Below are positions 1 to 64,000 of a stretch of 64,000 bases of DNA, one piece after another. The notes beneath the pieces were generated by a model, which saw only the letters and a program-made list of their open reading frames with translations, made no database searches and was not told the DNA's origin. Each line of letters begins with the position of its first letter. Positions within the stretch are counted from its first letter, which is position 1. The stretch is taken from the NCBI GenBank assembly GCA_963750915.1, contig CAVVSF010000002.1:394303-458302 (forward strand), given 5' to 3'. Source of the stretch: an uncultured Acidobacteriota bacterium. GTDB lineage: Bacteria; Acidobacteriota; Vicinamibacteria; Vicinamibacterales; 2-12-FULL-66-21. The translations under genes and the position numbers were made by a program.

Positions 1-1
1 G

Positions 2-493
2 TGGGGCAACCCGTTCAACGGTACCGTGTTCGTCGCTCTGTTCCTCGTCGTCGTTCGACTGGCGAGTCGCCTTTCAACGGATCCCGTCAGCTTCGGCACC
101 CCCATCCTCGTGACCGTTGGCGTCGTGCTGGTCGCGTTTGGCTCGGGATATCCGCACTTCCTGAAAACCGATCACTGGATGACGTACGCCTATGCGGCTC
201 CGCTTGGGGTTCTTCCCTGTCCGACACTCTCCGTGGCGATCGGCGCGACACTGATATGTGGTCTGCTCGGCTCGGTGGCGTGGTCCGTCACCCTCGCCGC
301 CGCCGGTTTCGTGTACGGCGCCATCGGAGTCTTCGTCCTCGGCGTGCAGCTCGACTACGCCCTGCTGGCGGGCGCGCTGGTGCTGGTTGGTGCCCTCAGG
401 GGTTTTCCAGGCCGTTTCCGGCGCCGCCTGCGGAATAGTCCGCACCCGCGTGAAATTCTCAGCGCGCCCGGTCGACTGGGCCCGACCGGCTGA
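2..493 (+). CDS. integral membrane protein, N-terminus cut by window edge
   Basis: The frame is open from the window edge to the stop at 491-493. The translation is mostly hydrophobic helices (VFVALFLVVV, ILVTVGVVLVAFG, LSVAIGATLICGLLGSVAWSVTLAAAGFVYGAIGVFVLGV). No family recognised. Confidence 0.5.
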   Translation, partial: WGNPFNGTVFVALFLVVVRLASRLSTDPVSFGTPILVTVGVVLVAFGSGYPHFLKTDHWMTYAYAAPLGVLPCPTLSVAIGATLICGLLGSVAWSVTLAAAGFVYGAIGVFVLGVQLDYALLAGALVLVGALRGFPGRFRRRLRNSPHPREILSAPGRLGPTG

Positions 494-674
494 CCACGCC
501 GGGCGAAACCGCTCGATTCCGAGGCGATTCGGCGCGAGTGAGACGGGCACGGGCATTGCTCCCTGACAGGGTTCGGATGCGTGCCGTGGCGGCGACGCTG
601 ACTCCTCGAGCAGCGACCCACGTGGCTGCTCGGGATGACTCAAGTCGAACGTGGCCTGAAAAAGTAGGCCTCAC

Positions 675-1622
675 ATGCCGAGTAACTGGCTCGCGCTCGT
701 GGCGGGGTTGTTCGTCGGGATGACGCTGACGGTCGTTGGTGGCGGCTCCTCGCACGAGCAAGCCGTGCCGGCATCGAAGCCACCGGAACCAGTGGTCACG
801 GCGGTCGCAGGTCCCAGCTGGCTGAACCGCCTGGGTCTCACTTACGGCGACAGCACGCTGGGTCGCAGCGCGGCGACCTACGGTCCACCACCCACACCAT
901 CGGCGTCGCCCCAGCGACCACTGCAGCCGGGCGCGGCGTTGCCGATCGGACGTCCTATTCTGCTGAGCGGCGCTGATCTGTATCGGCTCAACTGTCAATC
1001 CTGCCATCGGGCCGAGGGCACGGGGTCACTCCCGGAGATCAAGTCTGTGCTTGGCCTGGTGCAGGGGTCGTCGGTCGAATTTGTCCGACAGCACCTGAAG
1101 CAGGAGGGGAAGGCGGCCGCGGGCTCGGCTGTCCGCACGCAGGCCGCTCGAGCGCGCGCCGACCTCTATCAGCGAATTCAGAAAGGCGGGCAACGGATGC
1201 CGGCGCTCGCGCACCTGCAGGAGGCCGAGATCGACGTGCTCTACGCCTACTTGACGGCGCTCGCCGGCGCCGCAGATGGTTCACCACAGTCGCGACGCAC
1301 GACAAGCTGGGCACGGCTCGGCGAGCACGTCGTCAAGGGTACCTGCCACATCTGCCATGACGCCGTCGGTCCACGACCATCCGGACAGGCGCGCCTCATT
1401 CAAGGAACGATTCCGCCGTTGACGACGATCCTCGAGGACAAACCCGTCGCCGATTTCGTGACGAAGGTCCGCAGCGGCGCGCCGGTGATGACGGGAGATC
1501 CGGCGTTTCACTACCGCGGACGGATGCCGGTATTTTCCTACCTGCAGGACGTTGAAGTGGCGGCGGCCTACATGTTCCTCGTTGACTACCCCCCGCAAGC
1601 GGGAGATTCCAGGCGTCACTGA
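675..1622 (+). CDS. membrane-anchored dihaem c-type cytochrome
   Basis: N-terminal hydrophobic anchor (WLALVAGLFVGMTLTVVGG). Two CxxCH haem-binding motifs (NCQSCH, TCHICH). Confidence 0.85.
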   Translation: MPSNWLALVAGLFVGMTLTVVGGGSSHEQAVPASKPPEPVVTAVAGPSWLNRLGLTYGDSTLGRSAATYGPPPTPSASPQRPLQPGAALPIGRPILLSGADLYRLNCQSCHRAEGTGSLPEIKSVLGLVQGSSVEFVRQHLKQEGKAAAGSAVRTQAARARADLYQRIQKGGQRMPALAHLQEAEIDVLYAYLTALAGAADGSPQSRRTTSWARLGEHVVKGTCHICHDAVGPRPSGQARLIQGTIPPLTTILEDKPVADFVTKVRSGAPVMTGDPAFHYRGRMPVFSYLQDVEVAAAYMFLVDYPPQAGDSRRH

Positions 1623-1855
1623 GCCAGGCAGGCGGTAGTGCCTGCCGCGGTCATGAAGATCGAGAGGGATGGCTGCAGCCATCCTTCTGACCGCCGCGGC
1701 ACGCAACTGGCAACGGCACCGGCTCGCAGGCTCTCATTTGCGCGCCCACGGCCAGCAAAGCCGGCAGCGCTGCTGCAGAGCCCCCGGGCGCGACACGGGT
1801 ATCGAGGAATTCTTCACATCGGCGCGAGATTTTTCGCTGAACGGGCTGAAGGCCT

Positions 1856-3112
1856 ATGAACACCGCCCTCGATCGTCGGGACTTTTTCCGGACCGCAGCC
1901 GGAACGCTCGCGCTGCTGCTCAGCGAACGCGGCCTGACCGCGGCGCAGACGCCGGTTCAGGACGCCTCCGCCGGGCCGCCCGTGGTGTTCGGCGTCGTCG
2001 GCCTCGGCGCGCGGGGCCGCGAGATCCTCGCCACGCTCGGGCGCATGACCACGGCGCGCGCGGGGATGATCTGCGACACCTACGAGCCGTTCCTCAAGCG
2101 CAGCGCCGCGGCAGCGCCGACGGCAGCGAGCGTGACGGATTTCCGTCGCATCCTGGAATCATCCGAGATCGACGCGGTGGTCATCGCCACGCCGACGCCA
2201 ACCCACAAGGACATCGTGCTCGCCAGCCTGGAGGCCGGGAAGCATGTCTACTGCGAAGCGCCCCTGGCCTCGACGATCGATGATGCGCGGGCGCTGGCGG
2301 CTGCGGCGCTCCGGACACCGAAGCAGGTATTCCAGGCTGGCCTCCAGGGCCGCGCGAACTCACTCTACCGGCACGTCTCGCAGTTCGTGAAAAGCGGCGT
2401 GCTGGGCGACGTGGCGCTGGTGAACGCGCAATGGAACAAGAAGGAGAGCTGGCGCCGCGCGGGCCCGACGCCCGAGCGGGAGCGCGAGCTCAACTGGCGC
2501 CTGCAGGATGGGTCGCCAGGTCTGATGGGAGAGGTGGGCATTCACCAGCTCGACCTGGCGGCGCAGTACCTCGGCGCCTATCCGAGCGCGATTACGGGTG
2601 CCGGATCGCTCGTCGCGTGGAAGGACGGTCGCGCGGTACCCGACACGGTGCTGTGCTTCATGGACGTGGGCCGGACGCGTCTCACTTATCGGGCGACGCT
2701 CGCGAGCTCGTTCGGCGGCGCCTACACGGTCTTCCAGGGCAGCAACAGCAGCCTTCTGATGAAGGAGAACCAGAGCTGGCTGGTCAAGGAGTCCGATTCG
2801 GCGCTCCTCGGCTGGGAAGTCTACGCCCGCAAGGAGACCGTGCACGATGAGACCGGGATCGCGATGGTCGCCGACGCCACGAAGCTGCTTCAGGCGGGCA
2901 AGGAGCCAGGCAAGGACGGTGCCCCTGGTCCCGAGAAGCCGGCGTTGCTGCTGGCGTTCGAGAGTTTCGTTGGCAGTGTCCGTGAAGGCCGGCCGTCCAT
3001 CTGCGGCGCGCGCGAAGGATTTCGCGCGACGGTCGCAGCACACAAGGCCAACCAGGCCGTTGTGGCGGGCGGGCGCGTCGATGTGACGCCGGCCGAGTAC
3101 CAGTTGGTCTGA
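1856..3112 (+). CDS. TAT-exported Gfo/Idh/MocA family oxidoreductase
   Basis: Twin-arginine leader ([18 protein letters not shown]). Rossmann motif VVGLGARG. Overall Gfo/Idh/MocA-like layout by eye. Confidence 0.8.
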
Positions 3113-3143
3113 CTGCGTCTGCAGCGAAGAACAGGAAGGCGTC

Positions 3144-4466
3144 ATGAGTGAGCACACTTCCGGCGGCGTCTCGCGGCGTGAGTTCATGAAAACCACCGTC
3201 GGAACGACGACGCTGGCGGTGGCCGGGTCGCTCACCACGGCGCGGGCGTTCCAGGGCGCGGCTGGCACCTCGCGGATCCTGGGCGCGAACGACCGTATTC
3301 ATCTGGGCATCATCGGCGTCAACACGATGGGGGGCGGCCACCTGCGCAACCTGGTTGGCGATCAGATGACGGGCGACAACGTCGATGTGATCGCCGTCTG
3401 CGACGTGTGGGAGGCGGCCCGCCGCAAAGCCCAGGTGACTGCCGGCTGCCCGGAAAGCCAGGTCTATGTCGACTATCGCAAGCTGCTCGAGCTCAAGGAC
3501 ATCGACGCCGTCGTCGTCGCCACGCCCGATCACTGGCATGGCCTGATGGGTGTGGATGCTCTGATGGCGGGCAAACATCTCTACATCGAGAAGCCGATGA
3601 CGCGGCGGCTCGACGAAGCGTTCGCGATTCAGGACGCGGCCAGGCGAGCCCAGCGCCTCGTCCAGGTCGGCGCCCATGGATGCAGCGATCCGCGGTGGCT
3701 GAAGGCCCGCGAGATCATCAGCGGCGGGTCGCTGGGCCGGCTGCTCTGGGCTCAGGGCAGCTACTGCCGGAACAACCCGAAAGGTGAATGGAACTACACG
3801 CTCAACCCGGAGGCGAACGAGCAAACGGTGGATTGGAAGACGTGGCTCGGTCCGTCCCCGAAACGCCCGTGGAGCGTCGAGCGGTTCTTCCGCTGGCGGA
3901 AGTACTGGGACTATGGCACCGGCATCATCGGCGACCTGTGGCCGCACCGGCTGTATCCGCTGATGCTTGCCATGGACCTCAAGGAGTTCCCCCGCTCCGT
4001 CAGTTGCATGGGCGGCGATCTCGGCAACACCGACGCCGGGCCTGGCCCGGACGGCAAGCCCTACGGCGAGCGGCGCGAGGTGGCGGATACGACGATGATG
4101 ATGGTGGACTTTCCAAGCGGCGTGATGATCTACCTGGCCGGCGCCACGACCAACGAGCGCGGCATCGAAGACGTGATTCGCGGCCAGCATGGAAATCTGT
4201 CCATGGGTGGCTCTCGACTCGAGGTGACGCCGGAGCGGTTCTACGTCGACCAGCTCGAGGCCGGCGATCTCACGCCGCCGGACGCCGGGGAGACCCACGT
4301 CAAGCACATGCGCAACTTCCTGCAGAGCATCCGGAGCAACACGCCGCCCAATTGCAGCGAAGATCTCGGCGTGCGCGTCCAGGCGGTCGTGTCGATGGCC
4401 GAAGCCGCCTACCGGCAGAAGTCCCTGGTGCGGTTCGACGAGAAGAAGCGGAAGCTGTTGACGTAG
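3144..4466 (+). CDS. TAT-exported Gfo/Idh/MocA family oxidoreductase
   Basis: Twin-arginine leader ([20 protein letters not shown]). Dinucleotide fold [14 protein letters not shown] motif (LYIEKPM). Confidence 0.85.
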
Positions 4467-4467
4467 C

Positions 4468-5351
4468 GTGGTCCTGAGCCTTCCATCCGCGCCCGTCCTG
4501 CTTGGCCTCGAGGCCATGGGCACGCGCTTCGAGCTCGTGCTGGGGCCCGGCGACCCGGTGCGGCTGCGCGCCGCCGGCGAAGAAGCGCTCGCCGAGATCG
4601 CGCGGCTCGACGGGCAATTGAGCGCCTATCGTCCGTCGAGCGACGTCTCATGGATCAACGCGCGGGCGAGCCAGGCGCCGGTCAAGATCGAGCCAGGACT
4701 TTTCGCATTGCTCGAACGATGTCGGGCTCTCTCGCGCGCCACCGAAGGAGCGTTCGACATCAGCGTCGGCCCCCTCATGCGGGCATGGGGTTTCGTCGAT
4801 GGGGCCGGGGCTGTGCCCGGCGACGCGGTCCGTCAGGATGCGGAATCCTCTGTCGGGTGGCGGCATCTCCATCTCGATCCGGCGGCCAGCACGGTGCAGT
4901 TCGGACGGCCCGACATGCGCATCGATCTCGGCGCGGTTGGAAAAGGCTGCGCCGTGGACTCTGCGATCGAGATTCTTCGGGGCCACGGCATCACCTCGGC
5001 GCTGCTCCACGGTGGTACGAGCAGCGTTCACGCGCTGGGCGCGCCACCGGACTCGCCGGCCTGGCGCATCGGCTGGAAACCGCCGGCAGGCAGCCCGCGC
5101 GCATTTGACTTGCGAGACAGCGCGCTGTCGGTTTCAGCGGTGCACGGCAAGACCTTCGAATCGCAGGGGCGGGTCTATGGTCACGTGATGGACCCCCGCT
5201 CGGGCGCGCCGACGACCGCCGCTCGCGCGGTTGCGGTGCGCGGCCGCACCTCGCTCGAATGCGACGCACTGTCGACAGCGCTGCTGGTGCTCGGCGCCGA
5301 CTGGCTGGGCGAGTTCGGTCGCCGCTTCCGGGACTTCGAAGCGGTCGTCGT

Positions 5352-5355
<4 letters not shown>
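4468..5355 (+). CDS. apbE: FAD:protein FMN transferase (ApbE family)
   Basis: ApbE-like motifs RIDLGAVGKGCAVD and GGTSSVHALG. The GTG start lies 1 nt after the upstream stop; the in-frame ATG at 4516 is an alternative start. Confidence 0.75.
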
Positions 5356-8954
<3,599 letters not shown>

Positions 8955-8993
8955 GACGTCGATCCCATCGGCCACCCTGAGGCCGGAGCCGGT

Positions 8994-10568
8994 CTACACG
9001 CTGGCCGCTGGCGTAGCGGCGGGTTCGGGGAGCATCGTGATCGCGCCACATGGGCACTGGGCGTAACAGATCGCGCAGCCCGTGCACTTGTCGAGGTCGT
9101 ACTCGTATCGTCGGCCCGGGCCGAGCTTGATGACGGCTTGCTCGGGGCAGGCCGAGTAGCAGCCGTCGCACTCGAAGCAATTGCCGCAGGACAGGCAGCG
9201 TTGCGCCTCGTAACGCGCTCCGGTCGAATCGAGGCCGGCGACCACTTCGTCGAACGTGTGCCGCCTTCGCTCGACATCGATCGTGCCCTGGTCGCGTCTC
9301 TGTGCCTCTGTGTGGTACCAGAGCCGAAGCGCCTCGAACGTTGCGACCTCGTGCTTCGGCGGCTTCGTGCGCGCCTCGCGGCGAAGCCAGCCGTCGATTG
9401 CCTGCGCCGCCCGCTTTCCGTGCCCGACGGCGGTCGTGACCGTGCGCGCGTCCGGCACCATGTCGCCGCCCGCGAACACGCCCGCGCAGCCGGTCTGCAT
9501 GTCGGTTCCGACGACCACCGTTCCGTCGTTCTTGAAGGCGATGCCAGGAACGGTTTTCAGAAACGTCGTGTCGGTGTCCTGTCCGAGGGCGAGAATCACG
9601 GAATCGGCTTCGAGCGTCTCGAACTCGCCGGTCGGCACCGGATACCTGTTCTCGTCGAGACGCATCACCTCGACGTGAAGCCTCGTACCGTCGATGTCCT
9701 TGATCGTGCGCAGCCAGTGGATCTTGACGCCTTCTTCGATTGCTTCGTCTGCCTCGAAGTCATGGGCGGGCATCTGCTCGCGCGTGCGACGGTAGATGAT
9801 GAGCGGTTCAGCACCGAGTCTGGCGACAGTCCGCGCCGCGTCCATGGCGGTATTGCCGCCGCCGTAGATCGCCACCCGCCGGCCCAGGCGCGGCATCGGC
9901 TCGGTTTCGACCTCCTTGAGAAACTGCAGGGCGTCGTAGACCTTTCCGGCGTCACGCGTCGGGATGTCCTGGCGCTTGCTGAGGTGGGCGCCGACGGCGA
10001 GAAAGACAGCGTCGAACCGCCCGCTGGCCCTCTCGGCTGCGAGATCTGTCACTTTGTGATTCAGGATGATCTCGACGCCGATTCTACGGATGCGTTCAAT
10101 CTCTCCGTCCAGCACCTGGCGCGGGAGGCGGTACTTCGGAATGCCGAAGTGCATCATGCCGCCCGCCATCGGCCCCGCCTCGTGGACGACGACGGTGTGG
10201 CCACGGCGAGCCAGGTGCCAGGCAGCCGAGAGGCCGCTTGGTCCGGCGCCGACGACCAGCACACGGTGATTCGATCGTGGTTCGTCCGGGGCGGCGGTCC
10301 ACCCTTCACGGAGTGCCATGTCGCCGAGGAATCGCTCTACCGCATGGATGCTGACCGCAGCGTCGACGTCCTTACGGTTGCACGCGTCCTCGCATGGGTG
10401 ATAACACACGCGCCCGTGAACGGCCGGCATTGGATTGTCGCGCAGGATGATGTCCCAGGCCTCGCGATAGCGGCCTGCTTGCGCCTCGGCGAGCCAGGCC
10501 TGGACGTTTTCGCCGGCCGGGCAGCCGTGGTTGCACGGCGGCAGGCGGTCGACGTAGACCGGGCGCAT
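8994..10568 (-). CDS. GltD-like NAD(P)H-dependent Fe-S flavoprotein with C-terminal 2x[4Fe-4S] ferredoxin domain
   Basis: N-terminal Cys cluster (PPCNHGCPAGENV...VCYHPCEDACNR). FAD/NAD fold (VLVVGAGPSGLSAAWHL, VAIYGGGNTAMD). C-terminal CLSCGNCFECDGC and CTGCAICYAQCPC. Start placed at MRPVYVD. The longer ORF to 11279 overlaps the cytochrome gene and reads as junk. Confidence 0.85.
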   Translation of the reverse strand: MRPVYVDRLPPCNHGCPAGENVQAWLAEAQAGRYREAWDIILRDNPMPAVHGRVCYHPCEDACNRKDVDAAVSIHAVERFLGDMALREGWTAAPDEPRSNHRVLVVGAGPSGLSAAWHLARRGHTVVVHEAGPMAGGMMHFGIPKYRLPRQVLDGEIERIRRIGVEIILNHKVTDLAAERASGRFDAVFLAVGAHLSKRQDIPTRDAGKVYDALQFLKEVETEPMPRLGRRVAIYGGGNTAMDAARTVARLGAEPLIIYRRTREQMPAHDFEADEAIEEGVKIHWLRTIKDIDGTRLHVEVMRLDENRYPVPTGEFETLEADSVILALGQDTDTTFLKTVPGIAFKNDGTVVVGTDMQTGCAGVFAGGDMVPDARTVTTAVGHGKRAAQAIDGWLRREARTKPPKHEVATFEALRLWYHTEAQRRDQGTIDVERRRHTFDEVVAGLDSTGARYEAQRCLSCGNCFECDGCYSACPEQAVIKLGPGRRYEYDLDKCTGCAICYAQCPCGAITMLPEPAATPAASV

Positions 10569-11079
10569 CGTACGGAGTGGCGGCAATCGAAACTCTCCTT
10601 CGTGTCGAAGAGAGAGCAACTGGCGAGCCACTGCACGTTCCAGGGAGAGCGGCGCCGGCGCGGTGCTTTCGCACGCCGCTCCGTTCGCCACTGCGGGGAA
10701 TTCCTCCAACCCGGGAAAGAATCCGCTGCCGGCTGCGCTGCGCTGGCCTTTCGCGACGGCCCGCGATCGGGTTGGGAGTGTCCAGGCAAGTCCGCTTGGT
10801 ACAGCCGTTGCTGTTCGAGCGTTCAGGTGCTTATGGCCATCACGTCGGCCTGGTGTTCCGTGCTTCAGGCGAATGTCCCGAGACTGACGACCCTCGAAGG
10901 CGAAGTCTCGACCGTCGTCTGTCCCGAGTTCGAGCCGGTAACGCGGACCTGTCGGTTGAAGAAGGCTGCCGGCCGTGGAGGCCCGCTTTCGCAACTGCTC
11001 GAGCGCGTGTCGGAACAGGCGCTCCGCAGTCCGGCGCCGCGATGCAATCTCGCGTGACGAGGGGACACATCTCCGCTTG

Positions 11080-11862
11080 CTAGTTTGCCGCGCGTTCCTG
11101 GATGCCCTGCAGGTACTTGACGATTGCGTCGACACGCCCCTTCCCGGCCTCGGAGGAGCGGCCCTCTCGAGGGTCCCTGAAGACGTCACCCCACACCGGC
11201 ATGTCACGGTCGCCGTGAGACGGCACGTCGCGGCCGTCGATGATCCGCCGCAGGCGCTCGTCCGGAAACAGGCCGCCATTCCTCGCCGTGAACTTCGTCA
11301 GGTCCGGCGGCGTGCGCCGGAGTTGATCGGCGAGCGGTCCGTTGCCTCGGCCGTTCGCCCCGTGGCAGGTCGCACAGTGCGTCTTGAACAGCCTTGCGCC
11401 GAGGTCGTCCGCCCTGGCAGGCGGCTCCTGCAATGACTCGACGTGCGTGACGATGTTCTGAATGCGCAGCTTGACGCGGGGCTCTAAAGGATCTAGCCCG
11501 AGGAAGACCGGGCCCCATGGGGGCATGTCGCTGGAACCATGCGCGGCCACCGGGCGGCCGGCGCCAGTGACAACGGCGAGCACGCGATCCTTTGGAAACG
11601 AACCGCCGTTTCGCCGGGCCAGCGACGCCAGGTCTGTGGGGCGGGTCTTGAGGGCCGGCACGATCGGCCCGTCGCCTCGGCCTGCCGTGCCATGACATGG
11701 CGCGCAGTAGAACTTGAATGAGTCGGGTCCCGTGATCGAATCCAGCAGCAGCGGCGGCGGAGCCTGGCTCAGGCCCGTAATCGACGATTGCGCCAGCAGG
11801 CTCGTTGCGAAGGTCGTAGCTGCGAGCAGGATGACGGTGAACGGCGGTCGCTGGGCGGCCAT
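11080..11862 (-). CDS. periplasmic dihaem c-type cytochrome
   Basis: Signal peptide MAAQRPPFTVILLAATTFATSLLA. Two CxxCH motifs (CAPCH, CATCH). GGAGG Shine-Dalgarno 7 nt upstream of the ATG at 11862. Confidence 0.85.
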   Translation of the reverse strand: MAAQRPPFTVILLAATTFATSLLAQSSITGLSQAPPPLLLDSITGPDSFKFYCAPCHGTAGRGDGPIVPALKTRPTDLASLARRNGGSFPKDRVLAVVTGAGRPVAAHGSSDMPPWGPVFLGLDPLEPRVKLRIQNIVTHVESLQEPPARADDLGARLFKTHCATCHGANGRGNGPLADQLRRTPPDLTKFTARNGGLFPDERLRRIIDGRDVPSHGDRDMPVWGDVFRDPREGRSSEAGKGRVDAIVKYLQGIQERAAN

Positions 11863-12467
11863 GGATTGTGCCTCCGAAGGGGGACGGCCGGTTTGATGAG
11901 TCCGGGGACTCGCCATCCGAGTCGGCTCCTGCATGAACTTCAGGAATCTGCAAACGGATTGCCGGAGCCACGAGCGATGCGCCAGCGCGTGAACAAGCGC
12001 CGCCGGCCGACATCGGCGTGCGGTTCTCGAATTCGGCGGATGGCCCGTTCTGTGCTTCGGCAGCATGCAGGGCACGGCATCCGCGCCGTGCGGACCTGAC
12101 GGATCGGGATCGTGACGAGAGCTCGAGGCGTGCGAGATGCGCCTGGGTGCGCACGAATCCGCAGACGCAGGTCCACCGGACCTGCTCGGATACCGTGCCC
12201 CATCTGCGTGTGTCCTGCCGGATTGCCAGAACGCCCGTCGGCCCGCCCTTCTCACAATCTGATCGAGCAACTCCACGGCTTCATGGATGACCCGCGGCGC
12301 GGGATTTTGCGACTCGATGGGGATTTGTCCGCACCCCATCGTGATGCCGACGAGCCGGGACGATGCGATGGACCTCGTGAATCGGCCGGGCGACGCCCGA
12401 TTGCGAGCGTAGCCGTGAAAACCTCGTCTCAGGTGCCCTCGGTATCCGCTTTGCGAGACCTTTCTTC

Positions 12468-13346
12468 GTGCTCCATCTCGACCCGCGCGCGCCTGGCACG
12501 CCGCGGTTGCCCCATCGCCGGTTGGGCCCTCTGACCCAGCTCGTGGCCTCGGTTGCGCTGCATGTGACCCTCGCCGCTATCGTGGCCGCGATCACCTCGG
12601 CGCCAGGCATCAACGCTGGGCGAGCCGGACCGACCACCGACCAACGGAGAGCTGACGTTCGGCATCTTGTGTTTCTGGCGCCCGAACTGCAACCGACGGG
12701 GAAGGGCGGTGGCGGGGGAGGTAATCGGCAGCCGGAGCCAATCCGTCGCGCCCAGGGCGCAGGCGCGGATGCGGTGACCCTTCGGGTGCGAAAGGAGGCG
12801 CCAGCATTCCCGGTGGCGACGACTTCCACGCCTGCCGTCGAGGACGTGTCCTCGCTCCCATCGATCGTGCTCGACGCGAAGCCGCTGGCCTCGGGTCTTT
12901 TCGAGGAGGTTGGACTGCCGGCTGGCGGCGTGACGTCCGGTACGTCGAGAGGTCCAGGGTCAGGCGGTGGAGTTGGTACTGGAAGCGGGACCGGGATCGG
13001 TTCGGGACGTGGCCCCGGCCTCGGTCGCGGATCCGGCGGTGGAACTGGCGGTGGCGTCTACCGTGCTGGCGGCTCCGTGTCCGCGCCGCGGCTGATCCTC
13101 GAAGTAAAGCCCAGGTACACGAGCCAGGCGCTCCTGAACAAGATTCAAGGCAGGGTTGTGCTCGAAGCTATCGTCACCGGCGACGGATGCGCGTCGCAGA
13201 TCCGTGTCGTCCGTTCACTGGATGCAGGGGGCCTCGATGAAGAAGCCGTGGCCGCCGTTGCCCAGTGGCGGTTCGAGCCCGGACGCCTTGGCGCCGTGCC
13301 GGTCAACGTCCTCGTGACGATCGAGCTCGATTTCTCAATTCGCTGA
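12468..13346 (+). CDS. TonB family energy transducer (Gly-rich linker)
   Basis: One N-terminal TM helix (LVASVALHVTLAAIVAAI). Gly-rich spacer. C-terminal TonB domain (PRYTSQALLNKIQGRVVLEAIVTGDG...AVAQWRFEPG). GTG start. Confidence 0.8.
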   Translation: MLHLDPRAPGTPRLPHRRLGPLTQLVASVALHVTLAAIVAAITSAPGINAGRAGPTTDQRRADVRHLVFLAPELQPTGKGGGGGGNRQPEPIRRAQGAGADAVTLRVRKEAPAFPVATTSTPAVEDVSSLPSIVLDAKPLASGLFEEVGLPAGGVTSGTSRGPGSGGGVGTGSGTGIGSGRGPGLGRGSGGGTGGGVYRAGGSVSAPRLILEVKPRYTSQALLNKIQGRVVLEAIVTGDGCASQIRVVRSLDAGGLDEEAVAAVAQWRFEPGRLGAVPVNVLVTIELDFSIR

Positions 13347-13420
13347 AATCCCAGGCGGCTTGATGGTCGGGTTTTATTGGAATGATTCATGCGTCTCGTA
13401 GTCGAGGTGGGAACTTCATC

Positions 13421-13807
13421 ATGCTGAATGATCTGCAAGCCTCTGCCGCCGCCGGTCGGGTCGGCGAATCGTCCGCGGGCAATCCGGAAGGCGACCGCAA
13501 GGTCGTCTATTGGCATCGTGAGCTTCCACCGCTCGACGCCGAACCGATGGGCGAACACACCGTCGAAGCCGACAGCATGCGAGTGGCCGGCGGCCTGACC
13601 CACGGCGGCGAGCTGTGGGATCAGTGTTATCGCGACCTGATGAACCAGGCGGATCGCCGGCTGGGCCAGGAGGTGCACCGGCTTGGCGGTGACTACGCGC
13701 ACGTCCTCGGAGAAACGATCGGCAGCAGGCATGACGACCGCAGCGGCGAGGTATGGCTGCGCGGCTGCATCAAGTACCTGTTGCTCCGGCGGCCGGGCGA
13801 GCGCTGA
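13421..13807 (+). CDS. hypothetical protein
   Basis: ORF with coding-like composition. GAGGTGGGA lies upstream of the ATG at 13421; the ATG at 13382 is an alternative start. No motif recognised. Confidence 0.5.
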   Translation: MLNDLQASAAAGRVGESSAGNPEGDRKVVYWHRELPPLDAEPMGEHTVEADSMRVAGGLTHGGELWDQCYRDLMNQADRRLGQEVHRLGGDYAHVLGETIGSRHDDRSGEVWLRGCIKYLLLRRPGER

Positions 13808-13903
13808 TGTCGGGTGTTGTGTTTGCGGTCGTGAGAGTCAACGCAGATTCGGAAGCCGATCGTATGTGCTGTTCTGGTGGTAGTTCTTGCCGCGGGAGTA
13901 GTT

Positions 13904-14437
13904 ATGGACGCCTTGATCACGAAGATTGTCGTCCCCGTCGATTTCAGCGAACCCTCCGAGAGAGCGGCGCACTATGCCGCGGCGCTGGCGGGACGGCTGG
14001 GAGCCTCGTTGCACCTCATTCATGCCCTCGAACCCTCGCCCGTCACGCGTGGCCCGGTCGAATCCTCCGAAAGCCTGTCGGCTGAACGTCTGGACGACAC
14101 TTACTGGGCGGCCCGCACGCGTCTGGGCGCGCTCAGCGAGAAGCTTGCACTCGAAGGGCAGATCTCCAGGGAAGTCCGTCCCGGTTTCCCTTCCGAGGTC
14201 ATCACGGCCGCCGCGACCGACCTCGGCGCGGATCTCGTCGTCATGTCGACGCATGGCCGGAGTGGCCTGTCGCACCTGCTGATGGGAAGCGTCGCCGAGC
14301 GGGTCATTCGGTCGGCCGCCTGTCCGGTCCTCGTCGTCCGGGACCGTGGCGAGGTGATCGTGGAAGGCCGGCCTGCCGTCGAATTGATCGCGGCTGTCGA
14401 CATGGCGCGCGCCAGTTGCCACGGTTGTGCGCGCTGA
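13904..14437 (+). CDS. universal stress protein (UspA family)
   Basis: KIVVPVDFSEPSERAAHYAA...LVVMSTHGRSGLSHLLMGSVAERVIRSAACPVLVV. Confidence 0.85.
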   Translation: MDALITKIVVPVDFSEPSERAAHYAAALAGRLGASLHLIHALEPSPVTRGPVESSESLSAERLDDTYWAARTRLGALSEKLALEGQISREVRPGFPSEVITAAATDLGADLVVMSTHGRSGLSHLLMGSVAERVIRSAACPVLVVRDRGEVIVEGRPAVELIAAVDMARASCHGCAR

Positions 14438-14470
14438 GGCAGGCGAGACCCTGGCCAGCGGCTGCGCGTG

Positions 14471-16057
14471 CTACCTGGAGCCGGCCGCCGGCTCGAACCG
14501 CTTGAAGAAGCTCGACGCCTTCCATTGCGGCCGCGCCGCGCGGTTCGCGACGTCCGCCGACAGCGCGCCGACGAACTGCGTGAAAGTGATCGCCGCGCCC
14601 AGGTCGACCGGCTGCTGCAGGTCGTCCGACGGCTGGTGATAGCGCTCCTTCGTCCACTTCGCATCGATTGCGGCCTCTGGAGACCCCGGCTCGAAGCCGA
14701 CCTTCATTGCCAATGACGGCACGCCCTGCCGGATGAAACTGTACTGATCGGAACGCGTGAAGCGGTTACGCTGCGGCTCGGAATCGCCGGCGACCGCGAG
14801 CCCGCTGGCCGCCGCCACTTCGCGCACGCGATCGCCGAGATCGGACTCTTCCAGCCCCAGCACCATTACCGACTTCATCGCGAAGAGCGGCAGGAACATG
14901 TCCATATTGATGTTGGCGACGATGCTGGCCTTCGGAACGGTCGGGTTGCCGGCGAAATAGCGCGAGCCGAGCAGGCCATGCTCCTCGGCCGTGACGGCCA
15001 CGAACAACGTGGACCGCTTCGGCCGCGGCGTCGTCGCTGCCAGGTGCCGTGCCACTTCGATCAGCGTCGCGATCCCCGACGCATTGTCCATGGCGCCGTT
15101 GTAGATGCGATCGCCGTTGACCGCGGCGCCAACGCCAACGTGATCGAGGTGGGCGGTCAGGACGACATGCTCGGCTGCCAGCGCGGGATCGCTGCCCGGC
15201 AGCAGCGCGGCGACGTTGTCCGATTCAATTGGCGTCGATTCGAGCGTGACGCGGGCGCGCAACGTTGCCGGCAGCACAAACGTCGGCAGCGGCTGCCGCT
15301 CCCCGGCGAGCGCCAGCAGCTCCGCGAACGGGTGGCCGGATCCCGCGAACAGGCGCTCGGCGCTGGCCGGGTTGACGCTGGCGCTGAATTTCATCCCCGC
15401 GAGGTCGTTGAAGCGGGGATCGACGAGTGTCATCACCGGATTCAGGCGGCTCGGCGCCGTCCGTTCCCACGGCTGCTCCATGGTTTTCGGGTTGAGGATC
15501 GAGAGTGCGCCGATGGCGCCCGCGGCCTTCAGCGACGGCCAGCGAACGGACCAGTTCTGGTAGTGCGCCGCCGGCGCTCCGTTGATGCTCGACGGCGTGC
15601 CATTGATGAAGACGACGACCTTGCCCTTGAGATCGAGTCCTGCCAGATCGTCGTGTCCGGCGTCCGGCGCCGAAATTCCGTAGCCGGCGAACACCAGCGG
15701 CGCGTCCACGGTCGGCGCCAGCTCCGCGCGCAAGCTGATGGTCACGTCCTCACCAAACCGGAGCACGTCGTCCGTGCCGCCGCGCACGAGCGCGACCCGG
15801 GACTGCGCCTCGACGATGCTCCGGCGCATGAACTGCACGCTCTGCAGGTAGCCCTGCGTGCCGGCGGGTTTCAACCCGGCTCGCTGGAATTGTTCGGCCA
15901 CGTACGACGCCGCCTTGCGATAGCCGTCAGTGCCGGTCTGCCGTCCTTCGAGGCTGTCGTCGGCAAGCGTCGTGACGTGAGCCCACCAGCGGGTCTGATC
16001 GGCGCCAGCCGGGGATGGGCCCTGGGCGCCGATGGGGACAGCCACTAGAACCGCCAA
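14471..16057 (-). CDS. M28 family aminopeptidase with PA domain; N-terminus apparently frame-broken
   Basis: Zn-peptidase motifs LTAHLDHVG, NGAMDNASG and AVTAEEHGLLGS. The uninterrupted ORF begins at TTG 16057. An ATG at 16088 sits one base out of frame. Removing one A would give the signal peptide MSTRWLGLVALAVLVAVPIGAQG. Confidence 0.85.
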   Translation of the reverse strand: MAVLVAVPIGAQGPSPAGADQTRWWAHVTTLADDSLEGRQTGTDGYRKAASYVAEQFQRAGLKPAGTQGYLQSVQFMRRSIVEAQSRVALVRGGTDDVLRFGEDVTISLRAELAPTVDAPLVFAGYGISAPDAGHDDLAGLDLKGKVVVFINGTPSSINGAPAAHYQNWSVRWPSLKAAGAIGALSILNPKTMEQPWERTAPSRLNPVMTLVDPRFNDLAGMKFSASVNPASAERLFAGSGHPFAELLALAGERQPLPTFVLPATLRARVTLESTPIESDNVAALLPGSDPALAAEHVVLTAHLDHVGVGAAVNGDRIYNGAMDNASGIATLIEVARHLAATTPRPKRSTLFVAVTAEEHGLLGSRYFAGNPTVPKASIVANINMDMFLPLFAMKSVMVLGLEESDLGDRVREVAAASGLAVAGDSEPQRNRFTRSDQYSFIRQGVPSLAMKVGFEPGSPEAAIDAKWTKERYHQPSDDLQQPVDLGAAITFTQFVGALSADVANRAARPQWKASSFFKRFEPAAGSR

Positions 16058-16155
16058 CGCGACAAGGCCGAGCCAGCGCGTACTTCATACGCCGATCATA
16101 GCCTGCCGCCTTGGTTGCGGTAGCCGCAGGCCCAGACCCTGCAGCCGTCCAGCGG

Positions 16156-18672
16156 CTATCGCCCGGCTGTGCGCTCGGCGCCGACCTTCTCGAGCCCCGC
16201 GCGGGCCTTGTCGACGTACTCCATGTCGGCGGCGGCGAACGTGCCGGCATCCTGCAACTTCTTGTAAATCTCGAGAGCGCTCGTGTAGTCGCGTTCGGCG
16301 GCGGCCAGATCTGCGGCGCGCGAGGCGCCGCGCGCTGCCTGCGCGAACTCGAGGTACGCATCGCCGCGCCCGGCGTGCGCGATGCCCAGCGCGAAGCGCA
16401 GCTCGTAGTCGCTTGGATTGGCGGCGGTCAGCTCGCGGCTGATGTCGACCGCTCGCGAATGGTTGGCGAGCGACGGCTCGCGCATGCCGAGCTTCGCCTG
16501 GAGCGTGGCCTCCCGGTTGAGATCCGAGGCGAGCTCCTGCTTCATGTCGCTGCTCTGGGGATCGGCGGCGACGAGGCGGCGATGAATGTCCGTGGCGCGC
16601 TGTTGCTCGGCAAGCCCTTCGGCTGGCTTATCGATCGCCTCCAGCAGCTGCGCGATCTTGGAGTATCCGATCGCGAGATCGTTCTGCGCGGCGGCGTTGG
16701 TTGGATCGCCCTTCGCCTGCGCCTCGTAGACGGCGAGGCTGCGCCGCTCCCGCGCCAGTGCCTCGTCGACGCGCTTCATCGCGAAGAGGACGTCGGCGGA
16801 GTTGCTCTCGGCGACGGCGTGGTTCCGACGAAGCATCGCATTGCTGGGAAAGCGCGCCGACGCTGTGCGGAAGATCTCCGAGGATCGCTCGAGCGCCGCG
16901 AGGGCGCCGGCATGGTCCCCGATGTTCGGCGCGTTCGGGTTGCCGAGGGTATTTCCGAGCTTCTGGTAGGCGACGCCGAGTTGCCGGATGTTGGCGACAT
17001 CGTCCGGGGCGGCGGCGATGACCGATTCCATGATCGCCAGCGCGGTTCGCCGGTGCTCGAGGGCGCCCGTCACGTTGCCAGTCGCGGCCAGCATGTCGCC
17101 GACGCGCGTGTAGCTGGCGACCAGCGCCCGGCGTGCGGCGGGCGTGTCCGTCGCATCGGACGACACTTCTCGCTCGATCGCCAGGCTCTTCTGCGCGAAC
17201 GACAGCGAGGCGGCGGTGTCGCCCGCAGCCGTGAGCACGTCGCTGAGCCGCATGTAAGCCAGCGCCAGCTCCCGTCGCATCGCCTCGTCGCGAGCCGTCT
17301 CACCGCCAATCGATTCATAAAGCGAGACGGCCTTGCGATAGCTCGCGAGGGCGCCGGCCGTGTCGCCGAGGTTGGGCGTGAAGGGACGGCCCTGCACGTC
17401 GCCGACCTTGAGGTACGCCGCCGCGACCTCGCGGCGAAGATCGACGCGATCGCCGGCGTCGTTCGCGAGCCTGTCCAGGTACTCGAGCCCCTTGCTGACG
17501 ATGAGCTTGCGCGCCGGCGTCGAGCCCTCGAGATCGGCGATCGAATCATGGAAGTCGAACAGGAATGCGTTGGCCAGCTGGCGGACGTCGCCGAATCGCT
17601 GCTCGGCGCGGGCGCGCGCCAGGCGCGCCTCGCGCGCCTGCCACGTCGTGCCGATGATGCCGGCGACGAGTACCGCGAACGTCGCGGCGACCGCGGCCAC
17701 GACAGCGCGATTGCGTCGCACGAACTTGGTGGTGCGGTAACCCCACGTGTCCTTCCGCGCGATCACTGGCAGTCCCGCGAGGTGCCGACGCACGTCCTCG
17801 GAGAACTGATCGACCGAGGCATACCGCCGCGGCGGCTCCTTGCTCAGCGCCTTGAGGATGATGTTGTCGAGATCGCCGGCAAGCTGACGGCGCAGCCGGT
17901 CGACGTCGACCGTCAGGCGGCGGTCCCGCTTCGAAGCCGCCGTAGAGTCGTAGTGATGCGCGCTCTGCGTGACGGCATCGCCGGCCGGCTGCGGCTCGAT
18001 GGTGGTGATTGCCGTGCTTGGACGCATCGGCTCCGCTTCGCAGACGATGCGGACGATGTCGGCCGGCGCCCGGCTGGTGAGGCGATAGGGCAGTCGGCCG
18101 GCGAGCAGCTCGTAGAGCAGCACGCCGAGCGAGTAGACATCCGTGGCCGTGGTCACCGGGTCGCCGCGTACCTGCTCGGGGCTGGCGTACTCCGGCGTCA
18201 TCAGCTGCAGCCCGGGAGCGGTCGGCGCGAGCGTCTGGCCCGCGAGCTCGGGATTCAGCAGCTTGGCGATGCCGAAGTCCAGCAGCTTGGGTGTGCCATC
18301 GGCGATGACGAGCACGTTGGCCGGCTTGATGTCGCGGTGGATGATCAGGTTCTGGTGCGCGTACTGAACCGCGGTGCAGACGTGCCGGAAGAGCTTCAGG
18401 CGCGCGGCGGTGTCGAGCCGGTGCGTGTCGCAGTAGTCGACGACCGGCTGTCCTTCGACGTACTCCATGGCGAAGTACGGCCGGCCGTCCGGCGTGCTGC
18501 CGCCGTCGAGAAGGCTGGCGATGAACGGGTGCTCGAGGCTGGCGAGAATCTGACGTTCGTGCCGGAAGCGGCGGACGATGCTGTCGGTGTCCATGCCGCG
18601 CTTGAGCACCTTGATCGCGACGCGCTTCTGGAACGCGTCATCGTCGCGGACGCCAAGATACACGGTGCCCAT
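16156..18672 (-). CDS. Ser/Thr protein kinase with TM segment and C-terminal TPR array; N-terminus apparently frame-broken
   Basis: Kinase motifs VAIKVLK, HRDIKPANVL, DFGIAK and SPEQ. TM helix AVVAAVAATFAVLVAGIIG. Long TPR-like C-terminus. The first ATG lies inside the Gly-loop (GHGGMGTVYLG). The loop and the preceding residues are encoded in frame upstream but without a start codon. A GTG at 18787 comes into frame if the G7 run at 18773-18779 is one base shorter. Confidence 0.9.
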   Translation of the reverse strand: MGTVYLGVRDDDAFQKRVAIKVLKRGMDTDSIVRRFRHERQILASLEHPFIASLLDGGSTPDGRPYFAMEYVEGQPVVDYCDTHRLDTAARLKLFRHVCTAVQYAHQNLIIHRDIKPANVLVIADGTPKLLDFGIAKLLNPELAGQTLAPTAPGLQLMTPEYASPEQVRGDPVTTATDVYSLGVLLYELLAGRLPYRLTSRAPADIVRIVCEAEPMRPSTAITTIEPQPAGDAVTQSAHHYDSTAASKRDRRLTVDVDRLRRQLAGDLDNIILKALSKEPPRRYASVDQFSEDVRRHLAGLPVIARKDTWGYRTTKFVRRNRAVVAAVAATFAVLVAGIIGTTWQAREARLARARAEQRFGDVRQLANAFLFDFHDSIADLEGSTPARKLIVSKGLEYLDRLANDAGDRVDLRREVAAAYLKVGDVQGRPFTPNLGDTAGALASYRKAVSLYESIGGETARDEAMRRELALAYMRLSDVLTAAGDTAASLSFAQKSLAIEREVSSDATDTPAARRALVASYTRVGDMLAATGNVTGALEHRRTALAIMESVIAAAPDDVANIRQLGVAYQKLGNTLGNPNAPNIGDHAGALAALERSSEIFRTASARFPSNAMLRRNHAVAESNSADVLFAMKRVDEALARERRSLAVYEAQAKGDPTNAAAQNDLAIGYSKIAQLLEAIDKPAEGLAEQQRATDIHRRLVAADPQSSDMKQELASDLNREATLQAKLGMREPSLANHSRAVDISRELTAANPSDYELRFALGIAHAGRGDAYLEFAQAARGASRAADLAAAERDYTSALEIYKKLQDAGTFAAADMEYVDKARAGLEKVGAERTAGR

Positions 18673-18887
18673 GCCGCCGTGACCGATCTCCCGAATCAGG
18701 CGGTACGGGCCAAGACGTCCCTCCTGCCCGGCATCGGCCGGAACACCGGGCGTCGGGGTTGGTACGGGCGTCGGGGGGGAAGCTCACGGGCAGAAAGAAT
18801 ATACCGGCCGGGCGCACACCTCGACTGTTCGCTGCCTGCCGCAGGGTATACGATGCATCGTCATCGAATCGCCCAAGGGAGGCAAAC

Positions 18888-19649
18888 ATGCGGAGATGGT
18901 TGAATGCTGCAGTCGCCGTCGGCGTCGTCCTCGCGACGACCGTTCCTGGCCTGACCGTTACCAACGGCGTCCCGGACGGGAACCGGCACCCCTACGTCGG
19001 CATCGCGCTGCAAGCGGCTCCCGGCGGCGGATTCTTCGTCTGCTCGGGCGCCGCGCTGTCGCCGACGAAGTTCCTTACCGCGGCGCACTGCTTCGATCCG
19101 GACCTTCCCGCGCTCGTCTCGTATGCGTCGCAGCCGCCGTTCGCGGTCGTCCAGGGCACAGTGCACAACGATCCCGAGTGGTGTCCTGGCTGCGGTCCCG
19201 GGCTCCAGGGATTCGATACACACGACGTCGCGGTCATCACGCTCGACACTCCGGTGAATCCCGGCGCCTTCGCAGAGTTGCCGGCCCCGGGACTCGTAGA
19301 CTCGCTCCCGATGCGCACCGAGGTGGACATCGTCGGCTACGGCGTGCAGGGCTTCATCCGCGGCGGCGGGCCGCCGGAGCAGGTCTTCACGGCGATCAGG
19401 TACTTCGCGCCCAGCCTGCTCGTTCAGAGCAATAACCTCTCGAGCCAGGAGTTCATCAAGCTGACCGCGAATCCCGCGCACGGCAAAGGCGGGGTGTGCT
19501 TCGGCGACTCGGGTGGCCCCGACATTCTGAGCGGCACCAACGTGGTCCTCGCGGTGAACTCGTACGTCACCAACGGGAACTGCGCCGGCGTGACTTACTC
19601 GAACCGCGTCGATCTCCCGGAGATCCTCAGCTTCATCAACAGCTTCTAG
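18888..19649 (+). CDS. secreted S1 (chymotrypsin-fold) serine protease
   Basis: Signal peptide MRRWLNAAVAVGVVLATTVPG. Catalytic motifs TAAHCF, HDVAVITLD and GDSGGP. AAGGGAGG Shine-Dalgarno upstream. Confidence 0.9.
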   Translation: MRRWLNAAVAVGVVLATTVPGLTVTNGVPDGNRHPYVGIALQAAPGGGFFVCSGAALSPTKFLTAAHCFDPDLPALVSYASQPPFAVVQGTVHNDPEWCPGCGPGLQGFDTHDVAVITLDTPVNPGAFAELPAPGLVDSLPMRTEVDIVGYGVQGFIRGGGPPEQVFTAIRYFAPSLLVQSNNLSSQEFIKLTANPAHGKGGVCFGDSGGPDILSGTNVVLAVNSYVTNGNCAGVTYSNRVDLPEILSFINSF

Positions 19650-19665
19650 AACCAGGAACGCGCGC

Positions 19666-20478
19666 GTGACCCGGATGCTTGGGCTCGTCGTCATCGCGCT
19701 CGGACTGGTGTTGCTGCTGTTCTGGGGCTCTCAGCGCCGCATGATCTACCACCCGTTCGGGGCCGTGCCGCCGCCAGCGGCGGTCGGCCTCGAACGAGTC
19801 GAAACCGTCACGTTCCAGACCGAAGACGGTTTGACGTTGAACGGCTGGTTCGCGGCGCCGGCCGCGCCTGCGACCGGCGACACGGTCGTCGTGTTCAACG
19901 GCAACGCCGGGAACCGCTCCTTCCGGGCGGACCTCGCGCGCGGGCTGGTCTCGACCGGCGCCGCGGCGCTGATCTTCGACTATCGCGGCTATGGCGGTAA
20001 CCCCGGTTCGCCCTCGGAGGCCGGCCTGGCGCGCGACGCGCGCGCCGCCCGGCGCTTTCTCGAGTCGCGGGCCGATGTCGACCCGCGGCGCATCATCTAC
20101 TTCGGCGAATCGCTTGGCGCCGCGGTCGCTGTCGGCCTCGCGCTCGAGCAGCCGCCGCGCCTGCTGATTCTCCGATCCCCGTTCACGTCGCTCGCAGACG
20201 CGGCGCGGTATCACTTCCCCTATCTCCCGGTCGGCCTGCTGCTTCGCGATCGGTATCAGTCACTCGATCGAATCGGCGGTGCCGCGTGCCCGATCCTCGT
20301 GATCGCCGGAACGCGCGACAGCATCATCCCGGTAGAGCAGAGCAGAAGGCTGTTCGAGGCGGCACGCGAACCGAAACGGCTGGCGATCCTCGAGGGTGCG
20401 GATCATAACGATGAAGCCCTCAACGCCGGACCGGAATTGATGAGGGAAGTCTCCGGCTTCCTGCGCGACGGACGATGA
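19666..20478 (+). CDS. alpha/beta hydrolase
   Basis: N-terminal TM helix. GxSxG nucleophile elbow (GESLGAAV). C-terminal GADHND. Confidence 0.75.
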   Translation: MTRMLGLVVIALGLVLLLFWGSQRRMIYHPFGAVPPPAAVGLERVETVTFQTEDGLTLNGWFAAPAAPATGDTVVVFNGNAGNRSFRADLARGLVSTGAAALIFDYRGYGGNPGSPSEAGLARDARAARRFLESRADVDPRRIIYFGESLGAAVAVGLALEQPPRLLILRSPFTSLADAARYHFPYLPVGLLLRDRYQSLDRIGGAACPILVIAGTRDSIIPVEQSRRLFEAAREPKRLAILEGADHNDEALNAGPELMREVSGFLRDGR

Positions 20479-20508
20479 CCGTCGCATCGTGATTGAATCG
20501 GTGGAGGC

Positions 20509-21156
20509 ATGAGCAAGGCATTCACAAGGGAATCAGACGGCGACGGTCCGGAGAACGACGAAGAGGACCAGATCGCCGAACAGGCGGAAGCCGCCGCGGT
20601 TCCGGCCGGCAGGAACTACATCACGCCGACCGGCCTGAAGCGGCTCAGAGATGAGCTGAGGTTTCTCCTCAGCCGGGAACGGCCGGCTGTGACCGAGGTG
20701 GTTGCCTGGGCTGCCGCCAACGGCGACCGCAGCGAGAACGCCGACTATCAATACGGGAAACGGCGCCTGCGCCAGATCGATCGTCGAATCCGCTTTCTCA
20801 CGAAGCGCATCGACGCCGCGGAAGTGGTGGATCCCGAAACCGCGCGAGCCGGGCGGGCCCTGACGCACGTGTTCTTTGGAGCCACCGTACGCTTTGCCAA
20901 CGCCGCTGGTACGGAGCGGGTCGTGAGCATCGTCGGCGCTGACGAGATCGATCTGGATCGCGGCTATATCAGCTGGGTGTCGCCGCTGGCGCGCGCGCTG
21001 ATGAAGTCAGGGCCGGGCGACCAGGTGGTCCTGCATGCTCCGGGCGGCTCGGAGGAACTGGAGATCCTGGAGGTTCGTTATCAGCGCATCCCGCTGGATC
21101 CGTTCAGCGAACCGCCGGGCGCGGAGGCCGCGACGAAGAACCAATCCTCGCGTTAG
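20509..21156 (+). CDS. greB: transcription elongation factor GreB with acidic N-terminal extension
   Basis: Close to E. coli GreB as recalled from memory (AAANGDRSENADYQYGKRRLRQIDRRIRFLTKR; GYISWVSPLARALM). Confidence 0.9.
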   Translation: MSKAFTRESDGDGPENDEEDQIAEQAEAAAVPAGRNYITPTGLKRLRDELRFLLSRERPAVTEVVAWAAANGDRSENADYQYGKRRLRQIDRRIRFLTKRIDAAEVVDPETARAGRALTHVFFGATVRFANAAGTERVVSIVGADEIDLDRGYISWVSPLARALMKSGPGDQVVLHAPGGSEELEILEVRYQRIPLDPFSEPPGAEAATKNQSSR

Positions 21157-21183
21157 CGGTCTTCTCGCTGTCTGCGGGAACCG

Positions 21184-21214
21184 GGCGGCGAGCGCCGTAA
21201 CGACGCTCGCCGCC
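21184..21214. terminator. stem-loop between convergent greB and EF-hand genes
   Basis: GGCGGCGAGCG-(9 nt loop)-CGCTCGCCGCC gives an 11-bp perfect stem. No strong U-tract. Confidence 0.5.
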
Positions 21215-21229
21215 TCATTCAACCCTGCG

Positions 21230-22366
21230 CTAACGGCTTACCGATATCGTCGCGCGGTACTCGCCGGCGTTATCGGCGAAGTGGTCGTCGTTGACGGACA
21301 GATACAACCGGCCGCTCGCGGGCGCGACGAACGTGCGGCGATTGCCGACGAGCACGGGCGCGCCGTTGTTGATTCGCGCGATCAAGGCGCCGGCCGGGTC
21401 GTTGCGCAGCGGCGCTGAGTCGGCTCGGCGGCCGGTGCGCGAGCCGGCCGGTTCGGCGATGTCGTTGCCGTTGCCGCTGAGCGTCACGGTGCCGCTCGCG
21501 TCAATCGAGATACGATCCCCGCGACTGACAGTGATGCCGGTGTCTACCCAGCCGCGCGCGGCTTCGACGACGATCCCCCGGCCCGAGGTGCCTGCGGTGC
21601 CCACCGCACCGCCGCTCGCCCCCTGGAGCTCGGTGTTGGTCAGCTCACGCCGAGTGAGCCGGCCGTCGCCGTTCTGGTCCTGCTGCGCGAAGCTGCGGCG
21701 CGACCACTGCCACTCGTCCGTCGTGATCGCGTTGTCGTTGTTGTTGTCGAGGCCGCCGAAGAGATCGGACTGGTCGGCGTCGTCGCCGACAACTTCCGTC
21801 CGGCTGAGGACGCCGTCGTCGTTGCGGTCCAGCCACTCGAACGCGTCGCGGCTCGCGTGCCACTCCGACCGCTCGACGCGGCCGTTGTTGTTGGCGTCGA
21901 GGTATTCGAAACGATCTTCGCGATCCGCGTCGACGTCGGAGCCGAGAAACTCGGCGCGCGTCAGCACGCCGTCGTCGTCGACGTCGGCGCGGATGAAGCC
22001 TTCGCGGTCGTAGAACCACTCTGCCCGCTGAACCCGCCCGTCGCGGTTTCGATCGAGAGTGGTGAAGCCGCGCTCGGTCCAGTTGCGGAACTCGGGCCGG
22101 CGCGTCTGATCGAAGTCCTCCTCGACCGCTTGACGTGAAGCGCCCGGCCGGACCTCGTCGCCCGACAGGATGCCGTCGCCGTTCCAGTCATGCCGACGGA
22201 ACGACTGGTCACTGCCGCGCCACTCTGCGCGTGCGATCCTGCCGTCGCGATTCGCGTCCATTCCCTCGAATCGCATCTGCGCCTGCTGCGGCTCGCCGGC
22301 GGCCGCCAGCGCCACGCCACTGAAGCCCATCCATATCGCCGTGACTATTAATCCTCGATGTTTCAT
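21230..22366 (-). CDS. secreted protein with about 8 EF-hand Ca-binding loops and a C-terminal PA-IL (LecA)-like lectin domain
   Basis: Signal peptide MKHRGLIVTAIWMGFSGVALAAAG. Repeated DxNxDGxIxxxE loops (DANRDGRIARAEW, DWNGDGILSGDE, DRNRDGRVQRAEW, DVDDDGVLTRAEF, DANNNGRVERSEW, DRNDDGVLSRTE, DNNNDNAITTDEW, DQNGDGRLTRREL). The C-terminus (GDRISIDASGTV...GALIARINNGAPVLVGN...GRLYLSVNDDHFADNAGEY) resembles PA-IL as recalled from memory. Confidence 0.75.
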   Translation of the reverse strand: MKHRGLIVTAIWMGFSGVALAAAGEPQQAQMRFEGMDANRDGRIARAEWRGSDQSFRRHDWNGDGILSGDEVRPGASRQAVEEDFDQTRRPEFRNWTERGFTTLDRNRDGRVQRAEWFYDREGFIRADVDDDGVLTRAEFLGSDVDADREDRFEYLDANNNGRVERSEWHASRDAFEWLDRNDDGVLSRTEVVGDDADQSDLFGGLDNNNDNAITTDEWQWSRRSFAQQDQNGDGRLTRRELTNTELQGASGGAVGTAGTSGRGIVVEAARGWVDTGITVSRGDRISIDASGTVTLSGNGNDIAEPAGSRTGRRADSAPLRNDPAGALIARINNGAPVLVGNRRTFVAPASGRLYLSVNDDHFADNAGEYRATISVSR

Positions 22367-22569
22367 GGCCACTGCCTCCCTCCGCTCCCAGGAGGGCAGA
22401 AACCATGCCGTCTCGGCAACGCTAAACAGGCCGTGTTTCGCGCGAATCGTCATGCGCTCGAGCTTGCGAGAGGCGCGGCCGTTCTCAATTTTGGTCAGCC
22501 GCTCGCCGATCGATTCCGATCGAGATCACCGGCCGACGGCTGGCACGAGACCACTGCCGGGCCTGGTTC

Positions 22570-23091
22570 TCATCTCGACAATACGCCGGCCTCGGCCGCC
22601 TGGTTCGCACGCTGCAGCGCGTCAGGCATGACGAACTCGTGTTCGGGGTGCCGCACGGTCAGTACCGGGCACGGCGCCTGCCGGATGACCTTGTCGGCGA
22701 CGCTGCCCATCAGCACGCGGTCGAGGGCGCCGCGGCCAGTTGCGCCGACGACAATGATGTCAATCGCGGTCTCGCGGGCGTAATCCGCAATCTCTTTCGC
22801 CGTGCTGTGGCCCTCGCGCAGCACCGCGACTGCCTGCAGTTCCCGCCGGTCGTCCTCCCTGAGCGTGCTTTCGAGCTTTTCCCGGCCGGTCCGCGCGATC
22901 TCCTCGCGGAACGCGCTCGGGGGCAGGAGGCCGGCGCCTTCGGCGTAGCTGAAACGACTGAAGTCGTCGACGACGTGCACGAGATGCAACTGCGCGTCGA
23001 ACGTCCGCGCCAGGGCGCGGCCGTAGATGAGCGCGGTCTCGGCAACAGGACTGAAATCGGTAGCGACGAGCACCTTCTGGATGTTGATCAT
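22570..23091 (-). CDS. universal stress protein
   Basis: KVLVATDFSPVAETALIYG...IIVVGATGRGALDRVLMGSVADKVIRQAPCPVLTV. Start placed at MINIQK. Confidence 0.85.
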   Translation of the reverse strand: MINIQKVLVATDFSPVAETALIYGRALARTFDAQLHLVHVVDDFSRFSYAEGAGLLPPSAFREEIARTGREKLESTLREDDRRELQAVAVLREGHSTAKEIADYARETAIDIIVVGATGRGALDRVLMGSVADKVIRQAPCPVLTVRHPEHEFVMPDALQRANQAAEAGVLSR

Positions 23092-23142
23092 GATGCCCTC
23101 ACATGGCGCCGTTGACTGAGGCTGGCGGCCGCAGTCTGTCAC

Positions 23143-23158
23143 CGCAACGTCCGTACCG
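23143..23158 (-). promoter_or_regulatory. weaker sigma-54 promoter candidate for the USP gene 22570-23091
   Basis: The minus strand reads CGGTACGGACGTTGCG. GG and TTGC are at consensus spacing, but the -24 element is GGTAC rather than GGCAC. It lies about 52 nt upstream of the ATG at 23091. Confidence 0.35.
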
Positions 23159-23322
23159 CAAGAGACCGGCCTGCAGGGTGTGTTGAGTCGACCCGGCCGC
23201 CGGGATTTCTACGCACCGCCGCGCGAAAGTTCGCAGGCCCGGCCCCCCCGGTGCCGGCCGCGGCGGCCGACCACTTCGCAATAGCTGCGTCGCCGCGTCG
23301 CAGCACGCCGCGTGGCGAAGCA

Positions 23323-23338
23323 AGGCACGCGGATTGCA
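23323..23338 (+). promoter_or_regulatory. sigma-54 (-24/-12) promoter candidate for the tandem USP gene
   Basis: AGGCACGCGGATTGCA matches TGGCAC-N5-TTGCW with correct GG-to-GC spacing. It lies 33 nt upstream of the ATG at 23371. An NtrC-type activator is encoded 2.3 kb downstream. Confidence 0.6.
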
Positions 23339-23370
23339 CGACCTGGTGCGGAACCCATCCGGAGGCTGCC

Positions 23371-24318
23371 ATGAATGTTCGACCCTCGATCCTGTGCCCA
23401 ATCGATTTCTCGGAGGCCTCCTCAGGCGCGCTGCGCTACGCGGTTTCGATCGCGACCCACTTCGCGACCCGCCTCATCGTCATGGCGGTGGAGGATCCGC
23501 TGCTGACCGAAGGGCTTGATCTCGGCGCCGGCATCGTCTGGAAGCCGGAAGATACCCAGCGTGAGATGCGGCACTTTGCCGAGAAGACCTTCGGTGAAGA
23601 CGCGCCGATCGCCGCGGCCCTGGAATACGAGGTCGCCGTCGGCAAACCGGCGCCCGAGATCCTCAGGGTCGCGCGCGAGCGCTCGTGCGACCTGATCGTG
23701 ATCAGCTCGCACGGGCTCACGGGCGCGCGCAAGCTGTTCTTCGGGTCGACGACGGAACGCGTGCTGCGTGAAACGACGCGGCCGGTGCTGATCACGCCGC
23801 CGCACGACCCGGGCCCACTGACGGTCGCCGATGCGAAGCGAATTGTCGGCCGGCTGATTGCGCCGGTGGATCTCTCTCCCGCGTCGACACGTCAGACGCA
23901 GGTCGCCCGCGCCATCGCCGAGGGACTCTCGGTTCCGTTGATCCTCGTCCATGTCGTCGAGCCGCTGAAGACACGGCTGGCGGCCCGGCTGCACGGGTCG
24001 AGCGTCGAGCAGAATCGCCGGGCGGTGGCCGAGGACGGCCTGAACGAGCTGCTGGCGACGGTTCCGCGCCGGCTTCACGCCGAGGGCCTGGTAGCCTACG
24101 GCGATCCCGCCGAGGAAGTGGCAAAGGTGGCGCAGGATCGACGCGCCGGCATGATCGTGGTCGGACTGCACGGCTCACCGCTTCTCGGGCCGCGGATGGG
24201 CTCCGTCACTTACCGGCTGCTGTGCCTGGCGCACTCGCTGATCCTCGCCCTGCCGCCGACCGACCAGCCGCTGCCAGAGCCCCTGGCGATCGATGCTCTG
24301 GCCAGCGGCATCGTTTGA
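23371..24318 (+). CDS. tandem-domain universal stress protein
   Basis: Two USP modules (ILCPIDFSEAS...LIVISSHGLTGARKLFFGSTTERVLRETTRPVLI; LIAPVDLSPAS...MIVVGLHGSPLLGPRMGSVTYRLL). GGAGG lies 5 nt before the ATG at 23371. Confidence 0.85.
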   Translation: MNVRPSILCPIDFSEASSGALRYAVSIATHFATRLIVMAVEDPLLTEGLDLGAGIVWKPEDTQREMRHFAEKTFGEDAPIAAALEYEVAVGKPAPEILRVARERSCDLIVISSHGLTGARKLFFGSTTERVLRETTRPVLITPPHDPGPLTVADAKRIVGRLIAPVDLSPASTRQTQVARAIAEGLSVPLILVHVVEPLKTRLAARLHGSSVEQNRRAVAEDGLNELLATVPRRLHAEGLVAYGDPAEEVAKVAQDRRAGMIVVGLHGSPLLGPRMGSVTYRLLCLAHSLILALPPTDQPLPEPLAIDALASGIV

Positions 24319-24372
24319 CCTCTGACCGCCCTGTCGCCCCTCGTAGCGCGGAGCTTCAGCTCTGCGGCCGTG

Positions 24373-24390
24373 GCGGGGCTGAAGCCCCGC
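24373..24390. terminator. stem-loop between the convergent USP and histidine kinase genes
   Basis: GCGGGGC-TGAA-GCCCCGC gives a 7-bp GC stem with a tetraloop. Confidence 0.45.
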
Positions 24391-24412
24391 TCACGTCCCG
24401 CGGCAGTGGCTC

Positions 24413-25540
24413 TCAGCGGCGCTCAGAGTCCTCGCCTCGCGCCCGGGCGAGCGGCAGCGTCAGTTCCGCGATCGTGCCGCCGCCCGGACGATCGTGCAAC
24501 GCGACGGTTCCCTCCTGGAGCTCAATCAACCGTCTGACAATCGCCAGGCCGAGACCGGTCCCCGCCGTGCGCGTCGTGAAGAACGGCTCGAACACCCGTT
24601 CGCGGATCTCCTCGCCGATGCCCGGGCCGCGATCCGCGATGGCGAGCCGGCAGACGCCGTTGTCCGGCGCGGCGCTGACGTCCACCGCCGTACCGCCGCC
24701 TGCCTGGCAGGCGTTCATCAACAGGTTGAGCAGCGCCGCGCGCAGCATTTCGGGGTCGGCCCGCACCACGAGTCCGGACGGTATCTGTACCTCGATCGAC
24801 GGCACGATGTTGCCGGTCGCAGCACGCGCACTCGCGGCCGTCTCCCGGACCACGATCCCCAGCTCGATCGCCTGGAGGCGCGGCGCTTTCGGCCGGGCAT
24901 AGAGCAGCAGATCGTCGAGCTTGTCATTCAGCCCGTCGATACGCTGGATCATCGCGCCGATGATCTCGCGATCGCGCGGCTCGGCGCGTCGCCCGTCGAG
25001 CACCTGCAGCGAGGCACGCACACCAGCCAGCGGATTGCGGACTTCGTGGGCGACGACGGCGGCGAGCTGGCCGAGGTGCGCCAGCGCCGCTTGCTCGCGC
25101 AGCTGTCCCTCGGCGACCTTGCGTTGTGTGATGTCGCTGCGGATGGACAGGTACTGGCGCGGCTTGCCGCCGCCGTCGAGGAACGGCACGATCGTGGTGT
25201 CGACCCAGTAGATCGATCCGTCCCTGGCGCGGTTGCGGAGCTCGCCGCGCCAGACCCGCCCACGGGCAATCGTCCGCCAGAGCTCGCGGATGAACGCCTT
25301 CGGGTGGTAGCCCGAGTTGATGATGCGATGGTCCTGGCCGATCAGCTCGGCGCGGGAGTACTTCGAGATCTGGCAGAACTTGTCGTTGACATAGGTGATC
25401 ACGCCGCGGTGGTCCGTCGTTGCGACGATGGCGGCCTGGTCGAGGGCGTAGCGGATCTCGTCGAGGCTCTTGAGCGTCTCGGCCATCGCCTGCGTTGTCG
25501 CGGCCGCATTTCCGCGCGGCTCGGGTTCGCTAGTACTCAA
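24413..25540 (-). CDS. PAS-domain sensor histidine kinase (soluble)
   Basis: PAS (GVITYVNDKFCQISKYSRAELIGQDHRIIN...DGSIYWVDTTIVP). H-box AAVVAHEVRNPL. HATPase N/G boxes (LLNLLMNACQA, DRGPGI, GTGLGLAIV). Confidence 0.9.
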   Translation of the reverse strand: MSTSEPEPRGNAAATTQAMAETLKSLDEIRYALDQAAIVATTDHRGVITYVNDKFCQISKYSRAELIGQDHRIINSGYHPKAFIRELWRTIARGRVWRGELRNRARDGSIYWVDTTIVPFLDGGGKPRQYLSIRSDITQRKVAEGQLREQAALAHLGQLAAVVAHEVRNPLAGVRASLQVLDGRRAEPRDREIIGAMIQRIDGLNDKLDDLLLYARPKAPRLQAIELGIVVRETAASARAATGNIVPSIEVQIPSGLVVRADPEMLRAALLNLLMNACQAGGGTAVDVSAAPDNGVCRLAIADRGPGIGEEIRERVFEPFFTTRTAGTGLGLAIVRRLIELQEGTVALHDRPGGGTIAELTLPLARARGEDSERR

Positions 25541-25618
25541 CGTGGCGTCCTGGGCCGGCCGCTGGTCGTGGTCGATACGAGCCGGGCGTCGTTCGTCATG
25601 CAGCGCCTCGAACCGGAA

Positions 25619-26989
25619 TCAGTGGGGCTCCGGCGTCAGCGACAGCCCGAACTTCTCGATGCGATAGCGGATCTGGTCGCGATTGAGGCCGAGCAGCGCC
25701 CCGGCCCGCGTCTGGTTGCCACGGCAGCGCCGCAGTGCCTGCACGAGCAGGCTGCGCTCGAGCTGCTCGAGATCGACGCCGGCTGGCGGCAGCTCGAACT
25801 CGCTGTCGGCACTGATCGCCGTCGTCAACGCCGGGAAGTCGCGGGCCTCGAGGCGGTCACTGTCGGAGAGGAGCATGGCGCGCTCGATGAGGTTGCGCAA
25901 CTCGCGAACGTTGCCAGGCCAGCCGTAGGACTGCAGCAACGCGTACGCCGCCGGGGTCGCTCCGAGGACGCGCTTCCGGAACTCGGTGTTGAACGCGTCG
26001 ATGAAATACTCGGCCAGCAGCGGGATGTCCTCGGGGTGCTGCCGCAGCGGCGGCACGGCGATCGGCAGCACGTTCAAGCGGAAGAACAGGTCGGCGCGGA
26101 ACGCATGACTGGCGACCTCCTTCGCCAGGTCGCGATTCGTCGCCGCAATCACCCTGACGTCGACGTGGATGTCGGCCGCGCCGCCGACGCGCTTGAAGCT
26201 CTTCTCCTCGAGGAAGCGCAGCAGCTTGGCCTGCAGCGCCGGCGTCATCTCGCCGATCTCGTCGAGGAAGACGGTACCGCCGTCGGCCGTCTCCAGCAGG
26301 CCTTTCTTCTGCACCCGCGCGTCGGTGAACGCGCCCCGCTCGTGGCCGAAGAGCTCGGCTTCGAGCAGTTGCTCCGGCAAGGCCGAGCACGTGATGTTCA
26401 TGAATGGCGACGACGACCGATCGCTGGCGTAGTGAATGACCTTGGCGAGCAGGTCCTTGCCGGTGCCGCTCTCGCCCGTCAGGAGGACGGTCGAGGCCGG
26501 CGTCACGGCGACGCGGGCAACGAGGTGGCGAAGGGCGGTGATCGACGCCGACCCGCCGACGATCCGCTGCAGGCTGTAGGGGCGCGCCGCGTTCGAGCGA
26601 AACTGCCGGACTTCGCGCCGCAGCCGCGTCGTCTCGAGCGCCCGCGCCACCGTCGCCGCCACCTCGTCGAGATTGAACGGCTTGTTGGCGAAGTGATAGG
26701 CGCCGAGTTTCATCGCCTCGACGGCCGTCTCGACGCTCGCGAATGCCGTCAGGAGTATCACCAGGATGTCGTGGTCGAACTCCTTCATCTTGCGCAGGAC
26801 GGTTACGCCGTCGGTGTCAGGCAGGCGGTAGTCGAGGAGGACGAGGTCGACGCCTCCGCTCAACTGTTCGATCGCCGCCTTTCCGGTTTCGGCCTCGAGC
26901 ACGTCGTAGCCGTCGGCCTTGAGCCGCTCGCTCAGAGACCAGCGGATCAGCGCTTCGTCGTCGACAATCAGAATCGTGGCTTTTGGCAT
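25619..26989 (-). CDS. sigma-54-dependent response regulator (NtrC family)
   Basis: Receiver domain (ILIVDDE...LVLLDYRLPDTDG). AAA+ Walker A GESGTGKD. The sigma-54 contact loop reads GAFTDA (canonical GAFTGA). C-terminal Fis-type HTH (GNQTRAGALLGLNRDQIRYRI). Confidence 0.9.
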   Translation of the reverse strand: MPKATILIVDDEALIRWSLSERLKADGYDVLEAETGKAAIEQLSGGVDLVLLDYRLPDTDGVTVLRKMKEFDHDILVILLTAFASVETAVEAMKLGAYHFANKPFNLDEVAATVARALETTRLRREVRQFRSNAARPYSLQRIVGGSASITALRHLVARVAVTPASTVLLTGESGTGKDLLAKVIHYASDRSSSPFMNITCSALPEQLLEAELFGHERGAFTDARVQKKGLLETADGGTVFLDEIGEMTPALQAKLLRFLEEKSFKRVGGAADIHVDVRVIAATNRDLAKEVASHAFRADLFFRLNVLPIAVPPLRQHPEDIPLLAEYFIDAFNTEFRKRVLGATPAAYALLQSYGWPGNVRELRNLIERAMLLSDSDRLEARDFPALTTAISADSEFELPPAGVDLEQLERSLLVQALRRCRGNQTRAGALLGLNRDQIRYRIEKFGLSLTPEPH

Positions 26990-27153
26990 CGGTTAGACCC
27001 GGCTGAGGGAACGCCAGGCCAGACTGCAGCAGCAATGCCGACCGTCGCCTCTCATTTCTGGCCTGATTGTGACCGACGCCGCACCGGCGATGGGGAATAT
27101 TTCGCGGCGGCGCGGAAATGTCCCCTTCAGCCGGAATGCTGGGGGTCAGGTCC

Positions 27154-27711
27154 TCATTTCCCGGCCGCCCGCGAATTGCGGGCCGCCGGGAAGGCGGTCG
27201 GGGCGCCGAGATCCAGAAACGCGGCGTGCTCCACCAGGCGACGGTAGAGGTGCCGGGTGTCAGGCGTCTCGACCGGTTCGCCGATTGACCCGCTGCTCGG
27301 GCGACGCCGGGCCGACGCCCTCCTGAACAGTCGGTCGTCCTGCTGCTGGTGACGCCGGCGGACGACGACGTAGTCGCGCGTCGCCCGCGCGAAGCGTGCG
27401 GCAGCCGACGCGACCCCGAGCTCCAGTGCGCCCAGCGCATCCTGCACCGCCGTGAGCGCCTGCCTGGCGGCGGCATGGTGGTCGAGGCAGGCCGACAAGG
27501 CGGGTTCGCCGTCATCCACCTGCGCCGCTTCGTATGCCGTGTCCTCCGCCAGCCGCAGGAAGACGACCGCGTCCCTCAGCATCGTCAGAGGCACGTGTTT
27601 GCGGGCGTCGAGGCGGTCGGCGGTCCGCTCGAGGATGTCCAGCACGTGATCGATCCGATCGCGCTCGTTCTCGAAGTCGTCGTTCGGCATGAGGCGCTCC
27701 TGCGGTGTCAT
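27154..27711 (-). CDS. hypothetical protein (possibly hemerythrin-like helical bundle)
   Basis: Start placed at MTPQERL. Helical and His-rich (IDHVLD, CLDHHAAARQ, RRRHQQQDD). The family assignment is a guess. Confidence 0.4.
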   Translation of the reverse strand: MTPQERLMPNDDFENERDRIDHVLDILERTADRLDARKHVPLTMLRDAVVFLRLAEDTAYEAAQVDDGEPALSACLDHHAAARQALTAVQDALGALELGVASAAARFARATRDYVVVRRRHQQQDDRLFRRASARRRPSSGSIGEPVETPDTRHLYRRLVEHAAFLDLGAPTAFPAARNSRAAGK

Positions 27712-27871
27712 TTGCTGTCGTCCAGGACGCGTGCAATCAATGCGCCGACGCGAGCCTGCGACAGGCGCCGCAAATGCTCCGACCGGCCGATCGGTCGCGC
27801 GAAAATTCGCGCCGGTGCGAATTCTTTCGCGAACGGTCGCCGGTTTGTTCGTTCGCGGGGCGCTGAAGGCG

Positions 27872-27887
27872 TGGCATCGACTGTGCT
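27872..27887 (+). promoter_or_regulatory. sigma-54 promoter candidate upstream of the hemG-like gene
   Basis: TGGCATCGACTGTGCT has GG and GC at consensus spacing; the -12 element is GTGC rather than TTGC. It lies 45 nt upstream of the ATG at 27932. Confidence 0.4.
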
Positions 27888-27931
27888 CGTCTCTGTGTGC
27901 AGCCGCTTTATCTGATGAAGGGAAGGGCATC

Positions 27932-28534
27932 ATGTCTGCCGTACCGGTCTTCTATGCCACGACCGAAGGGCACACGCGGCGTATCGCTGAGACGATTGCC
28001 GGGATCTTGAGGGGCCAGGGCTTCGACAGCGAGGCGGTCCGGATCGCTGCGGGGATGCGACCGCCCGACTGGTCGACGATTGTCAGCGCCGTCGTCGGCG
28101 GCTCGCTGCATCGTGGAAAGCATCAATCGACGGTCGGCGCGTTTCTGCAGCGCGAGGCGGCTCACCTGAACCGGCTGCCGGCGTCGTTCTTTTCTGTCAG
28201 CTTGAGCGCAGGCTCCCGCAACCCGGCCGAAGTCGCTGCGGCGCGCGACATTGCCCTGGCGTGCGTCCGGTCGGCGCAGTGGACGCCGGCGAGGCTGGTG
28301 TGCTTTGCCGGCAAGCTCGCCTACACGCAGTACGGCGTCCTCACTCGCTGGCTGATGCGCCGCATCGCGGCCCGCGAAGGCGGCCCGACGGATACGAGCC
28401 GCGACCATGACCTCACGGACTGGGTCGCGGTGAGAGACTTCGCGCTGGCCGTTGCCGCTGATGCCCGACGGCTCGAGAGGTCGGTTCCTGCCGGCATGGA
28501 ACCTGCTCTGTTCTGCGGCGAGGCCCTGTCATGA
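27932..28534 (+). CDS. hemG: flavodoxin-like protoporphyrinogen IX dehydrogenase (HemG-like)
   Basis: VFYATTEGHTRRIAETIA...GGSLHRGKH...LPASFFSVSL...LTDW resembles E. coli HemG as recalled from memory. Confidence 0.65.
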   Translation: MSAVPVFYATTEGHTRRIAETIAGILRGQGFDSEAVRIAAGMRPPDWSTIVSAVVGGSLHRGKHQSTVGAFLQREAAHLNRLPASFFSVSLSAGSRNPAEVAAARDIALACVRSAQWTPARLVCFAGKLAYTQYGVLTRWLMRRIAAREGGPTDTSRDHDLTDWVAVRDFALAVAADARRLERSVPAGMEPALFCGEALS

Positions 28535-28926
28535 CCTTCGACGAACAACGCCTGATCCTCGACCGGAGTTACGACGCCTCGCTGGACGCGGTTCTCGCCG
28601 CCCTCGTGCGCGAAGGCTTCGCCGTGAATCCGCTCGACGCCGGCGATCTCCATCGCCCGGGGTGCCCTGGTCCGGAACGCCGCTATGCCTCCCTCGATGC
28701 GGTCCTGCCTGAATTCGCGTTCCGCACCAGCCGCGTCGGCGACACGACAGGCGGGTTCGGGTGCCGCGTCTCGATCTTCGAGCTGACGGTGTGGTGCACG
28801 CTGGTCACGGTCGAGACACCGATGGCGCGGTATCCCGGTCTCTCGGCGTTGCTGCCGCGCGTGGCCGACCGCATCGAGCGTTTCGTGAACGCGCTCGTGC
28901 ATGTCGGTGTCGTGACTGCCGCCTGA
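28531..28926 (+). CDS. small soluble protein, DUF302-like
   Basis: The ATG overlaps the hemG-like stop (ATGA). Size and the N-terminal pattern (SYDASLDAVLAALVREGFAV) resemble DUF302. Weak call. Confidence 0.4.
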   Translation: MTFDEQRLILDRSYDASLDAVLAALVREGFAVNPLDAGDLHRPGCPGPERRYASLDAVLPEFAFRTSRVGDTTGGFGCRVSIFELTVWCTLVTVETPMARYPGLSALLPRVADRIERFVNALVHVGVVTAA

Positions 28927-28958
28927 GGGCGCGGCCAGGGACGAGCGAGACGATTGCG

Positions 28959-29511
28959 ATGTCGAATCTTGCGCGCGCATCCACCCATCGGGAGCCGGTC
29001 GGTGCCAGGGAGGTGGCGCAGCATTACCTGCGCGATCTCGTCTACGGCGCCAATGACGGCATCATCACGACGTTTGCCGTCGTCGCGGGGGTCGCCGGCG
29101 GGGCACTGAGCGGCCGCGCCGTACTGATCATCGGCTTCGCGAACCTGGTCGCCGACGGGCTCTCGATGGGGGTCGGCAACTACCTCGGGATTCGGGCGCA
29201 GGAGAGCGCGCTCATGGCGCGTGGCCTGCCGGAAGAGGAAGCGCTGCCTGGTACGTCACGGCATCGCCACCTTCGCCGCGTTCGTCGTCGCCGGCGCGGT
29301 GCCCTTGATGCCCTACGTCGTGACGGCGCGCCACGGCCTGCTGCTTTCCACCTTGTTCACGCTCCTGGCGCTCTTCACCGTCGGCAGCCTGCGGTCGCTC
29401 GTCACCGTCGATCGGTGGTGGGCGGCTGGTCTCGAGATGCTCGGCCTTGGTGTCACCGTCGCGGCGGCGGCCTACGGCGTCGGAGCCCTGGCTGGCGCGA
29501 TCGCCGGATAG
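28959..29511 (+). pseudogene. VIT1/CCC1-family Fe/Mn transporter, split by a +1 frame break near 29244-29256
   Basis: The first part (LRDLVYGANDGIITTFAVVAGVAGG...GFANLVADGLSMGVGNYLG) is in the frame of ATG 28959. The continuation (RHGIATFAAFVVAGAVPLMPYV...GLEMLGLGVTVAAAAYGVG) is in the +1 frame (ORF 29221-29511). Deleting one G of CCTGGTA restores ...EEEALPVRHGIATF. Confidence 0.75.
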
Positions 29512-29523
29512 CGGAGGGACGGC

Positions 29524-32175
29524 ATGGACCGGCGCCGACCCGACTGGCACGCGCTGCCGATGCAGGACGCGCTTGCGGCGGCCGGAACGAGCCCGGCTGG
29601 GCTCGCGGCCGTGGAAGCTGCGGCGCGCCTGCGCACGTACGGCCCGAACCAGTTGACGCCCCCGCCTCCCGTGTCCGCGCTCAAGATTCTTTGCGACCAG
29701 CTCGCGAGTGTCGTCGTCGTGCTGTTGTTCGCCGCCGCGATCATCTCGCTCGCGATGCGGGACGTCGTCGAGGCCGCGGCGATTGCGGCGGTGCTGGCCA
29801 TCAACACGGCGATCGGGTTTCTCACCGAGTGGCGGGCGCGGCGTGCGATGGAAGCGTTACGACAGCTGGACGTGCCCCGCGCGTCGGTCGTCCGCGACGG
29901 CCACCTGCAGGTCGTCGAGGCGGCACGACTCGTCCCGGGCGACGTCGTCGAGGTCATCGCCGGCCACGCCGTGCCGGCGGACGCGCGATTGCTGACGACG
30001 ACCGACCTTCGCGTCAACGAAGCCGCGCTTACGGGCGAGTCCCTTCCCGTATCGAAGGCGGCCGATGTCGTCCTGGAGGGATTGACCGATCTCGCGGAGC
30101 GCGTCAACATCGTCTACAAGGGCACGACGATCGCTGCGGGATTTGGACGTGGCTTCGTCTTCGCCACCGGCGCGGCAACCGAGGTCGGTCGCATCGGCGA
30201 GCTCACCAGGGGGCTCGAACCTGAACGGACGCCGCTCGAGCGGCGGCTCGACGCGCTCGGCCGGCGCCTGGTCTGGGTGACGCTCGCCGTCGCCGCGGTC
30301 GTCGCGCTGCTGGCGGCGGCGCAGGGCGCCGCGCTGTTCGTTGTCATCGAAACCTCCATCGCGCTGGCTGTTGCCGCCGTCCCTGAGGCCCTGCCGGCGG
30401 TAGTGACGATTGCGCTAGCTGTCGGCATGCGGCGCATGGCGCGGCGGCAGGCGCTCGTCCGCCGCCTGCCGGCGGTCGAGACGCTGGGTTCGACCACCGT
30501 AGTCTGTACCGACAAGACACGGACGCTGACGTCCGGAGATATGGTCGTGGTTCGCGTCTGGGCCGCCGGGCGCGTCTGGGACCCACTGGATCTGACCGGC
30601 CAGCCGGACCGCACCGCGACGAGCGTGCTGCGGGGGGCAGGCCTCGCCAGTCGCGCCCAGGTCAACGAGGAGGATGCGGGCCCGCTGCGTGACCCCGTGG
30701 ACGCGGCGATCCTCCAGGCGCTCGCGCGGCTGCCGGCCCCGCAGCCTTCGGCGGTCGACTCACCACGGGTGGGGCTGATTCCGTTCACGAGCGACCGCAA
30801 GTGGATGGCGGGCTTCTATCGCGACGATGACGGCCTGCTCGCATACGTCAAGGGCGCGCCGCGAACGGTGATCGAGCGCAGCGCCGCGGTCGCGACTGCC
30901 GCCGGCACCATGTCGCTCGATGCGGCGGCCAGGGCCGATCTCATGCGCGTCAACGAAGACCTGGCTGGCGATGGACTTCGCGTGATCGCGGTCGCCTGCG
31001 GCCCGGTAGCGGAGTCGTCCGATGCGAGTGTCCGGGGATTGATGTTCCTCGGCTTCATAGGCCTGGCGGATCCGCCGGCGGCAGGTGTGAAGGAGACGAT
31101 CACGCGGCTGCGCGCGGCCGGGCTGCGCACGGTCATGCTGACTGGAGATCAGCGCCTCACCGCCGCGGCGGTGGGCAGGACCGTCGGCCTGCTCGGGCCG
31201 TCCGATGCGAGCCTGGATGGCCGGGAACTCGATCACCTGGACGGGGCGGCGCGCGACGCGCTGATCGCCCGGACGTCCGCATTCAGCCGCGTCACCCCGG
31301 AGCACAAGCTGATTATCGTGCGGGCGTTGCAGGAGCGGGGCGAGATCGTCGCCATGCTCGGGGATGGAATCAACGATGCCGCAGCCCTGAAGCAGGCCGA
31401 TGTTGGCGTCGCGATGGGGATCCGCGGCACCGACGTCGCGAAGGACGCCGCCGACATCGTGCTCCAGGACGACCGCCTCGAGACGATCGCGGCGGCAGTC
31501 GAGGAGGGGCGCGTCATCTTCGACAACATCCGGAAGTTCGTGTTCTATCTCTTCAGCTGTAACGTCGCCGAAGTTCTCGTGCTGCTGGTCGCCGGCCTCG
31601 CGGCCCTGCCGTTGCCGCTGCTGCCGTTGCAGTTGCTGTGGCTGAACATGGTGACCGACACGTTCCCGGCGCTGGCCCTTGCGCTCGAGCCTGGCGACAG
31701 CGACGTGATGCAGCGGCCGCCCAGCGACCCGCAAGAGGCGATCCTGTCGCGCCGGTTCCTCGGGAGTGTCCTGGTGTTTGCGATGCTCATCACCGCATCG
31801 ACGATCGCCGCCTTCGCCTGGGGCCTGGCGCAAGCACCCGAGCGCGCCTCGACCTTCGCGTTCATGACGCTGGCGCTGGCACAGATCGCGCACCTCGGCA
31901 ATGCCAGGAGCCGCGGCCCGGTCATAGGTTTTCGCCGCGCCGTCGCCAACCCGTATGCCCTCCTCGGTGTCGGCGTCGCGCTCGGGCTGCAGGCCGCGGC
32001 GGTCCTGATTGACCCTCTGGCGCGCCTCCTTCATGTGGTCCCGCTGTCGATGCTCGACTGGACAGTCGTCCTCGTCCTCGGCGCGCTTCCGGCGGTGCTG
32101 GGGCAGGCGTTCAAGACCTTGGTCCGGAATCCACGCGGGTCAGCGCCGCTAGCCGCCCCCACCCATGGCTGCTAG
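29524..32175 (+). CDS. cation-transporting P-type ATPase (type II-like)
   Basis: TGES (LTGESLPV). Phosphorylation site CTDKTRTLT (canonical DKTGT). [16 protein letters not shown]. About 10 TM helices. Confidence 0.9.
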
Positions 32176-32292
32176 TCCCAACCGCGTGAAAGAACATCCA
32201 GCTGTCCAGTGCTCGACGGCATTCCCGGCTGCGGCATCCACCGACATCGGAACGGAGCGAATGGGACTCGACCCAAGAACCTCGAGCTCAAC

Positions 32293-32871
32293 TCACTCCA
32301 CCTTCCAGACCCGCACGACGACGTCGCTCGGGTGGCGCTCGCCGCTGGCGACGAAGATGGCGCGCGTCAGCCACTGCAGGTGGGGCGCCGCGGTCTCGAA
32401 GGTCGGCACGGTGCGGAAGTAGACGAGTGCCGGGTCGACGTCCTGGCCGGCGAGGAGCTTCTTGACGACTTCCGGCGGCGCGTGGCGGATGCCGGCGTTC
32501 TGGATATAGATGATGTCGCCGGCGTCGGTCCTGAGCGTGTAGCGCGTATCGAGCTCGGCGAGGCCGTCGGCGCGCACGATCTGCCAGTCGGCGCCGCCCG
32601 GCATCACGGTGCCGCGCAGCATCGGGCCTTCGAACGTGCCCCCCTCGATCGGAATGATCCGGCGCCGGCCTTGCGGCACATTGCCGACTTCGAGCGGCGC
32701 GCCGACTTTGACGCGCAGTTCCATTGCCAGCGTCAGGCGCGGCGGCGCGAGGGCGGCCACCGGCACTGGCGCCGCGGCCTGGGTTGGCGATGAGGGCTGC
32801 GCCTGCGCCGCGGCAATCACTGCCGCGCTCGCGACCGCCGCCAGCACCGACGAAGCTCTTCGCATCGCCAC
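32293..32871 (-). CDS. secreted DUF3237 (UPF0311)-like protein
   Basis: Signal peptide plus the pattern RRIIPIEGGTFEGPMLRGTVMPGGADWQ...RYTLRTDAGDIIYI...YFRTVPTFET, recalled from memory as DUF3237. GGGAGGAG lies upstream. GTG at 32871 or ATG at 32865. Confidence 0.6.
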   Translation of the reverse strand: MAMRRASSVLAAVASAAVIAAAQAQPSSPTQAAAPVPVAALAPPRLTLAMELRVKVGAPLEVGNVPQGRRRIIPIEGGTFEGPMLRGTVMPGGADWQIVRADGLAELDTRYTLRTDAGDIIYIQNAGIRHAPPEVVKKLLAGQDVDPALVYFRTVPTFETAAPHLQWLTRAIFVASGERHPSDVVVRVWKVE

Positions 32872-32889
32872 GATTCTCCTCCCGGCGCG

Positions 32890-33778
32890 CTACCGCTCCG
32901 GCGTGAACGCGCCGGTTCCCGTCGGCTCGAAGTACCTGCGCGCGCGTGGTTCGCTGCGCGCGCCAGGGAACGGTAATCGTCGGCTGGTTGGCCGGCGTCA
33001 TTTTGACGCTGCCGTTGATCTCGTTGCCGGCAACCTTGCCGGTGAATTCATGCTGCGTCTGGCCGATGCTCTCGAGGGTAATCGTCAGCGAGAAGGCGAT
33101 GTCCTCGCCGCGCAGCTTCGTCGACTGCAGGACCTCGCGTCGATCGCCGGCGCGGGCGACGCCTTCGAGCTTCTGGAACCGCTGCTCGAGCAGGACCGAT
33201 TCCTGGAAGCGCCGCCCGGCGGCCTGCAGCTCCCATTCCCAGTTGCCGGCGACCCTGGCCGGCACGACCCAGAGATAGATGGGCGCCCCGTCGATGCTCT
33301 GCTGGTCCGGCTCCCAGGTGCCCAGATCCCACGTGCTCGTGAGCACGCGCGTGCCCGGGCGCGCCCGCTCGAGGATTACCGGCCGCAGCAGCCGCATCAG
33401 CTCGGGGAACAGCCACATCGTGACGACGGTCGCGTCGCCGAGCTCGGCGTCGAAGGCGTTCTGGTGCTCGAACCGGACCCGATCGCCGACGCCCTCGCTT
33501 TTTGCCCGTTCGTTCGACTGGGTCACGAGCTTCGCATCGATATCGACGCCGCGCCCGCGCAGCTTCGCGTTCATCTTCGCCGCGGTCAGCGGGATCAGGC
33601 CGTCACCGGAGCCGAGGTCGACCACGACGTCGTCGTCGCGCAGGGCGGCGAGCTTGAGCATGCGCTCGACGCTCTCGGGCGTGCTGGCCTGGAAGAACGA
33701 GAAACGTTCCTGGCCATGTCCGGGCAGGATGACGCAGAGGACGAACAGCGTGACGAGGGCGGCAACGCGATTCAGCAT
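32890..33778 (-). CDS. class I SAM-dependent methyltransferase with extra C-terminal domain; C-terminus apparently frame-broken
   Basis: Signal/anchor MLNRVAALVTLFVLCVILPG. SAM motif VVVDLGSGDGLI. As assembled, the ORF runs on to 32288 as R/G/A-rich junk across the DUF3237 gene. A +1 shift inside the (CG)n run at about 32938-32965 gives ...RRYFEPTGTGAFTPER-stop at 32890-32892. Confidence 0.7.
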
Positions 33779-34055
33779 CGCAGTATTGTGTAGCAGAATC
33801 CGGGCATCCCAACGTTGCCAGACACGAGGCCGAGTGTTGTGGTTGGCTCGGCCGTTCTGCTGTCGTTCGCCCCAAGCGTACGTTGCCGATGACGGGGTCG
33901 CAGTGCCGGGAGTGTTGAGAGAAGAGCTGCGCCGCCGAGTTACGCCGGCAGAAAACAAACTTACACACGCGGAAATCGCCGCGACGCAGAGCTTGTGCGA
34001 TAGTCCAGTCGTGGAAGTACTAGGCCGTTCGCGCTCCGGGGCGCTTCGGGGCGCA

Positions 34056-34535
34056 GTGCATGTCGTGCTCGTCCATCCCGAGATTCACTGGAACACCGGC
34101 AACGCCGGCCGGACGTGTTTGGCCGCCGGCGCCACCTTGCACCTGATCGAGCCGCTGGGCTTCTCTCTGGCGGAGCGGCAGGTCCGGCGCGCCGGGCTCG
34201 ACTACTGGGACAACGTCGATCTGAGGGTCTGGCCGGACTGGCCGTCGTTCGAGCTGGCTCTGCCGCAGCTTGGCGAGCCGTTCTTCTTGTCCACGAAGGC
34301 GGAGCGCCCGTTATGGGAGGCGCCGCTCGGCGTCGTGGAGGACGTCGTCCTCGTCTTCGGTCGCGAAACGGCCGGCCTGCCGGCGGAGCTGCACGATCGG
34401 TATCGCGATCGCTTCGTCGGTCTGCCGATCCTGTCGCCGCACGTACGATCGCTGAACCTGTCGACCAGCGTCGGCATCGCCGTCTACGAAGTGCTCAGGC
34501 AGCGGCGCGGGCAGGAGCCGCGTCGGGACGTCTGA
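34056..34535 (+). CDS. trmL: tRNA (cytidine/uridine-2'-O)-methyltransferase TrmL (SpoU/TrmH fold)
   Basis: HVVLVHPEIHWNTGNAGRTCLAAGATLHLIEPLGF...RRAGLDYW...LVFGRETAGLP...SLNLSTSVGIAVYE matches E. coli TrmL as recalled from memory. GTG start at 34056; GTG at 34011 is an alternative. Confidence 0.85.
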   Translation: MHVVLVHPEIHWNTGNAGRTCLAAGATLHLIEPLGFSLAERQVRRAGLDYWDNVDLRVWPDWPSFELALPQLGEPFFLSTKAERPLWEAPLGVVEDVVLVFGRETAGLPAELHDRYRDRFVGLPILSPHVRSLNLSTSVGIAVYEVLRQRRGQEPRRDV

Positions 34536-34622
34536 TCGTCTTCGACGGAACATTTCCGGCCCCCGCGTCGTTGAGGTGTAACAGTCGTTCGTCCGTCTAC
34601 CTCGCGCCCGCAGGAGGTCTCA

Positions 34623-34988
34623 ATGTTGTTTGCGATTGCCAGCCTTTCGCTGGCGCTCCTGGTTGGAGCGCCGGCCGACGTCACGGGAACGTGGGAAGGA
34701 ACGTTGACGGGGCAGCGTCCCGACGGGACGACCTCCGAGGACTCGGCCTACATGGTGCTCGAGCAGAAGGGCACGTCGGTCACGGGGACGGTTGGCGGTA
34801 ACGTCAACGATCAGCATCCGATCACGAGCGGCTCGCTCGAAGGAGCGAAGTTGACGCTTCTCGCCAAGAACGCCAACAACGATCGTGAATACAAGATTGA
34901 GCTGACGCTCGACGGGGATGTGATGAAAGGCACGGTGACGACCGGCGAGCGCTCGGGCCAGGTCTCTCTGAAGCGATTGAAACAGTGA
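34623..34988 (+). CDS. small secreted beta-rich hypothetical protein
   Basis: Signal peptide MLFAIASLSLALLVGAPA. AGGAGG upstream. No family recognised. Confidence 0.6.
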   Translation: MLFAIASLSLALLVGAPADVTGTWEGTLTGQRPDGTTSEDSAYMVLEQKGTSVTGTVGGNVNDQHPITSGSLEGAKLTLLAKNANNDREYKIELTLDGDVMKGTVTTGERSGQVSLKRLKQ

Positions 34989-35032
34989 ACGGAGAGTAAC
35001 TTCGTGGGTGGGGGCTCAGGCCTCCGCCCTCG

Positions 35033-36667
35033 TCACTGGCGGTACGGTGCGAAATCCTGCCAGAGCTGGGCGACGATCTTCGGGTCCACCACCTGCGTGT
35101 CGGCCTTCGCCGGTTCCTTCTCGGAATACAACTCCAGCTTGACCACGCCGCAGTCGGGACTGAAGGCGGCAGCATCGAACGCGTACAGTCCCTCATAGAC
35201 GGCCTCCGTCTCGGAGATGCGCTGCTCGATCTTGAAGGGGTGAACCGGCTTCACCTCGACGGCGCCGCAGTAGGCGCGGAGATGCAGGAAGCCCGGGGCC
35301 AGCCGCTTGAACGGCGGCAGCGCGACCCCCTGGGTGCGGGCGGCGTATCGTCCCACCCGGGTCCAGAACCCTTCGACGAATCGCGGCGTCACGCGCACGA
35401 GCAGGACCGGCGGGAAATCGCCGACGTAGTCGGTCCACACGCCGAAGTCGAGCAGTGATTGCAGCCGCTCCGGCGCCGGCGCGCTGGTGCCGCCGGCGAG
35501 ACTGCGCTGGCCCCGCTGGTTCGCCTGCTCCTGCGCGGCGAACGTGAGCAGCGGAGTGATGAACGCAACCTCGAACGTCGGCGACGTCAGGGTCAGCGGC
35601 GTCAGGTTGCCGGCAAACCGCTTGGCCGCGTCTTTGAGCGCCGCGGCCGGGAACGGCCGTTCCGGGTCCACTGGCAGCAGCGCACCGTCCGGCGCGGCAA
35701 TCGGCTTGGCCGCGTTCACGGCGGCGGCCACTGTCTCGCACACGTTGCCGCGGCGTATCAGCGGCACCGTCGAACGCCCGACGCGATCCTGACGCTCCAC
35801 GATAGACGTGATGCCGACGATGTCGCCGCTCGAGTCGAAGACCGGCCCACCGGCCCCGCCGCGGGCGAGGATGAAGTCGGACCACAGGCCGTCGGCGTCG
35901 CTCCGCGTCACCATTCCCCGCGTCAACGTTGTCGCCCGCCGCATCGGGGCGCTGATGGTGTAGATGTCCTGGCCGTCGGTGAGCGGGGCTTTCGGGACCT
36001 GGCATGTGAGCGGCGCCGGGCGGAGCGCGGCAGCTACCTTGGCGTCGATGCGCAGGACGGCGACATCGCGGTCGCGATCCGAGACGAGAACCGCCGCCGC
36101 AACCTTGACGGCCGGCGTCAGCTGCACCTCCACCACGGTGGCCGTGCCGACGAGGCGCTGGCTCGTGACGATCAGCCCGCTGGCGTCCACCGCGAACCCG
36201 CTGCCTCGCGACGTCGGCGTCCAGATCGCAACGATGCTGTCCTTGTTGCGCGGCAGCAGGAAGCCGGGGTCGGAGGCGGGAGCGCCAGACGCATCGGCCG
36301 GCGCGGCCGCGGCGACTTCGGCGTTGTCGAGGGTCAGCTGGAGGATGGTGTCGCGGCCGGCAGCAATGTCGATATCCTGCCGCCACTCGTACGACTTTCC
36401 GTCCAGCGCGACCGGCTGGTCGGACTCCACCGTGTAGTTGCCCGGACGAAGCCTGACCGTCGCGGTGCCGTCGAGCGAGGTGACGACGCGCCGCGGCGGC
36501 GCGCTGGCCGGGTTGTCGCTGATGAGAAGGGCGTGCCTGGGCACCGGCGCCGGCTTGCGGTCCGCATCGACCAGCACCACCTTGATCTGCAGCACACCGA
36601 CGTCCTGCCAGGACCCCGTGTGCACGGCGGCGACAAAGGCCGCCGCCACGATGACGATGCGCAGCAT
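35033..36667 (-). CDS. secreted trypsin-fold (HtrA/Trypsin_2-like) pseudo-protease with N-terminal CarboxypepD_reg-like domain
   Basis: Signal peptide MLRIVIVAAAFVAAV. Ig-like beta domain (TATVRLRPGNYTVES). The protease fold aligns to DegP motifs. The His position reads TSQRLV (Arg171) and the Ser position reads GGAGGP (Ala272). Asp is retained (DRDVAVLRI). Confidence 0.7.
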   Translation of the reverse strand: MLRIVIVAAAFVAAVHTGSWQDVGVLQIKVVLVDADRKPAPVPRHALLISDNPASAPPRRVVTSLDGTATVRLRPGNYTVESDQPVALDGKSYEWRQDIDIAAGRDTILQLTLDNAEVAAAAPADASGAPASDPGFLLPRNKDSIVAIWTPTSRGSGFAVDASGLIVTSQRLVGTATVVEVQLTPAVKVAAAVLVSDRDRDVAVLRIDAKVAAALRPAPLTCQVPKAPLTDGQDIYTISAPMRRATTLTRGMVTRSDADGLWSDFILARGGAGGPVFDSSGDIVGITSIVERQDRVGRSTVPLIRRGNVCETVAAAVNAAKPIAAPDGALLPVDPERPFPAAALKDAAKRFAGNLTPLTLTSPTFEVAFITPLLTFAAQEQANQRGQRSLAGGTSAPAPERLQSLLDFGVWTDYVGDFPPVLLVRVTPRFVEGFWTRVGRYAARTQGVALPPFKRLAPGFLHLRAYCGAVEVKPVHPFKIEQRISETEAVYEGLYAFDAAAFSPDCGVVKLELYSEKEPAKADTQVVDPKIVAQLWQDFAPYRQ

Positions 36668-36727
36668 GGCTCATCGTCTCTGCGCGGCCCGCGGATGTCA
36701 ACGCGCGATGAGCGCGAGCGGGAACGG

Positions 36728-37624
36728 CTACTTGCGTCCCGCCTGGCGGTAGGAGCGAATCAGCTGCAGATCCTGTTCTGCCGCCGGGTAGGAAGGCAGG
36801 CCTCGAGCCTTGGCGGCCTTGATCGCCGCGACGACGAAGAATTCGGCCGCCTCGAGCTCCCGCTCGAGAATCAAGACGCTGCCGAGGCCATTGAGCGCCG
36901 CCGGATCGGCCGGATCAATTGCCAGCGAGTCGAAGAAGCGGCGCTCCGCGTCGACGAGCAGCGGATCCGCGGGTGCGCGACCGGCCTGGATCGCATCCCA
37001 GTGCTTCAGCATGTAGGCGTTCTTCTGATGGTAGCCATCGAGGTTGACGACGACCGGATCGAACGGCCAGGCTCGCGTCGCTTTCGTCATCACGTCGTCG
37101 AGCAGTTGCTGCAGCTCCGAGGCTTTGTCGAGATCGCGCGCGAGCAGCGCGTCCGTCATGAGCTGCTGGCCGTTGGCGGTAGTCGCGATGGCTTCGGCCA
37201 GGTCGGCCGACTCGCTGCGCATCGGCGGGAGCACGTTGTTGCGCGCCGCCGGCGCCTCCCGTACCGCGCGCGTCACCCGCTCGAGGCTGGCGCGGCTGCC
37301 GCGGCCGAGCGGCATGTACACCGTCGACTGCAGGCACTGCGGCAACAACGTGTCGTCGAGCTTGCAGGGGACGATGAACTTGTCGAGGTGGTACGCCGTC
37401 AGCCATTCGGCATTGATCCAGCGCGACTGCGACGCCGGCTTCGACCAGAGCAGGACCACGGTTCGGGATCGGCCGATCTGCTTTTGCAGCTCGCTGCGAA
37501 GCAGGGCGCCGAGATTCAGGTCCGAATCGTCGAGCCAGGCCTCCAGGCCGGCGGTGGCCAGAGCCGCCTCGACCTTTCGTGCCAGGAGGCGGTTCTTCGA
37601 AGAGTGAGAGATGAATGCGTCCAT
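36728..37624 (-). CDS. TIR domain protein with C-terminal TPR-like helical repeats
   Basis: N-terminus DAFISHSSKNRLLARKVEAALATAGLEAWLDDSDL...RTVVLLWSKPASQSRWINAEW is a TIR fold and retains the conserved Glu (E73). C-terminal helical repeats (ALNGLGSVLILERELEAAEFFVVAAIKAAK). AGGAG Shine-Dalgarno. No signal peptide. Confidence 0.8.
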   Translation of the reverse strand: MDAFISHSSKNRLLARKVEAALATAGLEAWLDDSDLNLGALLRSELQKQIGRSRTVVLLWSKPASQSRWINAEWLTAYHLDKFIVPCKLDDTLLPQCLQSTVYMPLGRGSRASLERVTRAVREAPAARNNVLPPMRSESADLAEAIATTANGQQLMTDALLARDLDKASELQQLLDDVMTKATRAWPFDPVVVNLDGYHQKNAYMLKHWDAIQAGRAPADPLLVDAERRFFDSLAIDPADPAALNGLGSVLILERELEAAEFFVVAAIKAAKARGLPSYPAAEQDLQLIRSYRQAGRK

Positions 37625-37822
37625 GTCGGTGCTCCTGCCGATCTGCCGCTCCAGACCCGTACCTCGGCCGCCCGGGGCCGTCCCGTCGCCCTGTTTAACG
37701 CCATTGCCAGCCAGAGGGAGCCAGTCTCAGGAACTCCTAAGGAAGTGGTCACAACTGCGGGCGGCCCCGACGCGTAAAGTGAGGGCAGGCGCCGGGAAGC
37801 AGACATCCGCAGGAGGTTCGCC

Positions 37823-38083
37823 ATGACGACCGTCACATTGAGCAAGGGATGCCAGGTGTTTGCACTGGGTATCGACAGCCTGAAGAAGCAGATTCGAGAG
37901 AAGGAGAGCCAGATTCGCCGGGACCAGGCCCTGATCGAAAAGCTTCAGAGCCTGCCCGATGCGGATCCGGAGATCATCGCGGAGCTGAGGAGCCGGATTG
38001 CCAGGCTCGAGGACGAGATCGAGAACTCCGACCGGCCGCAGCTGAACGCGTTCGAAGAAGAGTTCGCCGCCTCGTGCCGGTGA
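37823..38083 (+). CDS. small coiled-coil hypothetical protein (86 aa)
   Basis: AGGAGG lies 6 nt before the ATG. Heptad-rich charged sequence (LKKQIREKESQIRRDQALIEKLQ...RSRIARLEDEIEN). Visibly less GC-rich than its neighbours. Confidence 0.65.
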   Translation: MTTVTLSKGCQVFALGIDSLKKQIREKESQIRRDQALIEKLQSLPDADPEIIAELRSRIARLEDEIENSDRPQLNAFEEEFAASCR

Positions 38084-38102
38084 GGCGGCGAACCGCAGCC
38101 GT

Positions 38103-38984
38103 CTACTTCAGCAGGAATCGCTTCACATACTCGGCACTGTCAGCGACGCTCTGGAACGGGTCGTGGGTGAAGTTGCCGCCCTGCTCGACGAAGAAGTGCT
38201 TCAGGCCGGCGAGCTTGGCATCCGGCCAGATTTTCGTGAAGTCGATGCTGCCGTTTCCGAGCTCGGTGTAATCGCGGCTCACGCGGTGCATGTCCTTGAC
38301 GTGCCACATCACGTAGCGGCCGGGCTGGCGCTTGAACCACTCATGGGGCGAGAGCTTCGAGCCGTGGGCGATCCAATACAGGTCCATCTGCAGTTTGACG
38401 AGCGACGCGTCGGTTTCCGACAGGATGATCTCGTAACCCGTCTGGCCGTTGTGGTCGACGAACTCGAAGTCGTGGTTATGGTAGGCGACCTGCATTCCGG
38501 CCTGCTTCGCCATCGTGCCCGCGACGTTCAAGCGTTCGGCGACGACCTTGAAGCGCTCGATCGTGCGCGAGTCCTCGTCGATGAGGGGCCATGTGATGTA
38601 GGTCTGACCGAGCAGCCGGGCCCCTTCGATGCACCGCTCGACGTATCGCTTCAGGTCGTCGACGCTGGTAGTGACGAAGCGATTGAGATCGTAGTGCCCG
38701 CTTGGCGTGGTGATGTTGTGGTCGCCCAGGCGTTGCGCGAACTCCTTGCCGGCGAGCCCGTAGAAGCGAAGCGCCTGGGGGTCGAAACCGTAGGTCTCGA
38801 CCTCCTGGTAGCCGAGGCCGGCGATTCGCTTCAGCGTGCCGTCGACGTCGCGCGCCATCGCGGCGCGAAGCGTGTAGAGCTGAAGGCCCATCTTGTAGCG
38901 GGGCGCCTGGAGGGGCGGCCAGGCCATTGCCGCGGACGTCAGCGTCGCGGCCTGCTTGATGAACGCGCGGCGGGTGGTGCGCAT
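38103..38984 (-). CDS. TAT-exported sugar phosphate isomerase/epimerase (xylose isomerase-like TIM barrel)
   Basis: Twin-arginine leader MRTTRRAFIKQAATLTSAAMA. TIM-barrel pattern (GYQEVE...YHNHDFEF...FFVEQ). Confidence 0.75.
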   Translation of the reverse strand: MRTTRRAFIKQAATLTSAAMAWPPLQAPRYKMGLQLYTLRAAMARDVDGTLKRIAGLGYQEVETYGFDPQALRFYGLAGKEFAQRLGDHNITTPSGHYDLNRFVTTSVDDLKRYVERCIEGARLLGQTYITWPLIDEDSRTIERFKVVAERLNVAGTMAKQAGMQVAYHNHDFEFVDHNGQTGYEIILSETDASLVKLQMDLYWIAHGSKLSPHEWFKRQPGRYVMWHVKDMHRVSRDYTELGNGSIDFTKIWPDAKLAGLKHFFVEQGGNFTHDPFQSVADSAEYVKRFLLK

Positions 38985-39106
38985 TTCAGCTCCTGTCAGT
39001 CGCGTCTAATCGCGGATGAGATTGACGCACAGCATACCCCCAACCGCGCGCGACGCGAAGCTCGCGATAGCGCGCTCGGCTACATCGCCTCCAATACCGC
39101 GCTCGG

Positions 39107-40063
39107 CTAAATAGCCTCGAGGTCCCGCGCCAGCCTGCCGGCGATCGACCAGACCGCATCGGCCTGCTCGTCGCTGATGCCCACGCCCAGACTCGGCACC
39201 ATCCCGCCCTGGCGCGCGTTCCTCGCGCCGACGATGACGCCAGTCAGTCCGGGCGTATGCAGGAGCGCACCGACGCAGAGCTGGGCGACGCTCAGGCCGC
39301 CGCGGGTTGCGACCGCGCGAACTTCGTCGACCGCCTGAAGGTGGCGCTGGAAGCGCGGCCCCGAGTAGTCCTTGTGCGCCGACCGGCCGTCGTCGTTCGG
39401 AAAGGTCTTGTCGCGTTCCCAGGTTCCGAAGAGCATGCCGCGAAAGAGCGGCGAATAGGAGATTGCGCCGACGTTGTTCGCAGCGCACCACGGCAGCACG
39501 TCGTGCTTCACCGCCGGCCGGAGGATGCTGTAAGGAGGCTGATCGGAGTGGAGCGGCACGCCGGTCGCACGCCACTCCTCGAGCTGGGCGACCGAAAAGT
39601 TCGAGACGCCGATCGCGGCAATCTTTCCTGCCTCGAGCAGGGCGCCGCAGGCGGCGGCGGTTTCCGCGATCGGCTGCGGCGCCGGCCAGTGGAGCTGGTA
39701 GAGATCGATCCGTTCGACGCCGAGCCGGCGCAGGCTGGCATCGCACTCCGCGGCGACGTCAGCGGCCGAGGCCGACCGATTCGGATTGTTGCTGTCGATG
39801 CCGAGGCCGAACTTGGTGAAGACGAGCGGCCGTCGTCCCGCCGGCAGCGCCTTCACGGCGCGGCCGACGACTTCCTCCGAGTGCCCGGATCCGTAGATCG
39901 GCGCAGTATCGATCCAGTTGACGCCGTGGTCCACCGCCGCGTGAATCGCGTCGGCGCTTTCCTTGTCGTCCTGGCCGCCCCACATGTGGCCGCCGACGGC
40001 CCACGTGCCCAAACCGATGGTCGAGATCTCGAGTCCGCTGCTGCCCAGGGTTCGTCGCTGCAT
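39107..40063 (-). CDS. aldo/keto reductase
   Basis: MQRRTLGSSGLEISTIGLGTWAVGG...IDTAPIYGSGHSEE...IDLYQLHWP. Confidence 0.9.
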   Translation of the reverse strand: MQRRTLGSSGLEISTIGLGTWAVGGHMWGGQDDKESADAIHAAVDHGVNWIDTAPIYGSGHSEEVVGRAVKALPAGRRPLVFTKFGLGIDSNNPNRSASAADVAAECDASLRRLGVERIDLYQLHWPAPQPIAETAAACGALLEAGKIAAIGVSNFSVAQLEEWRATGVPLHSDQPPYSILRPAVKHDVLPWCAANNVGAISYSPLFRGMLFGTWERDKTFPNDDGRSAHKDYSGPRFQRHLQAVDEVRAVATRGGLSVAQLCVGALLHTPGLTGVIVGARNARQGGMVPSLGVGISDEQADAVWSIAGRLARDLEAI

Positions 40064-40148
40064 GTACGCTCCTGCGCTCGATCATATTGCAGGGGAGTGG
40101 ACCAGGCAGGAAGAAGAAAAGGTGGGGGAGAGGAAGACAGGAAAGAGT

Positions 40149-40174
40149 GCGGCCGGGGCGACGGCCCCGGCCGC
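40149..40174 (-). terminator. stem-loop downstream of the gene 40199-40729
   Basis: GCGGCCGGGGC-GACG-GCCCCGGCCGC gives an 11-bp stem. On the minus strand it is followed by the T/C-rich tract ACTCTTTCCTGTCTTCC. Confidence 0.55.
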
Positions 40175-40198
40175 ATGCGACGACACAACGAGTCTTGG

Positions 40199-40729
40199 CT
40201 AGTTGCTGGCGATCTCTGCGAGATCCGATTTCGCCTCGGATCGGGCGCGCGCGACTTCGGCCTTCGCGTCGACGTCCGGCTTGTACTCCCCGATGGCGTC
40301 GGTCAGCGACCGTCCTTCGTTGAGCACCTGGTGCTTCAGCACCATGAACGGAACGCCGGTGTTGCGCGCGGCGTGCGCCACGGTCGCGAACTGCTCGGCG
40401 GACGTGAACCCTTCCGCCGCGATCTCCAGCTTGGCGCCGCGGTTCAGTACCGGCTTCAGGCGCGCATGCAGCCGCGGCTCACTCGCCGCGACCGCGCTGA
40501 CCGGCGCGGATTCGCGCGGCGCTTCCGCCGCCACCGGCCGCACCGATCTGGCCCGCGCCGTACGCGCCGCTGGCTTCGCCGCCGCCGGCTCAGTCACGAC
40601 CGCAGGCGCTTCGACGACTGACTCGCTTTTATCCGACATCCGATCCGTAATCGACGGACCGATTGCAACGCCGAGTGCGACGGCTCCGACGAACCCGGCC
40701 GTCAGCGCGAACGCTTTACCAACCGTCAT
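40199..40729 (-). CDS. membrane-anchored hypothetical protein
   Basis: N-terminal TM helix (AFALTAGFVGAVALGVAIG). Ala/Pro-rich linker. Conserved-looking C-terminal domain. No family recognised. Confidence 0.55.
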   Translation of the reverse strand: MTVGKAFALTAGFVGAVALGVAIGPSITDRMSDKSESVVEAPAVVTEPAAAKPAARTARARSVRPVAAEAPRESAPVSAVAASEPRLHARLKPVLNRGAKLEIAAEGFTSAEQFATVAHAARNTGVPFMVLKHQVLNEGRSLTDAIGEYKPDVDAKAEVARARSEAKSDLAEIASN

Positions 40730-40855
40730 GAGTTGTGCTCCCTCCGTCTGACTCAGCGGCCCTATTACCGCTCACCGTGAAGAGTGCAAGAAGCGTGACC
40801 ACCAAGCTGGGCCGCGGACATTCGCCGACTATTCGATGAGCTCCAAGCCCAGGTG

Positions 40856-40941
40856 AAGGCTCAGGGCTCACGGCTCAAGGCTCAGGGGGCGCAAGGCTCA
40901 GGGCTAGAGCTGAAAGCTGACGGCTGAGAGCTGAAAGCTGA
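40856..40941. repeat. degenerate heptanucleotide tandem repeat, (GGCTCAN)x4 then (NRGCTGA)x5
   Basis: GGCTCA occurs at 40858, 40865, 40872 and 40879, and again at 40895. GAGCTGA, AAGCTGA, CGGCTGA, GAGCTGA and AAGCTGA run from 40907 to 40941. The 7-nt period places TGA in all three frames: on the + strand in block 2 and on the - strand in block 1. Confidence 0.85.
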
Positions 40942-41069
40942 CAGGCCTGTCGGCTTCTGCCGCCCGTTCTCGATCTGTAGAGACAAGCGAGTTTTTGGGA
41001 ATGCCCGGGCAGCGCGAAGTCAATCGACGGCCGCGCCGGACCTGGGCTCGCGCGAGGAGCACACAAGCC

Positions 41070-41552
41070 ATGCCGGACAAGAGGGAAAGCTATCAGCCGA
41101 CGACGACCGCGATGGCGTCGGTCGCGGCGAACGACATGCCGAGCCAGAAGTCGATCGATCTGCTGATTCGACTGCTGCAGGAGTTCGATGCCCGCTCATC
41201 GTCAACGACATCGAACCTGCCGCCGGAGGTCGAGCGCGCGGTCGCCGAGGCCAACGCGGCATTCGATTCGATCAAGGCCAGCCTCCAGCTTCTCGAGAGC
41301 CCGGTGACGATCGCCGAGGTAGTGCCGAGTCGTGGCAGCAGGTCCGGCCAGACGCGCGTCAGGCTCATCGGGTCGCACTTCGTGTCTGGAGCGACGGTGC
41401 TGTTCGGCACGAAGCCGGCCACCGAGGTCTCGGTCGGCTTGACGGAGATCGTGGCAACCACGCCGGAGAACGACCCGTGCACCGTCGACGTCGTCGTCCA
41501 CACGCTGGCCGGGGCGGCGATCAAGTCGGGGGGCTTCACGTATCACAGCTAG
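41070..41552 (+). CDS. IPT/TIG domain protein with helical N-terminal region, no signal peptide
   Basis: GAGGAG lies about 10 nt upstream of the ATG at 41070. C-terminal IPT/TIG pattern (VTIAEVVPSRGSRSGQTRVRLIGSHFVSGATVLFGTKPATEVSV...TVDVVVHT...GGFTY). Confidence 0.8.
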   Translation: MPDKRESYQPTTTAMASVAANDMPSQKSIDLLIRLLQEFDARSSSTTSNLPPEVERAVAEANAAFDSIKASLQLLESPVTIAEVVPSRGSRSGQTRVRLIGSHFVSGATVLFGTKPATEVSVGLTEIVATTPENDPCTVDVVVHTLAGAAIKSGGFTYHS

Positions 41553-41595
41553 CGCTCGCCGCTGGCGACATACGTCAGGCCATTCAGGAGGCAAC

Positions 41596-42795
41596 ATGTT
41601 CCGTACGTTTGCGAAGGTTTCCGGCCTCGGCGCCCAGGGGCTCTTCCAGTTCCACCCGGCGGATCTGATCGCGCTGCTCGAGCTCGCGTGGGACCACCGC
41701 GCCGAGGGCGTCGGGCTGCCGCTGGGCCATCCGCTCCACCGCAGCGATCTGACGCGGTTCGAGGACAGCTGGTTCGGCCGGCGCGCGTTGCAGCCGCCGG
41801 CGCCAGCGCCGCCGCCGACGCGGCCGCTGCAGCCCAATCTCAACCTGCTCATCAACGCGATTGGCGGCCCCCCCGACTTCCCGCCACGGCACCACGTGCT
41901 CTGGGATCACCTCGTCTACGCCTACATGGTGGAGAACACGAGGATCGTCGAGATCTTCCGCCGCGTCGTCCACGAGCTGACGCATGGCGAGAAGCTCGGG
42001 GCGCCGAGCGTCGCGACACTGCACTGGCTGCGCAACACCGAGGAGCTGTTCTACCGCGACGGTCCGTCGTATTTCGCGCCGTCGCTCCACAGCTCGGCGC
42101 GGCCCGACAGCGAGGCGATGCGGCGCGCGACCTACCACCGCTTGCTCGGCATGGACCTCAATCACGGGACCGCCGACAACAAGCCGTATCCGTTCACTCG
42201 CGCCGAAGCGGCGAACAAGGAGTTCGTCAGCACCTTCGAGGAACTGCTGCGCGAGGTGTGGATCGGGATCATCAACGCCGGCAACAGCAGCGGTATCAAG
42301 TCGACCGACGATGCGAAGCTGGCCGAGTTGACGCAGACGCTGCAGGAGATGCTGCTCGCCAGGCGGCTGCAGGGCAGCCTGTCGCGAGAGGAATATGCCT
42401 GCGTCTCGATGATGTCGTGGTTCCACATGACGGTCGAGACCGACACCCCGGTCGTCATCGACCTGCGTGCCCAGGCGACCAGCGCCGAGCAGCGCCTCTA
42501 CAAGATCGCGCAGCTCGTCGGCGTGCCGGCGCACGGCCTCGCCGGCAGCTACTTCGACATCGCGGACTCGATCTCGAAGGTGCTGCTCCTCGTCGAGACC
42601 GGCATCTTCACCCAGGTTCCCAAGGCGGTCACCGCCTTCTACACCCCCGCGTCGCCGCTCGAGACGGTGATGCGCACGATCATCACGCACTGGTCGGTGA
42701 TCACCGGCCGCGACATGAAGGCCGGCAAGATCGCGCCGGCCGACGCGCCGCGGCGGCCCGTGCTGGCGATGCCGGCGGCCGAACGCGTCGGCTGA
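41596..42795 (+). CDS. hypothetical protein (399 aa), no recognisable domain
   Basis: AGGAGG lies 6 nt before the ATG. Coding-like composition. Distinctive segments WDHLVYAYMVENTRIVEIFRRV and EFVSTFEELLREVWIGIINAG. No signal peptide. Confidence 0.7.
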   Translation: MFRTFAKVSGLGAQGLFQFHPADLIALLELAWDHRAEGVGLPLGHPLHRSDLTRFEDSWFGRRALQPPAPAPPPTRPLQPNLNLLINAIGGPPDFPPRHHVLWDHLVYAYMVENTRIVEIFRRVVHELTHGEKLGAPSVATLHWLRNTEELFYRDGPSYFAPSLHSSARPDSEAMRRATYHRLLGMDLNHGTADNKPYPFTRAEAANKEFVSTFEELLREVWIGIINAGNSSGIKSTDDAKLAELTQTLQEMLLARRLQGSLSREEYACVSMMSWFHMTVETDTPVVIDLRAQATSAEQRLYKIAQLVGVPAHGLAGSYFDIADSISKVLLLVETGIFTQVPKAVTAFYTPASPLETVMRTIITHWSVITGRDMKAGKIAPADAPRRPVLAMPAAERVG

Positions 42796-42855
42796 AGCCG
42801 GCCGAGCGAGTACCGAGCAGTCCAACTGCACTGAAGCCTGAAGCCCGAGGTGTGT

Positions 42856-45355
42856 ATGTCGACGGCCAGCGCGCGAGCGCCAATCGTGCCGGGCGCGGAT
42901 GCGCCCTATCTCCAGGGTGCCGACGCGCCCTTTCTGAACGTCCCCAGCTTCCGCCGCGAGGAGGGCGAGGCGCCGGCCGCAGCCCGACCGGCGCCGCCGT
43001 GGACGCCGTTCCTGTCGGTCTACGAATCGTCGAACGGCAATCACTACGAGGCCGAGCAGCCGCTCCGCGAGGAGTACGCGGCACTCGTGAACGACCTCTA
43101 CGACGAGGAGTTCGACGAGGCGCTGTTCGAGCTGCAGACCAGCGCCCGCGGCCTGCACCAGGACTACCTCGCTTCGGGCCACAGCACCGCCGCCGCCGAT
43201 CGCGTCATCACGCAGCACTTCGCGGAACTGATGCGCGAGTCGGAGGCGATGGTCGACGCCATGGCGCGGGAGCTTGGCGCCCGGCCGGGGGCTGTCGTCG
43301 AACAGGAGGTCGATCAGTTCGCCGAGGCCTACATGCCGTCGGGCTCGCTCGAGCCCGAGTTCCAGGACTTCCTCGGCAAGCTGGCGAAGAAGATCGGCCG
43401 AGGCGTCAAGGCCGTCGCGAAGAAGGCCGTCAAAACCGTGGCGACGCTCGGTCTGGCGCCGCTCCTGGCGAAGATCAAGGCCCTGGTGCGGCCGCTGCTC
43501 AACAATGTGCTGCAGAAGGCGATCGGCCGGCTGCCAGCGGAAATCCAGCCCGCGGCCAGGCGGCTGGCCGAGCGGCTCGGCTTCATCAAGCCGGCGCCGG
43601 CGACAGCGACGAACGCGGCCCAGTCCGCGACGCGGCGGCGACGCCGTGGCAGCGGCGGTGCAGGGAGCCGCGGATGCTGGCGAACCGGGTGCCGACGCGG
43701 GTTCGCCCGTGCAGGCGGCCGCCGGCGCGGACGCGTCGGAGATGCAGCTCGAGTTCGATCAGCTGGTCGCCGAGGCGATGCTCTCCGGCGACGAGGTCCA
43801 GATGGAGCTCGAGGTCGCCCGCCTCGCCTCATCGTCGACGGCCGCAGCGGCGCCGGTGTTCGGCGAGCTCGACGAGGCCCGGGCGCGGTTCGTCCAGGAG
43901 CTCGAAGGGCTGAAGGAGGGAGAGAGCGCGGCGCCGTACGTGGAGAACTTCCTGCCGGCGGTGCTGCCGGCGGTGCGGATCGCGATGCGGCTGATCGGTC
44001 GGCCGAAGATCGTCGGCTTCCTCGCCGGCATCCTCGGCAAGCTGATCTCGAACCTGGTCGGGCCGCAGCACGCGCCGGCGCTGTCGCGCGCCATCGTCGA
44101 CGCCGGGCTGAAGCTGGTCAGCCTCGAGGCGGAGGATCAGGAACACCCGCGCATTGCGGCCTCGGCGGTCGCGGCGACGGTTGAAGAAACCCTCGTCCGC
44201 GTGTCGTCGCTTCCGGATCATGTGCTCGACAACCAGGAGCTGCTCGAGGGTTTCGCGCTCGAGGCCTTCGAGCAGGCCGCGGCGGCCAACCTGCCGGCGC
44301 TGTTTCCCGACGCGACCTATCGCAAGCGTCCGGATCTGCTCGAAGGCGGCGTCAACGCCGCGTGGGTGATGCTGCCGGCGCGCCGGCCGCGCTACAAGCG
44401 GTGTTCGCGGACGTTCAACGTCACGATCACGCCGCAGATGGCGGAAGCGATCGAGAGCTTCGAAGGGGCGCCGCTCTCGGAGTACCTCCAGGATCAGCTG
44501 GGAATGACGGAAGGGGAGTCGGTCGAGGCCGAGGTGCACCTTTACGAGGTCGTGGCAGGGGGCACCGCGGCGGACATCGCGCGCAGCGAAGCGGAAACGC
44601 CCGGGCTCGGTTCTGCCGACGAAGTCGCGATCTCGCAGCTGCAGCCGCTGACGCACGAAGCGGCCGCGGTCCTGCTCGGACGTCCCGGTCTCGGCCGCAC
44701 GCTGCCTTCCGGCGCGCACGTGCGCCGGCTGGCGCCCGGCCAGCGCGTCTACCACATGGTGGTCGGCCGGCGGCCGCTGACCGTGCCCGGCCCGGGCGGC
44801 CGGCCGCGAGTGCGCCGGCTGGCGCGGCTCGACGTCGCCCTCGACAGTACCCGCGACGAGGCTCGCGTCCGCGTGTATTTCAGCGAAGTCAAGGCGCAGC
44901 GGCTGGCGGTGCGCCTTCGCCAGCAGTCGCATGCCGGCTCGCTCGCCGTCGCGTTCACCAGGATGCTCGCCCGGGCGCTGCCGCCGATTCTTCGCGGCAC
45001 GCGGCCGCGCCGGTTCCGCCTCGTGCACCAGGGCGTGGCGCCAGGCGATCGCGCGGCGCTGTCGCAACTGCCGGCCGCCGTGCCGCCGGTGTTCGTCACG
45101 AAGATGCAGGAGTGGCTCGTGGCGGCGTTCGCCGAGTTCGCCAAGGCCGGGGCGCAGACGTTCCTCGCCGCGGCCGAGGATCCGGCCGACGGCGTCTCGC
45201 TGATCTTCACCATCGCGCAGCCGCCGGGGCTGAAGGCGATCGCGCAGGCGATCGCGCAGAAGGGTGGCGCGCCAGCGGACGTGGCCGAGGCGATCGGCAA
45301 GGCCGCGGCGCCGGCGGTTCGCGTCGAGGCGTTCGCAGGGTTGAAACGTGACTGA
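42856..45355 (+). CDS. large hypothetical protein (about 830 aa) split by a +1 frame break near 43630-43642
   Basis: The N-terminal part is in the frame of ATG 42856 (through ...FIKPAPATATNAAQSAT). The rest is in the +1 frame (DAVAAAVQGAADAG... to GLKRD-stop at 45355). Each frame turns to Arg/Gly junk beyond the junction. Contains two Lys/Arg-rich amphipathic modules. Confidence 0.7.
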
Positions 45356-46607
45356 CCCGTTCGAGGCGATCCGGGCGCAGACCGAGCGCCAGGTGGCGCA
45401 CTGGTCGCTTGCCGCCGCGCGTCTGGCGCTCGACGACCTTGCCGCCCCGGAAGCGTGGAGCCGCCTCGAGCAGTACCTTGGCGTCGCGCTGCGGCGGCAC
45501 CTGCAAGGGGTCATCGATCGCGTCCGCGGCTCGGCGGACGTGCTCGTCACCCTGAATCGGACGGCCCGGACGCCGAGCGAGCTGGTCGAGCTGCGGCGGC
45601 GGCTGCTCGCGTTCCGGCGTCAGTTCCTCCGCGCGGAAACCACGCTCGACTACTTCGCGGACGCGATTGCGACGCGAACCAGTACCGACGGGGCGGCGCT
45701 GCTGCGCGCCTGCGATTCGCTCGCCTACCGCAGCATGGCCCAGATCCTCGATCCGATCGGCAAGCCGTCGCCGGCGGTTCTCACCTACATCGACAAGGGT
45801 CTCGGCGCGTCGATCCTGAAGGCCGGCCTGCGGCTCTGGGACGCGGGTGACCTGAGCCCGGTCGCCGCCGTGAAGATCACGCGGCACAACATCCTGCGGC
45901 CGACGGCGCTCATCCACGAGGCCGGCCACCAGGTGGCGCACATCGCCGGGTGGAACCAGGAACTGGCGGCCGCGCTCTCGCAAGGGCTGGCGGCGACGTC
46001 GAGCGAGCTGGCCGGGATGTGGGCGGGATGGGCGTCGGAGATCGCCGCCGACGCCGTCGCCTTCGTCCACACCGGCTTCGCCAGCGTCGCCGCGCTCCAC
46101 GACGTGCTCGCCGGCGAGACCTCGACGGTGTTCCGTCACACGCCAGGCGATCCACATCCGATCTGCTACCTGCGCGTGCTGCTCGGCGTCGAGATGTGCC
46201 GCCGCTTCTTCGGCAGCGGGCCCTGGGACGACCTCGCCCGTTCGTGGATGGTGCTGCACTCGCCGCGATCGGCGCCGCCCGGGCTGCGGCGTCTGCTCGA
46301 CGAATCGATGCCGGCGCTGAAGACGGTCGTCAGGATCACGCTCGAGACGCCGATGCAGGCGTTCCGCGGCGCGCCGCTGCGCGCGATCGTCATGCCGGAG
46401 CGGGTCAGCCCGGCGGCGCTCGGCGAGATGGCCGATCGCATCGGCCCGGCGCTCTTCACCTCGTCGCACTGGCTGTGGACCGAATCGCTGCGAATTCTCG
46501 CGCTGACCGGCTGGCAGCTCGCGACGCGGCCGCAGGATCTGCGGCAGATTCTCGCCGTCCAGGAGCAGGCCATGCTCCGCCTCGGCGGCGCGCGCCAGGC
46601 CGCGTGA
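45348..46607 (+). CDS. HExxH...ExxxD (gluzincin-like) putative metallopeptidase
   Basis: The GTG start overlaps the upstream stop (GTGACTGA). HEAGH starts at nt 45915 and EIAAD lies 36 residues downstream. No signal peptide. Family not recognised. Confidence 0.65.
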   Translation: MTDPFEAIRAQTERQVAHWSLAAARLALDDLAAPEAWSRLEQYLGVALRRHLQGVIDRVRGSADVLVTLNRTARTPSELVELRRRLLAFRRQFLRAETTLDYFADAIATRTSTDGAALLRACDSLAYRSMAQILDPIGKPSPAVLTYIDKGLGASILKAGLRLWDAGDLSPVAAVKITRHNILRPTALIHEAGHQVAHIAGWNQELAAALSQGLAATSSELAGMWAGWASEIAADAVAFVHTGFASVAALHDVLAGETSTVFRHTPGDPHPICYLRVLLGVEMCRRFFGSGPWDDLARSWMVLHSPRSAPPGLRRLLDESMPALKTVVRITLETPMQAFRGAPLRAIVMPERVSPAALGEMADRIGPALFTSSHWLWTESLRILALTGWQLATRPQDLRQILAVQEQAMLRLGGARQAA

Positions 46608-46643
46608 CCGTCGTCACAAGTCTTCCGACGAACAGGAACCAAG

Positions 46644-48129
46644 ATGCTGCGCACTGCATTTCTTCCGGCCAACGCTTTCGAGTCGCTCGAAACGCCGTTC
46701 CTCTCCGAGGCGATCGTCAGCCGCTCGCGCAATCCCGAGCCGCAGCCCGAAGGGGAAGGCGAAGCGCTCGAGGCCACAGAAACTGAAGAGGAAGGTGAAG
46801 CCGAGCGCCTGGCGGCCGCCGAGTCGTTTGCGATCGCCCCGGAGCCCTACGAGGAGGCGCTGGACTTCATCGAACGGCCGGAGAACGAGGTGGCGTCGTC
46901 GTTCGCGGCCGAGGCAGAAGCCTGGCCCGTCGATCGCGAGGCGGACCACGACGAAGCGCAGGTTCAGGACGAAGGGCGACAGGACGAATCGTTCGATGGC
47001 TGGGAGGCGGAAGCGGAGGCTCCAGACGTGACCGACGGGTTCGCGCCGGCCGACGTGTCGCACGAGCAGGACGCAACGGGCGCATGAGGCCGGAGGAGCC
47101 GGCGTCAGCGACGAGGCTGCCTGGGAGTCGTCGTCCTCGGAGGTCGACGTCGCGAGCGAAGACGAAGTCCTCGGCAATGAAGACCGCGTCGTGATCAAAG
47201 ACGCGCTGGTGGTACCGAACCGATGGATATGTGCCCTGGACATCTGGGAGGCGAACCCGAAGTTCGGTTCGGGGACGAGCCAACCGCGCGAGACCCTGAC
47301 CGCCAGAGGCACGGGCATCCTCATCGGTCCCCGGCATGTGCTGACGGCGCGGCACGTGATCGAGGGGTTCGTCGCCGGCGGGGCCGGCCGCATCAAGAAG
47401 ATCACTGTCAGCGCCGGCCGCAGCGAGACCAACTCGTCGAATCCCTTCGGGCAGCGCCACGTCCTGACCGCGCACCAGTCACGACCGTTCCTGGTGGACC
47501 CGCGCAATCCGAGGAGCCTGGTTCGCGAGGACTGCGCGTTGCTCGTACTCGACAAGGATCTGGCCGGAGCCACGCACAAGCGGCTCAGCGTGCCTCTCGG
47601 GTTCTGGGGCGAGAACCAGAAAGTGGCGGTCATCGCGGCACTCGGCGACAACGTGCTGCACGGCGCGGACGTCAACGTCACGGGCTATCCGGGCGATTCG
47701 TGCGGGACGACGCTGATGAAGAGCAGGTCCACGTCAATGGCCAAGCTCATTGAGAACTGCCGGGCGCGCCCTGCCGACGTATGGGCGTCGACGCAGTTCG
47801 GCGCCCCGGGGGTTCTCGACGCACGCAATCACCCGCGGGTGATGTTCCACACCGCCGACACATTCAAGGGGCAGAGCGGCGCGCCGATCTGCCTCTTGCG
47901 TGACCGCGTTCTGCACCTGGTGGGCATTCACATCGACGGCGACAACCCGCAGCGAAACCAGGGGCAGCGGCTGACGCGGCGGTTGCTCGACGAAATCGCG
48001 GCCTGGATCAACCTGGATCCGGCGATTGCGACGGCGACGGTTCAGAACGACACGCTGACCGTCAGGCGCGCGGTGCCGGCGCCGGCCAGGGCCTCAGAAA
48101 TGGAGCAGGGCGATGACCGCGAAATCTGA
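46644..48129 (+). CDS. acidic N-terminal region fused to a trypsin-like (S1, V8/Glu-endopeptidase-like) serine protease; +1 frame break within 47032-47087
   Basis: ORF 46644-47087 is extremely acidic. The protease frame is open from 47032, and its translation upstream of GTG 47191 continues the acidic theme (SDEAAWESSSSEVDVASEDEVLGNEDRV). There is no Shine-Dalgarno at 47191. Triad motifs LTARHVIEG, EDCALLVLD and GQSGAP. Confidence 0.7.
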
Positions 48130-51063
48130 ACCGCAGATCTTCGTCGTCGGTGCCGACTTGCGGCCGCTGGCGGATGGCCGCTTCGCGATGTCACCAGGGG
48201 ACGGTCGTCGAGAAGGGGTCGCTCGGCAAGGACGGGCGCGCCGCCGTCGCCCGGATCGATCTCAAGCGGCCGTTCGTCTTCGAGGTCGAGGATCGCGCCT
48301 GTGCGATCCGCTCGGGTGCGTTTCTCAACCCGGACGATCCACGCCTCGAATATGGAGGCACCTGGTTCGACTGGACGCTGGTGCGGGACGGCCAGAACCC
48401 CGACAAGCGCTTCTGGCCGTACTACCAGAAGGAAATGGATACCGAGCCGCGCGCCGGCGTCGACTGCTTCATGCAGCACGAGCACATCACGCGCCGGCCG
48501 ATCCAGCTGACGCAGCCGGTGCTGCTGCAGCACGGGAAGGTGATCATCCGCGCGACGCCGGTCCGGATCCGGGTCGGGCCGATGGTGCGCTACACGGATC
48601 ACGAGCGCGCCGTGATCTGGATGGAGACCGTGACGCCGGCGATGGTGCGCGTACGCCGCGTCAAGACCGGCGTCGCCGACGAGAAGAGCGGCTACGCGCG
48701 TCACCGTGCGTGTCGGCGGCCGCTACTTCGCCGCGGTCGAGCTCGAAGGTCTGAGTGAAGATACGTTCTACAACTACACCGTGGAACTCGCGCCGCTGCC
48801 GGCGGCGGCCATTCCGCAGACCGTGGCCGAGATCGAGAAGGTGTTTCCGCCGCTGACCGGGGCCGTCCGGTCGTCGATCGAGACGCAGTGCACGGGGGCG
48901 TCGCTGGCGTCGGGCCCGTGGCTGACGTTTCGCACGTTGCGCCGGCGATTCGACACGCAGATGCGGTTTGCCTTCGGCTCGTGCCGCTGGTTTCCAGGCG
49001 ACAAGAATCACGAGGGAAAGGACAAGGGGCCCGACATGCTCGAGGGCCTCGGCAACTGGCTGAAGAACACCCGCCGCGATCTCTGGCCGCGGTTCCTCTT
49101 CATGGGCGGCGACCAGATCTACTCGGACGAGATCGGTCTCGGGCACGGGAACAAGCTCGCGATCTCACGGTTCGCCGCGCGCGTGCCCGGCCCGCCCGAT
49201 CCGCGGGGCCTCCGCGACAAGCTCGTCGACGGGGCATGGGGCGGACGCTTCGCGCACCGGTTCCAGGCATTCAAGGTGCCCGATGCGAAGTGGGTGGGGC
49301 ACGTCAAGGACGGCATCCAGAAGCTCGACAAACTTCGCAAGGATCATCCGGATATCCAGGAGATCTACAAGAGCTATCCGGACGTCGATCGACGGAAGGC
49401 GCTCGAAACCCGGCACGCGACCTTGAAGACGCGGCGGAAGGACGTCCAGGGCGCGAAGATGAACGAGGCGGGAGACGAACGGCTGGCGCGCCTGGCAGTC
49501 AACGCGCTGTCCGCCGTCGAGACGTTCGAGCTCGCGTCCGAGCCGTTCCGGGCCGCGTGCGTCCACTGGGACGCCGCGGCGCAGGCGCCATGGCGCAATC
49601 CGATGTCGCTGGGTTTTCTTGCCCAGAACTTCGCGCTCTGGTCGATCCCCAACTTCGAGGCCGCGCTCCCGACGGTCCAGACGTCGCAGGGGTGGACCGT
49701 GGCGCGCGGCGCCGGCGGCCGGGCGCATCCGCCGGCGGAGCGCGGCCTGCACGCCGCCGACTTCGCCGAGTACGCCTACCTCTATCAGCGCGCCTGGACC
49801 AGCGCGCCGGCCGTCCGGTCGCTGCTCGCGCACCTGCCGACGTTCCTGATGTTCGACGACCACGAGGTCACCGACGACTGGAACTTCGACGCCGAGTGGG
49901 TGCGGATGCTGCACAACCCGAAGGACGAGCTCAAGATGTGGCCGAAGACGCTGACCGATGCGCTCGCGGCCTACTGGGTCTATCAGGGGTGGGGCAACAA
50001 GGCGCCGTCGCAATGGCCGGCCGCCGACCCGCGTGCCGCGGCGCTCAACGAGGCGCGGAAGAACGGCACTGACGCGCTGCCGCAGCTGCGGCGCGTGATC
50101 TACAGCGCCTGCTGGAGCCAGGTGCCGGCGAAGAATGCGCCGTCGTTTCAAGCCGGGCTCGGCCTCGACTGGCACTACCGCCTGCCGTTCGACCCGCCCT
50201 TCCTCGTTCCGGACTGCCGCACGCGCCGGCTCATGGTCGCGGCCGATGACGGCCTGCGCGTGATCGATCAGGACGACGCGAAGAAGGCGCCGATGTCGCA
50301 GACCATCGACGAGCGGCAGCTCGCCTGGATGCGCAGCATCCTCGTCGATCAGTGGCGCGGCGGCCGGGTGGCGTTCCTCGCCCCGTCGACGCCGCTGCTG
50401 CTGAAGAAGAAGTTCATGACCTTCATGCGCGAGCCGGAAGTCGCGGCCGGCATCTGGGCCCGCGGCGCCGACATCGCCGGCATCGTCTCGGTCGTGCTCG
50501 ATTCGAAGTTCTGGGGTGTCGCCACCAACGCGATGCTGCGTATCTTCAGGCGCGGCCAGGATCTCGAGCACATGATCCGTGACCGGAGCTGGCGGGACCT
50601 GTGGTCGCTGATCGAGGACATGCGCAAGAAGGGGAGCGCCGTCCAGTCGCTGGTGCTCGTCTCCGGCGACGTGCATCACAGCTATTGCATGACTGCGAAC
50701 CCGTCACGGACCGGCCGGGCGCGTCCCGAGGTCGTCCAGCTGACCTGTTCCGGCTTCCAGACCACAATCCGCGGCGACAAGAAGTCCTGGCTGGCGGAGC
50801 AGCTCTCGAGCCTGCCCTTCGACGTCGGCGCGCGGCGGATGGTGCCGGGCTTCACGATGAAGGACGGAAAGGGGCGACCCGACCTCGTGCTGTTCGAGAA
50901 CGCGGCGGCGATCGTCGACGTCTCGATGGGACTCGAGACAGACATCGTGCTCACGTATCTCACGCGCGACAAGGAATTCAAGAAACAGGTTCAGCATGTA
51001 TACCGATACACTTCCGCGCCCCGCTATCTCAAGAGCAACGGCGAAACAGCCGTTGCGCTGTAG
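48113..51063 (+). CDS. PhoD-like metallophosphoesterase with N-terminal extension; two +1 frame breaks (about 48197-48200 and about 48694-48702)
   Basis: Three consecutive frames join sensibly: MTAKSEPQIFVVGADLRPLADGRFAMSPG / TVVEKGSLGKDGRAAVARIDL...VRYTDHERAVIWMETV...EKSGYA / RVTVRVGGRYFAAVELEGLSEDTFYNYTV.... Metallophosphatase motifs GGDQIYSDE, FDDHEVTDDW and SGDVHHSY. No TAT or Sec leader. Confidence 0.75.
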
Positions 51064-51223
51064 GCCGACCGGACGCGGGTCGCTCGACGGCGCCGTGCGC
51101 GGCAGCGGCACAGTGTACGGAATGGATGAGATGGGCCGGGCGCTGCAATACTCGACCGTCGCTTCCGCGTTCGCGAGGGTCTACAATCTCGACGTTCGTC
51201 CTGGCGCCGCTTGGCGTTTACCT

Positions 51224-51238
51224 CAGTGTCGGACACTG
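51224..51238. promoter_or_regulatory. perfect 7-bp inverted repeat immediately upstream of the ECF sigma start codon
   Basis: CAGTGTC-G-GACACTG ends 6 nt before the ATG at 51245. It may be an operator or a hairpin occluding the ribosome site. Confidence 0.4.
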
Positions 51239-51244
51239 TTGAAC

Positions 51245-51814
51245 ATGCACGGTAGCGTCAGCTCACTCATCACCGCCGTCGAGCGTGGCGATTCGTCATC
51301 GACGGAGGCGCTGTTCACGGCGCTGTACTCCGATCTCCGTCGCCTGGCGCGCCAGGAGCTGTCGCGTCGCGGCGCCGGCGTGACGCTGACGCCGACGGCG
51401 CTGCTGCACGAGGCGTATCTCGAGATCTCGAAGCGAGACGGCGCGATGTTCGTCGACCGCGCCCGCTTCATGGCCTATGCCTCGCGCGTGATGCGCGGCC
51501 TGATCATCGACTACGCGCGGGCGCGCCGGGCGCAGAAGCGCGGCGGCCAGTTCGAGATGACAACGCTCGATGCCGAGCCCGGCCGACGGCTGGTCGACGA
51601 TCGCGAGCTCGTGGCGATCAGCGACGCGCTCGACGAGCTCGCCGCCGTCGATCAGGCGCTGGCGGAGGTCGTCGATCTCAAATTCTTCTGCGGCTTCTCG
51701 TTCGGCGAGATCGCCGGCATGCGCCAGGTGTCGGAACGTACCGTGCAGCGGCAGTGGGACAAGGCGCGCATCTACCTGCACGGCGCCCTCCGCGACGCCC
51801 GTCTCCTGGCGTGA
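51245..51814 (+). CDS. ECF-type RNA polymerase sigma factor (kinase-associated ECF class)
   Basis: The region-2 motif TALLHEAYLEI and the region-4 HTH FFCGFSFGEIAGMRQVSERTVQRQWDKARIYL are typical of the ECF class found next to Ser/Thr kinases (recalled as TIGR02999/PF07638-type). Confidence 0.85.
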   Translation: MHGSVSSLITAVERGDSSSTEALFTALYSDLRRLARQELSRRGAGVTLTPTALLHEAYLEISKRDGAMFVDRARFMAYASRVMRGLIIDYARARRAQKRGGQFEMTTLDAEPGRRLVDDRELVAISDALDELAAVDQALAEVVDLKFFCGFSFGEIAGMRQVSERTVQRQWDKARIYLHGALRDARLLA

Positions 51815-51846
51815 CCCCAGGTTTCGTTCACCGCCCGGAGCCGCGG

Positions 51847-54474
51847 ATGTCAGGACTCGGCCGTCGACTCGACAACGATCGCTGGAAAGCGGTCAGCCCC
51901 TACCTCGATCGCGCCATGGACATGGAGCAGGGCGAGCGCTCCGCCTGGCTGGCGACGCTGCGCGAACAGCATCCGGCCGTCGCCGCCGATCTCGAACAAC
52001 TGCTCGACGAACGCGACACGATTCTCGAGGAGGGGTTCCTCGAAGAGGAGTGCCCGCGCCCCGGCACGCCGATCGCGGGCGGCATGGAGGTCGGCGCCTA
52101 CCGGCTGGTGTCGCCGCTCGGCCAAGGCGGCATGGGCACGGTGTGGCTGGCGGAACGCGCCGATGGCCGCTTCGAAGGGCGCGTCGCCGTCAAGCTGCTG
52201 AACCTGTCGCTGCTCGGTGCGCGCGCGTCGCGCGCTGAAGAACGGTTCAAGCGCGAGGGCAGCCTGCTCGCGCGGCTCACGCACCCGAACATCGCGCGTC
52301 TCATCGACGCCGGCGTCTCTCCCGACGGGCAGCCCTATCTCGTCCTCGAATACATCGACGGCGTGCCGATCGATCGCTACTGCGACGCGCGCGCGCTCGA
52401 CATCGCGGCGCGCCTGCGCCTCTTCCTCGACGTCCTGGCGGCGGTGGCGCACGCGCACGCGAACCTGGTCGTCCACCGCGACGTCAAGCCGTCGAACGTG
52501 CTCGTCAGGGCCGACGGCGCCGACGGCCACGTCAAGCTTCTCGATTTCGGCATCGCCAAGCTGCTGCAGTCGGACGAACTGCCGGCGCTGACCCGCGAAG
52601 GCGGCGCGGCGCTGACGCCGGAGTTCGCGGCGCCGGAGCAGGTGACGGGCCACCAGGTGACGACGGCGACCGACGTCTACGCCCTGGGCGTGCTCCTGTA
52701 TTTGCTGTTGTCCGGGCGCCACCCGGTGGATATCGGTTCCATGTCGCCGGCGGACCTGGTGAAGGCGATTGTCGATACCGACCCGCCGCGGCCGTCGGAC
52801 GTCGTGACTCGGCACCTGTCGCGCCCGCCGTCGGTCGACGACACGACCACGACTGATTCGGCGGGCGAGGTGATGGAGCCGCTGCCGGCGATCGCCAGCA
52901 GGCGGGGTACGACGCCGGAGCGGCTCAGCCGCCTGCTGCGCGGCGACCTCGATACGATCGTCGCCAAGGCGCTGCGCAAGAGCCCGCAGGATCGCTATCC
53001 TTCGGTGACGGCGCTGGCGGACGACCTTCGTCGCTACCTGGCGCAGCAGCCGATCAGCGCCCGGCCGGACACGCTGGCCTATCGCACCGCCAAGTTCGCC
53101 CGCCGTCATCTCGGCGCCGTCATGATCGGATGCGGCGTCGTCGCGATCATCGCGCTGCTGATCGGTTTCTACACCGTGCGCCTGACCGCCGAACGCGATC
53201 GCGCCCGCATCGAGGCGCAGAAGGCCGCCAAGATCAGCGAGCTGATGACCGAGCTCCTGACCGGCGCCGATCCGTTCCGCGACAAGCCCGATCCGACGCT
53301 GCGCGAGCTGCTCGACGCCGGCGCCGCCAGGCTGCGGCAGGAGCTCGCCGGTGAGCCCGAGATTCTCTCCGAGATGCTGACGTCAATCGGCCGCGTCTAT
53401 CAGCGGCTCGAGGTCAGCGACAGGGCACAGGCGATGCTCGAGCAGGCGCTCGCGCTCGGCCGCAGCGTACCCGGTGGGGAACACACGCGCGTCGCTGACA
53501 CGATGAACGATCTCGGGGTGCTGCTGCGCATGAAAGGGGACGCCAAGGCGTCGGTCTCGATGCTCGACGACGCGCTTTCGATGCGGCGTCGGCTGCTCGG
53601 TCCGGTTCACAAGGATGTCGCCGTCACCATCTCGGAGCTCGGCCGCTCCTACGGCAGCCTGGGCCAGCCGGCGCGGGCCGAAACACTCGCGCGCGAGGCG
53701 CTGGCGATGCGCCGCGAGATCTTCGGCGAGCGGCACCGTGAGACGGCGACGACGATGGGCGACCTGGGGTTGCTCTTGTGGCAGCGCGGAGATTTCGCCG
53801 GCGCCGAACCGCTGCTGCGTCAGAGCCTGGAGATCAGCCGGGCCACCCTCGGCGGGCGCCACGCGAATGTCGGCTCGGCGCTCGCCAACCTGGCGCTGGT
53901 GGTCGCCGACCTCGGCAATCACGCCGAGGCGGAGACGCTCTTGCGCGAAGCGGTGGTCGTCCGGACCACGGCGCTGGGGCCGCGGCATCCATCGCTGGCG
54001 ATCACCTGGAACAACCTCGCGTATCCGCTCCGCGAGCAACGCAAGTACCCGGAAGCGATCGCGGCGATGGACGAGGCGCTGGCGCTGGCGATCCCGGCGC
54101 GCGGCGACGACAGCCCGACGGTCGCGACCTACCGGATCAATCTCGCGAGGGTGCATGTCGCCAGCGGCGACGGCGCCGCGGCGGAGCCGCTGTTGCGGCG
54201 GGCGCTGGCGGTCCGCCGCCAGGCCTACGGCGACGATGATTGGCGGGTCGGGACGGCGCGGAGCCTGCTCGGCGCCGCCTTGACCTCACAGCGACAGTAC
54301 GCTGACGCCGAGCGGCTGCTGCTCGATGCTCAGCGAGTCCTCAAGGACGAGCCCGGCGCCCAGGGGCGCGAGGCGAAGGCGAACCGTGTCCGACTCCAGG
54401 CGCTCTACGAGGCATGGACGCGGCCACGCGGGCCCGCCCTTGTCGGGCGCGTGACGCCTGTCAGGTTCTATTAG
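51847..54474 (+). CDS. Ser/Thr protein kinase with N-terminal sigma-partner region, TM helix and TPR array
   Basis: YRLVSPLGQGGMGTVWLAE, VAVKLL, HRDVKPSNVL, DFGIAK, APEQ. TM helix LGAVMIGCGVVAIIALLIGFY. TPR repeats. The alternative GTG start at 51811 overlaps the sigma stop (GTGA). Confidence 0.9.
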   Translation: MSGLGRRLDNDRWKAVSPYLDRAMDMEQGERSAWLATLREQHPAVAADLEQLLDERDTILEEGFLEEECPRPGTPIAGGMEVGAYRLVSPLGQGGMGTVWLAERADGRFEGRVAVKLLNLSLLGARASRAEERFKREGSLLARLTHPNIARLIDAGVSPDGQPYLVLEYIDGVPIDRYCDARALDIAARLRLFLDVLAAVAHAHANLVVHRDVKPSNVLVRADGADGHVKLLDFGIAKLLQSDELPALTREGGAALTPEFAAPEQVTGHQVTTATDVYALGVLLYLLLSGRHPVDIGSMSPADLVKAIVDTDPPRPSDVVTRHLSRPPSVDDTTTTDSAGEVMEPLPAIASRRGTTPERLSRLLRGDLDTIVAKALRKSPQDRYPSVTALADDLRRYLAQQPISARPDTLAYRTAKFARRHLGAVMIGCGVVAIIALLIGFYTVRLTAERDRARIEAQKAAKISELMTELLTGADPFRDKPDPTLRELLDAGAARLRQELAGEPEILSEMLTSIGRVYQRLEVSDRAQAMLEQALALGRSVPGGEHTRVADTMNDLGVLLRMKGDAKASVSMLDDALSMRRRLLGPVHKDVAVTISELGRSYGSLGQPARAETLAREALAMRREIFGERHRETATTMGDLGLLLWQRGDFAGAEPLLRQSLEISRATLGGRHANVGSALANLALVVADLGNHAEAETLLREAVVVRTTALGPRHPSLAITWNNLAYPLREQRKYPEAIAAMDEALALAIPARGDDSPTVATYRINLARVHVASGDGAAAEPLLRRALAVRRQAYGDDDWRVGTARSLLGAALTSQRQYADAERLLLDAQRVLKDEPGAQGREAKANRVRLQALYEAWTRPRGPALVGRVTPVRFY

Positions 54475-54502
54475 CCCGCCGACACCGCGCCAATTCCCTC
54501 CA

Positions 54503-55423
54503 TCACTGCCTGGTGCGGACGACGAACGTCGCCCGGCTGCCGCCGGCGCACGGCGCCGCCGGCGAGACGACGACCGTGTAGCGACCCTCGGCGGGGTAGT
54601 TGTGACGAACGACCTCCGGCAGATCCGCGTTGCGGCCTTCGCTGTTGCCGTCGCCGTAGTCGAGCGTATACGCGCAGCGTCCGGCGCCCTCGACGCGGAT
54701 CTCCCGCACGCCCGGACCGGCGCTGCGATCGAGATTGATGGTCACGCGATCGACGCGAGGAGCGACCGCGGCGCCGACGATGAGGAGGGCGGTGTGACGG
54801 CCGCCGCACGCAGTGATCGGATTCGCGACCACCGCGTACTTACCGGCGAGCGCATAGGTGTGGCGCGCCGTAAGCGGCAGCGCCCCATCGAGCTCCTGCG
54901 AGTTACCGTCGCCGAAGTCGAGGTTGACTCGGCATGCACCCTGGCCGGCGATCTTGATTTCAGCCGCGGTCTTCGGGGCAACCGTTGAGGGCGTCAGTTC
55001 GAGCCCGGTGATTCTCGGCGCCGAAGGCGCGGGCGGCGCTGGCGGCGCTGGCGGGGGCGGCGGCGGAGGTGGAGGAGGCCCGGCAATCTTGGCTTGCGTC
55101 GTCGCCTGGCCGGCACAGTTGCCCATCCCCTGCGCCCGCACGGTGTAGGTGCCGCCGTACTGGTAGACGTGGGACTGGGTGACCGGCAACGTCGAGGTTG
55201 CGTACGTAATCGCGGTGCCATCGCCCCAGTCGATATGAACGGCGCCGCACAAGCCGCTGCCCGTTGCCGTCGCGTTCGTCGGTGTGCCGGCGCGTCCATC
55301 TCCCGAGAGTTTGACGCCGACGATCGTGCTGTCCTGTGCCGAGGCCATTACCGGTACGCTCGTCGCGAGGGCCAGGGCCATCGCCGATGCGCCGACGAGC
55401 CCGTTCAGCTGCCACTGCATCAT
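54503..55423 (-). CDS. secreted protein with three PKD-like repeats and a poly-Pro linker
   Basis: Signal peptide ...AMALALATSVPVMASAQ. Three repeats with D(W/F/Y)GDG...H.Y...G.Y.V. Linker PPPPPPPPPPAPPAPPAPSAP. Confidence 0.75.
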   Translation of the reverse strand: MMQWQLNGLVGASAMALALATSVPVMASAQDSTIVGVKLSGDGRAGTPTNATATGSGLCGAVHIDWGDGTAITYATSTLPVTQSHVYQYGGTYTVRAQGMGNCAGQATTQAKIAGPPPPPPPPPPAPPAPPAPSAPRITGLELTPSTVAPKTAAEIKIAGQGACRVNLDFGDGNSQELDGALPLTARHTYALAGKYAVVANPITACGGRHTALLIVGAAVAPRVDRVTINLDRSAGPGVREIRVEGAGRCAYTLDYGDGNSEGRNADLPEVVRHNYPAEGRYTVVVSPAAPCAGGSRATFVVRTRQ

Positions 55424-55579
55424 GCACCTCTGCCGCGACTAGCTGCAGAAGTTGTGCCGGCCCTTCTTATCCCGCCATAAGGATTCGCGATTCGCATGGC
55501 CGAGGCGGATCGTGCAGACTTGCTCCGCATGCGACGTACGCTCTTCTCTGCCTGGCAACAATGCTCAGTGCTGGTCTGC

Positions 55580-55850
55580 TGGCCCCGGCCGCTGACGAAG
55601 ATTCCCGAAGCCGTTCCTGCGGCCGATCGCGAGCGCATCGTCCGCGACGGCACCGCGGCGATCCGCGAATCGGTGCTGCCCGCCTACCGCGAGTTCCTCG
55701 CGTTCATGTCGACAACCTATCTCCCGCGAGCTGCGGCGTCAGGCCGACGTGACGGCGTTCGTCGAGGGATGGGCACGATGCGGTGCTGAGCCAGGGCTCG
55801 GTATCGTTGGTCTTTCTCGACCGGCAGGTCGATCAATGGATTAGCACCGT
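55580..55850 (+). pseudogene. degraded DUF885-like gene remnant
   Basis: Frame 1 reads ADRERIVRDGTAAIRESVLPAYREFLAFMSTTYLPRA, like the central DUF885 segment. About 40 nt later, another frame reads AFVEGWARCGAE, like the C-terminal EGWA.Y.E motif. The roughly 250 aa expected between the two are missing. Confidence 0.35.
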
Positions 55851-55936
55851 CAAGGCCAAATCGCAGTAAAGGAGTGCGGGCGGCCGCGGGTTGACAGACC
55901 CGGCTCGGCAATACAAGATCCACCTAGAGTTCCCAC

Positions 55937-56578
55937 ATGAGCGCCCTCCCTTGCACGACCGGCGCGTCGGCCGCGATCGGCCGGCTGCCGGCGCGGCCGC
56001 TGGCACCCGGAACACCGGTCGCCGACGCCTTCATCTGGCGCGGCATCCCCGACTTCCGCGAGGCGTGCCGGTGGGTGGAGGCGCTGCCGTACGCCCACAA
56101 TGCAACCGACGACCCGCTGATTCTTTTCGCGGACGGCTACGGGACCTGCTTCACGAAGCACGCCGTCGTCGCCCGCCTGGCCGCCGAAATCGGCGTGCCA
56201 GTGCAGAAGCACCTCGGGTTCTACAAGCTGACCGACGACATCGTGACCGGCGTCGGGGCCGTGCTGCGGCCGCACGGCCTGCCGTTCATCCCGCAGATGC
56301 ACTGCTTCATCGGCTATGCGGGCCTGATTGTCGACCTCACTGCCGGCAATGCCACCGGCAGGAACCGTCCCGTCGAAGACTACGATTTCATCGTTCGCCT
56401 CCCGGGCGAACCGACGGCGCGGGACCTGCAGCGCCTGTACGGCGTGCATCTCGCGCGCTACGCCGCGGTCGAGCCGCGGCTGGCATCGTTGACTATCGCC
56501 GACGCCTCCCGAATCCTGGCTGACTGCGACGCGATCGCCCGATCGCGCTGCCGGCCCGCTCCCGTGTCACCGTGCTGA
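55937..56578 (+). CDS. hypothetical protein, possibly transglutaminase-like cysteine peptidase fold
   Basis: GYGTCFTKHAVVARLAAEIGVPVQKHLGFY followed by PQMHCFIGYAGLIVDLT fits a Cys...His...Asp transglutaminase-core pattern. Weak, by eye only. Confidence 0.45.
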   Translation: MSALPCTTGASAAIGRLPARPLAPGTPVADAFIWRGIPDFREACRWVEALPYAHNATDDPLILFADGYGTCFTKHAVVARLAAEIGVPVQKHLGFYKLTDDIVTGVGAVLRPHGLPFIPQMHCFIGYAGLIVDLTAGNATGRNRPVEDYDFIVRLPGEPTARDLQRLYGVHLARYAAVEPRLASLTIADASRILADCDAIARSRCRPAPVSPC

Positions 56579-56688
56579 AGTGTGCCGGCAGGGAGACGGC
56601 GATGCATATGTCCAGAGCCCGGCGAGTCATGGCGGCCACAGCGGTGCTGGTGGCGGCGCTGGCCGCACCGTTCTAGTCTGTAAACGTC

Positions 56689-57294
56689 GTGGTCCGCATC
56701 GCACCGATCGCGCTCGAGGGGAACGGCGTGCGCCTCGAACCGCTTGCACCGGCCCATGCGGACGGCCTGCGTCAGGCGGCCAGCGACGGCGAGCTCTGGA
56801 CGCTCTGGTACACGAGCGTTCCGGCGCCGGCGGAGGTCGAGACCTATATCGAGTCGGCGCTCGCCGGCCAGGCCGCGACGTCGATGCTGCCGTGGGCGGT
56901 GCGCGAGCTCGCGACCGGCGCCATCGTCGGCAGCACCCGCTATCACGACATCGTCGCCGCCATCGATCGAGTGGAGATCGGCTACACCTGGTACGCGAAG
57001 TCCTGGCAGCGCAGCCACGTCAACACTGCCTGCAAGCTGCTGCTCTTTGGCCACGCCTTCGACAGGCTCGGCTGCCGGGTCGTCGGGCTCCGCACGGACA
57101 ACTTCAACTTCGCCTCGCAGCAGGCGATCGCCGGCCTCGGTGCGAAGCGCGACGGCATCATCCGCCACCATCAACCGCGTCGCGACGGCACTGTGCGTGA
57201 CACCCACATGTTCAGCGTGCTGGCAGCCGAGTGGCCCGACGTGAAGCGCCACCTCACCGCCCGGATCGAACGGCACGGGAGTTCGCGCCTGTGA
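56689..57294 (+). CDS. GNAT family N-acetyltransferase (RimJ/RimL-like)
   Basis: LEGNGVRLEPLAPAHADGL...EIGYTWYAKSWQRSHVNTACKLLLFGHAFDRLGCRVVGLRTDNFNFASQQAIAGLGAKRDG. GTG start. Confidence 0.8.
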   Translation: MVRIAPIALEGNGVRLEPLAPAHADGLRQAASDGELWTLWYTSVPAPAEVETYIESALAGQAATSMLPWAVRELATGAIVGSTRYHDIVAAIDRVEIGYTWYAKSWQRSHVNTACKLLLFGHAFDRLGCRVVGLRTDNFNFASQQAIAGLGAKRDGIIRHHQPRRDGTVRDTHMFSVLAAEWPDVKRHLTARIERHGSSRL

Positions 57295-58568
57295 GCGACC
57301 CTCGCGCCGGCGCCGCCAGCGCAGCGACGGCGGCGACGCCCGCGGCGGCGGCCGCCGTCACCCGCATCATGTCGCTCGACGCCCTTCGCGGCCTCGTGAT
57401 GTTCCTGATGCTGGCGGAGATGATGCGGCTCTGGACCGTCAGCGCGGCTTTTCCCGGCAGCCGGTTCTGGGCGCTGGTCGCGTACCACACGACCCACGTG
57501 CCGTGGCAGGGCTGCTCGCTCCACGATCTGATTCAGCCGGCGTTCTCGCTGCTGGTCGGGGCGGCGCTGCCGTTCTCGATCGCCAGCCGCGCCGCCCGCG
57601 GCCAGGGCTTCCAACGGATGCTGGGGCACGCGATCTGGCGCAGCCTGGCCCTGATCTTCCTCGGCATCCTGCTGCGATCGATCGGCCGGCCGCAGATCTA
57701 CTGGACGTTCGAGGACACGCTGACGCAAATCGGCCTCGGCTACACGGCGCTGTTCCTGCTGGCGTTCGTTTCGCTCCGGGTACAGATCGCCACGTTCGTC
57801 CTCCTGCTCGTCGGCTTCTGGGCCGCGTTCGTGCTGTATCCGCTGCCGCCGCCGGATTTCGACTACAGCCGCGTTGGCGTGAAGCCGGGCTGGCCACACC
57901 TGTACAGCGGCTTCCTCGCGCACTTCAACAAGAACTCGAACCTGTCCTGGGCCTTCGACGTCTGGTTCCTCAATCTCTTCCCGCGGCAATCGCCATTCCG
58001 GTTCAACTCCGGCGGCTGGTCGACGCTCAGCTTCGTGCCGACGCTGGCGACGATGCTGATCGGCCTGTGGGTCGGCCGCTGGCTGCAGGGAAGTGTGGCG
58101 CCAGCTACGGGAGCGCATGCCGCGACACCCGGGGCGCGCCGATCGCCGATGGAGACATGGAAGGGACTGCTTGCAGGCGGCGTTGCGCTGACCATCGGCG
58201 GCCTGCTGTTCCAGTGGGCCGGCCTGTCCCCGATCGTCAAGCGCATCTGGACTTCGTCGTACACGCTCTACAGCGGCGGGCTGGTGTGCCTGATGCTGGC
58301 GGCTCTCTACTTCATCATCGACGTCAAGGGATGGAAACGGTGGACCTTCCCGCTGCTCGTGATCGGCGCCAACTCGATCGTTGTCTACGTCATGAGCGGG
58401 ACGATCGAGCATCCGGTCGCTGAAGGGCTCGAGCGGACGATCGGCGTCGCTCCCTTCACGCTTCTTGGGGCGCCGTTCGTGCCCGTCCTGCGCGGCGCGG
58501 CCGTCCTGGCGATCTTCTGGCTCGTTCTCTACGGGATGTATCGCCGCCGTTGGTTCGTACGAATCTGA
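57291..58568 (+). CDS. polytopic membrane acyltransferase-like protein (DUF5009 / heparan-alpha-glucosaminide N-acetyltransferase-like)
   Basis: The GTG start overlaps the GNAT stop (GTGA). RIMSLDALRGLVMFLMLAEM, followed by about 10 hydrophobic helices. Confidence 0.6.
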   Translation: MSDPRAGAASAATAATPAAAAAVTRIMSLDALRGLVMFLMLAEMMRLWTVSAAFPGSRFWALVAYHTTHVPWQGCSLHDLIQPAFSLLVGAALPFSIASRAARGQGFQRMLGHAIWRSLALIFLGILLRSIGRPQIYWTFEDTLTQIGLGYTALFLLAFVSLRVQIATFVLLLVGFWAAFVLYPLPPPDFDYSRVGVKPGWPHLYSGFLAHFNKNSNLSWAFDVWFLNLFPRQSPFRFNSGGWSTLSFVPTLATMLIGLWVGRWLQGSVAPATGAHAATPGARRSPMETWKGLLAGGVALTIGGLLFQWAGLSPIVKRIWTSSYTLYSGGLVCLMLAALYFIIDVKGWKRWTFPLLVIGANSIVVYVMSGTIEHPVAEGLERTIGVAPFTLLGAPFVPVLRGAAVLAIFWLVLYGMYRRRWFVRI

Positions 58569-58624
58569 CGTCAACGGCACCATCAGCCGCGACCCATCCT
58601 TGAACGACCGCGCCGGGCACCGGG

Positions 58625-60574
58625 TCAGGTCGTGTACTTGACGCGGACGCTCGCTGGAAGAACGCGCGTGCCCGCGAGTGTCACGCCCGGCAGGCTGTCG
58701 AGGTGCACTTCGCGCAGCCGCGGCATCGCCGCGAGGTGGACCAGGCCCGCGTCCGTGACGCCGTTGCACTCGTAGAGCTCAATCTGTTCGAGCGCCTGGA
58801 TGCGGCCGAGGATCTCGAGGCTGGCGTCGGTGATGAGTGTCAACCCGGCATAGTAGTAGCGGATCTGCAGGCCGGCGATGTGACGAGTGGCGGCGTCGGT
58901 CGTGTCGCGGCAGTACATGCAGGTCAGGCGCTCGAGCCTGGCGCAGCCGCCGACATGGGCGAAGCCGGCATCGGCGACGTCGATGGGGGTCAGCTCCCTC
59001 AGCCCGGGAAAGTCTGGGAGCCGTGACAGGCCCTCATCAGTCACGTTCTTGCAGCTGACGCCGAGTCCCCGCAGCGATGCAAGGCGCGAGAGCGCCGCGA
59101 AGCCACGGTCGGTGAGGTTGATCGTGTCGCGGCCGGTCCACAGCGACTCCAGCGTCCGCGACCGGCTCAATGCCTCGAAGCCGTCATCAGTGGCGACGGT
59201 GGCCTGGGCGCGCAGCTTGCGCAGGCGCGGCATGGCTGCCATGTGCTCCATCGCCTGGTCGTCGCTGAGCCGGCCGTCGGCGCCGAGCATCATCAGGTTC
59301 GCGAGCCGTTGCAGGTGAGCGAAGCCGGCGGCGGTCACCCGGGGCACGTGCCAGAACAGGTCGAGGCCGGCGACGCCGTCGAGCCCGGCCAGGCCGGCGA
59401 GACCGTCGTCGGTGAACGGACCGTCGATGAGCAGCTCGGCGCCGCCGTCGTCGCCTTCCTTCGCGCCGTCCCGCGGCTGCCACTCCTTCAGCCGCGGGAA
59501 CTCCTGGAGCAGCGGCAGGCCCGCATCGGTGACGAGCGCGCCGGTGCTGAAGTGGCGCAGCCGCGGCTTGCCGCGCAACGCGGCGATCGCGCCGTCGCCG
59601 GTCGGCGACCCCATGAGGTTGACTCGTTCGAGCTTGTCGCAGGCGGCGAGATGCGCGACCCCGGCGTCGCTGATGCCACGCTGCCATGTCATCTCGAAAG
59701 TCCGCAGGTTCGGCAGATGACGCAGGACCTGAAGGCCGCGATCGGTCAGCTTGCCGCCGGGGTACTCGCTGAGATCGAGAAGCTCGAGCTGCGGCATAGC
59801 CGCGAGCGCCTGGAGGCCGTCGTCGGTGAGCTCACGGGAACCTCCGAGGCGAAGCTCGGTGACGTCCGGCAGCCGGGCGACGCGCGAGAGGATCTCGTCG
59901 GTCATCAAGCCGCCGGCGTCGAGGCTCGTGACGCGGCGCTCTCGCATCACGGTGATCAGCCCGTCCCAGTCGCCGTCGCCAAGGTGCCGTCGTGGGGCGA
60001 TCCGTCGTTCCGCTTCGTCGAGGTCGTATGGAGGGATCGGCGACTCGCCAGTGGCGACCGCCTCCAGCAGCGCCGGCCAGCTGCTGAAGCCGACGTCCTG
60101 CGCCAGCAGGATCCGCGCTTCGTCGAGCGCGAGGTAGTTCTTCGGCACGCGAGACGAGCGTTGACGATACCCGTAGACGCGCCGCCAGATCTCGGCCGCG
60201 ACGTCGTCGGCCGTGAAGGTTCGGTGATAGTAGGCGTTCAGCCGGCCGATCGCGCCGGCGTCCTGCTCGTCGGATGCGCGCACCCAGTCTTCGGCAAGCG
60301 CTTCGTACTCCGCTGCCGTCCGCAGTGACGCATCGCCGGGCTGGCGCGCCGATTCGGTGAGGACGCGCTTGAGAGCGGCCCAATCGGTTGCCTCGTACTC
60401 GAGCGCCAGCGCGTGCTGCACGTCGCGGAGGGTGGGCTCGGCTGGCGTTTTCGGGTGAGCGACGTCAAAGCGCGTGCGGGCGTCGGCGTCGCCGGCGCGA
60501 AGCGCCTTCAACCAGCGTTTGGCTTCCTTGCGGAGGTTCTCGAGAGTGGTGGCGGACGTGATCGTACGCGGCAT
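58625..60574 (-). CDS. leucine-rich-repeat (RNI-like) protein with helical N-terminal module
   Basis: N-terminus LENLRKEAKRWLKALRAGDADA. Then more than 12 repeats of about 24-26 aa with L..L..L.L....ITD.GL periodicity. Confidence 0.75.
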   Translation of the reverse strand: MPRTITSATTLENLRKEAKRWLKALRAGDADARTRFDVAHPKTPAEPTLRDVQHALALEYEATDWAALKRVLTESARQPGDASLRTAAEYEALAEDWVRASDEQDAGAIGRLNAYYHRTFTADDVAAEIWRRVYGYRQRSSRVPKNYLALDEARILLAQDVGFSSWPALLEAVATGESPIPPYDLDEAERRIAPRRHLGDGDWDGLITVMRERRVTSLDAGGLMTDEILSRVARLPDVTELRLGGSRELTDDGLQALAAMPQLELLDLSEYPGGKLTDRGLQVLRHLPNLRTFEMTWQRGISDAGVAHLAACDKLERVNLMGSPTGDGAIAALRGKPRLRHFSTGALVTDAGLPLLQEFPRLKEWQPRDGAKEGDDGGAELLIDGPFTDDGLAGLAGLDGVAGLDLFWHVPRVTAAGFAHLQRLANLMMLGADGRLSDDQAMEHMAAMPRLRKLRAQATVATDDGFEALSRSRTLESLWTGRDTINLTDRGFAALSRLASLRGLGVSCKNVTDEGLSRLPDFPGLRELTPIDVADAGFAHVGGCARLERLTCMYCRDTTDAATRHIAGLQIRYYYAGLTLITDASLEILGRIQALEQIELYECNGVTDAGLVHLAAMPRLREVHLDSLPGVTLAGTRVLPASVRVKYTT

Positions 60575-60737
60575 CGAAACCTTCCTTCCGTTGATGCCCG
60601 AGTCCGCTCAGTCAGGGCCGGAATGAAGGTTCGTCGAACGTGCGAACCGACGTGGGTGGGAGCACGCTCCCTTGCCGCGGACAGGTGGCGCCCCAATGCG
60701 CGCTGCCGCAGAGTCTGGCGCAGGCGGCCGGCGAGTG

Positions 60738-61178
60738 TCAACCGATGAAGGGCGGCGGCGGGATCTCACCCTCGACCACTTCCATGTCGACGCTGCCGCG
60801 ATCGTCGGTGCGGAAGGTGGCGACAGCGCGGTCGTCGATGACGACAGAGAAGGTCTGGTTCGGCGGCAGGCCGCCGATGATGTCGACCTCGAGCTCCGGG
60901 CGCCGGTCGCTGCGCCCCGCGGCCGGAATCTCCACTTCCACTTCGCCGACGACGCGCCGCCCGCGCCGGTCGATGAGGGCCGCGTCCTTCTCGGTGTTGC
61001 CGAGGCCATCCACACGTGACCGGAACTCGCCTGACAGGACCGTCGCGCCGCTGGCGTCGTGAATCTCAACCATTGCCGCCTGGGACATGTCACCAAGGCG
61101 GATAGTGGGCGTGCTCGCGGCGGTAACTCTCAGAAACATGCCGCCGGCCGCCATCATGATCGCGCACATCGCGAGCAA
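60738..61178 (-). CDS. hypothetical exported protein
   Basis: Hydrophobic N-terminus (LLLTLLAMCAIMMAAGGMFL; only a TTG start is available in frame). Beta-rich remainder. No family recognised. Confidence 0.45.
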   Translation of the reverse strand: MLAMCAIMMAAGGMFLRVTAASTPTIRLGDMSQAAMVEIHDASGATVLSGEFRSRVDGLGNTEKDAALIDRRGRRVVGEVEVEIPAAGRSDRRPELEVDIIGGLPPNQTFSVVIDDRAVATFRTDDRGSVDMEVVEGEIPPPPFIG

Positions 61179-61318
61179 CGTGAGCAGCAGCCGCCACTCA
61201 TCGGCAGAAGAACCGTTCGAATGCAGTGGTCGTCAGCCATGCGGGTGGCGATTCAAGTTTCGCGCCGGGCAGCTGCCGAGCTTCAACCAGCTCGACAGCG
61301 CGTGTTACTCTCGGCCCG

Positions 61319-62188
61319 GTGAACGCTCTCATCGCAGCACTGTGGGCCGCGATCGGTCGCCAGCCCGGCCTTGTTTGCGCGCTCGGCGTCGGGCTGACCT
61401 GCTCGGCGCTGGCGTCCTCGTGGGCGAACGCTCAGGTGCCGTTCAAAGTCCTCGCGTTCTACACGGGTGTGAACGACCGCGCTCACATCAGTTTTGTCGG
61501 CGAGGCCAACCGCTGGCTCCCGCAGACAGGCAAGACCGAGGGATTCACCTACGAGTCGACCACTGACTGGACCCGCCTGAACGAATCCGAGCTCTCGCGC
61601 CAGCAGGTCGTCGTGTTTCTCGACACCCGTCCCGAACGCCCCGAGCAGCGGGAAGCCTTTCGCAAATACATGGAGGGAGGCGGCGCGTGGATCGGATTCC
61701 ACTTCGCCGGCTTCGCGCTGACGCCGTCCAGCTTTCCGCAGGACTGGGACTGGTATCACCAGCAGTTCCTCGGTGCCGGGTCGTACGTGAGCAACACCTG
61801 GCGGCCGACGCCGGCGACGCTCAAGGTCGAGGCCGCCGATCACCCGGTCACGGCCGGCCTGCCGCCGACGCTCGTGTCCGCACCAAACGAGTGGTACCGG
61901 TGGCAGAACGACCTGCGCACGAACCCCGACATCCGGATTCTGCTTTCGATCGATGCATCGAGCTTTCCCCTCGGCACCGGGCCCAAGCCGCACGAGATCT
62001 GGCATTCAGGCTATTACCCCGTGGTGTGGACCAACACGCGCTATCGCATGGTCTACATGAACGTGGGGCACAACGACATCGACTACGAGCACAAGACGAA
62101 CCGCGAGTTGTCATCGACGTTCTCATCGCCACCGCAGAACGCCCTCATCGTCAACGCGCTGCGCTGGCTCGGCCGCCGCGTCCGCTGA
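61319..62188 (+). CDS. secreted ThuA-like (trehalose utilisation / class I glutamine amidotransferase-like) protein
   Basis: Signal peptide ...LGVGLTCSALASSWANAQ. FKVLAFYTG...VVVFLD...GGGAWIGFHFAG...VVWTN...YMNVGHN pattern. GTG start at 61319 is assumed. Confidence 0.6.
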   Translation: MNALIAALWAAIGRQPGLVCALGVGLTCSALASSWANAQVPFKVLAFYTGVNDRAHISFVGEANRWLPQTGKTEGFTYESTTDWTRLNESELSRQQVVVFLDTRPERPEQREAFRKYMEGGGAWIGFHFAGFALTPSSFPQDWDWYHQQFLGAGSYVSNTWRPTPATLKVEAADHPVTAGLPPTLVSAPNEWYRWQNDLRTNPDIRILLSIDASSFPLGTGPKPHEIWHSGYYPVVWTNTRYRMVYMNVGHNDIDYEHKTNRELSSTFSSPPQNALIVNALRWLGRRVR

Positions 62189-62195
62189 CGGGTGG

Positions 62196-63488
62196 TCAGA
62201 GCGCCGGCGCCAGGCGCCCGGCCGCGGCCGGGCGTTCGAACGTGCGCCGCCCGATGGTGAGGAAGGACAGCCCGGCGAGCACGCACAGGCCCGCCGCGAT
62301 CCAGAACGCGATCCGATAGTCGCCGAGCGAAGTCCGGATGGCGCCGGCACCGAGGGCGGCGAGCGAGGCGCCGAGCTGGTGGCTCGCGCCGATCCATCCG
62401 TAGATGACGCCCGTGTTCTCGCGGCCGAACGCATCCCCGGTCAACCGTACCGTCGGCGGTACGGTTGCGATCCAGTCGAGGCCGTAGAAGACCGCGAACA
62501 GGCCGAGGCCGGCGGCGCCGCCGCCGAGCGTGAACGGCAGATAGAAGAGCGACAGCCCGCGCAGCGTGTAGTAGGCGAAAAGCAGATGCCGGCTCGAGTA
62601 GCGATCGGTCAGCCATCCCGATGCCGTCGTGCCGATGATGTCGAAGATGCCCATCAGCGCCAGGAGCTGCGCCGATCGCATCTGCGGGATGCCGTAGTCA
62701 TGGCAGGCAGCGATCAGGTGCGTGCCGATCAGCCCGTTCGTGCTGGCGCCGCAGACGAAAAAGGTGCCGGCGAGCACCCAGAATGCGCGCGAGCGGACGG
62801 CGAGCTGCAGCGCCGCGAACGGCGAGAGTGCCGGTTTCCTCGCCAGTCCGGCTGCGTGTGCCGCCTGCCCGTACGGCCGCAGTCCTAGCTGTTCCGGACG
62901 GTCGCGCATGAACACCAGCACGATGACGAAGACGACGGCGGCCGCCGCACTGACGAGCCACGCCGCCGAGCGCCAGCCGCTCTGATCGACCAGGCCCGCC
63001 AGCAGCGGCAGGAAGAGCAGCTGGCCCGTGGCGTTGGCCGCCGACAATGCGCCGAGGACCAGACCGCGCCGCTCGTCGAACCACCGGGTGGCCACGATCG
63101 CCGCCAGCACCATCGACGTGACGCCGGTGCCTGTGCCGACGCAGATGCCCCACAGCAGCATCATCTGCCACGCCGACTGCATCCTCGTCGTCAGGGCCAC
63201 GGACACGGCGAGGAGCGCCAGCGCCAGCAGGACGATCCGGCGCAGCCCCCAGCGATCGATGGCGGAAGCAGCGAAGGGGCCGATCAGGCCGAAGAGCGCG
63301 ATGTTGATCGCGACCGCGCCCGAGATGACGGTCCGACTCCAGCCATACTCGCTTTCGAGCGGCACCATCAGTACGCCGGGTGTCGCACGAATGCCGGCGG
63401 TCACGAGCAGCACGACGAAGGTCGCGGCAGCGACGATCCAGGCGTAGTGAAGCGGGGAGGCAGTGCGGGGTTGCGCGTCGTTGGCCAT
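62196..63488 (-). CDS. MFS transporter
   Basis: About 12 hydrophobic helices with an MFS-like loop (DRWGLRRI) between TM2 and TM3. Confidence 0.85.
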   Translation of the reverse strand: MANDAQPRTASPLHYAWIVAAATFVVLLVTAGIRATPGVLMVPLESEYGWSRTVISGAVAINIALFGLIGPFAASAIDRWGLRRIVLLALALLAVSVALTTRMQSAWQMMLLWGICVGTGTGVTSMVLAAIVATRWFDERRGLVLGALSAANATGQLLFLPLLAGLVDQSGWRSAAWLVSAAAAVVFVIVLVFMRDRPEQLGLRPYGQAAHAAGLARKPALSPFAALQLAVRSRAFWVLAGTFFVCGASTNGLIGTHLIAACHDYGIPQMRSAQLLALMGIFDIIGTTASGWLTDRYSSRHLLFAYYTLRGLSLFYLPFTLGGGAAGLGLFAVFYGLDWIATVPPTVRLTGDAFGRENTGVIYGWIGASHQLGASLAALGAGAIRTSLGDYRIAFWIAAGLCVLAGLSFLTIGRRTFERPAAAGRLAPAL

Positions 63489-63612
63489 GGGAAGTGTTTA
63501 TCGACGTTGCGTCTAGAAAGCGTGCCGTTCCGCCATCATGACGACGTTAGGGACCTGCGGTGCAATCCAATCGCTCGGCGGGCCGTGTCGCCTCGCATGT
63601 AAAATCGACGCC

Positions 63613-64000
63613 ATGCCAGCACCTTCTTCCCGCCGCGCGGTCCTGACTTTCGCTGCCGCGCTCGTGATCGCTGTTTCGTCCGGCCTCCTATCAGCCCCGT
63701 CGCCGTCAGACACGCCAACAGAGGTGTTTCTCGCCTATCGCAAGGCGCTTGCCGGCGCCAAGTCCTATGACGCGATCCTCCCCTACATGGATGCAAAAAG
63801 CCGCGGCATGGTCGAGAACATGACCGACGAGATGCGAGCGGGGGTGTTCGAACTGCTCAAGAAGTTCGAAGCCACCTACTCCGACGTCGCCGTCGCCGGC
63901 GAGGACGTGAAAGGCGAGACGGTGGTGCTGTCGCTCACCGGCAAGGACCTGAAAGGGCAGCCGGCAAAGGGAACGGTGCCGATGTCGAAGGAAGGCACCG
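63613..64000 (+). CDS. hypothetical exported protein, C-terminus cut by window edge
   Basis: The ATG at 63613 opens a frame to the window end. Signal-like N-terminus (RRAVLTFAAALVIAVSSGLLSAP). Not in the ORF track because no stop falls in the window. Confidence 0.5.
   Translation, partial: MPAPSSRRAVLTFAAALVIAVSSGLLSAPSPSDTPTEVFLAYRKALAGAKSYDAILPYMDAKSRGMVENMTDEMRAGVFELLKKFEATYSDVAVAGEDVKGETVVLSLTGKDLKGQPAKGTVPMSKEGT

Follow-up and report, generated by a model that had tools for sequence, protein, structure and literature searches.

Polymorphic toxins, as reportedly set out by Zhang, Aravind and co-workers in 2012, are said to join a constant N-terminal trafficking region to variable C-terminal toxin domains. 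Interbacterial toxins normally come with an immunity gene, and its absence is unusual. Extracellular contractile injection systems and the T6SS also have leaderless peptidoglycan hydrolases and phospholipases as effectors, which are loaded through N-terminal signals, while phages carry holin-endolysin cassettes, to which the 'type 10' holin/endopeptidase-dependent secretion is related. In antimicrobial-peptide precursors an anionic propiece neutralises a cationic amphipathic peptide until a protease releases it. Here we analyse a gene cluster that resembles each of these systems in part, found in a 64-kb stretch of DNA (the window). We lean towards reading it as a widespread, unannotated system, in which a conserved four-protein core and exchangeable lytic cargo are deployed outside the producer against bacteria. 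Probably, the module serves to direct lytic enzymes at other microbes in a manner not described before. Indeed, the initial annotation of the window had suspected an undescribed system, and we found no published description of it; three of the core proteins (g2, g3 and g4) are unmatched in Pfam, NCBIfam, PADLOC, PHROGs and PDB.

Gene cluster, reading frames and flanking elements

The cluster comprises six genes on the plus strand: g1 (41070..41552), g2 (41596..42795), g3 (42856..45355), g4 (45348..46607), g5 (46644..48129) and g6 (48113..51063). The spacings reported earlier (43, 60, -8, 36 and -17 nt) were verified at all five junctions, as were the Shine-Dalgarno sequences GAGGAG before 41070 and AGGAGG before 41596. 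The domain calls were likewise upheld by Pfam matches above the curated cut-offs, namely TIG for g1, Trypsin_2/Trypsin for g5 and PhoD plus DUF7800 for g6. Judged by GC3 periodicity, coding is continuous from 41070 to 51063, and the cluster is real.

In the window copy g3, g5 and g6 are broken open reading frames, with four single-base frameshifts in total: one in g3 at ~43600-43650, within an Ala/Pro-rich linker, one in g5 at ~47000-47085 and two in g6 at ~48196 and ~48697. The window g3 aligns in two frames to an intact protein of 837 aa from an 80%-identical relative (L001), in which all six genes are intact and the -8 and -17 overlaps are retained. As this relative is intact, as an unrelated VIT1 gene of the same window (28713-29511) is likewise split across frames, and as the related long-contig assemblies L035 and L043 show fragmentation of the same kind, the four frameshifts are probably assembly indels rather than decay of the cluster. 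We consider it improbable that the window holds a decaying pseudogene cluster, with real frameshifts and a system that is non-functional in this organism. Four frame changes in 10 kb, hitting three genes, would fit such decay, as would the truncated 569-aa product under which a public collection holds g3 of this contig; however, neither the GC3 periodicity nor the amino-acid identity to L001 (62-74%) changes across any of the breaks, and in-frame stops are absent. The splitting of VIT1 also speaks against decay, as do the length of the source contig (793 kb) and the like fragmentation of related long-contig metagenome assemblies.

Upstream of g1, TRF finds two adjacent heptad tandem arrays (40858..40941, no strand assigned; GGCTCAG x6.6, then AGCTGAA x4.9), matching the heptad repeat noted before. 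A close relative (L042, DNA 96.6% identical) has fewer copies; the membership of the arrays in the system is doubtful, and they may be unrelated to it. Between them and g1 lies a conserved element on the plus strand, TGTC...CGTTCnCGATCT (40962..40996), whose invariant columns are common to the window, L042, L001 and L035, while the rest of the leader is divergent. No sigma-70-like promoter was found for the operon, and we regard the element as a candidate promoter or operator. Further upstream, at a distance of 3.3 kb, the window also encodes a TIR_2 protein. Downstream, Pfam searches bear out the ECF sigma/kinase pair of the initial annotation: an ECF sigma factor (Sigma70_ECF, PF07638; 51122..51814, plus strand, start codon uncertain) is paired with a Ser/Thr protein kinase with TPR repeats (Pkinase, TPR_12 and TPR_10; 51754..54474, plus strand, alternative start candidates 51811 or 51847). 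A homologue of the sigma factor lies beside the core in 9 of the 49 sequences examined, in both orientations, and the kinase again adjoins the core in other lineages (10/49 sequences have one or both). The ECF sigma factor is likely a regulator.

Core proteins and their distribution

Synteny supports the six-gene cluster only in part. The order of all six genes is intact in L001, but L035 and L043 keep it without the PhoD gene, and across phyla g1-g4 are conserved whereas the S1 protease and PhoD-like genes prove to be a variable slot. Judged by gene order, the functional unit is the four-gene core g1-g4 and not the six genes. We found g2, g3 and g4 together in 42 of the 49 sequences (four of the remaining seven are short or truncated contigs). 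The core occurs in at least ten bacterial phyla, including Acidobacteriota, Chloroflexota, Actinomycetota, Cyanobacteria, Pseudomonadota, Myxococcota, Planctomycetota, Nitrospinota, Bacteroidota and Calditrichota, as well as in Methanosarcina archaea. Geomonas sp. RF6, Rhizobacter sp. OV335 and Methanosarcina sp. MSH10X1 are among the isolates with a copy. Beyond ECF sigma and kinase, the loci have no further gene family in common, and phage, IMG/VR and plasmid collections lack the system. The earlier suggestion of a conflict or defence cassette stands insofar as this is a real syntenic system of conflict type. However, the cluster does not lie in a defence island; its neighbours are mostly metabolic genes and PADLOC gave no informative match.

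The smallest core subunit, g1, consists of an N-terminal helical region and an IPT/TIG Ig-like domain (Pfam TIG, 33.3 bits against a cut-off of 20.9). Its equivalents in other loci, located between g4 and g2, are 70-180 aa long, some having a TIG, CARDB or other Ig-like domain and some having none. The 399-aa g2 is a predicted all-alpha protein of very high conservation (~390 aa across the family, ~42-62% identity across phyla), with >1000 homologues at E<=1e-3 and 662 clusters at 50% identity. Its AF2 model (pLDDT 70) has no PDB or viral fold match.

The g3 protein (~830 aa in the window; family size ~800 aa, with a conserved C-terminal domain of ~540 aa) overlaps g4 by 8 nt, also in L001, L044, L045 and L047. 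Near its N-terminus it carries two PF motifs, APFLNVPSF and TPFLSVYE (42925..43026, plus strand), 26 residues apart, and g3 proteins from other phyla show them at this same distance. In all 18 family members compared, the N-terminal region is acidic (charge -17 to -29) and is followed by a stretch of ~80-97 aa with a charge of +7 to +33 and a hydrophobic moment of 0.51-0.96. In the window this cationic amphipathic stretch (FQDFLGKLAKKIGRGVKAVAKK...RLAERLGF) spans 43360..43584 on the plus strand; its composition suggests membrane activity.

The 419-aa g4 contains the HEAGH and EIAAD motifs seen before, which we located at 45915-45929 and 46038-46052. Nearly all of its 2457 homologues are 419 aa long (~44-70% identity across phyla), and H190, E191, H194, E231 and D235 are invariant in 20 sequences from many phyla. 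With its HExxH and ExxxD motifs g4 is probably a metallopeptidase, putatively of the gluzincin type; its AF2 model (pLDDT 77) has no fold match.

Cargo proteins and their N-terminal tag

Most cargo proteins begin with a tag of the form '(L)ESPFLxEExF ... ~27 aa ... PFxxxF' and continue into a strongly acidic linker. A regular expression for this tag matches 27 of 520 same-strand non-core ORFs but 2 of 750 opposite-strand ORFs; additional cases were seen by eye, nearly always in the gene abutting the core. Within the 64-kb window it matches g3 and g5 only. An HMM built from cargo tags matches the g3 N-termini weakly (E-values from 6e-4 to above 1), so that the similarity between g3 and the cargo tag, whose PF motifs agree in spacing, is at motif level only.

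The cargo of the window consists of a trypsin-like protease that bears the tag and a PhoD-like phosphodiesterase coupled to it in translation. In the first, g5, the tag (LETPFLSEAIV, 46692-46718) and an acidic linker precede a trypsin-like S1 domain. Both the acidic region and the His/Asp/Ser trypsin fold claimed earlier are borne out, with 49 acidic and 8 basic among the 163 linker residues and with the triad motifs TARHV, DCALL and GQSGAP. The second, g6, has an N-terminal region of ~200 aa, DUF7800 and a PhoD-like phosphoesterase domain (Pfam PhoD, 31.1 bits against a cut-off of 27), in which the PhoD-type motifs FGSCR, GGDQIY, FDDHE and SGDVHH are present as claimed; it has no tag of its own and overlaps g5 by 17 nt. 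Elsewhere (L022, L039) a PhoD-like and a trypsin domain are fused in a single tagged protein, while in L037 the PhoD-like enzyme has a separate tag.

Export is the rule for PhoD-family enzymes and S1 proteases, and an ordinary Sec/Tat-secreted phosphate-scavenging and protease locus had been named as a competing reading. We regard it as scarcely credible. The L001 orthologues have no clear N-terminal hydrophobic leader or Tat motif (Kyte-Doolittle and regular expression), as the initial annotation had judged by eye; g5 and g6 in particular lack a Tat RRxFL motif and a clear hydrophobic leader, and what stands at the N-terminus in place of classical signals is a distinct tag common to the cargo. 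Moreover, both genes are embedded with a conserved four-gene core of unknown proteins, and the slot is filled elsewhere by unrelated lytic enzymes. Clear transmembrane helices are also missing, again as claimed (one borderline 19-residue peak each in g2, g3 and g4, Kyte-Doolittle 1.6-1.8), and a regular-expression check finds no Walker A motif in the intact L001 orthologues.

Exchangeable cargo always comes after the core. Across the loci the cargo slot holds Trypsin, PhoD, PLDc_2, VanY, M15, M23, 3D and SLT domains, as well as DUF2272, Amidase_6, PG_binding_1, OmpA and amine oxidase, which are shuffled or fused between loci; about eight cargo proteins have no Pfam assignment. Among the assigned proteins the cargo is, by domain content, overwhelmingly envelope-degrading. 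As protease and PhoD are replaced in most other loci, they are not fixed partners of the core. This bears on the view first put forward for the cluster, in which the six genes form an intracellular cassette serving regulated proteolysis or defence, whose two proteases and phosphoesterase act together on cytoplasmic targets. All six products lack a signal peptide, the genes are tightly coupled, and the nearest relative keeps their order. Even so, we find this view very unlikely: most other loci swap protease and PhoD for peptidoglycan hydrolases, PLD or an oxidase, and PG_binding_1, SLT, M23 and VanY have no cytoplasmic substrate.

The archaeal loci point in the same direction. Two Methanosarcina species carry the system at the same chromosomal site, syntenic over 21 kb (flanking DNA ~80-84% identical in the best-aligned blocks, 68-84% over all blocks). 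Both have SLT and PG_binding_1 cargo, joined by DUF2272 in one of them (L009). Methanosarcina has no murein, and the retention of murein-degrading cargo therefore suggests that the cargo acts outside the producer, against bacteria.

These loci also weigh against a programmed self-lysis or abortive-infection module, in which a trigger would be sensed via the ECF sigma/kinase pair, g4 would trim acidic pro-regions, the cationic part of g3 would permeabilise the cell's own membrane in a holin-like manner and the cargo would destroy the producer's envelope from within. Several features fit such a module: the peptidoglycan-hydrolase cargo without an adjoining immunity gene, the absence of secretion machinery and signal peptides, the pro-peptide-like layout of g3 (acidic, then cationic amphipathic), a protease in the core (g4), a weak LmuA-like PADLOC match of the trypsin domain and the TIR_2 protein upstream. 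We nevertheless judge self-lysis unlikely, if less so than the other rivals. The intact SLT and PG_binding_1 cargo kept by the two murein-less Methanosarcina species could not lyse its producer; the Pfam-assigned cargo (about eight proteins being unassigned) includes neither nucleases and NADases nor any other effector typical of abortive infection; the core has no PADLOC match and its neighbourhood is not a defence island; and none of the phage, IMG/VR and plasmid collections contains the system.

The tag on unrelated enzymes also resembles encapsulation peptides, and g2, possibly with g3, might assemble into a particle in which tagged enzymes are stored and released as such. The identity of g2 (~42-62%) and g4 (~44-70%) across phyla is typical of tightly packed assemblies, and g3 could, through its cationic stretch, act as a binding partner of the acidic linkers in the cargo. 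However, the predicted all-alpha g2 is unlike the HK97-type encapsulin fold, other shell folds or any viral protein, and the cargo is lytic, whereas known compartments contain enzymes of metabolism or oxidative stress; a cargo-loading particle therefore seems a poor prospect.

In the reading we prefer, deployment outside the producer, the core would recognise the cargo tag via g2 or g4 and then deploy the cargo against other bacteria; g3 would serve as membrane-permeabilising partner or scaffold and g4 as maturation protease, and the operon would, in some lineages, be switched on by the ECF sigma/Ser-Thr kinase pair next to it. The roles of g2 and g4 are guesses, as their AF2 models are moderately confident and match nothing. 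Against export, the components include no obvious membrane channel or energy source, and in the annotated loci no immunity-like gene follows the peptidoglycan-hydrolase cargo. Some cargo is also untagged (g6 of the window and the L040 cargo, among others), and the window frameshifts might be real.

Comparison with described systems

With its acidic N-terminal region, followed by a cationic amphipathic stretch of high hydrophobic moment, and with a metallopeptidase-like gene (g4) dedicated to and overlapping it, g3 resembles eukaryotic antimicrobial-peptide precursors. However, g3 has 800 aa, a large conserved C-terminal domain and no signal peptide. The parallel is one of resemblance only, for a putatively cleaved g3 together with g4, and not of homology.

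As in holin-endolysin cassettes and type 10 secretion, leaderless SLT, M15/VanY and M23 enzymes adjoin a protein with a membrane-active-looking cationic segment, and an immunity gene is absent. In contrast to these systems, there are no holin-type transmembrane helices, no phage context and no phage or IMG/VR matches; the cargo is not confined to enzymes acting on murein, an archaeon without murein retains the system, and lysis cassettes contain nothing equivalent to the three large conserved core proteins.

Like the effectors that contractile injection systems and the T6SS load, the cargo lacks a leader, is predicted to degrade envelopes and has an N-terminal recognition region, and the taxonomic spread, with archaea, actinomycetes and cyanobacteria, is similar. 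However, the eight gene-annotated sequences (L001, L002 and L043-L048) show no gene for a sheath, tube or baseplate within 10 kb, and the other loci have no extra gene family in common except ECF sigma and kinase.

From polymorphic toxins the system differs in that no T5SS, T6SS, T7SS, contractile injection system or Sec genes lie nearby in these eight sequences and no adjacent immunity genes were seen. The Pfam-assigned cargo is also envelope-degrading only, with nucleases, deaminases and NADases not detected, and no described system contains a detectable homologue of the core proteins. The likeness lies in the short constant N-terminal module on large multi-domain proteins, in the shuffling of domains (PhoD with trypsin, trypsin with others, VanY with M23 and 3D), in the position of the cargo at the 3' end of a conserved operon and in a patchy cross-phylum distribution that resembles horizontal transfer.

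Extent and conservation of the gene cluster

Coding on the + strand is unbroken over 41070-51063 (ORF listing and GC3 frame plot), a stretch that holds six genes: g1 (TIG), g2 (399 aa), g3 (~830 aa), g4 (419 aa, HExxH), g5 (trypsin-like) and g6 (PhoD-like). The initial annotation had described these genes in some detail, and most of that detail was recovered: start and stop positions give junction spacings of 43, 60, -8, 36 and -17 nt, Shine-Dalgarno sequences precede g1 (GAGGAG) and g2 (AGGAGG), and the domains TIG (g1), Trypsin_2 and Trypsin (g5) and DUF7800 and PhoD (g6) exceed the curated Pfam cut-offs. HEAGH and EIAAD in g4, the His/Asp/Ser triad in g5 and the PhoD metal-ligand motifs in g6 were found as well. 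Four frame changes interrupt g3, g5 and g6 (~43600-43650, 47000-47085, 48196 and 48697), with coding periodicity and 62-74% identity to the intact relative persisting across every break. A VIT1-family gene at 28713-29511 is likewise divided between two frames, with positions 1-66 of its Pfam profile in one ORF and 134-213 in another, so frameshifts also occur outside the cluster; moreover, two related long-contig metagenome assemblies (L035 and L043) display the same kind of fragmentation. For these reasons we read the frameshifts in the 793-kb source contig as putative assembly indels. The contig of a close relative (L042, 96.6% DNA identity) stops just short of the g3 frameshift site.

In L001, an 80%-identical relative, all six genes are intact, with the order and overlaps seen in the window, and are followed by an ECF sigma and kinase-TPR pair. 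Scanning one genome per species, we found 39 loci, from Acidobacteriota, Chloroflexota, Streptomyces, Nonomuraea, Thermoleophilia, Cyanobacteria, Alpha-, Beta- and Gammaproteobacteria, Myxococcota, Planctomycetota, Nitrospinota, Bacteroidota, Calditrichota, Zhuqueibacterota and the archaeon Methanosarcina. Homologues of g3, g4 and g2 occur together in 34 of these loci (tblastn, intact L001 proteins as queries). They are mostly arranged as g3, g4, small gene, g2, which is permuted to g1-g2-g3-g4 in the lineage of the window; three of the five loci without the full set are short contigs with part of the cluster. Across the 49 sequences examined, the window included, 42 have the complete trio, and the 8-nt g3/g4 overlap recurs in distant loci. 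Since the small gene is nearly always present with g2-g4, the conserved unit is, as judged from these comparisons, a four-gene core. The six-gene boundary proposed initially was therefore wrong, the protease and PhoD genes being exchangeable cargo. We are highly confident that a four-gene core with tagged, exchangeable lytic cargo exists and has this architecture.

The leader upstream of g1 contains two adjacent heptad tandem arrays (GGCTCAG x6.6 and AGCTGAA x4.9; 40858-40941), which have fewer copies in L042; other short repeats (GTGCGGA/GTGCGAA) occupy the equivalent site in L001. Between the arrays and g1 lies a conserved block of ~35 nt, TGTC...CGTTCnCGATCT (40962-40996), common to the window, L042, L001 and L035. 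This block may be an ECF-type promoter. An ECF sigma gene lies downstream in the window, L001 and L035; the L042 contig is too short to reach that far. A scan for sigma-70 promoters and terminators gave nothing informative. All-against-all ORF clustering of 42 sequences yielded only two recurrent extra families beside the core, ECF sigma factors and Ser/Thr kinases; 10 of the 49 sequences, from both Acidobacteriota and Burkholderiales, have one or both next to the core, with several orientations among them. The window is a variant with trypsin-like protease and PhoD-like cargo plus the ECF sigma/kinase pair as likely regulators.

Different upstream neighbours in the window and L042 had been considered; this idea was dropped, as blastn revealed the same neighbour with two indels. 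The window holds two segments that are absent from L042, one of 158 nt (40110-40267) and one of 456 nt (40334-40789). They span most of an unannotated minus-strand ORF (40199-40771), which is thus either dispensable or no real gene. Farther away, 3.3 kb upstream of the cluster, a TIR_2-domain protein is encoded on the minus strand (36728-37726), with TIM-barrel and aldo-keto reductase genes in between. A second Ser/Thr kinase-TPR paralogue (16156-18783, minus strand; kinase domain 51% identical) adjoins a second trypsin-like gene (18615-19649, plus strand) and an alpha/beta hydrolase gene (19594-20478, plus strand).

Exchangeable cargo and its N-terminal tag

The genes adjoining the core, mostly immediately downstream, vary by locus and encode products of 430-1730 aa. 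Among their domains are Trypsin_2, PhoD with DUF7800, PLDc_2, VanY, M15_3 or M15_4, M23, 3D, SLT, DUF2272, Amidase_6, PG_binding_1, OmpA-like and, in one case, flavin amine oxidase. Nearly all Pfam-assigned cargo is envelope-degrading, with no nuclease or NADase; about eight cargo proteins carry no assignment. Two Rubrivivax loci encode PhoD and trypsin as a single fused protein, and elsewhere trypsin is joined to other modules. No PDB sequence match was obtained with phmmer for four cargo proteins, including the PhoD-like protein of L001.

Most cargo starts with '(L)ESPFL(D/N/S)EE(L/I/V)F', often followed ~27 residues on by a second motif, 'PFxxxF', and then by a strongly acidic low-complexity linker. 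The tag motif was detected in 27 of 520 same-strand non-core ORFs compared with 2 of 750 opposite-strand ORFs, and within the 64-kb window only g3 and g5 carry it. The trypsin-like g5 reaches 37 bits for Trypsin_2 (cut-off 27.6) and 28.4 bits for Trypsin (cut-off 20.6), with the triad motifs TARHV, DCALL and GQSGAP. For g6 the PhoD profile (PF09423) gives 31.1 bits (cut-off 27), covering only profile positions 50-130; the motifs FGSCR, GGDQIY, FDDHE and SGDVHH are accompanied by long insertions. g6 is itself untagged; a 17-nt overlap joins it to g5, and other genomes have it fused to a trypsin domain. Exported PhoD enzymes typically carry a Tat signal peptide, but the N-terminus of g6 shows neither an RRxFL-type Tat motif nor a clear hydrophobic stretch.

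Some loci depart from this pattern. The cargo ORF of L024 (11053-14478) opens with a flavin amine-oxidase domain and has its SPFL tag in the interior, near residue 590, before a Geo_799-like module; it represents either two genes merged by the ORF call or internally tagged cargo. Geomonas sp. RF6 (L002, 11165-13883) has a 103-aa ORF consisting of the bipartite tag only, which is followed 8 nt on by an untagged 799-aa protein and is either a fragment of a split gene or a tag-adaptor in its own right. In five sequences from Thermoleophilia, Solirubrobacterales and Actinomycetota (L027, L029, L031, L032 and L033; ~11230-12060), g2 is followed by a receiver-like response-regulator gene and not by tagged cargo. 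This actinobacterial subgroup may have its cargo elsewhere, or may be regulated differently.

Protein families of the core

g1 scores 33.3 bits against the Pfam IPT/TIG family (PF01833; gathering cut-off 20.9) over residues 105-183, and its orthologues in L001, L043 and L047 are likewise annotated TIG. The small gene is near-universal in the loci and poorly conserved in sequence; its product is a helical hairpin, which in some loci also has a TIG, a CARDB or another Ig-like domain. For g2, g3 and g4 no match was found in Pfam, NCBIfam, PADLOC or PHROGs, PDB profiles gave only chance matches to coiled coils or designed proteins (spurious coiled coils only for g4), and hhalign showed the three not to be paralogous to each other. 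PADLOC defence models matched none of g1-g4 and g6, the trypsin domain returning a weak LmuA-like match only, and phage, IMG/VR and plasmid collections yielded no trace of the core. A literature search yielded no description of the cluster and, as far as we can tell, the system is undescribed, as initially claimed; the search was by keyword only, which makes this absence weak evidence.

The g2 family has >1000 homologues without a Pfam domain (identity of the top 120, 53-99%) and falls into 662 clusters at 50% identity in an exhaustive profile search. Its structural model is all-alpha (pLDDT 70) and has no Foldseek match at E<0.2 in the PDB and viral structure libraries; plasmid and phage collections (tblastn) and IMG/VR (scan) contain no match to g2. 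The name 'XRE-family HTH regulator', which JGI attaches to some g2 homologues, is backed by no profile match. g2 can occur outside the core, given that two Nitrospinales sequences (L028, 10001-11107; L034, 10001-11071) have g2 homologues of 44-45% identity whose 10-kb surroundings contain neither g3 nor g4.

Nearly all of the 2457 g4 homologues are exactly 419 aa long; an exact-sequence look-up of the window's own g4 returned nothing on record. HExxH plus ExxxD is the pattern of gluzincins, e.g. thermolysin and neprilysin. In g4, both HExxH and a downstream ExxxD (its Glu the putative third zinc ligand) are present and lie in predicted helices, and H190, E191, H194, E231 and D235 do not vary among 20 sequences that represent many phyla. 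The g4 model (pLDDT 77) has no Foldseek match in the PDB at E<1.

g3, with 709 homologues, has a constant layout in 18 of 18 representatives: an N-terminal region with a charge of -17 to -29 precedes a cationic stretch of 80-97 residues (charge +7 to +33) whose helical hydrophobic moment is high; next come a linker that varies and a C-terminal domain of ~540 aa that is conserved. In its charges, this layout resembles a neutralised cationic membrane-active segment; the cationic segment might in addition be a binding site for the acidic cargo linkers. The g3 N-terminus contains 'PFLDVxSF' and 'SPFxSVYE', spaced as in the cargo tag. An HMM built from cargo tags detects g3 N-termini weakly, so we take the likeness as shared-motif evidence and not as firm homology.

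In agreement with the initial annotation, the intact L001 orthologues have no clear leader-like N-terminus or Tat motif (hydropathy and regex), and hydropathy indicates no clear TM helix in the core, g2, g3 and g4 having one borderline peak each (KD 1.6-1.8). A regex check of the same orthologues found no Walker A or ATPase motif. With no clear leader and no Tat motif by these checks, a phosphate-scavenging locus exported by Sec or Tat is highly improbable.

Site of action and relation to known systems

The initial annotation placed the cluster inside the producing cell, as an intracellular conflict or regulated-proteolysis cassette. The Methanosarcina loci speak against this location. Sequences from an isolate genome (L009) and from metagenomes (L045 and L046) are syntenic over 21 kb, with ~80-84% DNA identity in the best-aligned flanking blocks and 68-84% over all blocks, values that assign L009 and L045/L046 to different species. 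Both species have the system at one shared chromosomal site, and the GC content of the cluster (48-52%, vs 40-42% in the flanks) fits an old horizontal acquisition. The Methanosarcina cargo carries SLT and PG_binding_1, and in L009 also DUF2272; all three exceed Pfam thresholds in L009. Methanosarcina has no murein, so this cargo has no substrate in its producer and must act on bacteria. Together with the envelope-degrading cargo overall, the Methanosarcina case favours deployment outside the cell, against other microbes, over an intracellular cassette. The cluster as first annotated is thus real and, as far as known, undescribed, with a different boundary and a different cellular location.

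We lean towards tag-dependent deployment of antibacterial lytic enzymes as the function of the system. How such enzymes would leave the cell is not apparent from the neighbourhood: the eight annotated sequences (L001, L002 and L043-L048) contain within 10 kb no sheath, tube, baseplate, T6SS or T7SS genes, and no T5SS, contractile injection system or Sec apparatus. Among annotated genes, no immunity gene was seen after the cargo; in L044, L045 and L047 the cargo abuts convergent unrelated genes, and in the window g6 abuts the ECF sigma gene. The lack of an immunity gene and of visible export machinery counts against a simple toxin model and keeps alive the reading as a self-lysis or abortive-infection module; such a module would leave the murein-degrading cargo of Methanosarcina without a substrate, and we consider it unlikely. 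As a tentative extension of the deployment reading, which we regard as possible rather than probable, the core would itself represent a new class of delivery or secretion system, independent of envelope type and common to monoderm and diderm bacteria and archaea. It would read the bipartite N-terminal 'SPFL...PFxxxF' tag on the cargo, the lytic enzymes would reach competing bacteria through it, and g3 would serve as the membrane-breaching component, switched on by a protease.

The abundance of these families gives the question some weight: g2 (>1000 homologues), g3 (>700) and g4 (>2400) are large, highly conserved and unannotated in Pfam, NCBIfam, PADLOC, PHROGs and PDB, and they travel jointly through at least 10 bacterial phyla and into archaea. 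If the core does deploy tagged lytic enzymes, it would constitute a new route of microbe-on-microbe attack, could explain the exit of many leaderless peptidoglycan hydrolases, and its tag would provide a simple sequence handle for finding new antibacterial enzymes. A closely related 2025 study, in which the cluster is not mentioned, found 68% of archaeal peptidoglycan hydrolases to be without a known signal peptide (PMC12352652). The question is directly testable, as there are cultured carriers, i.e. Geomonas sp. RF6, Rhizobacter spp., Streptomyces and Nonomuraea strains and Methanosarcina sp. MSH10X1.

Three known kinds of system invite comparison. With holin-endolysin cassettes the core shares only leaderless murein hydrolases beside a possibly membrane-active protein, and it differs from them in having no holin-type helices, no PHROG matches and no phage context. 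An encapsulin nanocompartment would likewise have tagged cargo; it would, however, be built on an HK97 shell, whereas g2 is predicted to be all-alpha and has no viral or PDB fold match. Polymorphic toxin systems differ in their adjacent immunity gene and known delivery apparatus, neither of which was seen beside the core in the annotated sequences, but they resemble it in their constant N-terminal module, their shuffled C-terminal enzymatic domains and their horizontal spread.
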